Assembly: GCA_000004695.1 (NCBI GenBank)
Contig: CM000153.2
Location: 2,848,001-2,912,000 of the forward strand
Direction: 5' to 3'
Source: Dictyostelium discoideum
Taxonomy: Eukaryota
DNA length: 64,000 nucleotides
How positions within the stretch are numbered: position 1 is the first letter of the stretch; each line of letters begins with the position of its first letter. Under the pieces are notes generated by a model. The model was not told the origin of the DNA. It saw nothing but the letters and a program-made list of their open reading frames with translations, and did no database searches. Positions 1 through 64,000 of this stretch are shown here, piece by piece. The translations under genes and the position numbers were made by a program.

Positions 1-45
1 NNNNNNNNNNNNNNNNNNNNNNNNNNNNNNNNNNNNNNNNNNNNN
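1..45. other. assembly gap (run of N)
   Basis: 45 consecutive n characters at window start. Confidence 0.95.
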
Positions 46-50
46 TCCTC

Positions 51-1418
51 ATGAATGAATGGATCAAGAAGTTTTGCCAAGCAACCAGCGCAAAAATAAA
101 CCAAACCAAATGCTCGCGTATCACTTTCAAATGGAACACCAAAACGCTATACACCGGCATAAAATCAAACGAAAGGTGCCTCGGCTTTGACTTCAACAAT
201 AAAGGTATCAAATCCAAAATCAATACAATCTCAGACAACATCAGAGCTAAACTAGTAACATGGAACTCAACTTCATCAACCTATATGGGCAGACTCATAA
301 TGGCAAAAACATATGCACTATCTCAGTTAACGTTCCACACTTACATCAACACCACACCACAACACAATAGTATTGAAAATAACATCGTAAAATTCGTTTT
401 CAACACAAAATCTAAAAACTCTCTTTCACTACAAAGAAGACAAAACAACTATATCAATGGTGGCCTAAACTTATGGAACCTGAAGACAAGAGAACTAGCA
501 CAGAAAGCATGGTTATTCGAAAGATACCTCCACCAAAGAGTAAGTAACACTCCTAGTTCATATATAAAACTGTGGGAAGAGGAACTCAAAAACAACAACA
601 ACAACAAAACAACAACAAAACAAAATCAACTACAACTACACTGGCAATGCAAGCAAGCATGGACCCAATTAAAAACTCCACAAAATAAACAAACACACTA
701 CGAACACCTCCCAAAATTAAAAAAAATATACGAGGATATGATGACAACTCAATCTCCTGAACACAACAAATTCATACCAACTCCTGGCCAAAAAGAAATA
801 ATGACCAAAATTAATAGCAAACACCTTCCATTTAAAGAAATCAAAAAAATAATAAACATGAAAGGTAGAGATCTATTATGGAGATACACACTGAAAGCAC
901 TACCAAAAATATACAACATGCCATGCCAACAGTGTGGGGAAGATGAGACCTCAGAACATATATTCTTCAACTGCAAAGCCCACATCAAAAACACACAAGA
1001 AATCTTCAACTACACCCTAACTAAGTCTGGACACACCACTCACACCTGGAATGTGAAGATTTTAAACCATCTACAAATTGCACTAGTAGCCAATTTAATA
1101 GCTATTATATTCGATAAAATCTGGCACAAAAGAAATAAACTCATTCACGATGAAAAAGAAATAATAATTCACAGACAACAAGTCATACGTGAACTAATTA
1201 AAACACAAAGAGCTGCATGGGACAGGACACAAGCGGTTATAAACAAAACATTAAGAATCAAATCAAAACAACGGCCAGAAGAACAAAATAAATTAGACTC
1301 ACTAATCTCGCTAAAGCTATTACAATTTAGCAGACAATGGAACTCACCTCTTCACGCAATAGAACTTCCTAAACATCTCAAAAAATACAATAATTCACTC
1401 AGTACTTTCTATAAATAA

Positions 1419-1482
<64 letters not shown>
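51..1482 (+). mobile_element. 3' fragment of a non-LTR (LINE/TRE-type) retrotransposon: C-terminal part of ORF2, then poly(A) tail
   Basis: A 455-aa open frame (51..1418) enters from the gap. Its base composition is much less AT-rich than host genes (CA-rich). It ends in a zinc-knuckle-like motif, CQQCGEDETSEHIFFNCKAH, typical of the end of non-LTR ORF2. It is followed directly by a 64-nt pure poly(A) run at 1419..1482. I am inferring the family; I cannot assign TRE5 versus TRE3 from memory. Confidence 0.55.
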
Positions 1483-1484
<2 letters not shown>

Positions 1485-1850
1485 CGGGGGACCCCAGGTA
1501 AACAAAAAATTTCCAAAATTTTAACTTTTTAAAAAAAAATTTTAAAAATTGAAAGAAAATTAAAGGGAAATTCCCAACCACCCCCCCAATTTTAAGGCAC
1601 CCAAAGGGCCAAAAAAAAAAAGGGAAATGGGGGGAAAAACCCAATTAAAAAAAAAAAAATTAAAAACCCGTTTAAACCTTAATCCCGAACCCGGCGGAAA
1701 AAAAAAAAAAGGTTTAAAAAAAAGGGGGGGAAAAAAAAAGGTTTTAATCAAAAGGTATTAACCCATTCCAAATTTGGGCCCCAAAAAAAAAAAAAAAAAA
1801 AAAAGGGGACCCTCCCCCTTTTTTAAAAACCCGGTAAAAAAAAAAAAAAA
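1483..1850. other. low-quality 'base-stutter' sequence; ORFs here are not credible
   Basis: Runs such as aacccgggggaccccagg, ccaaccaccccccc and gggccaaaaaaaaaaagggaaatgggggg show nearly every base doubled or tripled. The GC-rich islands are atypical for this genome. This looks like a poor read end next to the gap. Confidence 0.5.
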
Positions 1851-1983
1851 AATTAAATTAAATTGGGATCTAACATCCCAAGGAGAAGCAAATAATAATT
1901 GCGTTATCCAATTCAAAAAAAAAAAAAAAAAAAAAATCAAGAATATATTAATCAAAAGTAATTATACAATTCAAAATTCGAAA

Positions 1984-2023
<40 letters not shown>

Positions 2024-2135
2024 TAAACCAACCCCTCTTTTAGAGACCCTGTAAAAAAAAAAAATAAAATAAAATGAGATCTAGCATCTCAAGGAGAAGC
2101 AAATAATAATTGCGTTATCCAATTCAAAAAAAAAA
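1851..2135 (+). repeat. retroelement 3'-UTR module: two tandem copies of a unit ending in ...gagatctagcatctcaaggagaagcaaataataattgcgttatccaattc + poly(A), with an internal block ggtaaaccaacccctcttttagagaccctgt
   Basis: Direct repeat of 1851-1925 and 2055-2130. An inverted copy of the same block lies at 23310-23510. Confidence 0.6.
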
Positions 2136-3186
2136 AAAAGAATATATTATTATTAAAAATTTTGGAAGTTCCTTTATTTTTAGATTAAAAAATGTTTTTA
2201 TCATTTCAATTTTTTATTACTTTTTTTTTGAAAAATTATAATTTTCAAATGAAATGATAATTAAATAATAATGAAATACATTAATATGTGTGTTTAATAA
2301 AAAATAATAAAATATGGAAATGATAAAAAAATTAAAAAAAAAAAATAAAAAAATAAAAAATAAAAAATAACATTATAAAAAATATAAAAAAAACCATTGA
2401 TGTTCAAAATCATTAATTGAATTCCATAGATATTTTTTGATTAATATTAAAAAAATGGGTGTATACTATTTTTATTATTATTATTATTTTTTTTTTTTAG
2501 AAATTGAATTCCAAAATATCTATTATAATAGGAAAAATAAAAAAAAATAAAAAAAAAAATAAAAATTTTAAAGAGAGTCTGAGTGTGGGAAATTTAAATG
2601 TAATACAAAAAAAATTTGTAATTATTCTTTTAATTTTTTATTTTTTTTTTTATTTTTTTTATTTTTTTTATTTTTTTTATTTTTTTTATTTTAATTTTTT
2701 ATTTTTTTTCTATTTTCAATTTAAATTTTTTTTTTTCTTTATATAAATAGTATTAAAACATTAATTATAATATTTTATTTCATTTTATCTACATTATTAA
2801 AAAAAGGGTAGGTAATCAAATAACAAATTAATACTTGAATAACAATAATTAAATATCATTATTAATACCAAATTTATTTAATTTTATTTTTAATTTTAAT
2901 TTTTAAAAAAAAAATTATTTTATTTTTATTTTAATAATTAATTTTAATTTATAATAATTTTATTAAAATTTTAATTTAATTTTTTAAAATATATTCTTTT
3001 TTTATTTTTTTTTATTTTATTTTTTTTTTATTTTTTCAAATTTTTTTTTTTATTTTTATTATTAATTTTTTTATTTTTTTATTGCTCAATTTTAAAAACT
3101 ATATATTAAAACAGATAAGAAACAAACTATTAAAATCCATTATAAATATTTTATAAAAAATAAATAACAACAAAAAAAAATAAAAA

Positions 3187-4364
3187 ATGGTAGAATTATA
3201 TGATACATTTGTAAGTTTTAATTTTATTAAATTATTTTTATTTTCATTTTTTTTTTATTTTAATTTTAATTTTTATTTTTATTTTTTTCATTTTATATTA
3301 ATAAAAAAAAATAATTTAATATTAATTTTATTTTTTGTAAATCTCTTTATTTTTTTTTTTTTTTGTTTTTTTATTTTTTTTTTTTTAGGGAATTAAAATT
3401 TATGTTGATCATAATAAAACAACTATAAAAGGTATTGATTTACAAAAAAAGTTGGCAAAATTTTTTTTAAAGAAAAATATTCCACATTCATTAATTTCAA
3501 TTTTTGATATTGCAAATAATTTTGAAATTCAAAGAAGAATTAAAGAACATTCTAAAAAAATACCAAGATATCCATATATTGAAATTAATGGTCAATTATG
3601 GGGTGTAAAGTATTAAATTATATTATAAATTTAACAATACAGATGATTTTAATTATTAACATTATTTTTTATTTTAAATTATTTAGGAAGGTATTGAAGT
3701 TGAAGAAAGTGAAGAAATGGATCAAGTTTTAAAAGATTTAATAAATTATAAAATCCAAGGAACTGGAGAACAAGAAAATAATAGTATTGTTGATGCATTC
3801 ATTGCAGGTAATACAATGGTAGCAGTTGAACCTGAAACTTTATCAATTGGTTATTTGGATTCAGGTTTAAATCTTATTGAATGGTTATCACTTGGAATCG
3901 TTTCAAATATTTGGAATCCATGGGCTGTACCAATCGAACCATTGGATAAAGAATCTGATTTTGAATTTGATGTTATTCGTACAAATTGGTATGGTAGACA
4001 TCAATTTAGAAAATATAGATTCACTCCTTCTGAAATTGTTAGAATAAATAGTCAATCTGTCAAAGCAACTCTATATTATAAAGATATTCAACAACTTGAT
4101 CAAACAAATAAGAAAAATATTATTATAAAGTAATTATAACAATAATATATATATATATATATATATTTTTTAAAATTTCAATTTACTTGGAAATTAATTC
4201 ATTTTTTTTTTTTTTTTTTTTTTTTTTCCAGGATTTTAAATGGTGAAGATCAATATATTGAAGCATTAGAGGATGATATAATCAAAATGATAGAAATTAT
4301 AACATCAAGAGCATATTTAGTTCCAAATGGTGAAAATCAATGGGTTTCAAAAATTACAATTTAA
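3187..4364 (+). CDS. hypothetical protein, 4 exons: join(3187..3210,3389..3604,3687..4129,4232..4364). The N-terminal part resembles a glutaredoxin/SH3BGR-like thioredoxin fold without a CxxC motif (...RYPYIEINGQLWG).
   Basis: GTAAGT, GTAAAG and GTAATT donors. Acceptors are preceded by long T tracts (tttttag, atttag, ttttccag). Frames are continuous across all junctions and match ORF-track frames 3717..4133 and the terminal exon. The product identity is inferred and weak. Confidence 0.5.
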
Positions 4365-4680
4365 ATATAGTGAAAGTGGGAGTTAAACACTTTGCACGTG
4401 CATATGTATATATAAACACTATATATTTATAAATATAATGTGAGAAACTAATCAAAAGGAAATTCATAAACCACAAATGTTTGATTTTCTTTTTATTAAA
4501 TCAAACAAAACTATATATTTTTATCTATTTATAAATAAAATAAAGAAACTATTTCTTCCTTTTTAATTTTTCTCAACAATTTTCCCTTTTTTCAATTTTT
4601 TTTTTTTTTTTTTTTTTATTTAAATTATTTAATTTTTTTTTTTTAAAAAAATTTTTTTTAAATTAATTTTTTCAACTTCA

Positions 4681-4711
<31 letters not shown>

Positions 4712-4712
4712 A

Positions 4713-4744
<32 letters not shown>

Positions 4745-4778
4745 CATTTGTATATTACATAAAAACACACATCATAAG

Positions 4779-6360
4779 ATGGCAACATATAAACCATTAG
4801 AATATTTAGAACATTTAAAAAAGATTGTACCAGATCTCTCTGATCAAATCAATAATATTAAAGATACATATGAAAATAAGTAAGTAGAGATTAACTCAAA
4901 ATTAAAATAAATATAATAATAAATTCTTATTAACTTTTTTTTTTTAAAAAATTAATTAATCTAGATTATGGCATCAATTAACAAAACAAATTGAAATGAT
5001 TATCATTTCTCCACAATTATTGGAGAAAAAAGAGTTATTTAATTTTTATACAAACTTTATCAGAGACTTTGAAAATAAATTAAGACCATTAAGTTTAGTT
5101 GAAATTTGTATTGCTGTTGCAAGACAATTTGGTAAGTTAAACAATCATTTTAATATTAGTTTTTTTAATTTTTCATTATGAAAAAAAAAAAAAAAAATAC
5201 TAACAATCACTTTATAAATAATCAAATCACTTTTTTTTTTTTTTTTTTTAATAATTATTTATATTTATAGATACTGATGAAAGTAGAAAATTCATTGAAA
5301 CTATTTCTCAAAAAGTTAAAAAAGATAAATCAGCATACATTTTAACCTTATCATATATTGCAAATATGAATTTACGTTCAGGTGTTGCAGAACAATTACA
5401 AGATTGTAAAAAAACATTAGAATTAGCAAAAGAAGAATTACAAGGAGTCACTGGTTTAGATACAATTGTTTATTCTTCATTTTATCGTGTTTCAACTGAT
5501 TATCATATGGTAAATTTTTAATTTTTAATAAAAATTGACCAACCACCCCCTCCCCTCCCTCCCCCCACTCTTATTAATTTTAAATACATTTAATTTTTTT
5601 TAATTATTATTTATAGGCAAAGAGTCAAGCAAGTGAATTTTATAAAAATGCTTTAATGTACTTATCATACTGTAAATTAGAAACAATCTCTCAAGAAGAA
5701 CAAGCAAGTCTTGCTTATAATTTATGTATTGCCGCTTTAGTTGGTGAAAATGTTTATGGTTTTGGTGATTTAGTAAGTTTTTTTTTTATTTTTTTTGTAT
5801 TTTAAAAATATTAATCTTTATTTACTAATATTTATTTTGTTATTATTATTATTATTTAATTTTAGATTGCAAATCCAATTCTTAAAGCATTAGAAGGATC
5901 ACAACATAATTGGTTAATTGCATTTTTAAAGGCATTCAATATTGGTGATATTCAACAATTTGAAGGATTAATGTCACAACATCGTGATATTATTTCAACA
6001 CAAACTGCAATCACAAATAATATGCAAAAATTAAGACAAAAGATATCGATTCTCTCTTTGTTAGAATTGGCTTTTAGAACACCATCTGACAAGAGATCAA
6101 TTTCATTTTCAAAGATTGCTCAAGCCACTAAATTACCATTAGGTGAGATTGAACATCTTTTAATGAAATCACTTTCATTAAATTTGATCAAAGGTTCAAT
6201 CGATCAAACTGTTGAAATCATTCACATCACTTGGGTCACTCCAAGAATTTTAGATCTTAATCAAATCAATTCAATGAATAATAGAATCGCTGAATGGACT
6301 GAAAAAGCAAAAACTTCTTTAAGATTAGTTGAAGATGATACTGTTGATTTAGTTGCTTAA
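4779..6360 (+). CDS. psmD13: 26S proteasome non-ATPase regulatory subunit 13 (Rpn9, PCI domain), 5 exons: join(4779..4879,4965..5131,5271..5509,5617..5772,5866..6360)
   Basis: The translation MATYKPLEYLEHL...LWHQLTKQIEM...ILSLLELAF...ITWVTPRILDLNQINSMNNRIAEWTEKAKTSLRLVEDD matches PSMD13 along its length, including the C-terminal PCI helices. All introns have GTAAGT or GTAAAT donors and (T)nAG acceptors. Frames agree with ORF-track entries 4996..5181 and 5971..6360. Confidence 0.85.
5541..5570. other. C-rich tract ccaccccctcccctccctccccccactc inside psmD13 intron 3; the complementary strand is a G-quadruplex-type motif (GGGGGG/GGGAGGG/GGAGGGGG)
   Basis: Seen directly. It is a striking GC island in an otherwise >85% AT intron. 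Confidence 0.6.
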
Positions 6361-6844
6361 AATTTTTAATTTAAAATAAATAAATATAAATAAATAAATA
6401 AAAAAAAAAAAAAAAGTAATAATAAAAAAAAAAACAAAAATAAATAAATATATAGTAAAAATAAATTAAATGTAAATTATTTATGAAATAAATAAATAAA
6501 TATATTAAAAAATTATAAATATATGTAACTGGAACTAAAATAGTTATAAAAAATATTGTAAATTATTATTTTGTTTAGGAAAATAAATCTTTTTTTTTTT
6601 TTTTTAATTTTAATTCACAACCTATAAAATAAAGTTCATTATTTAAAAAAAAAAGTTTTAGAAAAAAAAAAAAAAAAAAGCCTCATTTTCACATTAAGGT
6701 ATCATTTAAATTATTTCCAAAAAATATTTCCTTTTCATTTTTTTTAAATTATTTTTTAATTAGATTTGTAAAGTAATTTTTTGGGTTAGTGCGAAACCAA
6801 GGATCTTCATTTAAAAAAATAATTATGAGTAAGCATGTCTAGGT

Positions 6845-6891
<47 letters not shown>

Positions 6892-7137
6892 AAATGAAAA
6901 ATTAATTTTTTGTTTTTATTTTTTTTATTTTTTTATTTTTTTTTTTGTTTTTAATTTTTCCTTCCTTTTTTTTTTTTTTTTTTATGTATTTATGTTTTAA
7001 AAAATCTTGTGTAATTATAAATTTAGAATATAAATTGAAAATCACTTGATTGAAGAATTCTTAAATCTATAAAATAATTTATTTATTCAAAAAAAAAAAA
7101 ACAAGAAAAATAAAGAAAAAAACAAAACAAATATAAA

Positions 7138-7823
7138 ATGGAGACAAGCAAAATCATTTCAATGTCAAGTGCAATGACACTTGTTCACTTTTCATTATCT
7201 ATACTTTTATTTATTGCATCAATTATGATATTCAATGCTAAAAATGTTATTCATTTTAATAGTTTTACAATGATGTAAGTAAAAAAAAATAAAAAAAATA
7301 AAAAAAATAAAAAAAACAGGTTCAATCAATTAATGTATATTGTTATATAGTATTTTAAGTTTTTGGATGATTTTTACAGGTCTTCATGGATGGCGTCATT
7401 TTGATCAATATTATTTTATGTATACTTATGCTGGAAGAGGTGTATTTTATTTTTTGTAGGTATTAAAATTATAATAATTATAATAATTATAATAATAATA
7501 ATAATAATAATGGTAATAATATAAAATGCTAATAATGTTTAATAAATAAATAAATAAATAAATAAATAAATAGCACAGGACTTTTAGTATGGGGAAGTAA
7601 TGAAACTGAATTTTACTCAACAGTTGTTTCATTATTATTTTTATTATTTGGATTAGCAGGTATGGGACTTGGATTATTTTCATCATATGAGCCACCAAGA
7701 CCATTACTTGGACCAGTAGATTTCGTTCCATATAGACAAAAAGAAATTGCATTAGCCTCACAAGCAGATTTCATGGATGATAGTCCACCACCATCTCAAC
7801 AAAATTCAACTTTTACAATTTAA
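7138..7823 (+). CDS. small multi-pass (about 4 TM) membrane protein, 3 exons: join(7138..7274,7351..7455,7574..7823)
   Basis: METSKIISMSSAMTLVHFSLSILLFIASIMIF...FWMIFTGLHGWRHFDQYYFMYTYAGRGVFYF|FTGLLVWGSNETEFYSTVVSLLFLLFGLAGMGLGLF...SPPPSQQNSTFTI*. It has a GTAAGT donor, tatag and aaatag acceptors, and consistent phases. The antisense ORF 7447..7761 is spurious. Confidence 0.55.
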
Positions 7824-8190
7824 AAATAAATAAAATAAAATAAAAAATAAAATAATAATAAATAAAAATAAAAAAAAAACGAAATAAAATGAAGGAAAAA
7901 GAAAACGCATATAATAAAAATCATAAATGTACATAATATCTATTATAAAAAATAAAATAAAATAAAAACGTATGAAAATATTAATATTAATAAAAATTAT
8001 AAAATTCCCTCCTTTTTTTTGAAATTTAAAATTTTTTTTTATTCGTTAAACACATATTTTTTTTTTTTTTCCCTTCCTTTTTTTTTTTTTTTTTAATTTT
8101 CAACTTTTATTTTTATTATACTTTATTTTAAATTACTTCATTAAAAAAAAACAAATAAAAACAAATAATAATAATAAATGATAATATAAA

Positions 8191-8194
8191 ATGG

Positions 8195-8228
<34 letters not shown>

Positions 8229-11200
8229 TAAAAATGATAAAAATGAATTAAATAAAATAAAAGTTGCAATTAGAGTTAGACCATTAAATTCTCGTGAATT
8301 GGGTATAGATCAAAAAATACCATGGTCAATTTCTAAAGATACAATTAGTTTATCACAAAATCCAAATATTAATTTTACATATGGTAAATAGATTATTATT
8401 ATTATTATTTTATTTATTTCTTTTTCTTTTTTTTTTTTTTTTTTTTTTTTACTAAATTATTTATTTTTTTATATATATATATAAAAAGATTATGTATTTG
8501 GTATTGATTCAAATACAATTGATGTTTATAATGCAATTGCAAAGAGTATTGTAAATTCATCATTGAATGGTATAAATGGTACAATCTTTGCATATGGACA
8601 AACATCATCAGGTAAAACATTTAGTATGAGAGGTACAGAATCAATACCAGGTATAATTAAATTATCAATTAAAGATATATTTAAGAGCATTGAAGATTCA
8701 ATTTTGGAGAAAGATTATCTATTAAAGGTATCTTATTTAGAGATTTACAATGAGGAGATTAAAGATCTATTGAATCCAACTATTAGTAATAAAAAGAAAT
8801 TAAAAATTCATGAAGATATATATAAGGGTGTAGTAGTTGCAAATCTAAAAGAAGAGATTGTAATATCACCCGACCAGATCTTTGCATTGATGAATTTCGG
8901 TGAGGAAAGGAGACATATCGGATCCACAATGATGAATGACTCGAGTAGCAGATCGCATACAATCTTTAGAATGCAGATTCAAAGTACATGTAAACAAAAT
9001 GGTACTATTCAAATGTCGACCTTGACATTGGTGGATTTGGCTGGTAGTGAAAGAGTTTCAAGTACAGGTGCAGAGGGTGTGCGTTTAAAAGAGGGTACCC
9101 ATATCAACAAGAGTTTGATGACACTAAGCAAGGTCATCTCTAAATTGAGTGAAGAGAAGACTCAACAACATGTGCCCTATAGGGATAGTAAACTAACTAG
9201 AATTTTACAACCTTCATTGGGCGGCAATTCAAAAACCGCTATCCTATGTACAATTACACCAGCAACAACGCACCAAGAGGAATCCATCTCAACCCTACAA
9301 TTTGCAAAGAGAGCTAAACGAGTTAAAACCAATTATAAAATCAATCAAGTTGCAGATGCAAATACAATGTTAAAAAAATATGAATCTGAAATATTAGAAC
9401 TTCAAAATCAATTAGTAAAATCTGAAGAAATCAATTCCCTCTTAAGAAATACAATATCAACACAAGAGATCTCTTCAAATAATTTTAAATTAGGTATGAA
9501 AAGATTTAATGACGCAATAATTGGTGGTAGTTTAATTAATGAAAATAAAAAGAAAAAGAAAAGAAGAAATACTTTAGATCCATCATATCTTTTAAAAGAT
9601 AAAATTATAAAAAAAAAAATTAGAAAATCTGAAAATCAAAAAATTAAAAAAATAAAAAATAGTGAAAATAATATTAGTAGTAGTAGTAGTAATAGTAGTG
9701 GTGAAGAGGATGATGATGATAAAGATGATGAAAATAATTATTCAATTAATCAAGATGATAAGGATGATAGTAATTATGAAGATGATGATGATGAAGATGA
9801 AGATGATGATGAAGAAAGCGATACTGATAATGAAGATGATGAAGATAATGATGAAGATAATGATGATGATGATGATGATGATGATGAATTTAAAGATAAT
9901 TTAAATTTAATTGAACCATTAGATGATGAAACAATTAAAAAAATTAAAGATTTAGATGATAGTTTAGGAATTTCAGGTCAAGTTAAAGTTAAAAGAGAAG
10001 ATTTAGATCTAATATATGAAGAATTAGAAGAAAATAAGAAATTAATTGAAGAATATGAATCAACACTTGAATTATTAAATAATCAATTGGATGAAAAAGA
10101 AATTGAACATAAAGAATTATTAATTATAATTGATCAATGGGAACAAGAATGTACAAATAGAGAGAATCAAAATCAAGAATTACTCGAAATCGATCAACAA
10201 TCAAAACAATCAATTCAACAATTAAATGATAAACTTTTAGAGACAAAACAACAATCTAAACAATCCATTGATCAATTGAATCTTCAATTAATTGATATTG
10301 AATCTGAATCAAGTAAAAATAAGAAATCATTTGAGAATGTTTTAGGAGTCTTTGAGAAATCTTATAGATTAGCAGAGAGATTAGAAGATAAATACTTTAC
10401 AAAAGAGATTGAATCAAAGAAACAAATTGAAACATTGGCAAATTCATATCTACAATTGGAGACAACTTATCAACAACAATTGAATATTAATCAACAGTCA
10501 CAACAAAAGATTCAATCATTAAATAATGATATAGAGCAATTTAAATTGGTTTGGGTGCCATTGAAAGATCAAGTCAATGGTTACTTTCAAGAGAATCAAA
10601 TGTTTAAACAATATATAATAGAGTTGGAAGAGAAATACAATACTTTGATTGATCTTCAAAAAGAGGTTGAACAAAATTATTTAACAAACACTTTGGAACA
10701 ACAAAGAAATGATCAATATCAAATCGAAATCAATCAATTGACAACTGAATATAATAATCAAATTCAACAATTGGAGAGTACAAATCAAAAATTACAAACT
10801 CAATTATATAATCTATTGGCAAATGCAACTCAATCAACTCAAACATTGGAACAGCAATTACAAACTTCCAAACAAGAGATCGATACGCTAACAAACGAGA
10901 TTGAGCAATTGAAAAACCAATATGATATTATTAGAGTTGATAATGATAATCTTTCAAAGGAATCATTAGAGTTAAAACAAATTCTACTTTCAAAAACTCA
11001 ACAATTGGAAGAACAACTATCATTGGCACAACAACAAAAGGGTAATATTGAAATCATTCAACAATTGGAATCTATAATTGTTGATAATCAACAATCTATA
11101 GATCAATTGAAAATTGAATTTGATCAATCACAACAAGATAATCAATCCATTAAACAATCTTACAATCAATTGGAATCAACTTTAACATTGGCACAATCAG

Positions 11201-14064
11201 AGAATCAACGTTTACTCACTGAAAATAAACAATTCATCACAAGTTTAAATGAGATTAAATCACTATTCAATTCAATTCAACAACAAAAAGAAACTATTCA
11301 ATTGGAATTCAATCAACGTTTACAAAGTTGGTCTCTTGATAGTGAAAAGTATAAAGAGATCATATCGACATTGGAACAATCAAATCAGAAATCAATTGAA
11401 TCTTATGAATCTAAATCATTGGAATTCCAAGAGAAAGAGAATCAATTCGATTCTCTATTAACAAACTATAATCAATTATTTAGTAAATATAATGATCTTG
11501 CTACATCCAATGAATCAAATAGATTAGAATTTGATCAATTTAAAAAAGATTCAAATCAATCCATTCAATCACTTGAATCACTTGAAAGATCATTAAAATC
11601 TGAAAATGATAATCTTTTACAACAATCTAATCTATTGAAATCTCAATTGGAATCAATTGAAAAACAAAAACAAGATCAATTAATACCAATTCAATTGGAG
11701 TTAGAATCAAAGAAATGCGAACTATCCAAACTATCTTCTCAATTCTCTGAACAAACTAAACAAGTGACTCAACTACTCATAAGTGTAGATCAATATAAAA
11801 TTTCAACAAATAAATTAGAATCTCAAATTAGCGATCGTAATGAAGAGATTAATAATTTAAAATTAAAAGCAATTGAAATCAATGCATTAAAAGAAGAGAA
11901 TATCTCACTCAAAGATCAATTAACAAAATTGAAAAAGGCTCCAAAATCTCAAACCGATCGTGAAAAAGATATGATAAAGAAAGAATTGGAAAAACTTCGT
12001 GAGAAATTCAATGCAATCGATGCAAAACTTAAACAAGCTATTCAAGATAAACAAACCATTCAATCTGAAAAACAATCATTGGAAAGAGAAATCAAAGACC
12101 TAAAGAGATCACATACCTCTACTGAAACTGAATTAGATAAATTGAAAAAAACTCATCTTGCTGCCGATGTTAAGTCAAAAGATTTCATTGCATTAAATAA
12201 ATCGGTTGAAATATTAACAAAATCACAAGAACAACTTAAATCTACAATCATAGAACTTGAATCAGACTTGTCAAAGAAAAATATTGAATTAGAAAAGAAA
12301 CAAGAAGAACTTGTCACACTCAACCAAGATAAACTTGAAAAAGAAAAGAAAACTAATCAATTAGAATCTGATCATTCAAGTGCTACCATTAAATTAGAGA
12401 ATTATGAAAATCAAATCACTCAATTAACAAGTGAAATCATTGATTTAAAGAGTAAATTTCAAGAATTTAAATCTGAATCTGAAAGCAATATCAAACAACA
12501 AGAAATTAACCTAAAAGAATCAAATGATCTAAATCAACAATTAACTAATGATAAATTTGAATTAACCAAACAATTATCTGATTTAAAGGTTGAATTTGAT
12601 AAATCTAAACAATTATGGTCAACAAGATCATCCGAATCAAATGATACAATTAAAGAACTTCAAGAATCAATCATTTCAAAAGATAAAGAACGTCAATTAA
12701 CCTCTGAACAACTTGTAAAATTAACCGATCAAATCAATTTAAAAACATGGGAATACAATGATTTGAATTCTCAATGCCAACAACTTACAAAAACTTTACA
12801 AAATGTAAAATCCAGTAACGAACAACAAGAACAGTCCATCGTATCACTTGAATCTCAAACATCTGCCAAAATTAAATCATTGGAACTAGAGATATCACAA
12901 ATTCAAGAAAATCATCGTTTAGAAGTATTGGAATTAAATCGTTGTAAAAATCAATTATCTGAAAAACAAACTCTAATGGAACAAGATAATATACAATTGA
13001 ATGAACGTATCATTCAATTACTACATCAAAAAACTAAACATGAAAATGAAATACTCTCAATGGAATCAAATATTATAGATTTAGAGAATCAAACCAAAGA
13101 ATTGAAATCAAAAATTGAAACTGCCCAACAAGATTTTGAAATTGAAAAGAACTATCATACCGGTTTAAATGAAACCAATACTACAACCATTAAAACAATG
13201 AATGAAGAATTAACTCGTTCAAATCAAACCATTCAACAATTACTCTTTAAAATTTCAAAATTGGAACAAACTTCATTACAAACTCAACAACAACAAGAAT
13301 TACAACAAGCAACCATTTCAGCTCAACAACAAAAACAACAACAATTAGCCGACGATCAAGAGAAACAACAACTCTATCAAAAAATAAAACTAATTGAAAA
13401 AGAATTGGAATCAACAAAACAAAAGAATCTCTATATCACTGAACAATTCACTCTAAAAGAATCTGAATATCTAGATACTATCACCGATTATGTTTGTAAG
13501 GAAAAAGAATTTGAAAAATCAAAAGCTTCCCTAAAAACTAGTGCTACAAAAATTCAAGCATTAAATGATATCATTAAAAAACTTCAAGAAGAAAAACCTC
13601 AACAACAACCTGTTGTTAAAGTTTCTTCTTCTCAAGTTGTAAATCAAAATGGTCAACCAATTAAATCAATTTTAAAGAAACCAAAATTAGTTATTATACC
13701 AAGAGAACAACTACAGCAACCACCTCAATTTAAAGAACTTACTCTATCAACTTTAAATAGTAATGATAGTAATTGTGAACCTGAATCCGTTTCAGCTTCA
13801 TCTACTTTAACTTCTTTACAATCAATCTCAAAGTATATTGGTAAAAGATCTGAACAAACAACTCTTGAACATGATTTAACCTCTTCAACTTTAAATCTAC
13901 CATTACAACAACAAAACAAAAAAGTTAGATTAGTAATCACTAAAAATAACAAAACTTCAACTGATAATTTAACAACTACTTCAACCTCTTTAAAATCAAA
14001 ATCATCATCCAATGGTGAAAACAAAGAAAATCAAAATAATAATATTATTATTAAAAATAATTAA
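8191..14064 (+). CDS. kinesin heavy-chain-like protein, CENP-E/kinesin-7-like (N-terminal motor, acidic tract, about 1,400 aa of coiled coil), 2 exons: join(8191..8383,8489..14064); possibly kif4
   Basis: The motor domain motifs are present: IRVRPLN, GQTSSGKTFSM (P-loop), SSRSH (switch I) and LVDLAGSE (switch II). Exon 1 ends at a GTAAAT donor and exon 2 starts after aaaaag. The frame matches ORF 8563..14064. A long D/E tract lies at about 9660-9900. The rest is heptad-rich Q/L/E/K coiled coil. Confidence 0.85.
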
Positions 14065-14239
14065 TAATTTTATTTAAAAAATTTTATTTTTTATTTTTCT
14101 ATCTTTTACTTTTTTTATAAGAAAAAAAAAAAAAAAAATCAAAAAGATAATTGTAAATAAATATATATATTTAAAAAAATTAATATCTCTTTTTTTTTTA
14201 TTTTTTATTTTTTTAATTTTATTTTATTTTTTTTTTTAT

Positions 14240-15214
14240 TTAATTAAATATGTCATATTTTAATAAATCAATATTGGGAGGAATTGTTGATGGATCAATT
14301 GAAAAATATTGAGAACCTCTATATCTTAATTCAACACATGAAGTTGGAATTGTATTTTTTTCAATCTTTCTAATTTTATTTGCATAAAATGAAGAACCAA
14401 TATTTAAATTTGTTATAGAATGAGGTAATACATTTGGTTCAATAACTCGTTTATAATGTATTGATAATTTTAATGTTTTGACACTATTTGGAATGGAACC
14501 TATCTTAAAGTTCCTATTGAAATTTTGACCAAATGTTAATTCAATACAAGAAGAAGGAATTACATCACTATCAATATCTTGATCAAACAATGACCCAAAT
14601 GTAATAGATAAAACTCCATTAGGAATTGAACCTTTTTTTAGGGGTTTATTAAACGAACTTCCAAATGTTAAATATTTAATTGATGAAGGAAAATCGTCAA
14701 TTTCAATCGATTGATTGAAGCCGTTCCCAAGTGTTAAATTTGTAACTGAATTTGGAATAATTCCTTTACAAAGTGGTAAATTATAATGATGATCCAACTC
14801 TAAACAAGTTACTGATGATGGTATAAATCCTGGACGAACAGCCAAAACACATTCTTTCAAACGAGAGGTTAACTTTAAATATTTAATTGAATACTTTGGT
14901 AATTCTTTTGGTTTTTTTTCAACTTCAATTATTTCAGGAAAGAAAGAACTCTTTACTGGAAGTACATTCCTTAATATTATTTTACTAAAATAATCCCTAA
15001 ATCTATTTTTATTTAAACCCTCCAATGTAATTGTACGCCAACCTCGATTAGCAAGATAATATTTTATTGTTTCGAATATATAATTTCTTAAATATTTGTT
15101 CCTCCAAATTTTAAAGAATAAAACTGTAGATCTCTCATTATCTTCATCTGATTTAATATCTTCATTTTCTTTAATAATTAAGTTTAATAAAATACTATAA
15201 TTTGATTCCTCCAT
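14240..15214 (-). CDS. FNIP-repeat-containing protein (324 aa, single exon)
   Basis: The periodic motif IP.SV..L.FG..FN..I/L is repeated about 8 times (IPNSVTNLTLGNGFNQSI, IPNGVLSITFGSLFDQDI, and so on). This is characteristic of the Dictyostelium FNIP repeat family. Confidence 0.7.
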   Translation of the reverse strand: MEESNYSILLNLIIKENEDIKSDEDNERSTVLFFKIWRNKYLRNYIFETIKYYLANRGWRTITLEGLNKNRFRDYFSKIILRNVLPVKSSFFPEIIEVEKKPKELPKYSIKYLKLTSRLKECVLAVRPGFIPSSVTCLELDHHYNLPLCKGIIPNSVTNLTLGNGFNQSIEIDDFPSSIKYLTFGSSFNKPLKKGSIPNGVLSITFGSLFDQDIDSDVIPSSCIELTFGQNFNRNFKIGSIPNSVKTLKLSIHYKRVIEPNVLPHSITNLNIGSSFYANKIRKIEKNTIPTSCVELRYRGSQYFSIDPSTIPPNIDLLKYDIFN

Positions 15215-15550
15215 TATGTTTTAAAAAAAATAAAAAAAAAATAAAAAAAAAATCATGATTTCAAAAATAAAAAAAATCTAAAAAAAAATTTTTTAATTAA
15301 AGAAATACTTTTTTTATTTTTAATTTATAAAACAATACTTTTATTTTTAAAAGAATATAACAAAAAATAAATAAATGTTATTCCCTTTAAAAAAAAAAAA
15401 AAAAAAAAAAAAAGAAAGGAAAAAAAGTTTATAATTTATAAAATGATTTCTGGGATTTTTTTTTTTTTTTTTTTTTTATCGAAAGTGGGATAATATTTTT
15501 TTTTATGGAAAAAAAAAGTTTATTATGGTTGTGCTATTTGAGTTGGTAGT

Positions 15551-15567
15551 GTATGTATGTATGTATG

Positions 15568-15597
<30 letters not shown>
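15551..15597. repeat. (ATGT)n tetranucleotide microsatellite, about 12 units
   Basis: gtatgtatgtatgt... seen directly, between the FNIP gene and the alpha-SNAP gene. Confidence 0.9.
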
Positions 15598-15598
<1 letters not shown>

Positions 15599-15726
15599 GT
15601 GTAAAGTTTTAAAACTGATTATTTAACAAGTGAAAGAAGTTGTATATTATTGATTGAATCCTGGTTTTTTTTTTTTTTTTTTTTTTTAAAAAAATTTTTT
15701 ATTATTACTATTATTACTATTTAATT

Positions 15727-16850
15727 TTAAACGACAGATTCAGTTTCACGGTTGATGGTGTTTTTAATTCTTAATAAAATTGAAGTTTTCCATGAATCTA
15801 ATGGGCTGATTGAATTGAATTCTGCAACTTCATTTGTAAAATCTTCTACATTATTATTTCTACATGCTTGAATAATACCATCTAAAAGACGGCATTCCCT
15901 AGTTGAATTGAATGATGCTTGCATATCCTTATATCTTTGTAAAGCACGTTCTGCTCCAACAACATCCTTTTTTAAAAAAAAAAAATAAAAAAAATAAAAA
16001 ATAAAATTATTAATAATACTATTACTTTTTTTTTTTTTTTTTTTTTTTGTATATAAAATAAAATAATAATTACATCAGCAGCTAAATAACATAAACAAGC
16101 ACGAAGGAAATATTCTTTACAACCCCATTGAGTTAAATTATTATCTAAAGATGCAGCTGCAACTTGTTCATAGATTTCAATTGATTTCTCATAACGCTCT
16201 AATTGAGCAGAGAAGAGTGCAATCTTTAAAAGACATTGATGAGATGAAACTGTTGAATTTTCACCATCGAAATAATCGGATGCAATTTGATAACTTGCAA
16301 TTGCTTGATCGAAATCGCCTTCAGCTTCATATAATTCAGCAATTTCTTTTTGATGTTTGGCTGAAATTGCAAAACGACCTTCATCTGTGTAGTATTCAAT
16401 GGCTGCTTTCAAACATGTGATTGCATCTATAACATTTCCTTTTTTATAACAACCTGCTGCTAAAACATAACTTGATGCTGCATCATGTTTACTTGATCCC
16501 TTTAAAAAGCATTCTGCTGCTTTTTGAAATGCTGCACCTGCTTGATCCCCTGTTTATTATTTATTATTATTATTTTTTTAAAAAAAATAAATTAAAATAT
16601 ATACATAAATATATATATCCTCTACTTTATATTTCAATAGTTGATTGTTTTTTTTTTTGTTTTTTATATATATTTATTATGATTATTTACATTTCTTTGA
16701 CATTTTAAATAAATTTGCTGCCTTTGTATAATCTGAAGCTGCATCGTCGTATCTTGAAGAACCACCACCAAACATTTTAAAGAAGTTACCACCTCTTAAT
16801 CTTTTATCAGCGGCATCTAAAAATTCTTTAGCTTTTGCATCATCACCCAT
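15727..16850 (-). CDS. snpA: alpha-soluble NSF attachment protein (alpha-SNAP/Sec17), 3 exons: complement(join(15727..15966,16074..16549,16691..16850)); 291 aa
   Basis: MGDDAKAKEFLDAADKRLRGGNFFKMFGGGSSRYDDAASDYTKAANLFKMSKK|WDQAGAAFQKAAECFLKGSSKHDAA...KAAIEYYTDEGRF...YLAAD|DVVGAERALQRYKDMQASFNSTRECRLLD...LDSWKTSILLRIK matches alpha-SNAP along its whole length. Donors are GTAAAT and GTAATT; acceptors are aaacag and aaaaag. Phases 1/0 are consistent. The antisense ORFs 16151..16420 and 16472..16708 are spurious. Confidence 0.85.
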
Positions 16851-16933
16851 TTTATTTATTTATTTTATATATATATATCTATATACTATTGAAAACTTTT
16901 TTTTTTTTTTTTTCTAAAAATTTATGTGGTTTT

Positions 16934-16971
<38 letters not shown>

Positions 16972-17187
16972 AATTTTGGTTATAGTAAATGGTAAAAAAA
17001 AATTAAAAAAATAAAAAAAAAAAAAAATAAAAAAAACGATAGTGTGGTACGTGGTGAAATTTTAATTAAAATTAATTTGGGCGTTTGTGTGTAAAAATAA
17101 AATAAATAAAAATATAATGGTTGTATATAAATAAATGTGGATATTTATTGTGTTAAAAATAAAATATTTTATATATTTAAAAAAAGA

Positions 17188-17218
<31 letters not shown>

Positions 17219-17713
17219 TATAAAAGAAAAAAAAAAAATTAGTATTAATTATTAATGGTAAAGAATAAAGGTAGTTGAATACATACAAAAAATTCTATAT
17301 CGATTTGAGGAGAAAATAAAAAAAAAAAAATTAAAAAAAAATAAAAAAAAGAAATTTAAAAAAAAAAAAATAAAAAATAAAAAAAAAAATAAAAAAAAAA
17401 AAAAATAAAAATAAAATTATGTCACCAGACAATTTTTAGAATTTGGATTCTTGTTATAAATTATAATTTATTTGATTTTATTTGAATTTAATATATTTAT
17501 TTATAAAATAGTATATTTGAATAATTTTTAATTTTTTTTTTTTTTTTTAAATTTTTTTTTTTTATTTATTTATTTTGTTTTTGATAATTTAAATATAAAT
17601 TTTTTTTTTTTTTTTTTTTTAATTTTTAAAAAAATAAATTTGTTCTCGGGGGCCCTTGGGGTTTGGCAATATTTATTTTAAATTTGATGGAATTTGTAAT
17701 TGTTTTTTTTTTT

Positions 17714-17756
<43 letters not shown>

Positions 17757-17822
17757 GAATTTTAATTTTTTATTTTATTTTATAAATGAATGTTGGTGTG
17801 AAAATTAATATCTTTAGCGAAT

Positions 17823-17855
<33 letters not shown>

Positions 17856-17897
17856 ACAAAAGAAAATATAATAATAATAATAATAATATAAAATTAA

Positions 17898-19728
17898 ATG
17901 TGTACATTAAGAGCACTTTGGGTGTTAAAAGAGAATAGTAATGGAGGTACAGAGATTATATTATCAAAAAGAATAAATACAGTTGAGAATAGAGTTAGAG
18001 CATTATCAGGTTCAAATTATAATCCAATACCAATTGATAGTGAATTAATAGCATTATTTAATACAGAATTAATAAAGGATTCACAAGGTTATTCAACAGG
18101 TCAAACATCACCAATTTCATTACAACAACAACAACAAACACCTCTTCAAACACAAACATCATCATCATTATTATCAGCATCAATGGCATCGAAACAACAA
18201 AATCAACAAACAACTACCACAATCACTAATTTAAATTCATCAGCATTAAGTTTAGTTAAAGTATATACAAATACACCAAATACACATGTAATATCATTAA
18301 ATCAAGAAAGACTTTGGCCATTTATTTATATAAAAAAGAAAAACCTTTATTTTATAACTATACCTGTTATTGAAGAATTTTTAGTTTCAAATAGAAAACC
18401 ATCATTAATAGATTTGTAAGTGAATTATCATTATTTATTTATTAAATAAATTGAATATTATAATTAATAATTTTATTTATTTTATTAGACCATCAATAAC
18501 AGCAGCATTAAATTTTTTAGAAGAAACATCAATTTATATGATTGGGTTTTTAAATAAACCGCCACCATATCCAGAGTTACAAGTATTTTTAACCAATATA
18601 ATACCATTTGGTCAACCAATTGATACCAATTTCAATAATGTTAAAGCAATGATTAGACAAGGATTTCCAAGTGTTGAAACGTTTCAACAAAAGAGACCAG
18701 CATGGAAACCATTTTTACATAAAGGTAAACAACAATTGGATTTTATAATCAGTGAAACTATTCAATGTATATTGTATGATAATCCAAGTATACCCGATGT
18801 TTCAAAGGTGTCAGGATCATTGATTTGTAAAGCCGATTTAGAGGGTATGCCAGAAGTATCATTTTATTTACAACCAACCATTGCAGCCACTGGCAGTGGT
18901 GTCGGTGGTATCATTGGTCAGAATGAACCAGTTATCACCAATCTAGCTATAGATTCAACCGTTCAAACCACATCCGATATCAATATAAATAATAAGATCT
19001 CATTTTTTAATCCACCATTGGACCATTTCAAATTGCTATCTTATGGCGTTCAGGGTATAAAAGCAGTACCGTTAAGAGGTTTCTATCAAATGAAAGAAAC
19101 CTCGGCAAACTCTATCAAGGTATTAATTCAATTGAAATTAAATAGTGAAATGAATAATTCATTCGATTATTGTTTATTGAAAATTCCATTCAAAAATCGT
19201 AGTAACATCATACAGGTAAATGCTTCACCAACTACTGGTTCCATATTTATCGATCATTCTTTAAAGGCAATCATTTGGAATATTGGTCAAAAGTTTACTG
19301 GTCGTAATTTAGAGGTTGCTTTACCAATGGAAATTGTTTTCTCAAGTGTTCCAACCAATTTAATACCACAACCTCCACCTCAACCACCAACTTTAATCGT
19401 CAGTAGTAGTAGTGGAAATCAAAATGTAACCGCTTTTCCAAAACAAGATCAATCATTTCCAATCATTGATTCTTCTCCTTCCGATCAGGAGGATTGTTAT
19501 TCCCCTGATCCATTTTGTACAGGTTCAAACTCTTTTGTTCGTATTTATTTCAAAATTCAAAATTGTACTCTTAGTGGTTTGAATATTGATCCAAAGAAAG
19601 TGGTAATCTATCCAACAAATAAATTCAAATTAAATATTGAACGTGAAGTTTTAAGTTCAGAATATATCATTTGGAATTCTTTAGGTAGTTCAAAATATTC
19701 TTATCAACCTTCCTCCTCTTCAAAATAA
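17898..19728 (+). CDS. ap5m1: AP-5 adaptor complex mu subunit (MUDENG/AP5M1 homologue), 2 exons: join(17898..18415,18489..19728)
   Basis: Conserved blocks against human AP5M1: RALWVLKEN...SKRINTVENRVRALSGSNYNPIPID; ERLWPFIYIKKKNLYFITIPVIEE; QKRPAWKP..HKGKQQLDFIISETIQCILYD; CKADLEGMPEVSFYLQP; GFYQMKE...IQLKLNSEMNNSFDYCLLKIPFKNRS; IIWNIGQKF; DPFCTGSNSFVRIYFKIQNCTLSGLNID...YIIWNS. The GTAAGT donor sits at 18416. The tttattag acceptor joins phase 2. Confidence 0.7.
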
Positions 19729-20304
19729 AAATAATATCTTTTTTTTAAAATTAATAAAAAAAAAAAAAAAAAAAAAAAAATATGTGAAAATATCTTGTTT
19801 AAGTTTTTTGTTTTAAAACAAGAAATAATATATGTCAACCCTTTTAAATTTTAGAATATATTTTTTAACATTATCTATGATGAAATAGTATATAGGGCTA
19901 ATAGTTTCAAACTAAATCTTTACTTTCTTGGAGTGAACAACTTTTGTTTGACACCCCAAAAATAATTTGATTAACAGATTGATTATTTTTAGATGATCAA
20001 TTTTTTTTGGGGTTTTTTTGAGTGGTGACAAACCCTAGAAAAAAAAAAAAAAAAAAAACAGTCAAAATATCTTTTTTTTTTCTTTAAGTTTCTGACATTT
20101 TCATGGAAGAATTTGAAATTGTTTTTTTTTTTTTATTTTTATTTTTTTTTCAATTTTAAAAACCAACAATAACGCAGAAACTTATTTTCAATTTTTTTTT
20201 TTTTTTTTTTTTTTATTAATTTTAAACCTTTTTTTTTTCTTTTTTTTTCCTTTCTTTTTCTTTTTTTTTTTTGTTCCTAAATTTTCTAGATCTATTCATA
20301 TAAA

Positions 20305-20509
20305 ATGAAAACAGATTATGTTCCATTAAAAGAAGAAAATTCTTCATTCCACAATGAAAATTTAAATAATAATAATAATATTATCCATAACAATGTAAAT
20401 ACTATATATACACCTCAAATTGCAAAATTAGAGACACATTTTGGTGATGGTAATCAAACATTTGCAGCACCAGTTTATGCTCAACCATTAGCACCACAAA
20501 TGTTCCAAG

Positions 20510-20544
<35 letters not shown>

Positions 20545-20730
20545 TACTACACACAACATCAACAACCACAACAACAATACTACCCACAACAACATCAACA
20601 TCAACCACAACAAATGATGCTTCAAACTCCACAACAATATTACCCACCTCCAAGTGTTATTGTTAAAACTATTCCTGCTCAAGATGAATCTCATTTTAAT
20701 TCTTCATTGATTTTTTTTGTTCTTGGTGTG

Positions 20731-20770
<40 letters not shown>

Positions 20771-21036
20771 ATAATAATAATTAAAATAATAAAAAAATAA
20801 AGTAAAATAAAATAAAATAAAATAAAAACTAATTATTTTTATTAAATACATATTTGTTAGGTTTCTTTATTTCTTGCTTATGGTTAATTAATATTCGTTA
20901 CTTAAAATCAAGAAATAAGAATGCAAAAACTCTAGCCACTGTTTCAATTGTTATGTTTTTCGTTTATCTAGTTTTTGTTTTCATATTGGTTGTTGCATCT
21001 ACTAGTGTATCATATAATAGTCGATACTATCAATAA
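20305..21036 (+). CDS. Gln/Pro-rich protein with a C-terminal two-helix membrane hairpin, possibly CD225/dispanin-like; tentative 2 exons join(20305..20725,20861..21036)
   Basis: N-terminal Q/P/Y-rich region (QQYYPQQHQHQPQQ...YYPPP). The C-terminal part, FFISCLWLINIRYLKSRNKNAKTLATVSIVMFFVYLVFVFIL, has two hydrophobic helices flanking a basic loop. The splice (gtgtgt donor, tgttag acceptor) is the only in-frame join I could find. The family assignment is weak. Confidence 0.4.
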
Positions 21037-21432
21037 AAATTCTTTTTTAATGTCAAATGTTTGAAAAAATAAAATTAAAAAAATAAAATAAAACAGATTT
21101 GATTAATATATTTTTGATTTAAAAATTAAAAAATAAAAATAAAAAATTAAAAAAAAAAAAAAAAAAGGTAATAACTATTTAAGTGTCAAATTTTAACATC
21201 TTAAATTTTTTTCTCCTAAAAAGTAAATTATTAAAATTTATCCTTTTTATAGTTTTTATATAAATATGGAAAATGAAGATGCATTTGGACTTAAATTTTT
21301 AGGAATTTTTTTTTTTTTTTAATCTTAAAAAAAAAAAAAGAGGGATGCCAATTTTTGGTAAACTATTTAAAAAAAAAAAAAAAACAAAAAATTTAATAAA
21401 TAATTTTCTAAAAAGTAAAAAAAAAAGAAATT

Positions 21433-22475
21433 ATGGACTACCAAACTCAATTAAATAACTTTTTAAAAAAGACAAGATTTAATCTTTTACAATTTGATAT
21501 TCAAAATAACAATAATGACCCAAAAAATACTCTATACAAAGTAATAAAAAAAATTATAATACTAATAAAATAATTTAATTAAAAAATATAAAACTAATAT
21601 TAATTTTTTATTTTTTTATTTTTTTTTTTTTTTAAATTTAAAAGGCAAATTTAAAATTAATAATTGAAAATAAACCATTATGTGGAGAATCAAATTGGGA
21701 ATCATCAATTGAAGAAGCAAAAAATCAATGCTCTAAAAGAGTATATGATTTTTTGATTTCTGAACCTCATTTTGATATAAATAAACCACCAGAAATAGAA
21801 CCATTATTAAAGAAAAGAAATATTTTATTTTTTTCAATAATTCTTAACTATATTTTATTTATTGTTAATTTCCCAAAAGGAGTTTATTTCTTTCTACCAT
21901 TTTTTATATTAATCTCAATATTTTTGATAGTACCTTGGATATTGTATGGAAACAAGAGAATTTTAATGAGCACTGGAAATAGGGTGATTGTTAGAACTGA
22001 TAAATCATATGAAACATTTATTTTACCAATTAAATATGTAAATCATAGAGATCTCGTAATAGATATCTCAAATGGTAATTCTGAAAATCAAGATATTGAC
22101 CAATTAAACTTTTTAGCAATTGCAAAGAATAATATAATATTAAATTTAATTCAAACTCAAGATATTGGTAATGAAAGTCCAATTTATAAAATTGTTCCAG
22201 GTTGTGGACATAGAGTAAGAAAGTCATCAGGAGGATCATATTCATGTTTAGTAAAAATAATAAAAAATGGTAAACAGTTATATTATCATAGTACTGATGT
22301 TTCAGAGGATTCATTTTTTCAAACTTCAATACCAATTTTCAAAGTTATGTCAAAAAGTGGAGTTCATTACTTTCCAGAACAATACTCAAAACCAATTGAA
22401 ATGAATTCTTTTGAAAGGTATCAAACTATAATTTCAATTTTTTACAATTATTTAATTTGTTTTTTTTATTTTTAG
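21433..22475 (+). CDS. hypothetical membrane-anchored protein (paralogue 1 of a tandem pair), 2 exons: join(21433..21540,21645..22475)
   Basis: MDYQTQLNNFLKK...TLYK|ANLKLIIENKPLCGESNWESS...ISEPHF... then a hydrophobic segment FFSIILNYILFIVNF...FFILISIFLIVPWILY and a conserved C-terminal region (..GVHYFPEQY). It has a GTAATA donor and an aaaag acceptor. It is paralogous to 23896..24963. Confidence 0.5.
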
Positions 22476-22919
22476 AATAAAATAAAATAAATATTTAGCA
22501 GATTTTTAAAAAAAAAGATATTATAGAATAAGAAATGATGTAAAGTTTTAAAATAATTGGGGTTTAAATTATTTTTTTAAAAAAATAATTTATTTTTACC
22601 ATTTAAAATTGGATAGGTTAAAGATCAGAATTATTATACAGTGTATTGAGTATAGAGTTTACAATAAATTAATACATTTATTATAACCATATATTTTTTT
22701 ATTTATTTTTATTTATTTTTTTTATTTATTTTATTTTTTTTTATTTTTTTATTTTTTTATTTTATCTTATTTTATTTTTTTTTTTTCATTATTTATATGA
22801 TTAACATTGTTTTTAAAATAATTCCAAACCAAATTATTAACTATTTTACCAATAATAAAATTATTTTAATAAAATAACCATAGTAGTTTTATTATTTTGA
22901 TATTATTATAACACAGCAA

Positions 22920-23290
22920 AGAAAAATGAACCTTTAAAGCAAATTTAAAGCAAAGTTGATTTAAATTGGATTTAAATTGAATTTAAAGCCGCGTTTAAAA
23001 AATTCATTTTTAAGGTAATTTTTAAGGTAATTTTTTAGATATTTAAAAATGCCTTTAAAATTTGCTTTAAAATAAATTTTTAAGCAATTTTAAAGGTGAT
23101 TTTAAAGGTAATTTTAAAGGTGATTTTTAAGGTAATTTTTAAGATAATTTTTAAGATATTTAAAAATACCTTTAAAATTTATTTTAAATTAATTTTAAAT
23201 AGGATTTAAAGTAGATTTAAAGTAGATTTAAAGTGAATTTAAATTTCCTTTAAACATAAATTTAAGGTTTTTAATAAAAAAGATCTAATT
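22920..23290. repeat. complex imperfect-dyad repeat built from about 20-bp units of ttaaaggtaatttt / tttaaagcaaat and their complements
   Basis: The left half (aaagcaaatttaaagcaaagttgatttaaattggatttaaattgaatttaaag...) is mirrored by the right half (...ggatttaaagtagatttaaagtagatttaaagtgaatttaaatttcctttaaac), around a centre of tandem ggtaattttaaaggtgatttt units. It lies immediately next to the inverted retroelement module. Confidence 0.6.
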
Positions 23291-23309
23291 TTAGAACAAA
23301 AAATGGGGA

Positions 23310-23700
23310 TATTTTTTTTTTTTTGAATTGGATAACGCAATTATTATTTGCTTCTCCTTGAGATGCTAGATCTCATTTTATTTTATTTATTTATTTTTTT
23401 TTTACAGGGTCTCTAAAAGAGGGGTTGGTTTACCTTTTTTTTTTTTTTTTTTTTTTTGTTTCGAATTTTGAATTGTATTATTACTTTTGATTAAAACATC
23501 TTTTTTGTCCAAACTTTTTTCTAAATCTTTTTTTATTTTATCGTCTGGTTCGTGATTGATGTTTATGACGTATTTGAATTGTTTTTATCATTCAGGTAAA
23601 ATTTAAAAAGACTGAATTGTTTTTTCAGTTTATTTCTCATTTTCAACAGTGGTGAATGTGGTCAGTCTGCACACTAAAAAAAAAAAAAAAAAAAATTAAA
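23310..23700 (-). mobile_element. inverted (minus-strand) copy of the retroelement 3'-UTR module seen at 1936-2130, plus about 190 bp of adjoining element-like sequence
   Basis: 23321-23505 is the reverse complement of 1936-2110. It includes ggtaaaccaacccctcttttagagaccctgt, the gagatctagcatctcaaggagaagcaaataataattgcgttatccaattc block and the internal poly(A)s. There is no ORF, so it is a 5'-truncated or solo 3' fragment. Confidence 0.55.
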
Positions 23701-23895
23701 TCAAAATAAATAAAATTTAAATAGGTTACCCCCACACAATTATTATTTTTTCTGAATAAAATTTTTAAATAAAAATAATAAAAAAATAAAAATATTTACA
23801 CCAACTTTTCATTTTTTCATAAAATTTATTATTTTTTTTGATTTTAGACTTTTAAATACCAAAAACTGATATCGAGTCTACTAAACCAATTCCAT

Positions 23896-24963
23896 TTAAA
23901 ATGGATATCCCGAAAACAGAATTTGAAAAAAAATCAAAAAGGTTTATGGAAAAGATTGGTGTGGAATATAATGAGATGAAAGTAAACAATATAGAACGAT
24001 CTGTAGAAAACCAAAAACAATACATGGTAATTTTAAAATAATTTGATTTTTTGTATAAAAATTTGTAATAAAAACCATTAATCTTTTTTTTTTTTTTTTA
24101 CTTTTTTTTTTTTCAATAGATTGAAGTATTGTTTAGTTTAAGAGGCCGACAGTTAAGAAAATGTTCAGACTGGTTTGATTTCAAAGGTATCAGAAAATGA
24201 TTGTTTAAGGGTAATAAAAAATTATTTTAAAATTCAACCAAATTATATACCAAATTCAAAGTATGGAAAAAAGTTTTTATGTAAAAACAAAGAAATCATT
24301 TTATTTTCTTAATTGATTATCATAATGGGTTATTTAGAAAAAAAAGTTTTTTTTTTTATATTTCCAATCTTAATTATTATATTCCTATTGGGAATGATTC
24401 AATTTATAAAATATAAAAACAATGAAATAATTGAATGTTTAAGTGATAGTGTTAATGTAAGATACGATTTATCATACTACAAATATAAATTACCAAGAAA
24501 ATACATAAGAGATAAAGAATACTTAATTGTTCTATCCAATGGTAAACTAGAAGCTAATCAAGTTAATTCCGATGAAAAACTAGTTGTTGCCACAGAAGAT
24601 ATAAAATTAGATTTAGTAAAACTTTATGGTGATTCAAATGAATTTCAAACTTTTACAATTAAAAAAGAAGATGCTTTTAGAAGGAGAAAAATAAGGATGG
24701 GTTCAGAAAAACAATATATGGCATCAATGGTAATTACCAAAGAAGATGGTACTGTATTAACATACACTAACAATTCAATCCCTAAAAATTCTTTTAAAAA
24801 TTATAAGGTCGAAACTATTAAAGTCTTAACAAAGCATGGTTTTCATTTCTTTCCAACTAGTTTTATAGGAAGAAAAAAAATAAATAATTTAAAAAAATTT
24901 AAAATTATTTTCTCTATTCAATGTTATAGATTAATTTCTTTTATTAAAAATAAAATTATATAA
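23896..24963 (+). CDS. hypothetical membrane-anchored protein (paralogue 2), tentative 3 exons: join(23896..24021,24120..24186,24338..24963). The minimal model is the single ORF 24313..24963.
   Basis: The C-terminal 200 aa align with paralogue 1: NVRYDLSYYKYKLPRKYIRDKEYLIVLSNG versus VIVRTDKSYETFILPIKYVNHRDLVIDISNG, and ..GFHFFPTSF versus ..GVHYFPEQY. The upstream exons, MDIPKTEF...KQYM|IEVLFSLRGRQLRKCSDWFDFK|EKKVFFF, join in frame through GTAATT and GTATCA donors and caatag and tatttag acceptors. Confidence 0.4.
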
Positions 24964-25115
24964 ATACAACTCGCACATGCATTAATAATTTATAAAAATA
25001 AATAAACTACTCTACATAATATTAAATTTATTATTTAATATATTTATATTTATATTTATATTTATATTTATATATATTTATATTTATATATTTATATATT
25101 TAAATATTTTATTTA

Positions 25116-28085
25116 TTATGACATGTCTAAATCTGACAAATCATCATCGTCATTATCTTCAACAATATTTATTTTTGCTCTCTTTCTTAAATTGGTTTGA
25201 GGATTTGTCTCTTCTTCTTCTTCTCCTTCTTCCTCCTGCTCCTCCTCCTCATCAACTTCTTTCTTTTTATTTGATCTTTTCTTTGATGGTGTGGTATTTT
25301 GTTGGTTATTATCCTCTTCTTCGTCTTCAATTTGGTTCTCTACTTCTAAGAAAGAAAAATCATCATCATCATTTTGATCATCATCTAAATCATTATTTGA
25401 TGGTATTGGTGTTTTAGAAATGAAAATAAAAGAAATTGGATCTTGTTTTGATTTCAATTTCTTTAATATTGAATCATGATTACATTGTTTTGAAAATTGA
25501 TCTACATCTCTATAGTGTTCCCATTTATCTAAATGTTGAATAGTTTTAAATATTTCTATTCTTTTAATATTTATACTAGTACTAGCATTACTATTACTAT
25601 TACCACAATTACATTGTAATAAATCATGAGTATCTGAATTTGTATTTTCATTATAAGAAAAGATATCTTTTAAATCTTCCAATGAGAAATTACCACCATT
25701 ATCATTAAACTTTTTATCAACAATTGAATTTGAAATTGATTCTTTCATTAATTGTCTTTGATAAATCTTCTCTTCAATTGTACCTGTTGAAAATAATCTA
25801 TAGATGAAAACTGGTTTAGTTTGACCTTCTCTCCAAATTCTTTCCATTGCTTGAATATCGATTGCAGGATTCCAATCTGGATCATATAGAACCAAATGAT
25901 TACCACCAATTAAATTAATACCAACACCACCAGCTTTTGCAGATAACAAAAACACTTGATATTGTGATGACGATGATTTTGATGATGAAACATTTTGAGT
26001 ACTAGAATTAAATTTATCAACCAATGCTTGTCTTGAATCAGCTTTAACATCACCATCCAATCTAAGTGTATCAATTGATAATCGTTTACATAATCTCTCA
26101 AAGACGTCCAATGTTTTTGTGAAATTTGAAACCAATACCAATTTTTCATTCATTGGTTTTAATTGTTTAATCAATGATTCAACAAATAATAATTTACCAG
26201 ATTCATTATCTTGTTGTTCTTGAATCTCTTGATAATTTTCTAATGTATAATTATGTTTCTTTAATATATTTTGAATTTCAGTTTGTTGTTGTTCTCCTCC
26301 TTCATCTTGTTTGTTATTTAATAATAATAATGATGGTGAATTACATAATTTCTTTAATAATGTTATTGTTGAAAGAGAAGTTGCTGAACCTCTACTACCA
26401 CCACCTGATAATAATGATTTAACACTATTTGAATTCAAAATTGATTTATATAATTCAATTTGAAGTGATGATAATTTACAAAATATGATTTGTACTCTTT
26501 TTGGTGGTAAATATTTCTCCAAAATATTTGATTTTCTTCTAATGATGAATGGTTTAACCAATTTTGAGAGTTGAATTGATTTTCTAATACCTTCTGAAGT
26601 TGAAGTTGAATTTGGTGATTCTCTAGATTTATTAATTGGTATGATGAATGATTTTTTAAAGTCAGCTAAAGAACCTAAACAATTTGGATTAGCAAAATCC
26701 ATCATTGAATAAAATTCCACTAAATTATTTTGAATTGGTGTACCTGTTAATAAAATCTTTCTATCACATCTAACACTCATTATCGATTGAGTGGTCTTTG
26801 CATTTGAATTCTTTAAACGATGAGCTTCATCACAAACCATTAAACCACAACTCATCGTTTCCAATTCCTTTGAAAAGATTCTACATTGTTCATAAGAGAT
26901 AATTAATACGGGTTTAATCGATGTATTGAAATCATTTAAATTTGCTTTTGTCTCTTTTGTTAATGAATCTGTTAAAGTTGATGCAATCAAACGACCATTG
27001 CCAAACCATTTTTGAATTTCACTCTTCCAATTGTTAACCAATGTCGATGGTGTAACTATGATAGCCTTTTTTATTGTTGGTTTGCCGTATGGTGACTGTT
27101 TCAATAATGTCCAAAGTAAAGCTAAAGTTTGTAATGTTTTACCTAACCCCATTTGATCAGCTAAAATAGCACCACTGTATCCATTATCATTTGAATTACC
27201 CGTAACACAATCATAAAGGAATTTAACACCTCTTCTTTGATGAGGTCTTAAATGTCTACCAATATATGGATCCAATACAACATGAACAACTTTATTACCT
27301 TCTTCATCCAATTGACTTGGTGGTGGTGAATAAAATATTAATGCATCCTTTGAATTTGGATCATGTGGACAAACAATCTTTTTTGAACTTTTTTGTTCTT
27401 CTAAACTAGTATGACTTTTAAATTCTTTTTTAATTGTTGATTTATTAATATTTGTTGTTTGTTTTTCATCTTGTTGTTGTTGTTGTTTTTCCTCCTCTTC
27501 TTCTTGAAGTTTTTGTTGTTTTTTACTTAGTTTTCTAATTGTTGTTGTTGATAGTGATGATGATGATGTAGAATTTGAAACTAAAGATGACTCTAAACCA
27601 GTTGCTTTTTCAAATTCTTTGCTTGTAATTATATGTTCAATTAATACTTCTTTTGAAGAGATGAATACTTTTGTATCTGGTTTAACATCTTGTATATTCA
27701 CTGTTACACTCTTTCCATTCTCTTTACCACAATCATCATATAATGTAAATATTTTTTTATCTTGGTCATACATTAAATAACCATCATTATAAATCTTATG
27801 TTTTTTAGTTGATTTTGCGCACCAACCAATTTTATAATGAATTAATTCTCCATCATTAGTTTTATCTTCACTTTTATCATTATTATTGCTACTACTATTT
27901 GCTTTCGATTTTGTTTTTTGTGTTTCTATAGGAGATGATGATGATGATGTTGTTGTTGTTGAAGTTGTTGATGTCGTTGATGTTGTTATTTTTTTTGGTT
28001 TTGATGCTAAATGATTAATGCTAGGAGTTGATGTTGTGTTTGAATCTTTGTAAGGTGAAACAAATCCTTTGCTACTTTTTTTCAT
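25116..28085 (-). CDS. rad54: DNA repair and recombination protein RAD54 (SNF2-family DNA-dependent ATPase), single exon, 989 aa from ATG 28085
   Basis: KDALIFYSPPPSQLD...VVHVVLDPYIGRHLRPHQRRGVKFLYDCVTG..GAILADQMGLGKTLQTLALLWTLLKQSP...KAIIVTPSTLVNNWKSEIQKWFG matches the RAD54 N-terminus and helicase motifs I/Ia. It also has DEAH-like MVCDEAHRLKN, LLTGTPIQNNL, the helicase C motifs (LLSAKAGGVGINLIGGNHLVLYDPDWNPAIDIQAMERIWREGQTKPVFIYRL) and the C-terminal CNC...W.HY zinc-like tail. The first M in the ORF track is a TTG, so the true ATG is 30 nt downstream. Confidence 0.85.
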   Translation of the reverse strand: MKKSSKGFVSPYKDSNTTSTPSINHLASKPKKITTSTTSTTSTTTTSSSSSPIETQKTKSKANSSSNNNDKSEDKTNDGELIHYKIGWCAKSTKKHKIYNDGYLMYDQDKKIFTLYDDCGKENGKSVTVNIQDVKPDTKVFISSKEVLIEHIITSKEFEKATGLESSLVSNSTSSSSLSTTTIRKLSKKQQKLQEEEEEKQQQQQDEKQTTNINKSTIKKEFKSHTSLEEQKSSKKIVCPHDPNSKDALIFYSPPPSQLDEEGNKVVHVVLDPYIGRHLRPHQRRGVKFLYDCVTGNSNDNGYSGAILADQMGLGKTLQTLALLWTLLKQSPYGKPTIKKAIIVTPSTLVNNWKSEIQKWFGNGRLIASTLTDSLTKETKANLNDFNTSIKPVLIISYEQCRIFSKELETMSCGLMVCDEAHRLKNSNAKTTQSIMSVRCDRKILLTGTPIQNNLVEFYSMMDFANPNCLGSLADFKKSFIIPINKSRESPNSTSTSEGIRKSIQLSKLVKPFIIRRKSNILEKYLPPKRVQIIFCKLSSLQIELYKSILNSNSVKSLLSGGGSRGSATSLSTITLLKKLCNSPSLLLLNNKQDEGGEQQQTEIQNILKKHNYTLENYQEIQEQQDNESGKLLFVESLIKQLKPMNEKLVLVSNFTKTLDVFERLCKRLSIDTLRLDGDVKADSRQALVDKFNSSTQNVSSSKSSSSQYQVFLLSAKAGGVGINLIGGNHLVLYDPDWNPAIDIQAMERIWREGQTKPVFIYRLFSTGTIEEKIYQRQLMKESISNSIVDKKFNDNGGNFSLEDLKDIFSYNENTNSDTHDLLQCNCGNSNSNASTSINIKRIEIFKTIQHLDKWEHYRDVDQFSKQCNHDSILKKLKSKQDPISFIFISKTPIPSNNDLDDDQNDDDDFSFLEVENQIEDEEEDNNQQNTTPSKKRSNKKKEVDEEEEQEEEGEEEEETNPQTNLRKRAKINIVEDNDDDDLSDLDMS

Positions 28086-28246
28086 TATATTTTTTTTTGA
28101 GCGTTTGTAATACAAAAGTTTTAAAAAATAAAAAAAAAAAAAAAGAAAATGAAATGGAAAATTGAAACTAAAATAAAAAAAAATAAAATAAAATAAAAAA
28201 AAAAAAAAAAAATTCTTAGAAATATATTTTTTTGTCCAAAAGTTTT

Positions 28247-28279
<33 letters not shown>

Positions 28280-28755
28280 TTATTTATTTATTATTATCAT
28301 TGTTTTTTTTATTATTATCATTGTTTTTTTTTTTAGTAATATTCAATTAATTTGATGAAGTTAATGCATTGGTTGTTTTGGTGAAAAAAAAAAAAAATTA
28401 AAGAAAAAATAAAAAAAAAAAAAATATATAGATCTATCGGATTATTTTTAGATGATCATCAAAAAAAAAAAAAAAAAATTAAAAAAAAATTAAAATAACC
28501 CAAATATCGTTCTTTTTATTGTTATATTATTGTTATTTTTGTTCTGTTAAAAAAAAAAAAAAAAAAAAAAAAATTTAAAAAAAAATTAATTTAAATTAAA
28601 TAAAAATAAAATAAAAATAAAAATAAAATAATTAAATAATAATAAATGGTAAACAAAACCAATATTCTGTTTTTCCACACACAGCTGATCGTATTCAACT
28701 GAAAAAAAAAATTATTTTTTTTTTATTTTTTTTTTTTTTTTTTTTTTAAAAAAAA

Positions 28756-28789
<34 letters not shown>

Positions 28790-28793
<4 letters not shown>

Positions 28794-28958
28794 AAATTTT
28801 TTTTTTTTTTTTTAACCCTTTTATTTCCCCTTCCTTTTTTCCTCATTATTTTACCAATTTTTTTTTTTTTTTCTTTTTTCCCTTAAAAAAATTAAATTTT
28901 TGAAAAAAAAAAAAAAAAGGTTCTTTTTGGGGGATGTTTTTTAATTAATTTAAAAAAA

Positions 28959-28997
<39 letters not shown>

Positions 28998-29256
28998 TAT
29001 TATTTTAATATTATTATTATTATTATTATTAATAATAATAATAAAATTAATAAAAATAATAAAAATAATGGTGGTATTATTATTAATTTAAAAATAAAAA
29101 TTTTTTTTCCCAAAGGAAAAAAAAGGAAAAAAGGAAAAAAGGAAAAAAATTTTAAATTTTNGCCCCCCCTAATTTTCCCCTTAAAATTCCCTAAGGGAAA
29201 TTCCTTCCCACCCCTTTAAGGGTTTTATTCCGGTTTTTTTTTTTTAAAACCAAAAC

Positions 29257-29306
<50 letters not shown>

Positions 29307-29340
29307 CTTCTTTCTTTTTCATTCGGCAAACACAACAATA
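28790..29340. other. low-quality 'base-stutter' sequence containing an N at 29161
   Basis: aaccctttt atttcccc ttcctttttt cc..., ggaaaaaaggaaaaaaggaaaaaa, gccccccctaattttcccc, cccacccctttaaggg: doubled bases and odd GC islands. Confidence 0.5.
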
Positions 29341-29923
29341 AATTTTTATCCTTATTTCGATGAATAGTATTGTTCATCTTAAATTTTAAAAGAAAAAAAA
29401 GAGAAAAGAAAAAAAAGAAAAAAATAAATAAATAAAAAAAGAAAATAATATAAACGGTGTTTTTTTATTTTATTGTTTTTTTTTTTATTTTTGTTTTTTT
29501 TTTTTGTTTTTTTTTTTTTTTTTTGAAAACCAGTTTGTTTATCATATCTCTATATTTATTCAACCAAACTTATTTTTTTTTTTTATTTTATTTTTTTTTT
29601 TTTTTTTTTAATTTTTTTTTTTATTTTTTTAATTTTTTTTTTTTTTTTTTTTTTCTTTCATTATAGTAACGCACAACCACCTTTTTTTATATTTTTTAAT
29701 TTTTTTTTTTTTTTTTAATTTTTTTTTTAACAAACACTCCCACCCCTCATCAAAATCAACTCAATAATAATATTAACATATTATATTTTTTTTTTTTTTT
29801 AAATTCATTTTTTTTTTATACAGAAAAAAAAATAATAAAAATAAAAAAAAGATAATAAAAAACTTAAACAATTTAGATAAATATATAAATTATATATTTA
29901 TTTTTAAATTTTATCATAAATAA

Positions 29924-30081
29924 ATGGGATGTGGGATATCATCATTTAAAAGAGATTCAAGCAGTAATAGTAATGGAACATCCAACAATGGTAAAGATGT
30001 ATTAAAAGGAAAGACAAATAAAGGTAGTTTTAATAATAACAATAGCGGCAACACTAACACTAATAATAATGCTGCAACCAC

Positions 30082-30117
<36 letters not shown>

Positions 30118-30277
30118 TACTTCCACTATCAATAATTTAAATACAAGTCAGAGTAAAATAAATAATAGTAGCGGAAGTAGTTCTAATAATAATAAAACTG
30201 GTGTAGGGGAGCAGCCACAACAAACACCACAAAATATAAATAGTAGTCAAGAAAGGAAAAACTCTGTAAATCAACCA

Positions 30278-30317
<40 letters not shown>

Positions 30318-30658
30318 GTAATAATAATAGTAGTAATAATATAGCAAACAATACGGGATCATCTAACCCAACAGTTAGTCATACAAAATCATTATCCCAA
30401 TCTATGAATAATAGCAATAACAATAGTAATAATAACAATAATACACCAGCTTCAATTAAACCAAATAGTTCACCTGTTTTAACTACTCAAGTTGAAACAC
30501 AACAAAATCCTTTAACTAATAGTGGTAATGGCCTTAATAAAAGTCAAAGCCAACCACACCCAACTTCACAACCATCCTCATCTTCATTAACTAAACAACA
30601 ACAACCACAACAACAGCAACCACAACAATGTATAAATAGCCCACAACCAACACAAGAA

Positions 30659-30711
<53 letters not shown>

Positions 30712-30811
30712 ATCAAAACTCACAGACAGTGGCAAGAAGCCTGATTTTAATAATAGTAATAATAGTAATAGTAATATAAATGTCAATAGTGTAAATCCAT
30801 CCCAAAATAAC

Positions 30812-30843
<32 letters not shown>

Positions 30844-30886
30844 TAATAATAATAATAACAATGTTGTTCATAATAATAACAACAAC

Positions 30887-30951
<65 letters not shown>

Positions 30952-31489
30952 TAATAATAATAGCAATAATATTAGCGCATCTATCACTAATAATGTTGGT
31001 AGTAGCAATAGTAATACATTAAATAATTTAAATAACAGTACTTTAGCTAGTAATGATATAAATAATCCATTCCCTGGATGTACAGCAATCTTAAAGAATG
31101 GTGTTTGGTATACCGAATCTGAGCTTTTGGAGGAAAACTACGTATGGACCCCAAAGTATTGGACCCCCGATAGAATTGGTAAATGGGTTGATGATATTGA
31201 ATTCTCTGAAAATTTAACTAATCCTTCAAATTCAAATTCACCAAACCAACAAGCTCAACAACAAGCTCAACAACAAGCACAACAACAACAACAACAAGCT
31301 CAACAAACACAACAACAACAAACACAACAACAAACAACACAACAACAAACACAACAAGCTCAACAACAACAACAAGTCCAACAACAATCCAGTTCACCTT
31401 TTGCCAACAACACGACCAATTTATCAACCACACCAAACCCCTCAACATCCGTAACGAACAAAAACGATAATCCTATTGAATCAATTTAG
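29924..31489 (+). CDS. hypothetical low-complexity protein (521 aa) with an N-terminal MGCGISS myristoylation/palmitoylation-type motif and a conserved W/Y-rich C-terminal block
   Basis: Single ORF. The N-terminus is MGCG. There are huge poly-N and poly-Q tracts. The only complex segment is [47 protein letters not shown]. Confidence 0.55.
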
Positions 31490-31567
31490 CGAATTTATTA
31501 TTTAGTTCAATAAATAAATTTAAAAAAAAAAAAATATATTATATATACATAAAGTTATTTTTTTATA

Positions 31568-31608
<41 letters not shown>

Positions 31609-32073
31609 AATAATGTAATTGTTGGTTGCTTCTCTCTGGTGTTTATATATTTTTTTTATTTTTTTTTTTTTTTTTGTTTTTTTTTTTTTTTTTGTTTTTT
31701 TTTTTTTATTTATTTTTTTTTTGTCATTTTTGTTGTATCCATCTAAAAATAAATAATGAAAAAAAAAAAAATAAAAATTTTTTTTTTTGGACTCGGACAC
31801 TGAAATTGTAAATATGTTTCATAAAATTGATTAATTTCTGGAAAATTTTTGAAACATTTTTATTATTTTATTATTCCCAACATTATCAATTTTTTTTTTT
31901 TTTTTCAATTTTTTTTTATTTTTAATTTTTTTTATTTTTTTTTTTTTTTTATTTTTTCTTTTTTTTCATATTTTTAAATTAAATTTTTTTTTTTTTATTT
32001 TTTCATTTTCATCAGAACTCTCACGACTCATACTCATACTTATAATAAATAATAAATATTAAACAAATAAATA

Positions 32074-33142
<1,069 letters not shown>

Positions 33143-33700
33143 AAAAAAAAAAAGAAAAAAGAAAAAATAAAATATACAAATGGTTACCAACTAGTAACTT
33201 GTAAAAAAAGAATTAAATAGACGAAACCACTACTATCATCATATCACTGCCGCCACCACTACCTCCACTATCTCCACCACTATCTCCACCACCACCCCCG
33301 AATCATTACACTCTCTCTTTCTCACAAATAAAATATAATATCACACAAATTTAAAAAAAAAAAAAATAAAAAAAAAAAAAAGATTAATCTCTAATTTTTT
33401 ATTTTTTTATTTTTTTTTTTGGGAACAATTATAATAAAAATAAAATAAAACATCTGCAAAGATTTAATGTTTTGAAAAAAAAAAAAAAAAAATTAATTTA
33501 TTCCAATTGTTTCCGAAAAAAAAAAAAAAAAAATTACCAATTTATAAAACTATTTCCTTTTTTGAGATGTTTATTTTTTTTTTTTTTTATTTAATCTTTT
33601 AGTTTTTTTATTAATGTAAACTCACTTTTTTATATTTTATTTTTATTTTTTTTTAAAAGGAAAAAGTCATTAAAAATTTTTTGAAAAAAAAAAAAAAAAA

Positions 33701-33997
33701 ATGGAAGAAATAGAAACTATAATACAAGAACCATCCAAACAAAGTCATCCATTATTATCATTTTCATTATCAGGTGATTCAGCAGTTTTTTATCCATCAG
33801 TAGAGGATTTAAGATTAATTTATGCTTTAAGTGAAAATAAACTAAAAGAATTACTAAATCAAAAGAGACAAATAGAAGAAGAGATAAGAAAAATACAAGA
33901 CAAAATCATTAGAATGGAGATTGAATTACAAAATAATCAATTTTGTGAAATTAGAAAAATTCAATCAAATTTTAATAATATTAAAATAATCGAATAA
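33701..33997 (+). CDS. small coiled-coil protein (98 aa); may be a separate gene or 5' exon(s) of the downstream gene
   Basis: The ORF starts MEEIETII at an ATG. It has heptad-like QKRQIEEEIRKIQDKIIRMEIELQ. I found no convincing donor before its stop. Confidence 0.3.
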   Translation: MEEIETIIQEPSKQSHPLLSFSLSGDSAVFYPSVEDLRLIYALSENKLKELLNQKRQIEEEIRKIQDKIIRMEIELQNNQFCEIRKIQSNFNNIKIIE

Positions 33998-34031
33998 ATA
34001 ATTGTTTATTTTTAAATTTAATATTTTATTT

Positions 34032-34082
<51 letters not shown>

Positions 34083-34149
34083 GCTTTTTTTTTTTTTTTT
34101 TTTTTTTGCTTTTTTTTATTCAAAATTACACAAACGAATCATTGGTATT

Positions 34150-36091
34150 ATGCAGTTTGAAAAGGTAATTGAAGGATTTAAAAGTGGGATAAATAATGAA
34201 AAATTGAATTTACCAATCCCATGGGATTGGGTTTGTAATAATTTAATATCACTACTACAAGAGTATTCTGATGGTGTTACTTCAACAATAGTAAAAACAG
34301 ATTTACAAAATAAGGTATGAAATACATATATTATAATTATTATATGATAAATTTTTTTTTTTTATTTATTTAAAAATACAATCTACTAACATGTAATTAT
34401 AAATAAAAATCTTAAAAAACTCTTTTTAGTGGGATTTAGAGGGTATTGATGTAATTTCTAACATTAATAATGGTTTAAATAATAGTTTCAATAATAACGA
34501 CAACGAAATTGATTATAAAAAACCAAAATCATTATATTTATCTTATAAAAGAGAAACAATACCATTTGATTCAATTATAGAGACAACAATACAATCAATC
34601 AATAGAAAAGATAATCAACCAAATACGAATGATGAACAACAAACACAAACGCAACCAAAAAAAAAATTGAAACATCATCACCATCAAAGTTTTTCAAATA
34701 TAATTACCATTGGTGATTCTTACTATATCAATCAATTATGGTTACATCCAAGATTTTATAGTTATTTATCTGAATATTTTGGTAATTCACCTTTAATTTC
34801 ACCTGGTAGAAATATTAGAATTTCAAATATTTTACAACAATATTCAAAAGCTTCAAAAATTTTTAAACTTGATAATAATAATAATAATAATAATGATAAT
34901 AATGATAATAATAATAATAATAATAAAAAGGTACAAAATAAAAAACAAATTATATTACCATCATCAGTATTAATAATGATATTAAAAGATATTGAAGATT
35001 TATCATTTACAGAAAGATTAAAACATTTTAAATTATCAAATATATTTCTTGATGGTAATAAATCATTCATTCCTGATGAAAATTCAGTATTATGGTTACG
35101 AGTTGAGAAAATATTAAAAGTAGAGGAAAAGAATACTCAATATAAATGGGATAGGATTCTACCATATGATAGTTTCTTAGGTCATAGTATGAAACAAGTA
35201 ATGATATTATCAGAGTTATTAGATTTTAGAAAAGATAATATAAAGGATCAATCATTATCAATCTCACCATACACTGTTGAATTGGTATTCTGGGATGAGC
35301 AAATCGGATATTTAAGATTACTACAAAAAGGTGAAAAAATCAGAATTAAAGGAGTTTATTATAATAATAATAATAATTTTAATAATATAAATAATACAAA
35401 TAATAATGATATTAATAGAATCGTTTTAGAAGTATTACCATCTTCAACAATATGTGTATTACCAAATGATAATAAAATAAGCCCAACTATAAATTCAACA
35501 ACGACAACTGCCACCCCTTCTACCACTTTGGCAAACACTACATCTAAAATTTCAGAAAGAATGGATATTTCTAATGCTTTTGGAACAAATTTTTCATTAT
35601 TGGTTAATATTTTAGAAGTTGATTTTTCAAAGAAACAACAAATTATTTATAAAGTTTATCAAAATAATACAATAGCAAAAACAATAGATATAGTTTTAAA
35701 AATTGATGAAAATAATAGTAAAAATAACAACAATAATATAATTAGCAATAGCATATATAAAAATAATAGAATCGAAGAAGGTCAATTAGTTTATTTTAAA
35801 AATTTAAATATAAAAGATGGTGTTGTTTATTGTATTGAAAACAACAACCCATTATACAATAATAATAATAATAATAATAGCTATAACTATATTATTATTT
35901 CAAAAATTCAAGGTTTATTATCAAGTAGATTTCTATATAATCAAATTAATATTGATCAATTAAATGATTACTCAAATTCAGTTTTCATTGGCGCAATAAT
36001 TGGTATAAATAATGAAAGTAGAAAAAATTTACAAAAGGTTCATTCAGTTTGTAATAAAGAAATTAATTTAACAAATACCAATATTATAGAA

Positions 36092-36156
<65 letters not shown>

Positions 36157-36484
36157 TAATAATAAAGATTTTATATTTTGTCAACATTGTAATAGATCAA
36201 TTAATCAAGTTGAAATAATGTTAAAATTTAATTTCACTTATAAAATTTGTAGTCCCATTGGTATTGGTAATGATGTAACAACAAAAACTAGAATCAATTT
36301 AAGTGCAACATCAACAGCCCATTTTCAATTCCTACAACTAAATGAATCAGAATTTGAGTTATTACCAATTGAAAAACAAACCAAACTATTCAATTTAATA
36401 ATTGGAAAATTTTATTATCTTTCAATATCAAAAATTGACGAAAATCAATTTAGAATTGATAATTGTTCAAATTATCAATATTAA
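34150..36484 (+). CDS. hypothetical OB-fold-like protein (about 739 aa), possible RMI1-like; 2 exons: join(34150..34314,34430..36484)
   Basis: MQFEKVIEGFKSGINNEKLNLPIPWDWVCNNLISLLQEY...TDLQNK|WDLEGIDVI.... The N-terminal W/C pattern is reminiscent of the RMI1 DUF1767 helix bundle. Two predicted beta-rich segments lie at ..VELVFWDEQIGYLRLLQKGEKIRIKGVYY..NRIVLEVLP.. and ..LVYFKNLNIKDGVVYCIE... It has a GTATGA donor and a tttttag acceptor, in frame with ORF 34667..36484. The identity is speculative. Confidence 0.5.
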
Positions 36485-36597
36485 ATAATATAAAATAAAA
36501 TAAATACAATTTATTATGTTTTTTATGTTTTTTATTACTTTTTTATTCTTTATTATTTATTTTTTTTTTGTATTATTAAAATTAATTATTTAGTTAT

Positions 36598-38076
36598 TTA
36601 ATCTTCTAATCTTCTATTCCATAATCTTTTACTTTGTAAAATGACAGAATTATAAATCCAAATATTAATTTGAAGTTGTAAAGATTCTTTTGAAAGATGA
36701 CCAGTGTATCTAATTGGATTATGAGAAGTTTTATCAGTGTAAACCACTTTAGCACCACCATCAACGGCATTAACACCAACACCACTTTTATCTAAAAAGT
36801 TTTGAATCTCTTCAATTAGAGATACTATATAATTTGAAGTGATATCAGTATCCAATAAAGCATCACCATCATTGAAACCATATTTTCCAAAGATTGAAGA
36901 TAATGTACATCTTTCAAAAACGATTGATTGAACACTATGTTGATTTTTTAAACGAGTAACAGTACCTCTTGAACCAAATGTTAAAACTCTTAAAAATTCA
37001 ACGATTTGTGAACTATAAGGTTGAAATAATTCATCATCACAATCTAATGGGAATAATGAAAAATTGAAATAACCAACGACATCACCAGCATATGGTGAAT
37101 CTGAAGAATGTTTTTCTAACCATTGATTACCATTAAATTTTAAAAGTGCATCTTCTTTATCTATAAATCTAAATGCACCAATTGGTGTATTCACTTTACC
37201 ATTTAAAACGATATTACCAGTTGGACAACGACTATCTAATCCTACTTCTTCATCATCTTCTTCATCTTCATCTTCTTGATCATCATCATTTTTATTACTA
37301 TTATTATTATTATTATTGCTATTATTGCTATTATTATTTAAAATAAATGTTGTCATTGTCAAACCTTTTGACATTTCTTCAATAAATCTTTTTCTCCACC
37401 AACTTCCGTTTGGATTTATAATTTTCTCTGATTTCCATCTGCCTGGTTCTGTAAATTCACTACATTCACTCATAATTGATACTATATATTGTTCTGGTTT
37501 AAACCCTAATCTTTTTTTCTCTTCTAAATCTTTTGGAAAAAAAATAAAATAATATTTTTAATATTAGTATACATTCAAACAAAATAATATTGATTGGTTG
37601 GTTGGTGTGAAATTTCCAAATTGTGAATTCGTTTTATAAAAAAAAGCCTACATTTCTTTTTAAAATATTCTTTATTTTTATTTCTAGTTTCCTCAAATGG
37701 ATAAATTTGATGTAAATTCCATCTATCAATAGAATATTGAATCCAACATTTATCTAATTTTATTAAAACTGAATTCCATTTTTTATTTAATTTTGAACAA
37801 CTAAAATAATAACAATAATGAAATCATTTATTAGTATATATCATTTATATTTATAAATTTATTTATAAATAATATAAAATTAATTAATTTCAAATAAATA
37901 CTTTGTAAAATCTTGAGGTGATATTGATTCAAAGATTTGATATAAAATTTGATGTGGTAATGAAATAAGTTCAATATCTTTCTTTTTTTGGGTATTATTA
38001 TTATTATTATTGTGTTGGTTAATATTTTTATTATTAATATTATTGCTACTACTTTTAATATTAGTTTTATTTTTTA

Positions 38077-38167
<91 letters not shown>

Positions 38168-38443
38168 TTCTGAATCAATATTTGTAGGTTTTAATTTATT
38201 TATTTCTTCTTTTAATTCATCTAAAATATCATCTTGATGTTGTTTTGTTTTATTTATATTTTCATCATCTTTATTTTTATTTTTATTATTATTATTTTTA
38301 TCATTTTTATCATTATCTGGTGGTGAAGGTTTAATTGCTTTAAATAAACCAAATGTTAAGACAATCACTGAGGCAATAACACCAAATATATATTTATTTT
38401 TAAAAAGTGTTGTAAAAAACGATGCATTATTTGGTGATTGCAT
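36598..38443 (-). CDS. F-box protein with an N-terminal transmembrane anchor, a poly-Asn linker and a C-terminal domain that may be FBA-like; 3 exons: complement(join(36598..37529,37652..37800,37902..38443)); about 540 aa
   Basis: Exon 1 has hydrophobic IFGVIASVIVLTFGLF, then poly-N, then ISLPHQILYQIFESISPQDFT. The F-box continues across intron 1 (GTATTT donor, tattttag acceptor) as N|CSKLNKKWNSVLIKLDKCWIQYSIDRW. Intron 2 (gtaggc donor, ccaaaag acceptor) joins in phase 1 to ..LEEKKRLGFKPEQYIVSIMSECSEF... The ORF track shows only the two ends, 38443..37880 and 37473..36598. Confidence 0.55.
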
Positions 38444-38738
38444 CTCTTTACTTTTTTTTTATTTTTAAATATTTATTTATATGAGTGTGAAAATAGTAAA
38501 TTTCTTTTGCCAATGTTTTTTTTATTTAAAAAAAAAAAAAAAAAAAAAAACTAATGAAAACATGAAAAAATTGAAAAAAAAAAAAAATTTGTCAAAGGAC
38601 CATCAAATATTTGTCCCGTGAAAAATGTTTAGCTATTATAATACAACTTTTTTTTTTTTTTTACAGTTTGTAATTAATTTTTTAATTGATTAAGAAATTA
38701 GACAATAGATGAATAATTATCATTATAATAAATAGATT

Positions 38739-39924
38739 TTATTTTATTTTAATTGACGAAGTTGTATTATTATTATTATTATTATTATTTGTTGTATTAT
38801 TTGAATTTAAATTTATAAGAGTAATTTCAGGATCACAAAATATACGAAAAGGTGGATGAGTACCAAGTCCACGATTTACATAAAAGTTTAATTTATGAGA
38901 ATTTTGTAAGATTTGAAAATAACCTTTACCAAATTTCCAATTTTTTAAAGTTCTTTTACCAGGATATTTAATATTTCTAATGAATTTAATTGGAATCTTT
39001 TGAATAAAACTTTCAAAGTATGGTAAAAGTGGATCACCATTTGTAAATCTAGTTTTAAAAATTCCATTAAATTTTGGAAAACAAATTTGACTACCATGTG
39101 AATGACCAGCAATAACCACATCAACATTTACATTATTCTCTTTTAATAATGATACATGATCAGGATTATGTATTAAAAGGAATTTAATTAAATCATTTGA
39201 TGTTGTTGAATTTATTTCTCTATATAATCTATCCATTTTATTCTGATCCGTATTTGCATAACTATCAATACCAATTAATTGAATGGCACCACCACCACCA
39301 CCAACTTTATCTTTACCCATTGGATAAACAATATCATTTTCCAATAATGTTATATTTGTATTCTTTAATGCATTTTTAATAATTTCTGGTCCCAATGTTG
39401 TTTTATAATCATGATTACCAAGTATAGCATAAATACCATATTTTGACTATTTTTTTTTTTTATTGAAGATATAGATTATTAATAATCTATTATTATTATT
39501 ATTTTTAATATTTTTTATTAATATTAATTACCTTTAATTGTGATAAATGTTTTTTATATAATTGAGTTATTGGTTCTGGATCCCTTTCAACTAAATCACC
39601 TGTTATTAAGATTAAATCAGGATTTAAAGCATTTGTTGAATTTATAACTTTTTGAAGAAAAGAATCAGATATTCTTAAAGGTAATTTGTCATAGTGTATA
39701 TCTGATAATTGAACTATTTTGAAACTTTTTTTATTTGTTTTACCTTCTACTCTATCTATATTTAATTCTAATGTTTCAATCTTTAAATTACTTGAAAAAA
39801 TTGGATAAAAAACTTTACTAATTAAAAATAATATAATTTTAAAAAATAAAACTTTTAAAATAAATTTTAAAATTATCTTTTTTAAAAATAATATAATTTT
39901 AAAAAATATTGTTTGTAATATCAT
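38739..39924 (-). CDS. transmembrane metallophosphoesterase (calcineurin-like phosphoesterase, TMPPE-like), 2 exons: complement(join(38739..39446,39532..39924)); 366 aa
   Basis: N-terminal hydrophobic helices, then the metallophosphoesterase motifs: LSDIHYD, ITGDLVER, AILGNHD and AGHSHGS. It has a GTAATT donor and an aaaatag acceptor, with phase 0. Confidence 0.6.
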
Positions 39925-40297
39925 CTTTTATTTTTATCTTTTATTATTTTTATCTTTTTTTTTTTTTTTTTTTTTTTTTGTTTTTTTTTAATTAAATGAT
40001 AATGTTTTAATAAAAATAAAAAATAAAAATAAAAAAAAAAGGAGAAAAAAAAAAATGAAAAAAATTAATATTAGGGGACTTAATTTTTTGGGTTAGTGAC
40101 TCATTTATATTGTTTTGATGAGATGACGAATCTTTTTTTTTATTTTTTTTTATTTTATTTTTAATTTTATTTTTAAACTCGGAAACCCTTTTATGGAAAA
40201 TGTAAGAACAAAAAAAAAAAAAGACAAATGTTTTTGTTTGTTTTTTTTTACAATCAATTTTATTTATAGAAGGAGAAGGAAGGAAGCGTATTATTGA

Positions 40298-40298
<1 letters not shown>

Positions 40299-40391
<93 letters not shown>

Positions 40392-40392
40392 T
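40299..40392. repeat. (ATT)n microsatellite, about 31 units
   Basis: Seen directly, just downstream of the TRAF-like gene's stop. Confidence 0.9.
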
Positions 40393-40445
40393 TTATTATT
40401 TTTATTTAATTAATAGTTTATTAATTATTTGTTTATTTTTATTTA

Positions 40446-42076
40446 TTATTTAGTAGTTAAAGGATCTATTGTTTGTGGAATCTCAATTTCAAATTTGATT
40501 GTAAGTTTATTGCCAACAACAAAACCCTCACCCAAAGTATTTATAGTTTTACATTCTGCAAATTTTTCCCATCCAATACCTTTATCGTTTTGAAAGTATG
40601 AATTTTTTTCTAAAAACAATTATTATTTTTTTTTTTTTTTTTTTTTGGTTTAGACAATATAATAAAAATTATATAAATTAAATATTACATAAATTAAATA
40701 ATATAAATTATTTAAATATTTTTTTTTTTAAAAAAAAAAACATAAAATAAAAATTAATAAAATGGATATTAATTAAACATATATATATATATATTTTTAA
40801 AAAAATAAAATAAAATAAAATAAAATTTACCTTTTTTAATTGATTTTGTTGGATCGGAATTTACAATTTCAAAAGAGAATTTAATATTAATATTTGGGGA
40901 AGCTTCATGTAAATGAAGATAAAGTGAAATGTAATCTTTATTTGCTGGAGTGAAACCATTTGGAAAACAAGACACATTATATTTTCTAGAGTTAAAGTAA
41001 AACATTGGACAAGATACTCGCTTGGTAGAGGTAACTTCATCGTTTGGGATATCGATTACTTTTTGCATCCAATTTTCAATTACCCATTGATTTGAGTATT
41101 TATTTATATTGGTTAACCTTTTCTCCAAAGTTTCATGACTACATTTCAATCGTTTGAAACATCTATCACTCTCATCCAGTAGGATACGATGTTGATCTAT
41201 AATGTTTTGAATGAAACCTATATGATTATTCTCTGATGCTAAATGATTGGCTTGATGTTTTCTTTGAAAGCTTACTTGACATCCACCCTCTTTATATTTA
41301 CATTGAATGGTCATCTCGGGACATACCTCCAAATGCTCCGATAATTCCATTCTCAACATCTCTAATTTACAATGTGTACACTTTATTTTGTATGATTGAC
41401 ATTCGCTCTCCAAATGATCCTTATTGATTTTGGCTATTGGTGTTTTACAATATTGACATGGTACTTTTAAATATTCACAAGACTTATTATGTTCCTCCAA
41501 TTGATTCTTTCTAAATCTACTATTAATTTTACATTCATCACCATTTGGACAATTTATAAATGCATATTGACAATTTTTAAAATGTGTTTCCATCTCTTCA
41601 ATTCTAATTATATCTTTACATCCATTCTCTTCATCTTTAATTATTTTACCATCTTCTTTTTCTTCTTTATATTGATATTTACAATATACCTTTAAAAAAA
41701 AATAAAAAAATAAAAATAATATAAAATAAAAATAAAATAAAAAATTAAATGTTATTATTAATTTTAATCCTTTTTTTAAAAATTATTTATTATTAAAAAT
41801 ATTATTTATTCTTACCTTTTTCTTTTTAAATTCACTTTCTAAAAATAAATTACGTGATAAAAACTCTAATTTTACTTTTGCCCTACAGATTGGACATTCT
41901 TTTTTCTTATTTTCAATCTGTTTTGTCCAACAATCTGAGCATAAACAATGGCCATGAGGACATTGATTAACTTGAATTTTATCGTGACTCTCACTAAGGA
42001 GATCTGTACACACTATGCATGAAAAACTTTCTGATAATGGTTTAACTAATAAATCACTAATTTTAAACTCTGTCAT
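40446..42076 (-). CDS. TRAF-like protein (RING finger + TRAF-type zinc fingers + MATH domain), 3 exons: complement(join(40446..40609,40831..41689,41816..42076)); 427 aa
   Basis: Exon 1 carries a C3HC4 RING (CIVCTDLL...CPHGHCLCSDCW...CPICR). Exon 2 carries repeated C-x-C...H...C TRAF zinc fingers (CPNGDEC, CEYLKVPCQYC, CQSYKIKCTHC, CPEMTIQCKYKEGGC). The MATH domain runs from VSCPMFYFNSRKYNVSCFPNG and continues across intron 2 as ...SIKK|E|KNSYFQNDKGIGWEKFAECK...KFEIEIP. Donors are GTAAGA and GTAAAT. Confidence 0.7.
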
Positions 42077-43115
42077 TTCATAATATTATTATTATTATTG
42101 TTACGTATTAAAAAAAAAAAAAAAAAAAAAAAATTTTTGATTCTATTTTGTTTCTTAAATTATTATAATTGTTAATATTATTTACAATGTTTATTTATGT
42201 TTTATTATTATTATTATCTTTATTATTTAATATCTTTTATTAATTAATTAATTAATTTTTTTTTTTTCTTTTTAATTGGTTTTTTTTTTTTTATTAAATT
42301 TTTTTTTTTTTTTTTTTCTATCTCTTTCTTTAATATTTCTATCTTATCCTTTTAAGTGTTTATTTTTTTTTTTTTTTTTATTTTTTTTTTCTTTTTTAAA
42401 AATAAAAAAATAAAAAAAATAAAAAAATTAAATGCAAAAACAATTTAAAATTTTTTTTTTTTTTTTTTCTTTTTTTTTTTTTAAAAAATTTCAAGAATTA
42501 TTGGAATTATGATCGCGCTCCCACTAAATAAAAAAATTTTAATTAAAATAAAAAATAAATTAATTATTAAATGGATATTTTTAGAAGTCGAGCTTAGGTT
42601 TCGAAGATCTTAGCACAAATTCGTTCTATTCATTTATTAATAAATTAATTTTCTTTTTTTAGGTCAAAATTTCAATATAAACACAATTTTTAAGGTGTAT
42701 TTTCATAGGATGATTCCTTAATATGAAATCAATTAATTAAAAGAATATGTAAAACCCAATTAATTTTCGATTTGATGATTTTTTAATTTTTCTTTTGATT
42801 TGGATTGGACAAAAAAAAAAAAAAAAAAAAAACTGTTTAAAATTCAATCCACTCGTTAATTAATTAATTTTCTTTTAATTAAAAAAAATTAAAAAAAAAA
42901 GACGATAAAAATAAAAATAAAAATAAAAATAAAAAAAAAAAAGAAAATATCTTCACATCAAAAAGAAAAATATCAAGCGAGTGACCTTTCGGTTTAATTT
43001 TATTTACACATGCATGAGAAGTATATTTAAATGAAATTTAATTACTAAATTTTGATTGGATATGGTTTTCATTTTTTTTTTTTTTTTCCTTTTAAAAAAA
43101 TTTAATAATTAAATT

Positions 43116-43158
<43 letters not shown>

Positions 43159-43235
43159 AAATAAAAAAAATAAGGAAGTAAATAAATAAATAAATATATA
43201 AAATAAAAATTTTTTAAAAAAAAAAAGAAAAATAA

Positions 43236-43390
43236 AAAACTAAAAATAAAAAATCTAATAATCTGTGCGACACAAGCAAAAAAAAACACCATTTCTTTTT
43301 TTTCTGACGAAAATGATCATCACAAAAGTTTTGAAATAAAAAATAAAATAATAAAAAATAATTTCCAAACCACCAGGACAAAAAAAAAAA
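43236..43390 (+). repeat. conserved non-coding element, copy A (about 150 bp), core ...aacaccatttc(t)nctgacgaaaatgatcatcacaaaag...aatttccaaaccaccaggaca
   Basis: About 75-80% identical to 46700..46872 on the same strand. The blocks aaaaatc[ta]aataat..gtg[ct]gaca, aaaaaaaacacc.ttt, tctgac[ga]aaaatgatca and caaaccaccaggaca are shared. Confidence 0.55.
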
Positions 43391-43852
43391 AAAAAAGAAA
43401 AAACCATTAAAAATTCAGTCCAACCATTAATTAATTTTAAAAAAATTAATAGACATGTTCATTTGGTGATTTTCTTAATCAAAAAAAAAAACGATAAAAA
43501 AAAAAAGACGATAAAAAAAAAAGGTAAAAATAAAAAAAAAAAAAAAAAAAAAAAAAAATTCTAAACAGCCAAAGAATTACAACATCGCCATTATTCCAAA
43601 CATTAACAAAATTGATAGGTATTAGTTGAGAAGGTTCTAATTTATCACCGGAAAGATATTGGGGTGTTTTCTTAATTTTCTATTCAACTTTTACTCAAAA
43701 AATAAATAAAAAATAAAAAAAAGTTTATATGTTTAAAAACTAAAATTTTAATAAAATAATTTTTATTATTTATTTATTATTTTTTATTCCCTCCTTTTTT
43801 TTTAAAGTATTATTTAAATTGTTATTATTATTATTATTATTATTATTTAAAT

Positions 43853-46129
43853 TTAATTATTAATAATTCTAAAATTTAAAACCTCTTTAAAGTAAATTAT
43901 AAACTTTGGTTGAAAACAAGTATAAGCTTTATCTATTAGATAATTTATATCATATATTGTTAGAATTTTTGAAGTTGGAGTTATTTCATTTAATAATATA
44001 TTTTTATGTTTTTCAGAATTTACTATATATTCAAACATTTCTAATTTACCTAACGATATTGAATAAGATAATATTCTAGTAATTACTCTTGAACAATGAC
44101 TTAATGATAATATTCTTTCAAATAATTTAAAATCCGATCTAACTGCAATTTCAAATATTAATGAATCATTTAAAATAATATCCTTATCAGCAATATGTAA
44201 ACCTTGATGATAATAATATAATAATAATGGTGCATTAATAATTTGGGATGGATCTTGAACTAGATGAGTTGTTTTTGATTTCATTCTCCTAATTTCATTA
44301 AAAAGGTATGAAATTTTCTCTATTGACCCATGTAAATAATATTTTGATTTAAAAAGTGTTACAAGGTCAGTTTCTTTTAAAAAGTCTTTAATATTATCGT
44401 TATCTAATATAAAATCTATAGTTTCATTTGAACAAATTCTAATTTGATAAAAAATATAAACATTTCCTAAATCAGCAAAATAATTAATTGGATAATTATT
44501 TTTATAATGATACAATAATTGATAATTATTATTATTATTTCTTAATTCATCATCACCATCACCATCGCCATTATCTTCTCCTTGTTCTCTTTTAGTAAAT
44601 AAACAATCGATTTTAAATTTAATAATTGGTTTTAGTTCTAAATTATTTGGTGATAATAAATAGTCAATTACTTGAGTTGATTTTGGGAATACAAATGTTT
44701 GATGTGGTAAAGTAGCATTTGAAGTTGTGGTAGAAGATCTTCTAATTTTATCTTTTAATAAATTTCCAACCATTTCAATTAAAATAATATCATTTAATGA
44801 AACTAATAAATCAAATAAATCAATCATAATTCTAAAACTAATATTGCCACCATCTAAAAAATAATCTAAATATTTTATTTGTAAATCTTTTCTTCCATTA
44901 CAATTTTCAAATAAAAATTTTCTTGCATCAAATCCAACTAAATATCTAAACCATTCATAATTTTCATTATTACCACTACCACTACTTTTAAACATTATAC
45001 AATAATATAAATAATTTCTAATAGATTGTTTTTCAACACTATATGGTATTATCATTTTAAATAATTTTGAAATTAATAATTTTATTTTTTCATTTTCATT
45101 ATTAATATTATTATTATTATTATTATTAAAATTTATATTTTTAATTATTATTGATAATGGTAAATTTAAATTTTTAAATTGTAATTTTATATTATCTAAT
45201 TCCTCAATTGATAATGGTTCATCAATTGTTTCTTTTAAAAGTGGATTAATTAAAATATCAGATGACCCAAAACTTTGATTATTTAATTGTTTTTTTTTTA
45301 ATTCCCAGTTTTCTAATGATGGTAAATTTAAAATTGAAATACTATAACATGAATTTAATAATGACTCTAATGTTGATTTGAAAAATAGTGTATTAATTTT
45401 ATAATCTATTGGTTTTAATTGATTTGGTATTGTTTTATTTGATAATTGTAAAGTTTTAAAAACTAAATATTGTAATTTTTTATCGATATCAATTGACCGA
45501 TTTTCTTTATTTATTATTGAATTCCATAAGATCTGATTATCCATTTCTGGGCAACCCAATTGATTATAAATATAGTTTGCCATTTTAAATGAATTCAATC
45601 TAACTGATGATATAAACATAGTAAGAGTTGGTTCAATTAATTTATATTCCATATAAAGTAAATCTAATGCTATATAATTATCATATGAAATTAACTTTTC
45701 AACTAATAATTTAATATTCATAAATTTAAAAAAACTTGAATAATAATTTTTAAATAAATAATAATAAAATTCTATATCATTATGTAATGAAATAATTTCA
45801 ATTGATTCCTCTTCTTCTTCATCTTCTTCTTCTTCTCTAGTTGTTTTTATTTTTTTTATTTTTTTTTTTTTTTTAATATCTGGAATTGAAAAAATTGAAA
45901 ATAAAAAATCAGATTTCTTTGGATCAAATTTAATTTCTTCATTTTTTTTTAATTCATTTTTATTTTTATTTTTATTTTTATTATTTTCACAATTTCCAAA
46001 GAATCTATTTATATCATGAGGATATTGTAGAGGAAAATATATTTCATTTGATACTGGGTAAAATGATAAATTCTCTTTACCTATTTTAACTTTATCTTTT
46101 AATAATGAATAATGTTTATTATCTATCAT
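43853..46129 (-). CDS. hypothetical protein (758 aa), lineage-specific, no recognisable domain
   Basis: A single long ORF with typical codon usage. It has an acidic tract, EEEEDEEEEE, and poly-N. Confidence 0.55.
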   Translation of the reverse strand: MIDNKHYSLLKDKVKIGKENLSFYPVSNEIYFPLQYPHDINRFFGNCENNKNKNKNKNELKKNEEIKFDPKKSDFLFSIFSIPDIKKKKKIKKIKTTREEEEDEEEEESIEIISLHNDIEFYYYLFKNYYSSFFKFMNIKLLVEKLISYDNYIALDLLYMEYKLIEPTLTMFISSVRLNSFKMANYIYNQLGCPEMDNQILWNSIINKENRSIDIDKKLQYLVFKTLQLSNKTIPNQLKPIDYKINTLFFKSTLESLLNSCYSISILNLPSLENWELKKKQLNNQSFGSSDILINPLLKETIDEPLSIEELDNIKLQFKNLNLPLSIIIKNINFNNNNNNNINNENEKIKLLISKLFKMIIPYSVEKQSIRNYLYYCIMFKSSGSGNNENYEWFRYLVGFDARKFLFENCNGRKDLQIKYLDYFLDGGNISFRIMIDLFDLLVSLNDIILIEMVGNLLKDKIRRSSTTTSNATLPHQTFVFPKSTQVIDYLLSPNNLELKPIIKFKIDCLFTKREQGEDNGDGDGDDELRNNNNNYQLLYHYKNNYPINYFADLGNVYIFYQIRICSNETIDFILDNDNIKDFLKETDLVTLFKSKYYLHGSIEKISYLFNEIRRMKSKTTHLVQDPSQIINAPLLLYYYHQGLHIADKDIILNDSLIFEIAVRSDFKLFERILSLSHCSRVITRILSYSISLGKLEMFEYIVNSEKHKNILLNEITPTSKILTIYDINYLIDKAYTCFQPKFIIYFKEVLNFRIINN

Positions 46130-46699
46130 CCATTGAACACTAGTTATTTCGTCATATTTAAATTTTCCCTATTTTAAATAATAATTTTTTTTTTTTTTTT
46201 TTTTTTTTATTATCATTAGTGTGTTGTAAATTATTTTTTTTAATTACTATTTAAAACAACTAATTAAAAGATTTAATAAATACCCCCATAAAAGATGAGG
46301 TTGAAATAAATGAAAAAATTAAAGATGAAATATATTTATTATTAAAAACTTTAAAAAATAATTGTTTTTCCATTTTAACAAAAATCTAAAAAAAAAAAAA
46401 ACCTATAATGATTTAAAAAAAAAATAAAAAAAAAATAAAAAAAAAAAATTCTTTTTTATTTCTAAAAAATTTTTTTTTTTTTTTTTTTTTTTTTATGATT
46501 GGTAACCTTGTTTTCTAGGTTGGAAAAACAATTGGTTTTAGCGTGTCATTTCAAAATATGCATTACCACGTTTTATAAAAATTTTCTAGTCACCAATAAA
46601 AAATTCCTATTACATTTTGAAAAAACACGATAAAACCAATTGTTTTCTCAAACTAGAAAACTTGTTGTTGTTCATCTAATTTGAAAAAAAAAAAAAAAT

Positions 46700-46872
46700 A
46701 AAACTAAAAATAAAACTAAAATAAAAAATCAAATAATTGGTGTGACATGAACACTAACAAAAAAAACACCGTTTTCTGACAAAAATGATCACAAAAATAA
46801 AAAATAAAAAAAAATAAAAAAAATTTTTTTTTTTTTAAAAAATAATTTTCAAACCACCAGGACATACACAAC
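46700..46872 (+). repeat. conserved non-coding element, copy B; it ends about 90 bp upstream of the ATG of the 46960 gene
   Basis: See copy A: ...aacaccgttttctgacaaaaatgatcacaaaaat...aattttcaaaccaccaggaca. Confidence 0.55.
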
Positions 46873-46959
46873 ACCAACTTTTCATAAAAAAAAAAAAAAA
46901 AAAATATCACAATAAAATATAAATAAATAAATAAATATTTAAACGTTTCATCTCTATAG

Positions 46960-47072
46960 AATGAAATTCAGAGAGAAAATAATATGCATTTGTTTAGTTA
47001 TTTTTTCATTATTAACATTAATTGCAACAATCATTATAGTGGTATTTGATTTATTACCTAGTGTAAGTATAG

Positions 47073-47114
<42 letters not shown>

Positions 47115-47998
47115 AATAATTATTTTATGGTTTATTAATAACATAATTTAATTCTTATATTTGATATAATATCAATATTAATTTATTATATGTATATGTA
47201 TATAGATGAAATTTGCAAAAACATATATACCATCAGATTGTAAAGTTATAAATCATTATTTTAATACTACAGTCATACCAAGTGATGAAAGATGTATGGA
47301 ATTAAATAATGATGTATGGTGGTACAATAAATTGGGTGCAAATGCATTCTATTATGGTGTAATTGAACATAAAGATAAAGATAATAATAATAATATTAAT
47401 AATAATACAAATAACACCACTGATAATGGTGGTGGTGGTGGTGGAAGTAGTAGTAGTAGTAGTAGTAGTGATAGTAATAGTGAATATGGTAGTAGTTATA
47501 GTTATAGTTATGATGAAGATAGTAGTTTAGGACCAAATGAAAAGATATGTTTTCAAGGTTTATTTGAAGTAGAATATAGTGATCAAAAATCATCAATGAT
47601 CGTGTCTAATATTAGTGGATTATGGAGTCCAAATTGGAGATGGTGTTATACTTATTTAAAATCATTTGGGGTATGTCTTTTTTTTTTTTTTTTTTTTGGT
47701 AATAAATCAAATTTAAAAATAAAAATAGAATATTTACATTAATTTTATAAATTTTTATATCAAATTTATATAGGTTGGAGATACAGATAATTGTTTTTAT
47801 GAATCAACAGATATTTATAATGCAAATTGGTTTGGACCATCAAAATATAGTATTTTTTCAATTGTTGGAATTTGTGTTGGTGGTGGTTTTTCATTAATTT
47901 GTTTCATATTATTTATATACTTTTATAGAAGATTTAGTAGAGTAGATTTAAATTCATATATAAGAATATCTCCTGATGGTACTCATATATTTTATTAA
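46960..47998 (+). CDS. single-pass membrane protein with a signal sequence, poly-Gly/Ser linker and C-terminal TM helix; 3 exons: join(46960..47061,47206..47670,47774..47998); 263 aa
   Basis: MKFREKIICICLVIFSLLTLIATIIIVVFDLLPS|MKFAKTYIPSDCKV...KSFG|VGDTDNCFYEST...IVGICVGGGFSLICFILFIYFYRRFSR.... It has GTAAGT and GTATGT donors and tatatag acceptors, all phase 0. Confidence 0.6.
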
Positions 47999-48239
47999 AA
48001 AAAAAAAAGAAAAAAGAAAAAAGTAACAAACAAACAAACAGACAAACAAACAACCAAACAATATTTATTTATTTAATAAAAAAAAAAAAAAAAAAAAAAA
48101 ACCAAATTTATGTATATCCAAAAAAAAAAAAAAAAAAAGAAAAAAAGATACCAAGTGTTTGTTATTATTTTTTATAATACATTATTTTATTTTATTTTAT
48201 TTTGTTTTATTTTATTTTATTTTATTTTATTTTATATTA

Positions 48240-49333
48240 TTATTGTTGATCTAAATCATCTTCATTTAGAAAGTTTTGTACTGGTTGTTGTACTTCTTGT
48301 TGTTGTGCTTGTTGTACTTCTTGTTGTTGATGTGCATCTACAATTGGTTGCTCTTGTCCATCCATAAGATTTTTTCTATATTTGTAATAATATTTTTTAA
48401 AAATTATTATTATTATTATTGGAAATAAATAAATAAATAAAATAAAAAAATACATACAAAAAACCAGGAGTTTTTAATAATCTTCTATTACTAATTAATG
48501 GATAAGCATCTTCAAGGAAATAATAAGCATGACCTGCAACAGCACCTAATAAATCAGTTGTTAAATCATGATTGAATAAATAACCCATTATTAAAATTAC
48601 CCAAGGTAAATATGGTGCACTAAATGTAAATAAACCTAAAAAGCTAATATGCATATTAGGATTTCTTCTACTCCACACATAAATTACCATAAATGCTATT
48701 GATGGTGCTAAAAATAAAACTTTTGTAACAATTTTGGTATAAAATAAAAATGCATCCATTATCTATATAAAATAAATATATTATTATAAATATTATTATT
48801 ATTATTATTCGTTAATTAAACTTTTCTATCTATCTATCAATCTATCTATCTTCATTTATTTTTCGTTTGTGTATATTTGAATATATGTATGTACATACTA
48901 ATAATAAAAATGATCCAAATATCCACATAAATAGATAATCAGCTGATCTACCTCTAAATGATGATTCCTCTAATAGCCTACTGTGTCTAACCCTATATAT
49001 ATAATTTAGTTTAAATTAATTAATAAGGAAATAAATAAAAAAAAAAGAGAAATCTAATGTATATGATGATGATGGTGGTGATGATGATGATTATTTTACT
49101 TACAGGAAATACATATGGAAAAAGAAATTCATACCAATTTCATCATAGAAAAAAAAATTTGTAAAAAGTCTCCAAAATTCATACTTGCCAAATACTAATG
49201 GAAAATTTAAATATAATCTTAATGGACCAACCAATCCAAGATAAACACTAACTGATGTAACAACACATCCTGTCATATATATCTTTGTAACAATAGGTAA
49301 ATTTTTATACCAATCCTCAAAAGGTTGTGCCAT
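48240..49333 (-). CDS. Derlin (ER-associated degradation, Der1-like), 4 exons: complement(join(48240..48375,48458..48762,48899..48992,49104..49333)); 254 aa
   Basis: MAQPFEDWYKNLPIVTKIYMTGCVVTSV..LYLNFPLVFGKYEFWRLFTNFFFYDEIGMNFFFHMYFL|VRHSRLLEESSFRGRSADYLFM..|..IYVWSRRNPNMHISFLGLFTFSAPYLPWVILIMGYLF..DLLGAVAGHAYYFLEDAYP matches Derlin-1/2 across all four TM helices. It has GTAAGT, GTATGT and GTATGT donors. Phases 2/0/2 are consistent with ORF-track frames. Confidence 0.75.
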
Positions 49334-49540
49334 CTTTAAATATTATATATATATATATATGTGATGTGTGTGATTGTGTAAATTAATTATTTAAATTATT
49401 TAATTTATTGTTTGGTAATATATATTTTAATTTGTTTTTTTTAATTAAAAAAAAAAAAATTAATAAATAAAACAATAAAAAAACAATATATTTTGGGTGT
49501 ACAATAATAAAATATAAAAAAAAAAAAAAAAAAAATGAAA

Positions 49541-49587
<47 letters not shown>

Positions 49588-50079
49588 GTGCACCGTCATA
49601 AAAGTTTAATTTCATTGATCAAAAAATCAGTTCTCAATTTTTTAATTAAATTAAATTTAAAATAAATAAAAAAAAAAAAAACCCCAAAGTTTTTAAGAAA
49701 CGATTTTCATCCCCTAATATCATTAATTAAAATTTTATTCATTCATTAAATTTTAAATTGTTTTTGGAGATGCTCCAAAAAAAAAAAAAAAAAAAAAAAA
49801 AAAGTATTTTTAATAAAAAGTAAAACAAAATTATTAAAATTTTTTGAAAAAAAAGAAGAAAAACAAAGACGAATCAAAAAATGTCATCAATTTAATTTGA
49901 GATTGAAAATAAATAAAAAAATAATAAAAAAAAAAAATTTAAAGATAAAAATAAAAATTAAAAAAAATAACAAGAAGATAAATTTATTGGAATACTTAAA
50001 TCACTTGATTTAGAGAAGGTAAATTCATTTCAAAAGAAGAATCATTGGAAAAGTGATAAAAGATAATAAAACTAATCTC

Positions 50080-50110
<31 letters not shown>

Positions 50111-50657
50111 GATTTTAGGTTTTAAAATAAATAAAAAAAATAAAAATACTTTCTGGGAATCCATATCAAAAAAAAAAAAAAAAAATTTTATTAAAAACAA
50201 TACATTTGCATAGCAAAATGAAACCAACCACAAACTTAACCGATTTTTGGTGGTTATTATTTTATCTTTATTTCCAAATTTTTTTTTATTTCTTCATTTG
50301 ATTTTTTTTCTTTCATTCTTTATTAATTTATATATTAATTTTTTTTCAAGAAAACTCACAATAAGATTGAAATGCCAATCACACGACAAAAAAAAAAACT
50401 GAAAAAAAAAAAAAAAAACAAATAAAATTAAATGTGTTTGCAAAAACTGTTTTTTTTTTTTTTTATTTATTTTTATAATTTTTTTTTTTTATTTTCATAA
50501 TTTTAGTTTTTTTAAATGCAACAAAATAATCAGTCATTTGGACAATTATCTAAATAACCTTTATTATAATTAAAAAAAAAAAATAATTAATAATAATATT
50601 AAAATCAATTTTCGCACAAACTTTTTTTTTTTCATCTTGTTATTCACCAGAAACAGA

Positions 50658-50700
<43 letters not shown>

Positions 50701-50786
50701 GATTTTTTTTTTTAAAAAAAAAAATTTATGTTGGGTCTGATTATCATAATAATAACAATTTAAAAATAAAAATAAAAATAAAAATA

Positions 50787-51088
50787 ATGAATAAACTGGA
50801 ATTTAAAATTATTTACAAAGATGGGAAATATTGGTTTGACGAAAAATTTCCAAATCAATTAAATGGGGTAATAACTCCACAAGAATATTCAATGATAATA
50901 AATGGACTTCACTCAAGATTAAAAAGTGTTTCTTTCTTTATTTATTTATTATTTGCGTTGGTTTCTTGTCTTCTTTTCCTATGTAAACTTTTCAACTTGA
51001 ATTTTGTCCCTTTTATAACAATTATTATATTAACATCAGTAATTGATTTAGCACTTATTATATATTGCATAGTATTTGTTGCATATGT

Positions 51089-51110
<22 letters not shown>
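50787..51110 (+). CDS. Erf4/GOLGA7-like (palmitoyltransferase complex subunit) protein; the 3' end is not recoverable because the sequence runs into a corrupted region
   Basis: MNKLEFKIIYKDGKYWFDEKFPNQLNGVITPQEYSMIINGLHSRLKSVSFFIYLLFALVSCLLFLC parallels the GOLGA7 core (..IQRDYS.G..QF.TKFP.EL...I...QF.ETV..LN.....CLACLTAYTIFLC). Downstream of about 51100 the frame enters a poly-T and stutter region. The family assignment has moderate to low confidence. Confidence 0.35.
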
Positions 51111-51129
<19 letters not shown>

Positions 51130-51158
51130 CCCACAAACTAAAATTTGGAAATTATTTT

Positions 51159-51192
<34 letters not shown>

Positions 51193-51480
51193 CCAAAAAT
51201 CCCACCAGGTATAAAAAATTTTTAAACCTACCCAGGGAACAATTCCAAAGAAAATCTATTTCTTTCCCAAGCCCAAAAATTCTTTTCAAGTTGAAAAAAC
51301 TTTACCCAAAATTAGAAGGGGAAAATTTTATGGCCAACAAAAATATTAATATTAATAAAAATAGCAAAAAAAGGGATAAGGATAATAATAATAATAATAT
51401 TTTTCCCGGTATTAATAATGAAAACAATAATGAATTTCCCAAAATTCCCCCCCTTTTAAATAAATCTGAGAATATATAAT
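51100..51480. other. low-quality 'base-stutter' sequence
   Basis: ttccaaaaatcccaccagg, cccagggaacaattccaaag, gggataaggataat, ttttcccgg, cccccccttttaaa: doubled bases and GC islands. Confidence 0.45.
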
Positions 51481-51850
51481 TCAAAGACTCATTGTAAATA
51501 AATAATCTAAACAAATTTTAATAAATATCAAATACCTTATTCAAAAAAAAAAATTATTTTCACTTTTTTTTTTTTTTTTTTTTTTTTTTCCAACTTTTTC
51601 ATCACCAACAATTTTTTTTTTTCAACTTCATCATCACCAATTTTTTTTTAATTTTTTTTTTTTTCAATTTTTTTTTTTTTTTTTTTTTCAATTTTTTTTT
51701 TTATTTTTATTTTTTTTTTTTTTTTTCATAAATTAATTTTTATAGATTTTGTTATTTTAGTCAATCAATATTGTGTGTATATGTATAATAATTGTGTATA
51801 TTAGTGTATAATATATATCTATTTTTAAACAGATCAACAATAAGAAAAAA

Positions 51851-52280
51851 ATGAAAAGATCAGAAAAATCAAGTACATCTGTTGTTAGTAATAACAAACA
51901 ACAAGATGTAAATATCATCAGTTCAAATGAAGTTGGTGTTAAAGAAGAAAATAAAGGACATCAAGAATTCTTATTAAAAGTTTTAATTCTATCAGTCATT
52001 TATGTTTTAGCATTTTCAACTCGTTTATTCTCAGTATTACGTTATGAAAGTGTTATTCATGAATTTGATCCGTAAGTAAAAAAATAAAAAAATAATTATA
52101 AATCAATAAAGAAATTTCCTTTTTTTTATTTTTTTCATTGAACTAATCAATTTCCTTTTTTTAAAAAAATAAAAAATTTAAAACAAAACTTAAAAATTTC
52201 CACTTTTGGTAAAAAAAAAAAAAAAAACACCCACTTAAAAAAAATGGAAATTAAATATATATCTTAAAAATTTTTATATC

Positions 52281-52311
<31 letters not shown>

Positions 52312-54292
52312 ATTTTATTTTTAAAAAAAAAAAAAAAAAAAAAATTATTATTATTATTATTATTATAGATATTTTAATTATAGATCAACAATATATCTTG
52401 TTCAAGAAGGTTTTTATAATTTTTTAAATTGGTTTGATGAAAGAGCATGGTATCCATTAGGACGTATTGTAGGTGGTACAATTTACCCAGGTTTAATGGC
52501 AACAGCAAGTTTAGTTCATTGGTCATTGAATTCATTGAATATTACAGTTAATATTAGAAATGTATGTGTATTGTTATCACCATGGTTTGCATCAAATACA
52601 GCAATGGTAACCTATAAATTTGCCAAAGAAGTTAAGGATACACAAACTGGTTTGGTTGCAGCAGCCATGATTGCAATTGTTCCAGGTTATATTTCACGTT
52701 CAGTAGCAGGTTCATTCGATAATGAAGGTATTGCAATCTTTGCATTGATTTTCACATATTATTGTTGGATTAAGTCAGTAAACACAGGCTCATTGATGTG
52801 GGCTGCCATCTGTTCATTGGCCTACTTTTATATGGCAAGTGCCTGGGGTGGTTATGTATTCATCATTAATTTAATCCCATTGCATGCCTTTTTCTTGCTT
52901 TTGACAGGCCGTTATTCACATCGTCTCTACATAGCCTACAGCACAATGTTTGTCATTGGTACAATCCTCTCTATGCAAATTACATTCATTAGTTTCCAAC
53001 CAGTTCAATCATCTGAACATTTGGCTGCCATTGGTATCTTTGGTCTCCTCCAATTGTACGCTGGTTTGTCATGGGTAAAGAGTCACCTCACCAATGAAGC
53101 CTTCAAGAAACTTCAACGTTTGACAGTGTTATTCGTTTTATCTTGTGCTGCTGCCGTACTTGTCGTTGGTACATTAACTGGTTACATCTCACCATTCAAT
53201 GGTCGTTTCTATTCATTGTTGGATCCAACCTATGCTCGTGACCACATTCCAATCATTGCATCAGTATCAGAGCATCAACCAACCACTTGGGCATCATACT
53301 TTTTCGATCTCCATATCTTGGTATTCCTTTTCCCAGCCGGTTTATACTTTTGTTTCCAAAAATTAACCGATGCTAATATTTTCCTCATTCTCTACGGTGT
53401 CACCTCCATTTATTTCTCTGGTGTAATGGTACGTCTTATGTTGGTTTTAGCACCAGTTGCATGTATTTTAGCCGCCGTTGCCGTCAGTGCAACCCTCACC
53501 ACCTATATGAAGAAGTTAAAGGCTCCATCATCACCAAGTGATGCTAATAATTCCAAAGAGAGTGGTGGTGTTATGGTTGCAGTCTTAACTGTTCTTTTAA
53601 TTCTCTACGCTTTCCATTGTACTTGGGTCACTAGTGAAGCCTACTCATCTCCATCCATTGTACTCTCTGCCAAACAAAACGATGGTAGTCGTGTGATTTT
53701 CGATGATTTCCGTGAAGCCTACCGTTGGATTGGTCAAAATACTGCCGACGACGCTCGTATTATGTCTTGGTGGGATTATGGTTATCAATTATCTGCAATG
53801 GCCAATCGTACCGTATTGGTTGATAATAACACTTGGAACAATAGTCATATCGCTCAAGTTGGTAAAGCATTTGCATCCACTGAAGAAGATGCTTACATAC
53901 AAATGAAAGCATTGGATGTCGATTATGTTTTAGTTATTTTTGGTGGTTTAACTGGTTACAGTTCTGATGATATCAATAAATTCCTTTGGATGGTTAGAAT
54001 TGGTGGTAGTTGTGATCCAAATATTAAAGAACAAGATTATCTCACCAATGGTCAATATAGAATAGATAAAGGTGCCTCACCAACAATGTTAAATTCTCTC
54101 ATGTACAAACTTAGTTACTATCGTTTCTCTGAAGTTCACACTGACTATCAAAGACCAACAGGTTTCGATCGTGTAAGAAATGTTGAAATTGGTAATAAAA
54201 ATTTCGATTTAACTTATTTAGAAGAAGCTTTCACATCTGTTCATTGGTTAGTTAGAGTTTATAAAGTTAAAGATTTTGATAATAGAGCTTAA
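51851..54292 (+). CDS. stt3: dolichyl-diphosphooligosaccharide-protein glycosyltransferase catalytic subunit STT3, 2 exons: join(51851..52071,52369..54292)
   Basis: It has the WWDYGYQ motif, plus [11 protein letters not shown] and the DK-like motifs. The N-terminus, ...[11 protein letters not shown]|[43 protein letters not shown], spans a GTAAGT...tattatag intron. There are multiple TM helices. Confidence 0.9.
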
Positions 54293-54513
54293 ATCTTTTT
54301 TTTAAAAAAAAAAAAAAAAAATAAAATAAAAATAAATAAAAAAAAAAAAAAAAAAAAAAAAAAGTAATATAATAATAATAATGATAATAATATTTATTTA
54401 TTTATTTGTTTTTTGTTTTTAGTTTAATTGGAATAGTTTAGAAGGAAATCTGAATTAACATTTTCTAATTCTTTTTTTATTTTTTTTTTTTTTTTTTTAA
54501 AACAAAATGAGAT

Positions 54514-54867
54514 TTAACCTCCGCTGACTGGTGGTATAATGGCAATTTCATCATTAGAATTAATTTTAATATCTTGGTCTCTTGAAATGTATTCTTGATT
54601 TACTGCCAATAAGCTAACTTCCAAAGTCTATTTAAAAATTAGAAATAGTGAGCACAGCACTTTTAACAAATTAACTTTTTTTTTTTTTTTTTTTTTTTTA
54701 GAAAATTAATAAAAACATACAGATGATATTTGTGGATATATATGTTTAAGCTTTCGAATTAAATTGAATGATGTACTTTCATCAAGTGGAAGATCAATAA
54801 ATATAGAATCTTTTCCTATAACTTCCTTTACCTTTGCAAATAATAATATTTTAAATTGATTTGACAT
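54514..54867 (-). CDS. molybdopterin synthase sulfur-carrier subunit MOCS2A/MoaD (ubiquitin-like, C-terminal Gly-Gly), 2 exons: complement(join(54514..54627,54721..54867)); 86 aa
   Basis: MSNQFKILLFAKVKEVIGKDSIFIDLPLDESTSFNLIRKLKHIYPQISS|TLEVSLLAVNQEYISRDQDIKINSNDEIAIIPPVSGG*. Compare the human MOCS2A tail, ...IIFAVRQEYVELGDQLLVLQPGDEIAVIPPISGG. It has a GTATGT donor and an aaatag acceptor, phase 0. Confidence 0.7.
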
Positions 54868-54890
54868 CTTGTAATTATACTATATTTTTT

Positions 54891-54930
<40 letters not shown>

Positions 54931-55242
54931 CTAACTTTTGTAAAATAAATTAAAAAAAATTAAAAATTAAAAAAAACCAAATAAAGGAGGTAATAAAAAA
55001 AGGTTTAAAATTTATTTAAAATAACATTACTAATTCAGTAAAGTTTATTTTTTATTGTTTTTTTTTTTTTTTAAAGAATTTAAAAATATTAAAGATAGGT
55101 TTTAATTCAAATTAATTGATTAAATAATTGTAGATTTAAAAATTATCATTTGTTTAGTACAAATTAAAATATTAAAAAAATTAATTTTTAATAATTCCTG
55201 TAAAAAAAAAACTAAAAAAAAAACTAAAAAAAAAAAAAAAAA

Positions 55243-55902
<660 letters not shown>

Positions 55903-56279
55903 ATTGTTTTATTTTTTATTTTTTTATTTCAAATGAAATAGTGATATTAATTTTTAAAAAACCATAAATAGAAATTAAATAAGAATAAATTTTTTAAAAA
56001 AAAAAAATAATAAAATAAAAAAACCACACAAAAGTGTTTAATTAATGAAATGAAAGTAAAATGTTAAAAAAAATGAATAAATAAAAAAAAAAAAAAATAA
56101 AAAAGGGGTTTGTCAAAGGTCGAAAACTATCATTCAATTAAAAACTTATTTTTATTTTCATCTTTTTTTTTTTTTTATTTTTTTTTTATTTTTTTTTTTT
56201 TTTTTTTTTCGTTCGTTTTTTCATTTTTAATCCCATAATTTATATATTATTAATGGTTAAAATAAAAGAAATGTTTTAT

Positions 56280-56520
56280 TGAAATTTAAAAGTTATGACC
56301 AAACTCTTAGGATCATTTCTAGAGTATCGTCTATTAAAATTATTCATCAATAATTTTTCCTCTTTCACAGCTAGGATGATGATATACACTCACTACACGA
56401 AAGCGTGAAACCGTTATTATCGAATGATTCATTTATTCTTTATTAACATTGATGACCGTCTAATTCAGGGATGAATTGGTTGTGTGGTGGGATTCGTACT
56501 GGCTCTTTTTTAATTTAATT
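56280..56520 (+). ncRNA. candidate non-coding RNA / structured element (speculative)
   Basis: It is a 240-bp island of unusually balanced base composition in intergenic DNA, with no credible ORF on either strand. It contains AUGAUGA (a C-box-like motif) and ends ...ggctcttttttaa (a T-run). I did not confirm a D box. This is weak. Confidence 0.2.
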
Positions 56521-56788
56521 AATGAAAAAAAACCAAAATAATTTAAGTTTTTTATTTAATATTGTACTAAATAAAAAATATTTTTTATTATTTGTTTAAA
56601 ATTAAAATTCTTTGTTTGATAATTAAGAATTAAAAAAAGAATAGTTTCTTAACATTTTAAAATTAAAATTCATAAATAAACTATTAACTATTAATTATTG
56701 TTTATTTCCTTTAATGGATAAACACTGATTTATCAATATTTAAAAAATAAATAAAATAAAATAAAACTATTAAAATTTTGACTAAATT

Positions 56789-56851
<63 letters not shown>

Positions 56852-57080
56852 AAAATAATTATTCCTTTATTTTATTTATAATGATTTTGTTTTGTTTAGC
56901 ATTGTTTTTTTTTTTTTTTTTTTTTTTTTTATAAACAAGATATTTTTTTATTTTTTTTAATTTCCCAATTTAATTTTAATAAAAAAAATCTTTTATTAAT
57001 TTTTTTTTTTTTTTCATTTCATTTCAAAAAAAAAAAAAAACCAAACAAGAAAATAATAATAATAAAAAAACACATATGCA

Positions 57081-58497
<1,417 letters not shown>

Positions 58498-58557
58498 TAA
58501 AAATAAAATAAAATAAAATAAAATAAAATAAAATAAAATAATATTAATCAAATAATA

Positions 58558-58611
<54 letters not shown>

Positions 58612-58668
58612 GAAAAATCTAAAATTCAAATAAATTTTAAAAATAAATCAATTAAACAAAAGAAAGAA

Positions 58669-58711
58669 GTGAAAAATTATTTATTAAAATTAATAAATTC
58701 TAGTTTTATTA

Positions 58712-58755
<44 letters not shown>

Positions 58756-59266
58756 TCAAAATTACAATATATTCAACAAAGAAATTATTCAACCAATAAA
58801 AATAATCAAAACCTGGAAAATAATGAATTTTCACATATTACTAAAGATGGTAAATTGCCAACAATGGTTGATATTTCCGATAAAATCATTACAAAGAGAA
58901 CTGCACATGCACAGTCAATATTGGAATTCCCATCAAATGTTTTATCTCAATTATTAAATTTAGAAAAAAATAATGATATTGATAATGATAATAACATTTC
59001 AAAAAATAAAGAAATAGTTTCTAAAAAAGGACCAGTATTTGCTACATCAATTGTTGCAGGTACAATGGCTGTAAAGAATACTTCAAATTTAATACCATTT
59101 TGTCATCCAATACCAATTGAGTCATGTAAAATAGAAATAACAATAATAGATTCAACAAGTGTAAAAGTAGATTGTATAGTTTCAATGAGTGGTAAAACTG
59201 GTGTTGAAATGGAGGCATTAACAGGTAAGAATAATTTTATTTTTTAGTTTTAATTTTGTTTTTTAT

Positions 59267-59311
<45 letters not shown>

Positions 59312-59503
59312 CATTTGTATTAACATTTAACTATTTTTGGAAAAAAATAAAAAATAAAAAATATAAAAAAAAAAGGTGCTACTATTACTAGTTTAACAAT
59401 TTATGACATGTGCAAAGCACTTTCAAAAGATATAGTAATTAAAGAAACAAAGTTAATTTCAAAATTTGGTGGTAAATCCTCGTCTCCACAAATTACAAAA
59501 TAG
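58669..59503 (+). CDS. molybdenum cofactor biosynthesis protein MoaC/MOCS1B (cyclic pyranopterin monophosphate synthase), 2 exons: join(58669..59224,59376..59503); the true translation start is unresolved
   Basis: [33 protein letters not shown]...[39 protein letters not shown]...[13 protein letters not shown]|[33 protein letters not shown] matches MoaC (LTHI...[19 protein letters not shown]). Position 58669 is a GTG, not an ATG. The first in-frame ATG (58864) lies inside the conserved N-terminal block. The ORF is in the same frame as MoaA 171 bp upstream. Confidence 0.7.
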
Positions 59504-60175
59504 GTATTAAAAAAAAATAATAAAAAAAAAATAAAGGAGAATTTGGTAAAAAAAAGTTATCAAAGGAATTAAAATGCTCAGCATTTTAATATTTTTTTTT
59601 TTATTTTTTATTTTGTTGTTTTATTTTTTTTTTTTATTAAATTCTCATTCACAGGATAATTATCATATAAAATTAAATTAGTTTTTTTTTTTTTTTAAAT
59701 TCTCTAAAAAATAAAAATTAAAAATAGTTTTAAAATAAAATTTCCAGATATATTTTTTAAAAAAATTTATTTAATTTTCTAAACACATTTTTTTAATAAT
59801 AACACAAAATAAAAATAAAATAAAAAAAAAAAGTTTTTTAATTAAATATTCAAAAAAGTGTGGGTAAAATGTTTGAAAAAAATGAAATATCTAAGTTTTT
59901 AAATGAGATATTAATTGTATGTGCATATTATTGTAATTACAAAATATTCTAAATTTAAAACACTGTTTTCCCCCCAATGTCACCACCATTTTTTTTTTTA
60001 ATTAACTTTTAAAATAATTAGTGGTGTTTTTATTTATTTTTAAAAATGAAATGGTTTATTCCTCCTCCACAAAATTAAAATTACTTTTAATAAAATAATT
60101 TTTTTCATTCTAAAAATAAAAAAAACAATTATTTCATTTTTAAAAATAATATTCAAATAAATAATTATAAAACAA

Positions 60176-60213
<38 letters not shown>

Positions 60214-60293
60214 ATTTAAACCACTACAAATCATTTTAAAAAAATAAAAATAATTAAAATTTTCTGTTAATTATAATTTTAAAAAAAAAAAAA

Positions 60294-62216
<1,923 letters not shown>

Positions 62217-62217
62217 C

Positions 62218-62252
<35 letters not shown>

Positions 62253-62486
62253 ATTTATTAAATAAAAAATACAAAGCGAGTATTATTAAATTTGTATAAT
62301 TTAAATTTTCCAAATATTTATTTTTTTTTTAAAAAAAAAAAAAAAGTTATTATTAAAAAAGGTTTTTTTTTTTTTTTTTTTTTTCTATATATTTTTTTAC
62401 AATCGGTTTTATGGTTTGGTTTTTTTTTTTTTTTTTTTTTTTTTTATATATATATAAAATATATTTTTTAATTAATCAATTAAATT

Positions 62487-63503
62487 TTAATTGTTTTTCA
62501 TAATTTCTTTTCTAATTTCAATTAGTTTTGAGTAATAGTATACATTATTTTGGTTAGCGCTATCTTCATTGTCATCATTATCAACTTTGATGAAATTTTT
62601 TGGAATCCAAGGTTTACCTTCTCTAGTTTTTGCTAAATTTCTTTGATTCTCTTCGACTATAGTTTTTTGTTTTGAAGCTTCATCTTCATTATTATTTAAA
62701 AGGTTTTCGATTACATGTTTCCAAACAACTCTTGAATTATTTTCTTCCAATTCATGTAATGGAGAAGTAATTGGTTGAATTTGATCACTATTTATATCGA
62801 AAAAGGCAGTGGTTTTACCAGTTTTTGTAGAGGTTATTGAAACTGTACCATCGAATTTACCTTCCAAAGTATATAATGCTTTCTTTGATGAAGGATGTTT
62901 AACTTTTACCAATAGTGAATGTTTACTCTTAAATAAACCTTTACCTTTGAATTCAATCTCAGCAGAGTAACCAGTTTTCTTACAAGTTAAATTTGTTGAA
63001 CCAACTGTTTCAGTTGATAATGATCCAACCAATACTCCTTTTACAATGATTTTTGGTGCCTCTACAATGTATTCCTCCTGTAGTGATGGTATTTCATAGA
63101 CTAATTTACCTTCCATACTATTCTCTAGGGAATTACCCCAAAACTTTGATGTTGGTGATAAATGAGAATGAAATATTACACCATTTTGTTGATTATGCAT
63201 ACAAAAACTACTTGATGGTGGATGATGTGAAATTTGTTCTGCTATATATTCTGTGGTTGATCCATCTTTATGAACCCATTTACATTGGTATGTCTCTCCA
63301 ATCACTGGATTAAATGGACTTTTTGCAATCTTTTGTTGAATCCAACCTGATAAATAAAATTTTAAAATTTCTAAAAATCTATCATCTTCATTTTCAATAT
63401 TTTTAACTCTTTAAAAAAAAATAAAAAAAAAAAAAAAAAATTTTATTAATTATTTAAATTATTATTATTATTATTATTATTTTTAATTTTTGGTGTTGGA
63501 AAT

Positions 63504-63538
<35 letters not shown>

Positions 63539-63551
63539 ATTTTTTATTTTT

Positions 63552-63595
<44 letters not shown>

Positions 63596-63602
63596 CAATA
63601 AT

Positions 63603-63639
<37 letters not shown>

Positions 63640-63895
63640 CTTACTTTAAAAGAATGTCTAAAAAAGAACCCTGGTCAGATAATTTCTCAAGAAATGATCT
63701 TGGTTCAGAATAACTGATTGGTAAAGACATTTTATAAAATGGTTGTTTTGAAGCAAATTGTTTAAGAAAACCAGAATTTTTCTTTTTATCTTCGCCATCA
63801 CAACCATCATTATTTATATCTAAATCATCTTCCATAATTTCTTCTTCAACCTCTTCTTCATATCCTATATTAGACTCATCTGAAATATCTGTCAT
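62487..63895 (-). CDS. oxysterol-binding protein (OSBP/ORP-related domain) family member, 2 exons: complement(join(62487..63408,63645..63895)); about 390 aa
   Basis: It has the OSBP fingerprint EQISHHPP, with KSPFNPVIGETYQCKW just upstream. The N-terminal exon ..KMSLPISYSEPRSFLEKLSDQGSFLDILLK| parallels KVSMPVQLNEPLNTLQRL..EYSELLDKA. It has a GTAAGT donor and a ttttaaag acceptor, phase 2. Confidence 0.8.
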
Positions 63896-64000
63896 TTTTT
63901 TAATTTATTTATTTATTTATTATTTATTTTTTTAATTAAAATTTTTTTTTATTGTTTAAATTTTACTAAAATAATTTTGATATTTTTTATTATTTAAATT

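Follow-up and report, generated by a model that had tools for sequence, protein, structure and literature searches.

The window, that is, the whole 64,000-nucleotide stretch of Dictyostelium discoideum DNA analysed here, has a G+C content of approximately 20%. Its proteins carry N/Q-rich runs, and their matches are confined to Dictyostelium species. Two forward-strand genes flank a dense repeat array and an inverted retroelement fragment. The upstream gene clusters with DDB_G0285153 of D. discoideum AX4 and, as a first-pass annotation of this DNA had stated, the array lies between paralogous genes (28% identity, E=3e-21). The features of the locus, together with a retrotransposon near the start of the window, are:

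46..2139, + strand: 3' part of a TRE5-type retrotransposon (ORF2 C-terminus, zinc finger, 3' UTR modules, oligo(A))
21434..22475, + strand: upstream flanking gene of the DDB_G0285153 type, paralog of the gene at 23902..24963
22912..22926, + strand: left terminal inverted repeat (TIR) core, CACAGCAAAGAAAAA, its sole match in the window
22931..23270, + strand: left subterminal repeat array, ~29 TTAA-centred units with a period of 11-12 bp
23271..23311, + strand: unique internal segment of the element (ending in AGATCTAATTTTAGAACAAAAAATGGGGATA), delimited by alignment to full copies and cut at its right end
23312..23586, - strand: TRE5-type (TRE5-A-like) 3' UTR fragment, 5'-truncated, 97.8% identical to 11326-11596 of locus L007
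23587..23695, + strand: 89-bp unique segment followed by A20, within the lineage-specific insert and recognisable as neither element
23902..24963, + strand: downstream flanking paralog of the gene at 21434..22475

The tandem paralogs at 21434-22475 and 23902-24963 belong to a small family without a Pfam domain. Outside the D. discoideum / citrinum / firmibasis group no members of this family were found, and in D. firmibasis they are likewise arranged in tandem. Sequence divergence in the family is faster than in its neighbours: nucleotide identity to D. citrinum is ~69% for gene B, whereas the adjacent SNF2 gene reaches 87%.

The repeat array contains 21 TTTAAA motifs in 400 bp, whereas an average 400 bp of the remaining window has ~2. 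It also has the top TRF score in the window (256), which corresponds to a 105-bp higher-order repeat spanning 23006-23199. A two-unit pattern has eight matches in the window, all of them within the array, where 0.18 would be expected. The dense repetition placed at 22920-23290 by the first-pass annotation is thus real, with about 29 units. Its location holds, and the family copy runs slightly further, from 22912 to 23311. The unit length of 18-22 bp that had been given is wrong, the actual period being 11-12 bp. The array consists of 11-mers, of 12-mers in forward and reverse orientation (TTTTAAAGGTRA / TTTAAAAATRCC), and of the 105-bp higher-order duplication, laid out as follows:

22933-22999: 11-mers ATTTAAAGCAA and GATTTAAATTG
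23006-37: forward 12-mers ATTTTTAAGGTA
23040-75: reverse-oriented 12-mers
23080-155: forward 12-mers
23156-90: reverse 12-mers
23195-260: 11-mers GATTTAAAGTA

The left third of the array had been described as the mirror image of the right third. Both outer thirds are instead direct repeats of ATTTAAAG-type units, with direct matches of 67-77% and inverted matches of ~70%, and they look mirror-like because the TTTAAA core is palindromic. Real inversions of unit orientation are found in the central 12-mer blocks. Hairpin prediction, which had been proposed as a check, indicates that the array strand folds much more stably than its shuffles, with z-scores of -6.4 (DNA) and -5.9 (RNA). The absence of an ORF from the array is borne out, the longest open stretch being ~41 codons.

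An independent, chromosome-level assembly (GCA_054883475.1, locus L006) matches the window at 99.8% identity over 13 kb and is 100% identical over 22400-24400. The array is therefore not an assembly artefact. Elsewhere in the window, the 3' UTR copy at 1480-1920 has doubled letters and inflated homopolymers relative to the clean sequence at 11140-11600 of L007, and the reference assembly appears to be of low quality there. A run of N occupies positions 1-45, and a second, partial tandem 3' module lies at 1940-2139.

Orthologous loci were available from five other genomes: L001 and L005 (labelled 'D. discoideum'), L003 (D. cf. discoideum), and L002 and L004 (D. citrinum). The spacer between the paralogs is 1427 bp in the window and 412-652 bp in these relatives, and both the array and the retroelement fragment are missing from the orthologous spacer in all five. 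Homology between the window and the related genomes ends at 22907 and restarts at ~23723-23738. The insert thus comprises ~815 bp in the window, compared with 65-85 bp at the same place in the other genomes. As the genomes without the insert are 10-25% diverged from the window, the insert is lineage-specific but not necessarily recent.

Two side observations concern these relatives. The genomes labelled Dictyostelium discoideum (L001, L005) are only ~89-90% identical to window 15400-29500 over 13 kb, coding sequence included, a divergence far above that expected within a species. In addition, the paralog spacer has several 20-50-bp indels even among the insert-free genomes L001, L005, and L003, and it therefore appears prone to insertion and deletion.

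Searches for further copies of the array gave no result in the window (pattern search), in seven loci (k-mers and BLAST), in two transposable-element-rich loci of wild isolates, or in ~100 kb from other lineages. A scan of JGI metagenomes returned a single chance match, in a coding region, and translated array peptides had no match in a protein search. No second non-coding array of 9-14-bp units with mixed composition occurs in the ~165 kb of Dictyostelium DNA searched for one.

Copies are present in L009, a locus of an AX4-like assembly that was reached through a second TRE5-type protein match and lies on the same chromosome, 47-69 kb from one end. Window 22910/22912-23311 aligns to 8243/8245-8645 and 11363-11763 of L009 over ~400 bp at 98.3-98.5% identity. 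There, the array forms part of two complete units, L009_a (759 bp, 8245-9003) and L009_b (749 bp, 11363-12111), each bounded by perfect inverted 15-mers, CACAGCAAAGAAAAA ... TTTTTCTTTGCTGTG. These 15-bp TIRs occur in L009 as three inverted pairs (six matches, with 0.22 expected). The third pair encloses a 97-bp derivative at 10825-10921, which keeps both TIRs and little else. This miniature sits at a junction with TRE5 ORF2 sequence. In total, the ~190 kb of Dictyostelium DNA covered contains four copies of the element at 98% identity, within ~100 kb of AX4-type sequence. Single-copy status, which the first-pass annotation had named as an argument against mobile origin, is thereby contradicted.

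The intact copies reveal the architecture of which the array is one end. The reverse complement of the right arm aligns to the left arm across the TIR and the arrays of TTTAAAG(G) units, and both arms contain the same 11-12-bp TTTAAAG(G)-type units in direct and inverted orientation. The left arm is ~340 bp and the right arm ~160 bp, the difference being due to the 105-bp duplication. When the whole element is folded, its ends pair (z=-15.4). No ORF of at least 120 aa is found within the 749-759-bp copies. The window holds a single copy, at 22912-23311, which begins exactly at the left TIR, is cut at 23311, and retains the left TIR only.

When the flanks of the L009_b insertion site are rejoined, they give an uninterrupted TRE5-type 3' UTR, as in L007, plus two extra C residues, and L009_b is therefore interpreted as a precise insertion with a 2-bp (CC) duplication. 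No target duplication is seen at L009_a, and the 97-bp derivative and the window copy give no information on this point. A clean duplication is present in one of three complete copies, and 2 bp (CC) matches no classical superfamily.

Together, the near-identical copies (98%), the position of L009_b within a retrotransposon UTR, and the absence of the locus insert from relatives establish the element as mobile DNA. Because the window copy is one-ended, we infer mobility at the window locus from the other copies and from the absence of the insert in the outgroups. The element has TIRs at both ends, is small and non-coding, has near-identical dispersed copies, and is variably present between genomes. 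On these sequence features, it is classed as a non-autonomous TIR (class II) DNA transposon, MITE- or foldback-like. The first-pass annotation had left the array without a family and had offered the terminal region of a DNA transposon as one of several possibilities. That suggestion proves apt: the array begins with a 15-bp TIR and is the left arm of a multi-copy element of ~750-760 bp with intact copies in L009.

No transposase or autonomous partner was found. In particular, the idea that copies might flank transposase ORFs is not borne out in L009, where the ORFs beside the copies have no Pfam transposase domain. Membership of Tc1/mariner was considered and rejected, as the duplication is CC rather than TA, there is no transposase ORF, and the neighbouring ORFs lack a Pfam match. 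Separately, a transposon-rich region of a wild D. discoideum-type isolate (L010, 18588-19845) contains a gene with DDE_Tnp_1/DDE_Tnp_4 (Harbinger-like) domains. According to a review, the transposases of this species' DNA transposons bear no recognisable resemblance to known ones.

The right arm of the intact copies (L009 8849-8924 and 11968-12043) also forms a near-perfect hairpin with a 38-bp stem. Its covariance matches to miRNA families of MITE origin stay below threshold: mir-548 scores 42.6 bits, where the gathering score is 90. The match to the Rfam mir-548 family reflects the shape of the hairpin rather than membership. If transcribed, the hairpin would plausibly be a Dicer substrate.

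The centre of the element carries a further module. Full copies run 35 more bases past the point at which the window copy is cut, and an A-box-like motif, TGGTGTAATGG, follows. A B-box-like motif, GGATCGAATCC, lies 43 nt downstream of it (L009 8731-41 and 11848-58) and is followed by a T-run. The 43-nt spacing between the boxes is canonical and is present in both full copies, and a second B-box-like motif occurs on the opposite strand. ARAGORN finds no tRNA in L009, and Rfam gives no tRNA match at E<=1 in the element centre. As neither program calls a tRNA, the centre reads as a tRNA-like promoter module rather than a tRNA gene, and its motifs and their spacing identify it as a predicted RNA polymerase III promoter module. 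The window copy has neither this module nor the right-arm hairpin.

The element's neighbour in the window can be understood with reference to this module. As had been annotated, the array abuts an inverted retroelement fragment (23312-23586, minus strand). The A13 tail of the fragment, which is T13 at 23312-23324 on the plus strand, abuts the element, and its 5' end points to the right. With the element at 46..2139 as reference copy, the fragment is 80-89% identical, in inverted orientation, to window 1652-2138. The ORF2 C-terminus of the reference element has a zinc-finger motif (CX2C...HX4C) and homologs with a reverse transcriptase (PF00078). The copy in L007 lies ~52-58 bp from the 5' end of a tRNA-Met gene, head to head. 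ORF2, the zinc finger, the oligo(A) 3' UTR, and the tRNA-proximal head-to-head position are the signature of TRE5. The designation 'TRE5-A-like' assigns the subfamily by these features rather than by consensus.

TRE5-A integrates ~48-50 bp upstream of its targets, whether these are tRNA genes or bare A/B-box loci, and its 5' end always faces the target (PMC5391098). The reported range of distances is 37-90 bp (PMC5006619), and target duplications are 10-16 bp (PMC9012585). In DDT-B, a DNA transposon with an internal A/B-box motif, the reported distance from that motif to a TRE5-A copy upstream is 46 bp (PMC9012585). The TRE5 tail in the window is joined to the element 35 nt before the module's inferred +1; with 10-16 bp added, the distance becomes 45-51 bp. 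The 5' end of the fragment faces the predicted site of the module. In orientation and in this predicted distance of ~45-51 bp, the window fragment resembles TRE5-A copies at tRNA genes and A/B-box loci, as does the L007 copy in its head-to-head position beside tRNA-Met. Unlike such loci, the window lacks the module, has no B box near the insert, and shows no visible target duplication flanking the fragment. As judged from the sequence, the position and orientation of the fragment fit canonical TRE5-A targeting. The suggestion that the array is a preferred landing site of the retroelement thus stands in part: the fragment does sit at a TRE5-A-type position, but the beacon would be the inner A/B-box module and not the array. 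Literature text searches with the retroelement end sequence and TTTAAA yielded nothing useful.

To the right of the fragment, the 89-bp segment and its A20 (23587-23695) have no match in any sequence compared and no significant alignment to the element centre. Loss of the module from the window copy is therefore postulated as a secondary event. The 89-bp segment includes a weak A-box-like motif, CAGTGGTGAATGTGG. Its minus strand resembles an intron end, a short exon end, and an AATAAA signal. A partial tRNA gene at 23649-23675 was considered and rejected, as ARAGORN and Rfam gave no support, a nearby B box is absent, and there is no significant similarity to the element centre. A reading of the whole insert as one plus-strand retrotransposition, with A20 as its end and GAAAAATSAA as its duplication, was also dropped: the array is part of a TIR element, and the proposed duplication is weak.

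We consider it highly probable that the locus holds a truncated copy of a non-autonomous TIR transposon of ~750-760 bp, multi-copy in the AX4-type genome, with the array as its left subterminal repeat arm, and that the tRNA-like module of this transposon accounts for the TRE5 neighbour. By analogy with other TIR elements such as En/Spm, the 11-12-bp units would be transposase-binding subterminal repeats, and they are probably binding sites. An autonomous relative could supply a transposase in trans, which would recognise both element ends and pair them through these units. The hairpin potential of the inverted blocks is probably a by-product. A TRE5-type element would then have integrated upstream of the A/B-box module, with its 5' end facing the module, and would lie beside the array because the transposon carries that module. 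The module and the right arm would have been lost from the window copy afterwards.

Several alternatives need to be weighed against this explanation. The nearest of them keeps the transposon but takes the ~760-bp element to be an uncatalogued MITE, whose Pol III module would act as a TRE5 beacon (a safe haven) and might also drive transcription of hairpin RNA into a small-RNA pathway. We regard this combination as rather unlikely. An element of 760 bp with several copies in the reference strain has very likely been catalogued already, and the chance that it is uncatalogued, taken alone, is small.

Less probable still, and in our assessment quite improbable, is that the array is a functional host element, either a small-RNA hairpin locus or a bent-DNA, origin, or segregation element under selection. 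The strong hairpin potential of the array and of the whole element (z=-6.4, -5.9, and -15.4) is compatible with such a role, as are the near-perfect 38-bp stem in the right arm of full copies, with its sub-threshold matches to MITE-derived miRNA families, and the known miRNAs derived from thug-S in D. discoideum (PMC4894637, PMC6161686). Against this, five related genomes lack the array at the orthologous site, nothing pointing to a promoter was found, and the window copy has neither the Pol III module nor the right-arm hairpin. Six short array motifs do not occur in the supplementary files compared for the two miRNA papers (PMC4894637, PMC6161686), a crude comparison confined to those files. 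The replication or segregation element and the recombination hotspot that had been proposed in the first-pass annotation are likewise without support.

It is very improbable that the array is an AT-rich minisatellite, made in place by slippage and fold-back copying without mobility. Neighbouring units are most alike, which is typical of slippage, as is the 105-bp higher-order duplication, and this process has surely shaped the arm in the history of the family. Moreover, the intergenic region is an indel hotspot among the relatives, and an ancestral 12-mer, ATTTTTAAGTTG, lies near the junction. An origin in place was nevertheless rejected upon the finding of TIR-bearing copies in L009, where the same 400 bp occurs twice at 98% identity inside TIR-bounded units, including the non-repetitive 15-bp end and the 41-bp unique segment. 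An LTR, or a module within the 3' UTR of some TRE5 subfamily, has just as little to recommend it. In its favour, the two L009 copies are in direct orientation, 3.1 kb apart, and flank a TRE5-like ORF2 fragment, and L009_b directly follows the stop codon and A-run of an ORF2. Against it, every copy is paired with an inverted end of its own ~750 bp away, rejoining the L009_b flanks gives a TRE5 3' UTR as in the array-free L007, poly(A) and TG..CA LTR ends are lacking, and the TRE5 fragment in the window is inverted and tail-joined, unlike the arrangement at L009_b.

The array is thus an ordinary mobile-element remnant. Being resolved as transposon debris, it does not merit pursuit as a novel regulatory or replication element. 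The association between the transposon and TRE5 is of modest broader relevance: a tRNA-like A/B-box module makes the DNA transposon carrying it a target for retrotransposons directed to tRNA genes. The element adds an example to the single published case, DDT-B, and it bears on what the A/B-box motif does for a transposon. At the locus itself, the insert triples the paralog spacer in the laboratory-strain lineage only, and the promoter of the downstream gene may therefore be affected.

Among known systems, the closest candidates are the DNA transposons of D. discoideum itself. A 2001 catalogue of the repeats of this species (Glockner et al., as cited in PMC5633606) distinguishes the Tdd, DDT, and thug DNA transposons. 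The DDT and thug families, both putative DNA transposons, include DDT-A, DDT-B, DDT-S, thug-S, and thug-T. The element resembles both DDT and thug in that it is multi-copy in the same species. DDT elements are enriched at centromeres (PMC2665215). The L009 copies, 47-69 kb from a chromosome end, may be pericentromeric if this is the centromere end. As described for DDT-B in the text of PMC9012585, there is an A/B-box motif inside the full element, and a TRE5 fragment lies at the predicted upstream site in the window copy. With thug-S, from which miRNA-like hairpins (PMC4894637) and transposon-derived miRNAs (PMC4894637, PMC6161686) have been reported, it shares hairpin potential. The full element, which is likened to the DDT and thug elements by description and not by consensus, is ~760 bp and has no ORF. 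It would have to be a short non-autonomous member, such as DDT-S or thug-T, or have only its termini in common with DDT-B. On this comparison, the element is probably a member of a catalogued D. discoideum family, DDT or thug. The A/B-box report for DDT-B makes DDT the likeliest candidate, and the place of L009 near a chromosome end also points that way.

More distant parallels exist outside Dictyostelium. Foldback elements and MITEs include FB of Drosophila and human MADE1, the source of mir-548. Like these, the element is small and non-coding, with inverted arms of tandem short subrepeats and strong hairpin potential. It differs in that its arms are unequal and are separated by ~250 bp of unique sequence with tRNA-like motifs. 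Plant transposons of the CACTA (En/Spm) and Ac/Ds types have subterminal repeat regions, and in En/Spm, motifs of ~12 bp bind the element-encoded TNPA. The organisation of the ends is comparable, with unequal subterminal regions of a few hundred bp and a motif of ~12 bp in both orientations. The short TIRs are also alike in character (CACAGCAAAGAAAAA in the Dictyostelium element, CACTACAAGAAAA in En/Spm). In contrast to CACTA elements, however, the TIR begins with CACAG rather than CACTA, and the one clean duplication measures 2 bp, not 3 bp. The likeness to En/Spm and Ac/Ds does not extend to sequence homology, nor does the Dictyostelium element have a known transposase.

Follow-up and report, generated by a model that had tools for sequence, protein, structure and literature searches.

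The locus and its duplicated segments

The window, the whole 64-kb stretch of DNA analysed here, comes from chromosome 4 of Dictyostelium discoideum AX4. On one side the interval of interest is bounded by a TRAF-like gene on the minus strand, whose first exon (41783–42076) encodes a RING finger, and on the other by a membrane-protein gene on the plus strand (exon 1 at 46961–47062). Between the two copies of a non-coding element lies a minus-strand gene that the initial annotation described as an orphan of 758 aa. The gene is indeed there, while its size had to be revised: the real model has two exons (exon 1 at 46284–46373, exon 2 at 43853–46168), and the spliced product of 801 aa, tied to DDB_G0285155 through a homology search in which 8000 candidates were scored, is 100% identical to that AX4 protein. 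The 758-aa reading frame had no exact-sequence match in the databases because the real product has one extra exon and, owing to this upstream exon, DDB_G0285155 begins only ~340 bp from the second copy of the element. Its product contains no Pfam domain, including none of the reverse transcriptase, integrase or transposase type, and a literature search on DDB_G0285155 gave no result.

The two look-alike stretches, hereafter element E, were found at the places and in the common direction given earlier, both on the plus strand and with collinear blocks. Their reported distances were also close to those measured: copy A lies 463 bp past the stop codon of the enclosed gene (~470 bp in the annotation), and the ~90 bp from the end of copy B to the membrane-gene ATG at 46961 came to 89 bp. 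The outer ends, previously set at 43390 and 46872, did not hold, as homology stops at ...CCAGGACA in both copies. Copy A (E_A) thus occupies 43236–43380 on the TRAF-gene side, where CCAGGACA is followed by a poly-A run, and copy B (E_B) occupies 46712–46864, directly upstream of the membrane-protein gene.

Poly-A/T and AAT repeats drowned out the signal in a generic repeat search and in unmasked blastn, and the copies were delimited with G/C-containing words and low-complexity-filtered blastn. The latter paired 43236–43359 with 46712–46824 at 75% identity (E=5e-8) and 43352–43380 with 46836–46864 at 97%. Exact G/C-containing words common to both intergenic regions were collinear, the long ones all in direct orientation, and an exact 15-mer shared by the copies is unique to them within the 64-kb window. 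Moreover, CAAACCACCAGGACA occurs at 43366 and 46850, the sole two matches in 64 kb with up to 3 mismatches (0.44 expected); AAAATCWAATAATNNGTGYGACA occurs at 43250 and 46725, two matches being reached in 0/100 shuffles; and TTCTGACRAAAATGATCA lies at 43302 in copy A and at 46774 in copy B. The appearance of conserved blocks with variable spacers is what recently duplicated complex sequence looks like in ~85% A/T DNA, since A/T runs change fast by slippage.

The duplicated DNA is not limited to ~150 bp, as had been assumed: a second segment, X, is also present twice on the plus strand. X1 (42815–42935) has a ~45-bp deletion common to all four genomes of the D. discoideum complex, and X2 (43381–43552), which adjoins copy A, keeps the ancestral tagaca...tttggtgattttctt that was lost from X1. 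The segment between X1 and E_A, named Y (42936–43235, plus strand), is single-copy and ancestral; its cores GACCTTTCGG and TATTTAAATGAAATTTA have one occurrence each per genome where found, and composition-aware Smith-Waterman alignment recovered only poly-A matches for a second Y on either side of the inserted gene. The remaining DNA, at 43553–46711, carries DDB_G0285155 on its minus strand and is missing at the orthologous site of D. citrinum, D. dimigraforme and D. firmibasis. Its borders, searched for transposon ends, have no inverted or direct repeats except E and X. An inverted repeat is located in the upstream region of the gene (46510–46661, with arms at 46510–46540 and 46631–46661), and one D. 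cf. discoideum genome has the segment between its arms in the opposite orientation.

Orthologous loci and the polarity of the change

The comparison set comprised the orthologous loci of seven genomes besides AX4, namely three other genomes of the D. discoideum complex (L001, L005 and L008), a second D. discoideum assembly (L002), and D. citrinum (L003), D. dimigraforme (L004) and D. firmibasis (L006) as outgroups. The gene and both copies of E are present in all four complex genomes (AX4, L001, L005 and L008) and in L002, whose product is identical to that of AX4. In D. citrinum, D. dimigraforme and D. firmibasis, the TRAF-like and membrane-protein genes are direct divergent neighbours with no gene between them, tblastn finds no trace of the orphan gene at these sites, and E and X occur once each. 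In all three outgroup species the single E joins the left flank of A to the right flank of B. The D. citrinum region, for example, is collinear with window positions 42012–43273 (into copy A) and 46674–47086 (copy B onward), and its X also matches 43392–43551.

A neighbour-joining tree of STT3, rooted on D. purpureum, placed the four complex genomes in a clade with 100% bootstrap support and the three outgroups outside it, a topology that implies one gain of the gene. D. purpureum was used for this root only and was rejected as an outgroup for the site itself, as its synteny breaks just after the derlin gene. The copies differ from each other at 8 of 84 sites, while either differs from D. citrinum at 25–31 of 81–85. 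Sites at which A and B agree against D. citrinum number 22, compared with 2 and 5 for the alternative patterns, though the MAFFT alignment of the D. citrinum sequence is shaky and accounts for part of this count. Both copies have a 5-nt insertion, CAAAC, and the AATAATTT form, neither of which is found in any of the three outgroups.

Taken together, nearby paralogous segments collinear in direct orientation, a single-copy junction in the outgroups, and copies that have derived states in common and resemble one another more than the outgroup make it probable (roughly 75%) that A and B go back to a local duplication of the TRAF-like/membrane-gene intergenic region, as its paralogous remnants. 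The initial annotation had kept a remnant of local segmental duplication as its fallback, and it is this reading that the collinear, same-orientation, nearby blocks and the single-copy outgroups support. Copies that had exchanged sequence by gene conversion could look like the products of a young duplication.

The reverse polarity, with the two copies and the gene ancestral and the gene lost in D. citrinum, D. dimigraforme and D. firmibasis each by recombination between A and B, leaving one chimeric copy, is improbable. Deletion between direct repeats does predict exactly the structure observed in the outgroups (left flank of A, one copy, right flank of B). The D. citrinum copy also appears mixed, A-like in block 2 and B-like in block 1, where an alignment read by eye puts B nearer to D. 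citrinum than to A. However, a young duplication, with different ancestral states then lost from A and from B, would give the same mixed picture. Moreover, on the STT3 tree this history needs two or three independent near-identical deletions as opposed to one gain; it has to accommodate the derived states confined to A and B and their much greater mutual similarity; and D. citrinum retains a relic of the gene elsewhere, with an orthologue-like divergence of ~75%.

For the duplication reading, the ancestral order would have been X, Y and E followed by the membrane gene, all between the divergent TRAF-like and membrane genes. Once D. citrinum had branched off, this would have become, on the stem lineage of the D. 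discoideum complex, X1-Y-E_A, then X2, ~3.15 kb with DDB_G0285155, E_B and the membrane gene. The junction of E_A with X2 looks like the signature of a tandem duplication of a ~566-bp X-Y-E unit (42815–43380), the second unit of which would hold the imported gene in place of Y. Copy B would then stand at the ancestral position and copy A would be the duplicate.

Proposed roles of the two copies

Copy B is probably the proximal promoter that the membrane gene had ancestrally, or the place where its 5' UTR begins. Counting copy B only, CCAGGACA lies 95–138 nt before the membrane-gene ATG in six of seven genomes; the exception is D. firmibasis, where the distance is 339 nt. A poly-T tract of 13 nt can be read on the sense strand inside copy B (46824–46836, plus strand), and a sense-strand poly-T precedes CCAGGACA in the B copies, D. 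citrinum and D. dimigraforme but not in the A copies. In Dictyostelium, poly-T tracts end about 2 bp before transcription start sites (PMC3371697). The start of the membrane gene is accordingly predicted ~2 nt past the tract, at about 46838–46839, whereby block 3 (AATAATTTTCAAACCACCAGGACA) would open the 5' UTR. The succession in copy B of poly-T, the best-conserved block and an A-rich leader to the ATG resembles the Dictyostelium core promoter (Chang et al., 2012, PMC3371697), from which it differs in having no canonical TATAAA(A/T)(A/T) ~29 bp upstream of the predicted start. Copy A, which has no poly-T tract, is probably an inert by-product. In L008 its block 1 is gone and its block 3 has mutated to CCAGGGC. 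In three of the four complex genomes, it is kept about as well as B (between AX4 and L001, A differs at 8 of 83 positions and B at 7 of 78), so the sign of relaxed constraint on A comes from a single genome.

It is improbable that both copies are under selection as a shared cis-regulatory module, for instance with the TRAF-like and membrane genes each keeping parts of a split bidirectional control region. The ancestral region did sit between divergent genes, copy A keeps all three blocks in three of the four complex genomes, and the core CCAGGACA is conserved as far as D. firmibasis. On the other hand, the conservation that had been called unusual is not: the blocks diverge by ~9–10% within the complex, no slower than the surrounding region with its 4–7% mismatches. 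In L008 even copy B shows changes in the CTGA...TGATCA core, which D. dimigraforme lacks; copy A has decayed in L008, apart from its missing poly-T; and CCAGGACA occurs nowhere else in the 64 kb, and thus is not a general motif. Of the three candidates proposed earlier (a cis-regulatory module, a MITE/SINE-like repeat and a small RNA gene), only the cis-regulatory one survives, and by half: the promoter position of copy B is kept in seven genomes, whereas copy A appears to be a by-product of copying rather than an independently recruited module.

There is very little chance that each copy is or holds a gene for a small non-coding RNA, be it a box C/D-like snoRNA or a different Dictyostelium ncRNA. 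As the initial annotation observed, the CUGA...AUGAUCA core is loosely like the internal D'/C' boxes of a box C/D snoRNA; CUGA stands 5 nt before AUGAUCA, and a genuine snoRNA gene (U3) is located 10 kb away. The flanking C and D boxes are lacking, as was also noted at the time: no RUGAUGA...CUGA pair exists on either strand within 150 nt of either copy, and the sole GUGAUGA, on the minus strand of copy A, reads GUGAUCA in copy B. Rfam gave no match for the copies at gathering thresholds or at E<=5. The DUSE, [AT]CCCA[CT]AA, is expected about 60 nt upstream of the start of a Dictyostelium ncRNA (PMC7919456); it has three matches in the window in all, none of them near either copy. The U3 gene served as a positive control, its DUSE (TCCCATAA, 56231–56238) being ~60 nt upstream as expected. 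Folding was equally negative, with 0 pairs from RNAalifold on 10 sequences and z-scores of −0.12, −1.49, −0.12 and −0.38, and neither copy has the terminal stem of a box C/D snoRNA. Nor are the boxes conserved in close relatives, the CTGA/TGATCA core not being kept in L008 or D. dimigraforme.

Least probable of all is a mobile origin, with the copies as a MITE/SINE or as the LTRs of a gene-carrying element: two direct repeats do bracket an ORF without known domains, but the copies have neither terminal inverted repeats nor an A/B-box with a tail, the target-site duplications looked for at their ends were not found, the gene has no gag/pol-type domain, and the supposed repeat or LTR is ordinary single-copy ancestral sequence, present once at the empty sites inside conserved flanks of three outgroup species. 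Further copies of E were found neither in the window nor in the 11 other loci compared, by which a low-copy dispersed family is excluded just for the ~290 kb from eight genomes that were covered, AX4 copies having been counted in the window only.

Coding readings were also rejected. The ORFs of 50 and 49 aa in A and B are in different frames, and none exists in L001, L008, D. citrinum or D. dimigraforme. A minus-strand peptide likeness (MSWWF.NYF..., FCD.HF.QK) was discarded because the frame lacks an ATG in copy A, the spacing between blocks is not the same in the two copies (an 8-nt difference), stop codons are scarce on T-rich strands anyway and no ORF survives in relatives.

Probable source of the inserted gene and possible mechanism

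DDB_G0285155 belongs to a small Dictyostelium-specific family. Beyond the complex, its nearest relative is the truncated relic at L009 (~9880–11008) in D. citrinum. The relic is collinear with DDB_G0285155 at 74–80% DNA identity, and window pieces between 43697 and 46201 match it in the same order (about 75–80%). It sits 230 kb from the orthologous site on the same D. citrinum contig, between a purple acid phosphatase gene and a 498-aa gene in the neighbourhood of linker-histone and Hus1 genes, and is the probable donor locus from which the gene was moved or copied. In D. discoideum a closer paralogue may still sit at the donor site, as the protein searches scored only 8000 candidates in one case and collapsed relatives of >50% identity in the other. 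Family members in D. firmibasis and D. dimigraforme (L010 and L011) were dismissed as donor sites, being distant paralogues at unrelated loci.

A tandem segmental duplication accompanied by insertion of foreign DNA can arise by a FoSTeS/MMBIR template switch or by a duplication followed by an insertion. The present locus is like rearrangements of the former type in that local segments are permuted (E, then X) beside DNA from a distant locus of the same chromosome, and in that the junctions lie in homopolymer runs with only a few bases of microhomology available. Unlike a fresh event, it is old, being common to four diverged genomes, with junctions unreadable to the nucleotide, and a mechanism of this type is here indistinguishable from two successive simple events. 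A bolder version appears unlikely, in which one template switch with poly-A junctions would have copied the gene from ~230 kb away into a bidirectional promoter while duplicating pieces of that promoter, and copy A would still fire on the plus strand, giving a transcript antisense to the 3' end of DDB_G0285155. If true, it would make this a datable gene relocation that created new regulatory wiring within the D. discoideum complex.

For the annotation, the consequence is a corrected model of DDB_G0285155, with 801 aa in two exons. The duplication reading places the arrival of this gene on the stem of the D. discoideum complex, later than the divergence of D. citrinum, and offers a probable donor locus for it. 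A striking non-coding similarity would thereby be accounted for by history and not by function. Overall, the locus may serve as a natural experiment in which one promoter is present in two copies, one still used and one stranded.

Two copies of element E and the gene between them

The window is extremely A/T-rich (GC 0.12–0.40 per kb), and the two similar copies of element E reported in the initial annotation are real: copy A (43236–43380) and copy B (46712–46864) lie on the same strand and have three collinear blocks in common. Low-complexity-filtered blastn paired 43236–43359 with 46712–46824 and 43352–43380 with 46836–46864, and the exact G/C-containing words of the two intergenic regions were collinear, the long ones all in direct orientation. 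The CAAACCACCAGGACA block is identical in both copies, with no other match in the 64 kb at 3 permitted mismatches; the TTCTGACRAAAATGATCA and AAAATCWAATAATNNGTGYGACA blocks are likewise common to both, and two matches to the latter were obtained in 0 of 100 shuffles. CCAGGACA is not a general motif, because copies A and B are the only places in the window where it occurs. The CTGA...TGATCA core noted initially has changed in copy B of one 'D. cf. discoideum' genome (L008), and D. dimigraforme lacks it. Judged from the divergence between relatives, the supposedly unusual conservation is not unusual: between AX4 and a second 'D. cf. discoideum' genome (L001), the E blocks differ by 9–10% and the whole region shows 4–7% mismatches. 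The blocks are conspicuous solely because the surrounding A/T runs change fast by slippage.

Once spliced, the gene that lies between the copies encodes a product with 100% identity to DDB_G0285155, which identifies the window as D. discoideum AX4. Its two minus-strand exons (exon 1, 46284–46373; exon 2, 43853–46168) encode 801 aa, the previously given 758 aa being the ORF of exon 2 without the upstream exon. No Pfam domain was found in it. The gene is not strictly an orphan either, since exhaustive HMMER gives distant relatives: DDB_G0290323 in D. discoideum itself, and others in D. firmibasis and D. purpureum. Exon 1 encodes MEKQLFFKVFNNKYI..., an N-terminal motif common to distant family members of D. 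firmibasis and D. dimigraforme. The L001 orthologue has ~85% DNA identity across the gene region and 80% protein identity. A word-indexed protein search (8000 candidates scored) returned two of the four orthologues in NCBI assemblies and missed the 807-aa (L005) and 822-aa (L008) products, probably as low-complexity words filled its candidate list; for this protein, failure to appear in that search therefore counts for little. Upstream of DDB_G0285155 there is an inverted repeat (46510–46661; arms 46510–46540 and 46631–46661), and the ~90-bp segment between its arms has the opposite orientation in L008 (~12270–12310), a sign that the repeat may have mediated an inversion.

Orthologous loci and the direction of change

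Seven further genomes, whose orthologous loci were reached with DDB_G0285155, the neighbouring membrane protein and the neighbouring derlin as anchors, settle the origin of the copies. In D. citrinum, D. dimigraforme and D. firmibasis, the TRAF-like and membrane-protein genes are directly adjacent and divergent, 1.7–2.0 kb apart by gene calls, with no intervening gene, no trace of DDB_G0285155 by tblastn and element E in single copy. The D. citrinum region is collinear with window 42012–43273, from the TRAF-like gene into copy A, and then aligns with 46674–47086, from copy B into the membrane-protein gene; its single copy is therefore flanked on the left as A and on the right as B. DDB_G0285155 and both E copies occupy the same positions as in AX4 in L005, a divergent D. 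discoideum strain, and in both 'D. cf. discoideum' genomes, and a second D. discoideum assembly (L002) has the same E blocks and an identical product. A long (ATCAAT)n microsatellite (9830–9960) fills intron 1 of the D. citrinum membrane-protein gene, whose annotated model lacks the conserved exon 1 (ATG near 9686) and begins only with exon 2. The synteny of D. purpureum (GL871013.1) with D. discoideum holds at STT3 and derlin and breaks directly after derlin: where the membrane-protein and TRAF-like genes would be expected, there is a glycosyl hydrolase 9 gene.

The STT3 neighbour-joining tree (2162 gap-free columns, rooted on D. purpureum) had the topology (D. firmibasis,(D. dimigraforme,(D. 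citrinum,(L008,(L001,(L002,L005)))))), with 100% bootstrap for the D. discoideum complex, and one gain in the stem of this complex explains the distribution. Of 84 aligned block positions, 8 separate copy A from copy B; against D. citrinum the figure is 25–31 of 81–85. Sites where A and B agree against D. citrinum number 22 (2 and 5 for the alternative patterns), a count inflated by imperfect MAFFT alignment of D. citrinum. In a cleaner, focused alignment of block 3, both copies have the 5-nt insertion CAAAC, secondarily lost only in copy B of L001, and the form AATAATTT; neither is present in the three outgroups. An ancestral two-copy state, from which the outgroups lost the gene, would require two or three independent precise deletions instead of one gain, and the closeness of A to B, with their common block 3 features, argues against it. 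However, gene conversion could mimic this sharing, and the deletion scenario is therefore retained as an improbable alternative. The E pair is best read as what remains of a local duplication linked to the arrival of DDB_G0285155 in the stem lineage of the complex (probability about 0.75).

Extent of the duplication and probable source of the insert

The duplication is larger than the ~150 bp initially assigned to the element, since the ancestral segment X is also doubled. In D. citrinum, X lies at 8962–9108, ~290 bp left of E (from ~9395); D. discoideum has X1 (42815–42935) and X2 (43381–43552), the latter starting where copy A ends, with the junction in a poly-A run directly after CCAGGACA. 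With Y as the segment between X and E, the order X1–Y–E_A|X2 bears the mark of tandem duplication, the unit being X–Y–E and ~566 bp long. X2 keeps the ancestral stretch tagaca...tttggtgattttctt, which X1 lost by a ~45-bp deletion common to the four genomes of the complex. The left border of this deletion reads GGAC(A)n versus GGATGAT(A)n in the outgroups (D. citrinum 8962–9108, D. dimigraforme 9283–9444, D. firmibasis 13340–13513); it matches the copy A/X2 junction sequence and may therefore record gene conversion spanning that junction. The Y cores are single-copy in every genome, and the complex part of Y was not found in the second unit, composition-aware Smith-Waterman giving poly-A matches only; its place is taken by ~3.15 kb (43553–46711) carrying DDB_G0285155, with no inverted or direct repeats of its own found at the ends. 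The tandem duplication could have been followed by an insertion with loss of the second Y, or the whole arrangement could have arisen at once, by replication that switched template three times; both inferred routes fit the facts.

Outside the complex, the best match in protein searches, which could conceal a close D. discoideum paralogue, was a 159-aa D. citrinum protein. It is annotated on an internally deleted relic (locus L009, contig JBTAPK010000050.1, 9880–11008), colinear with DDB_G0285155 and ~230 kb from the D. citrinum TRAF/membrane locus on the same contig. The relic has a purple acid phosphatase gene on one side and a 498-aa gene on the other. The matching window stretches (46201–46133, 45819–45711, 45614–45339, 44633–44598, 44533–44456 and 44212–43697) have 74–84% DNA identity, the last extending 156 bp past the stop codon. 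This divergence is about what the distance from D. discoideum to D. citrinum predicts for such a fast-evolving gene: L001 is already down to ~85% (DNA) and 80% (protein) at an STT3 distance of 0.02, against 0.066 to D. citrinum. Colinearity and expected divergence together point to L009 as the probable donor locus, from which the gene would have been moved or copied.

Possible roles of the copies

A B-type or single copy lies directly upstream of the membrane-protein gene in every genome. The end of the CCAGGACA core is 96, 99, 95, 112, 138 and 101 nt from the ATG in six genomes; in D. firmibasis, ~370 bp of extra sequence between blocks 1–2 and block 3 (12600–12940) places it at 339 nt and not at ~100. 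Directly 5' of block 3, a sense-strand poly-T tract is present in the B copies (window 46824–46836), D. citrinum and D. dimigraforme, and genome-wide mapping in Dictyostelium (PMC3371697) places the ends of such tracts ~2 bp upstream of transcription start sites. Position and tract suggest that copy B is the core promoter of the membrane-protein gene together with the initial ~25 nt of its 5' UTR. Copy A has no such tract in the three genomes with alignable block 3, and in L008 it lost block 1 and has its core mutated to CCAGGGC; on this sequence evidence, an inert by-product is the most likely reading of copy A. Of the proposed shared cis-regulatory module, the promoter position of copy B is supported, and this position is all that stands of the initial interpretation of the pair.

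The suggestion of a small RNA gene with snoRNA-like boxes finds no backing. Rfam at gathering thresholds gave only U3 in the whole window (56295–56503, plus strand, RF00012, 89 bits), and nothing in 42000–47100 at E ≤ 5; no RUGAUGA...CUGA pair was found at the copies on either strand. The DUSE, which precedes many Dictyostelium ncRNA genes by ~60 nt (PMC7919456), was found before U3 (TCCCATAA, 56231–56238, 57–64 nt upstream), an internal positive control for this gene architecture, though not near copies A or B. RNAalifold predicted no pairs for ten sequences, and single-sequence folding z-scores were −0.12, −1.49, −0.12 and −0.38. No tRNAs were found. A MITE/SINE-like repeat or LTR is not supported: terminal repeats and transposition domains were both lacking, E did not recur elsewhere in the window or the fetched loci, and in the outgroups the sequence is ancestral single-copy DNA. 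A coding reading fails, because the minus-strand ORFs of the two copies differ in frame and are absent in relatives. The feature is ordinary in kind, and its evolutionary story is tidy and datable.
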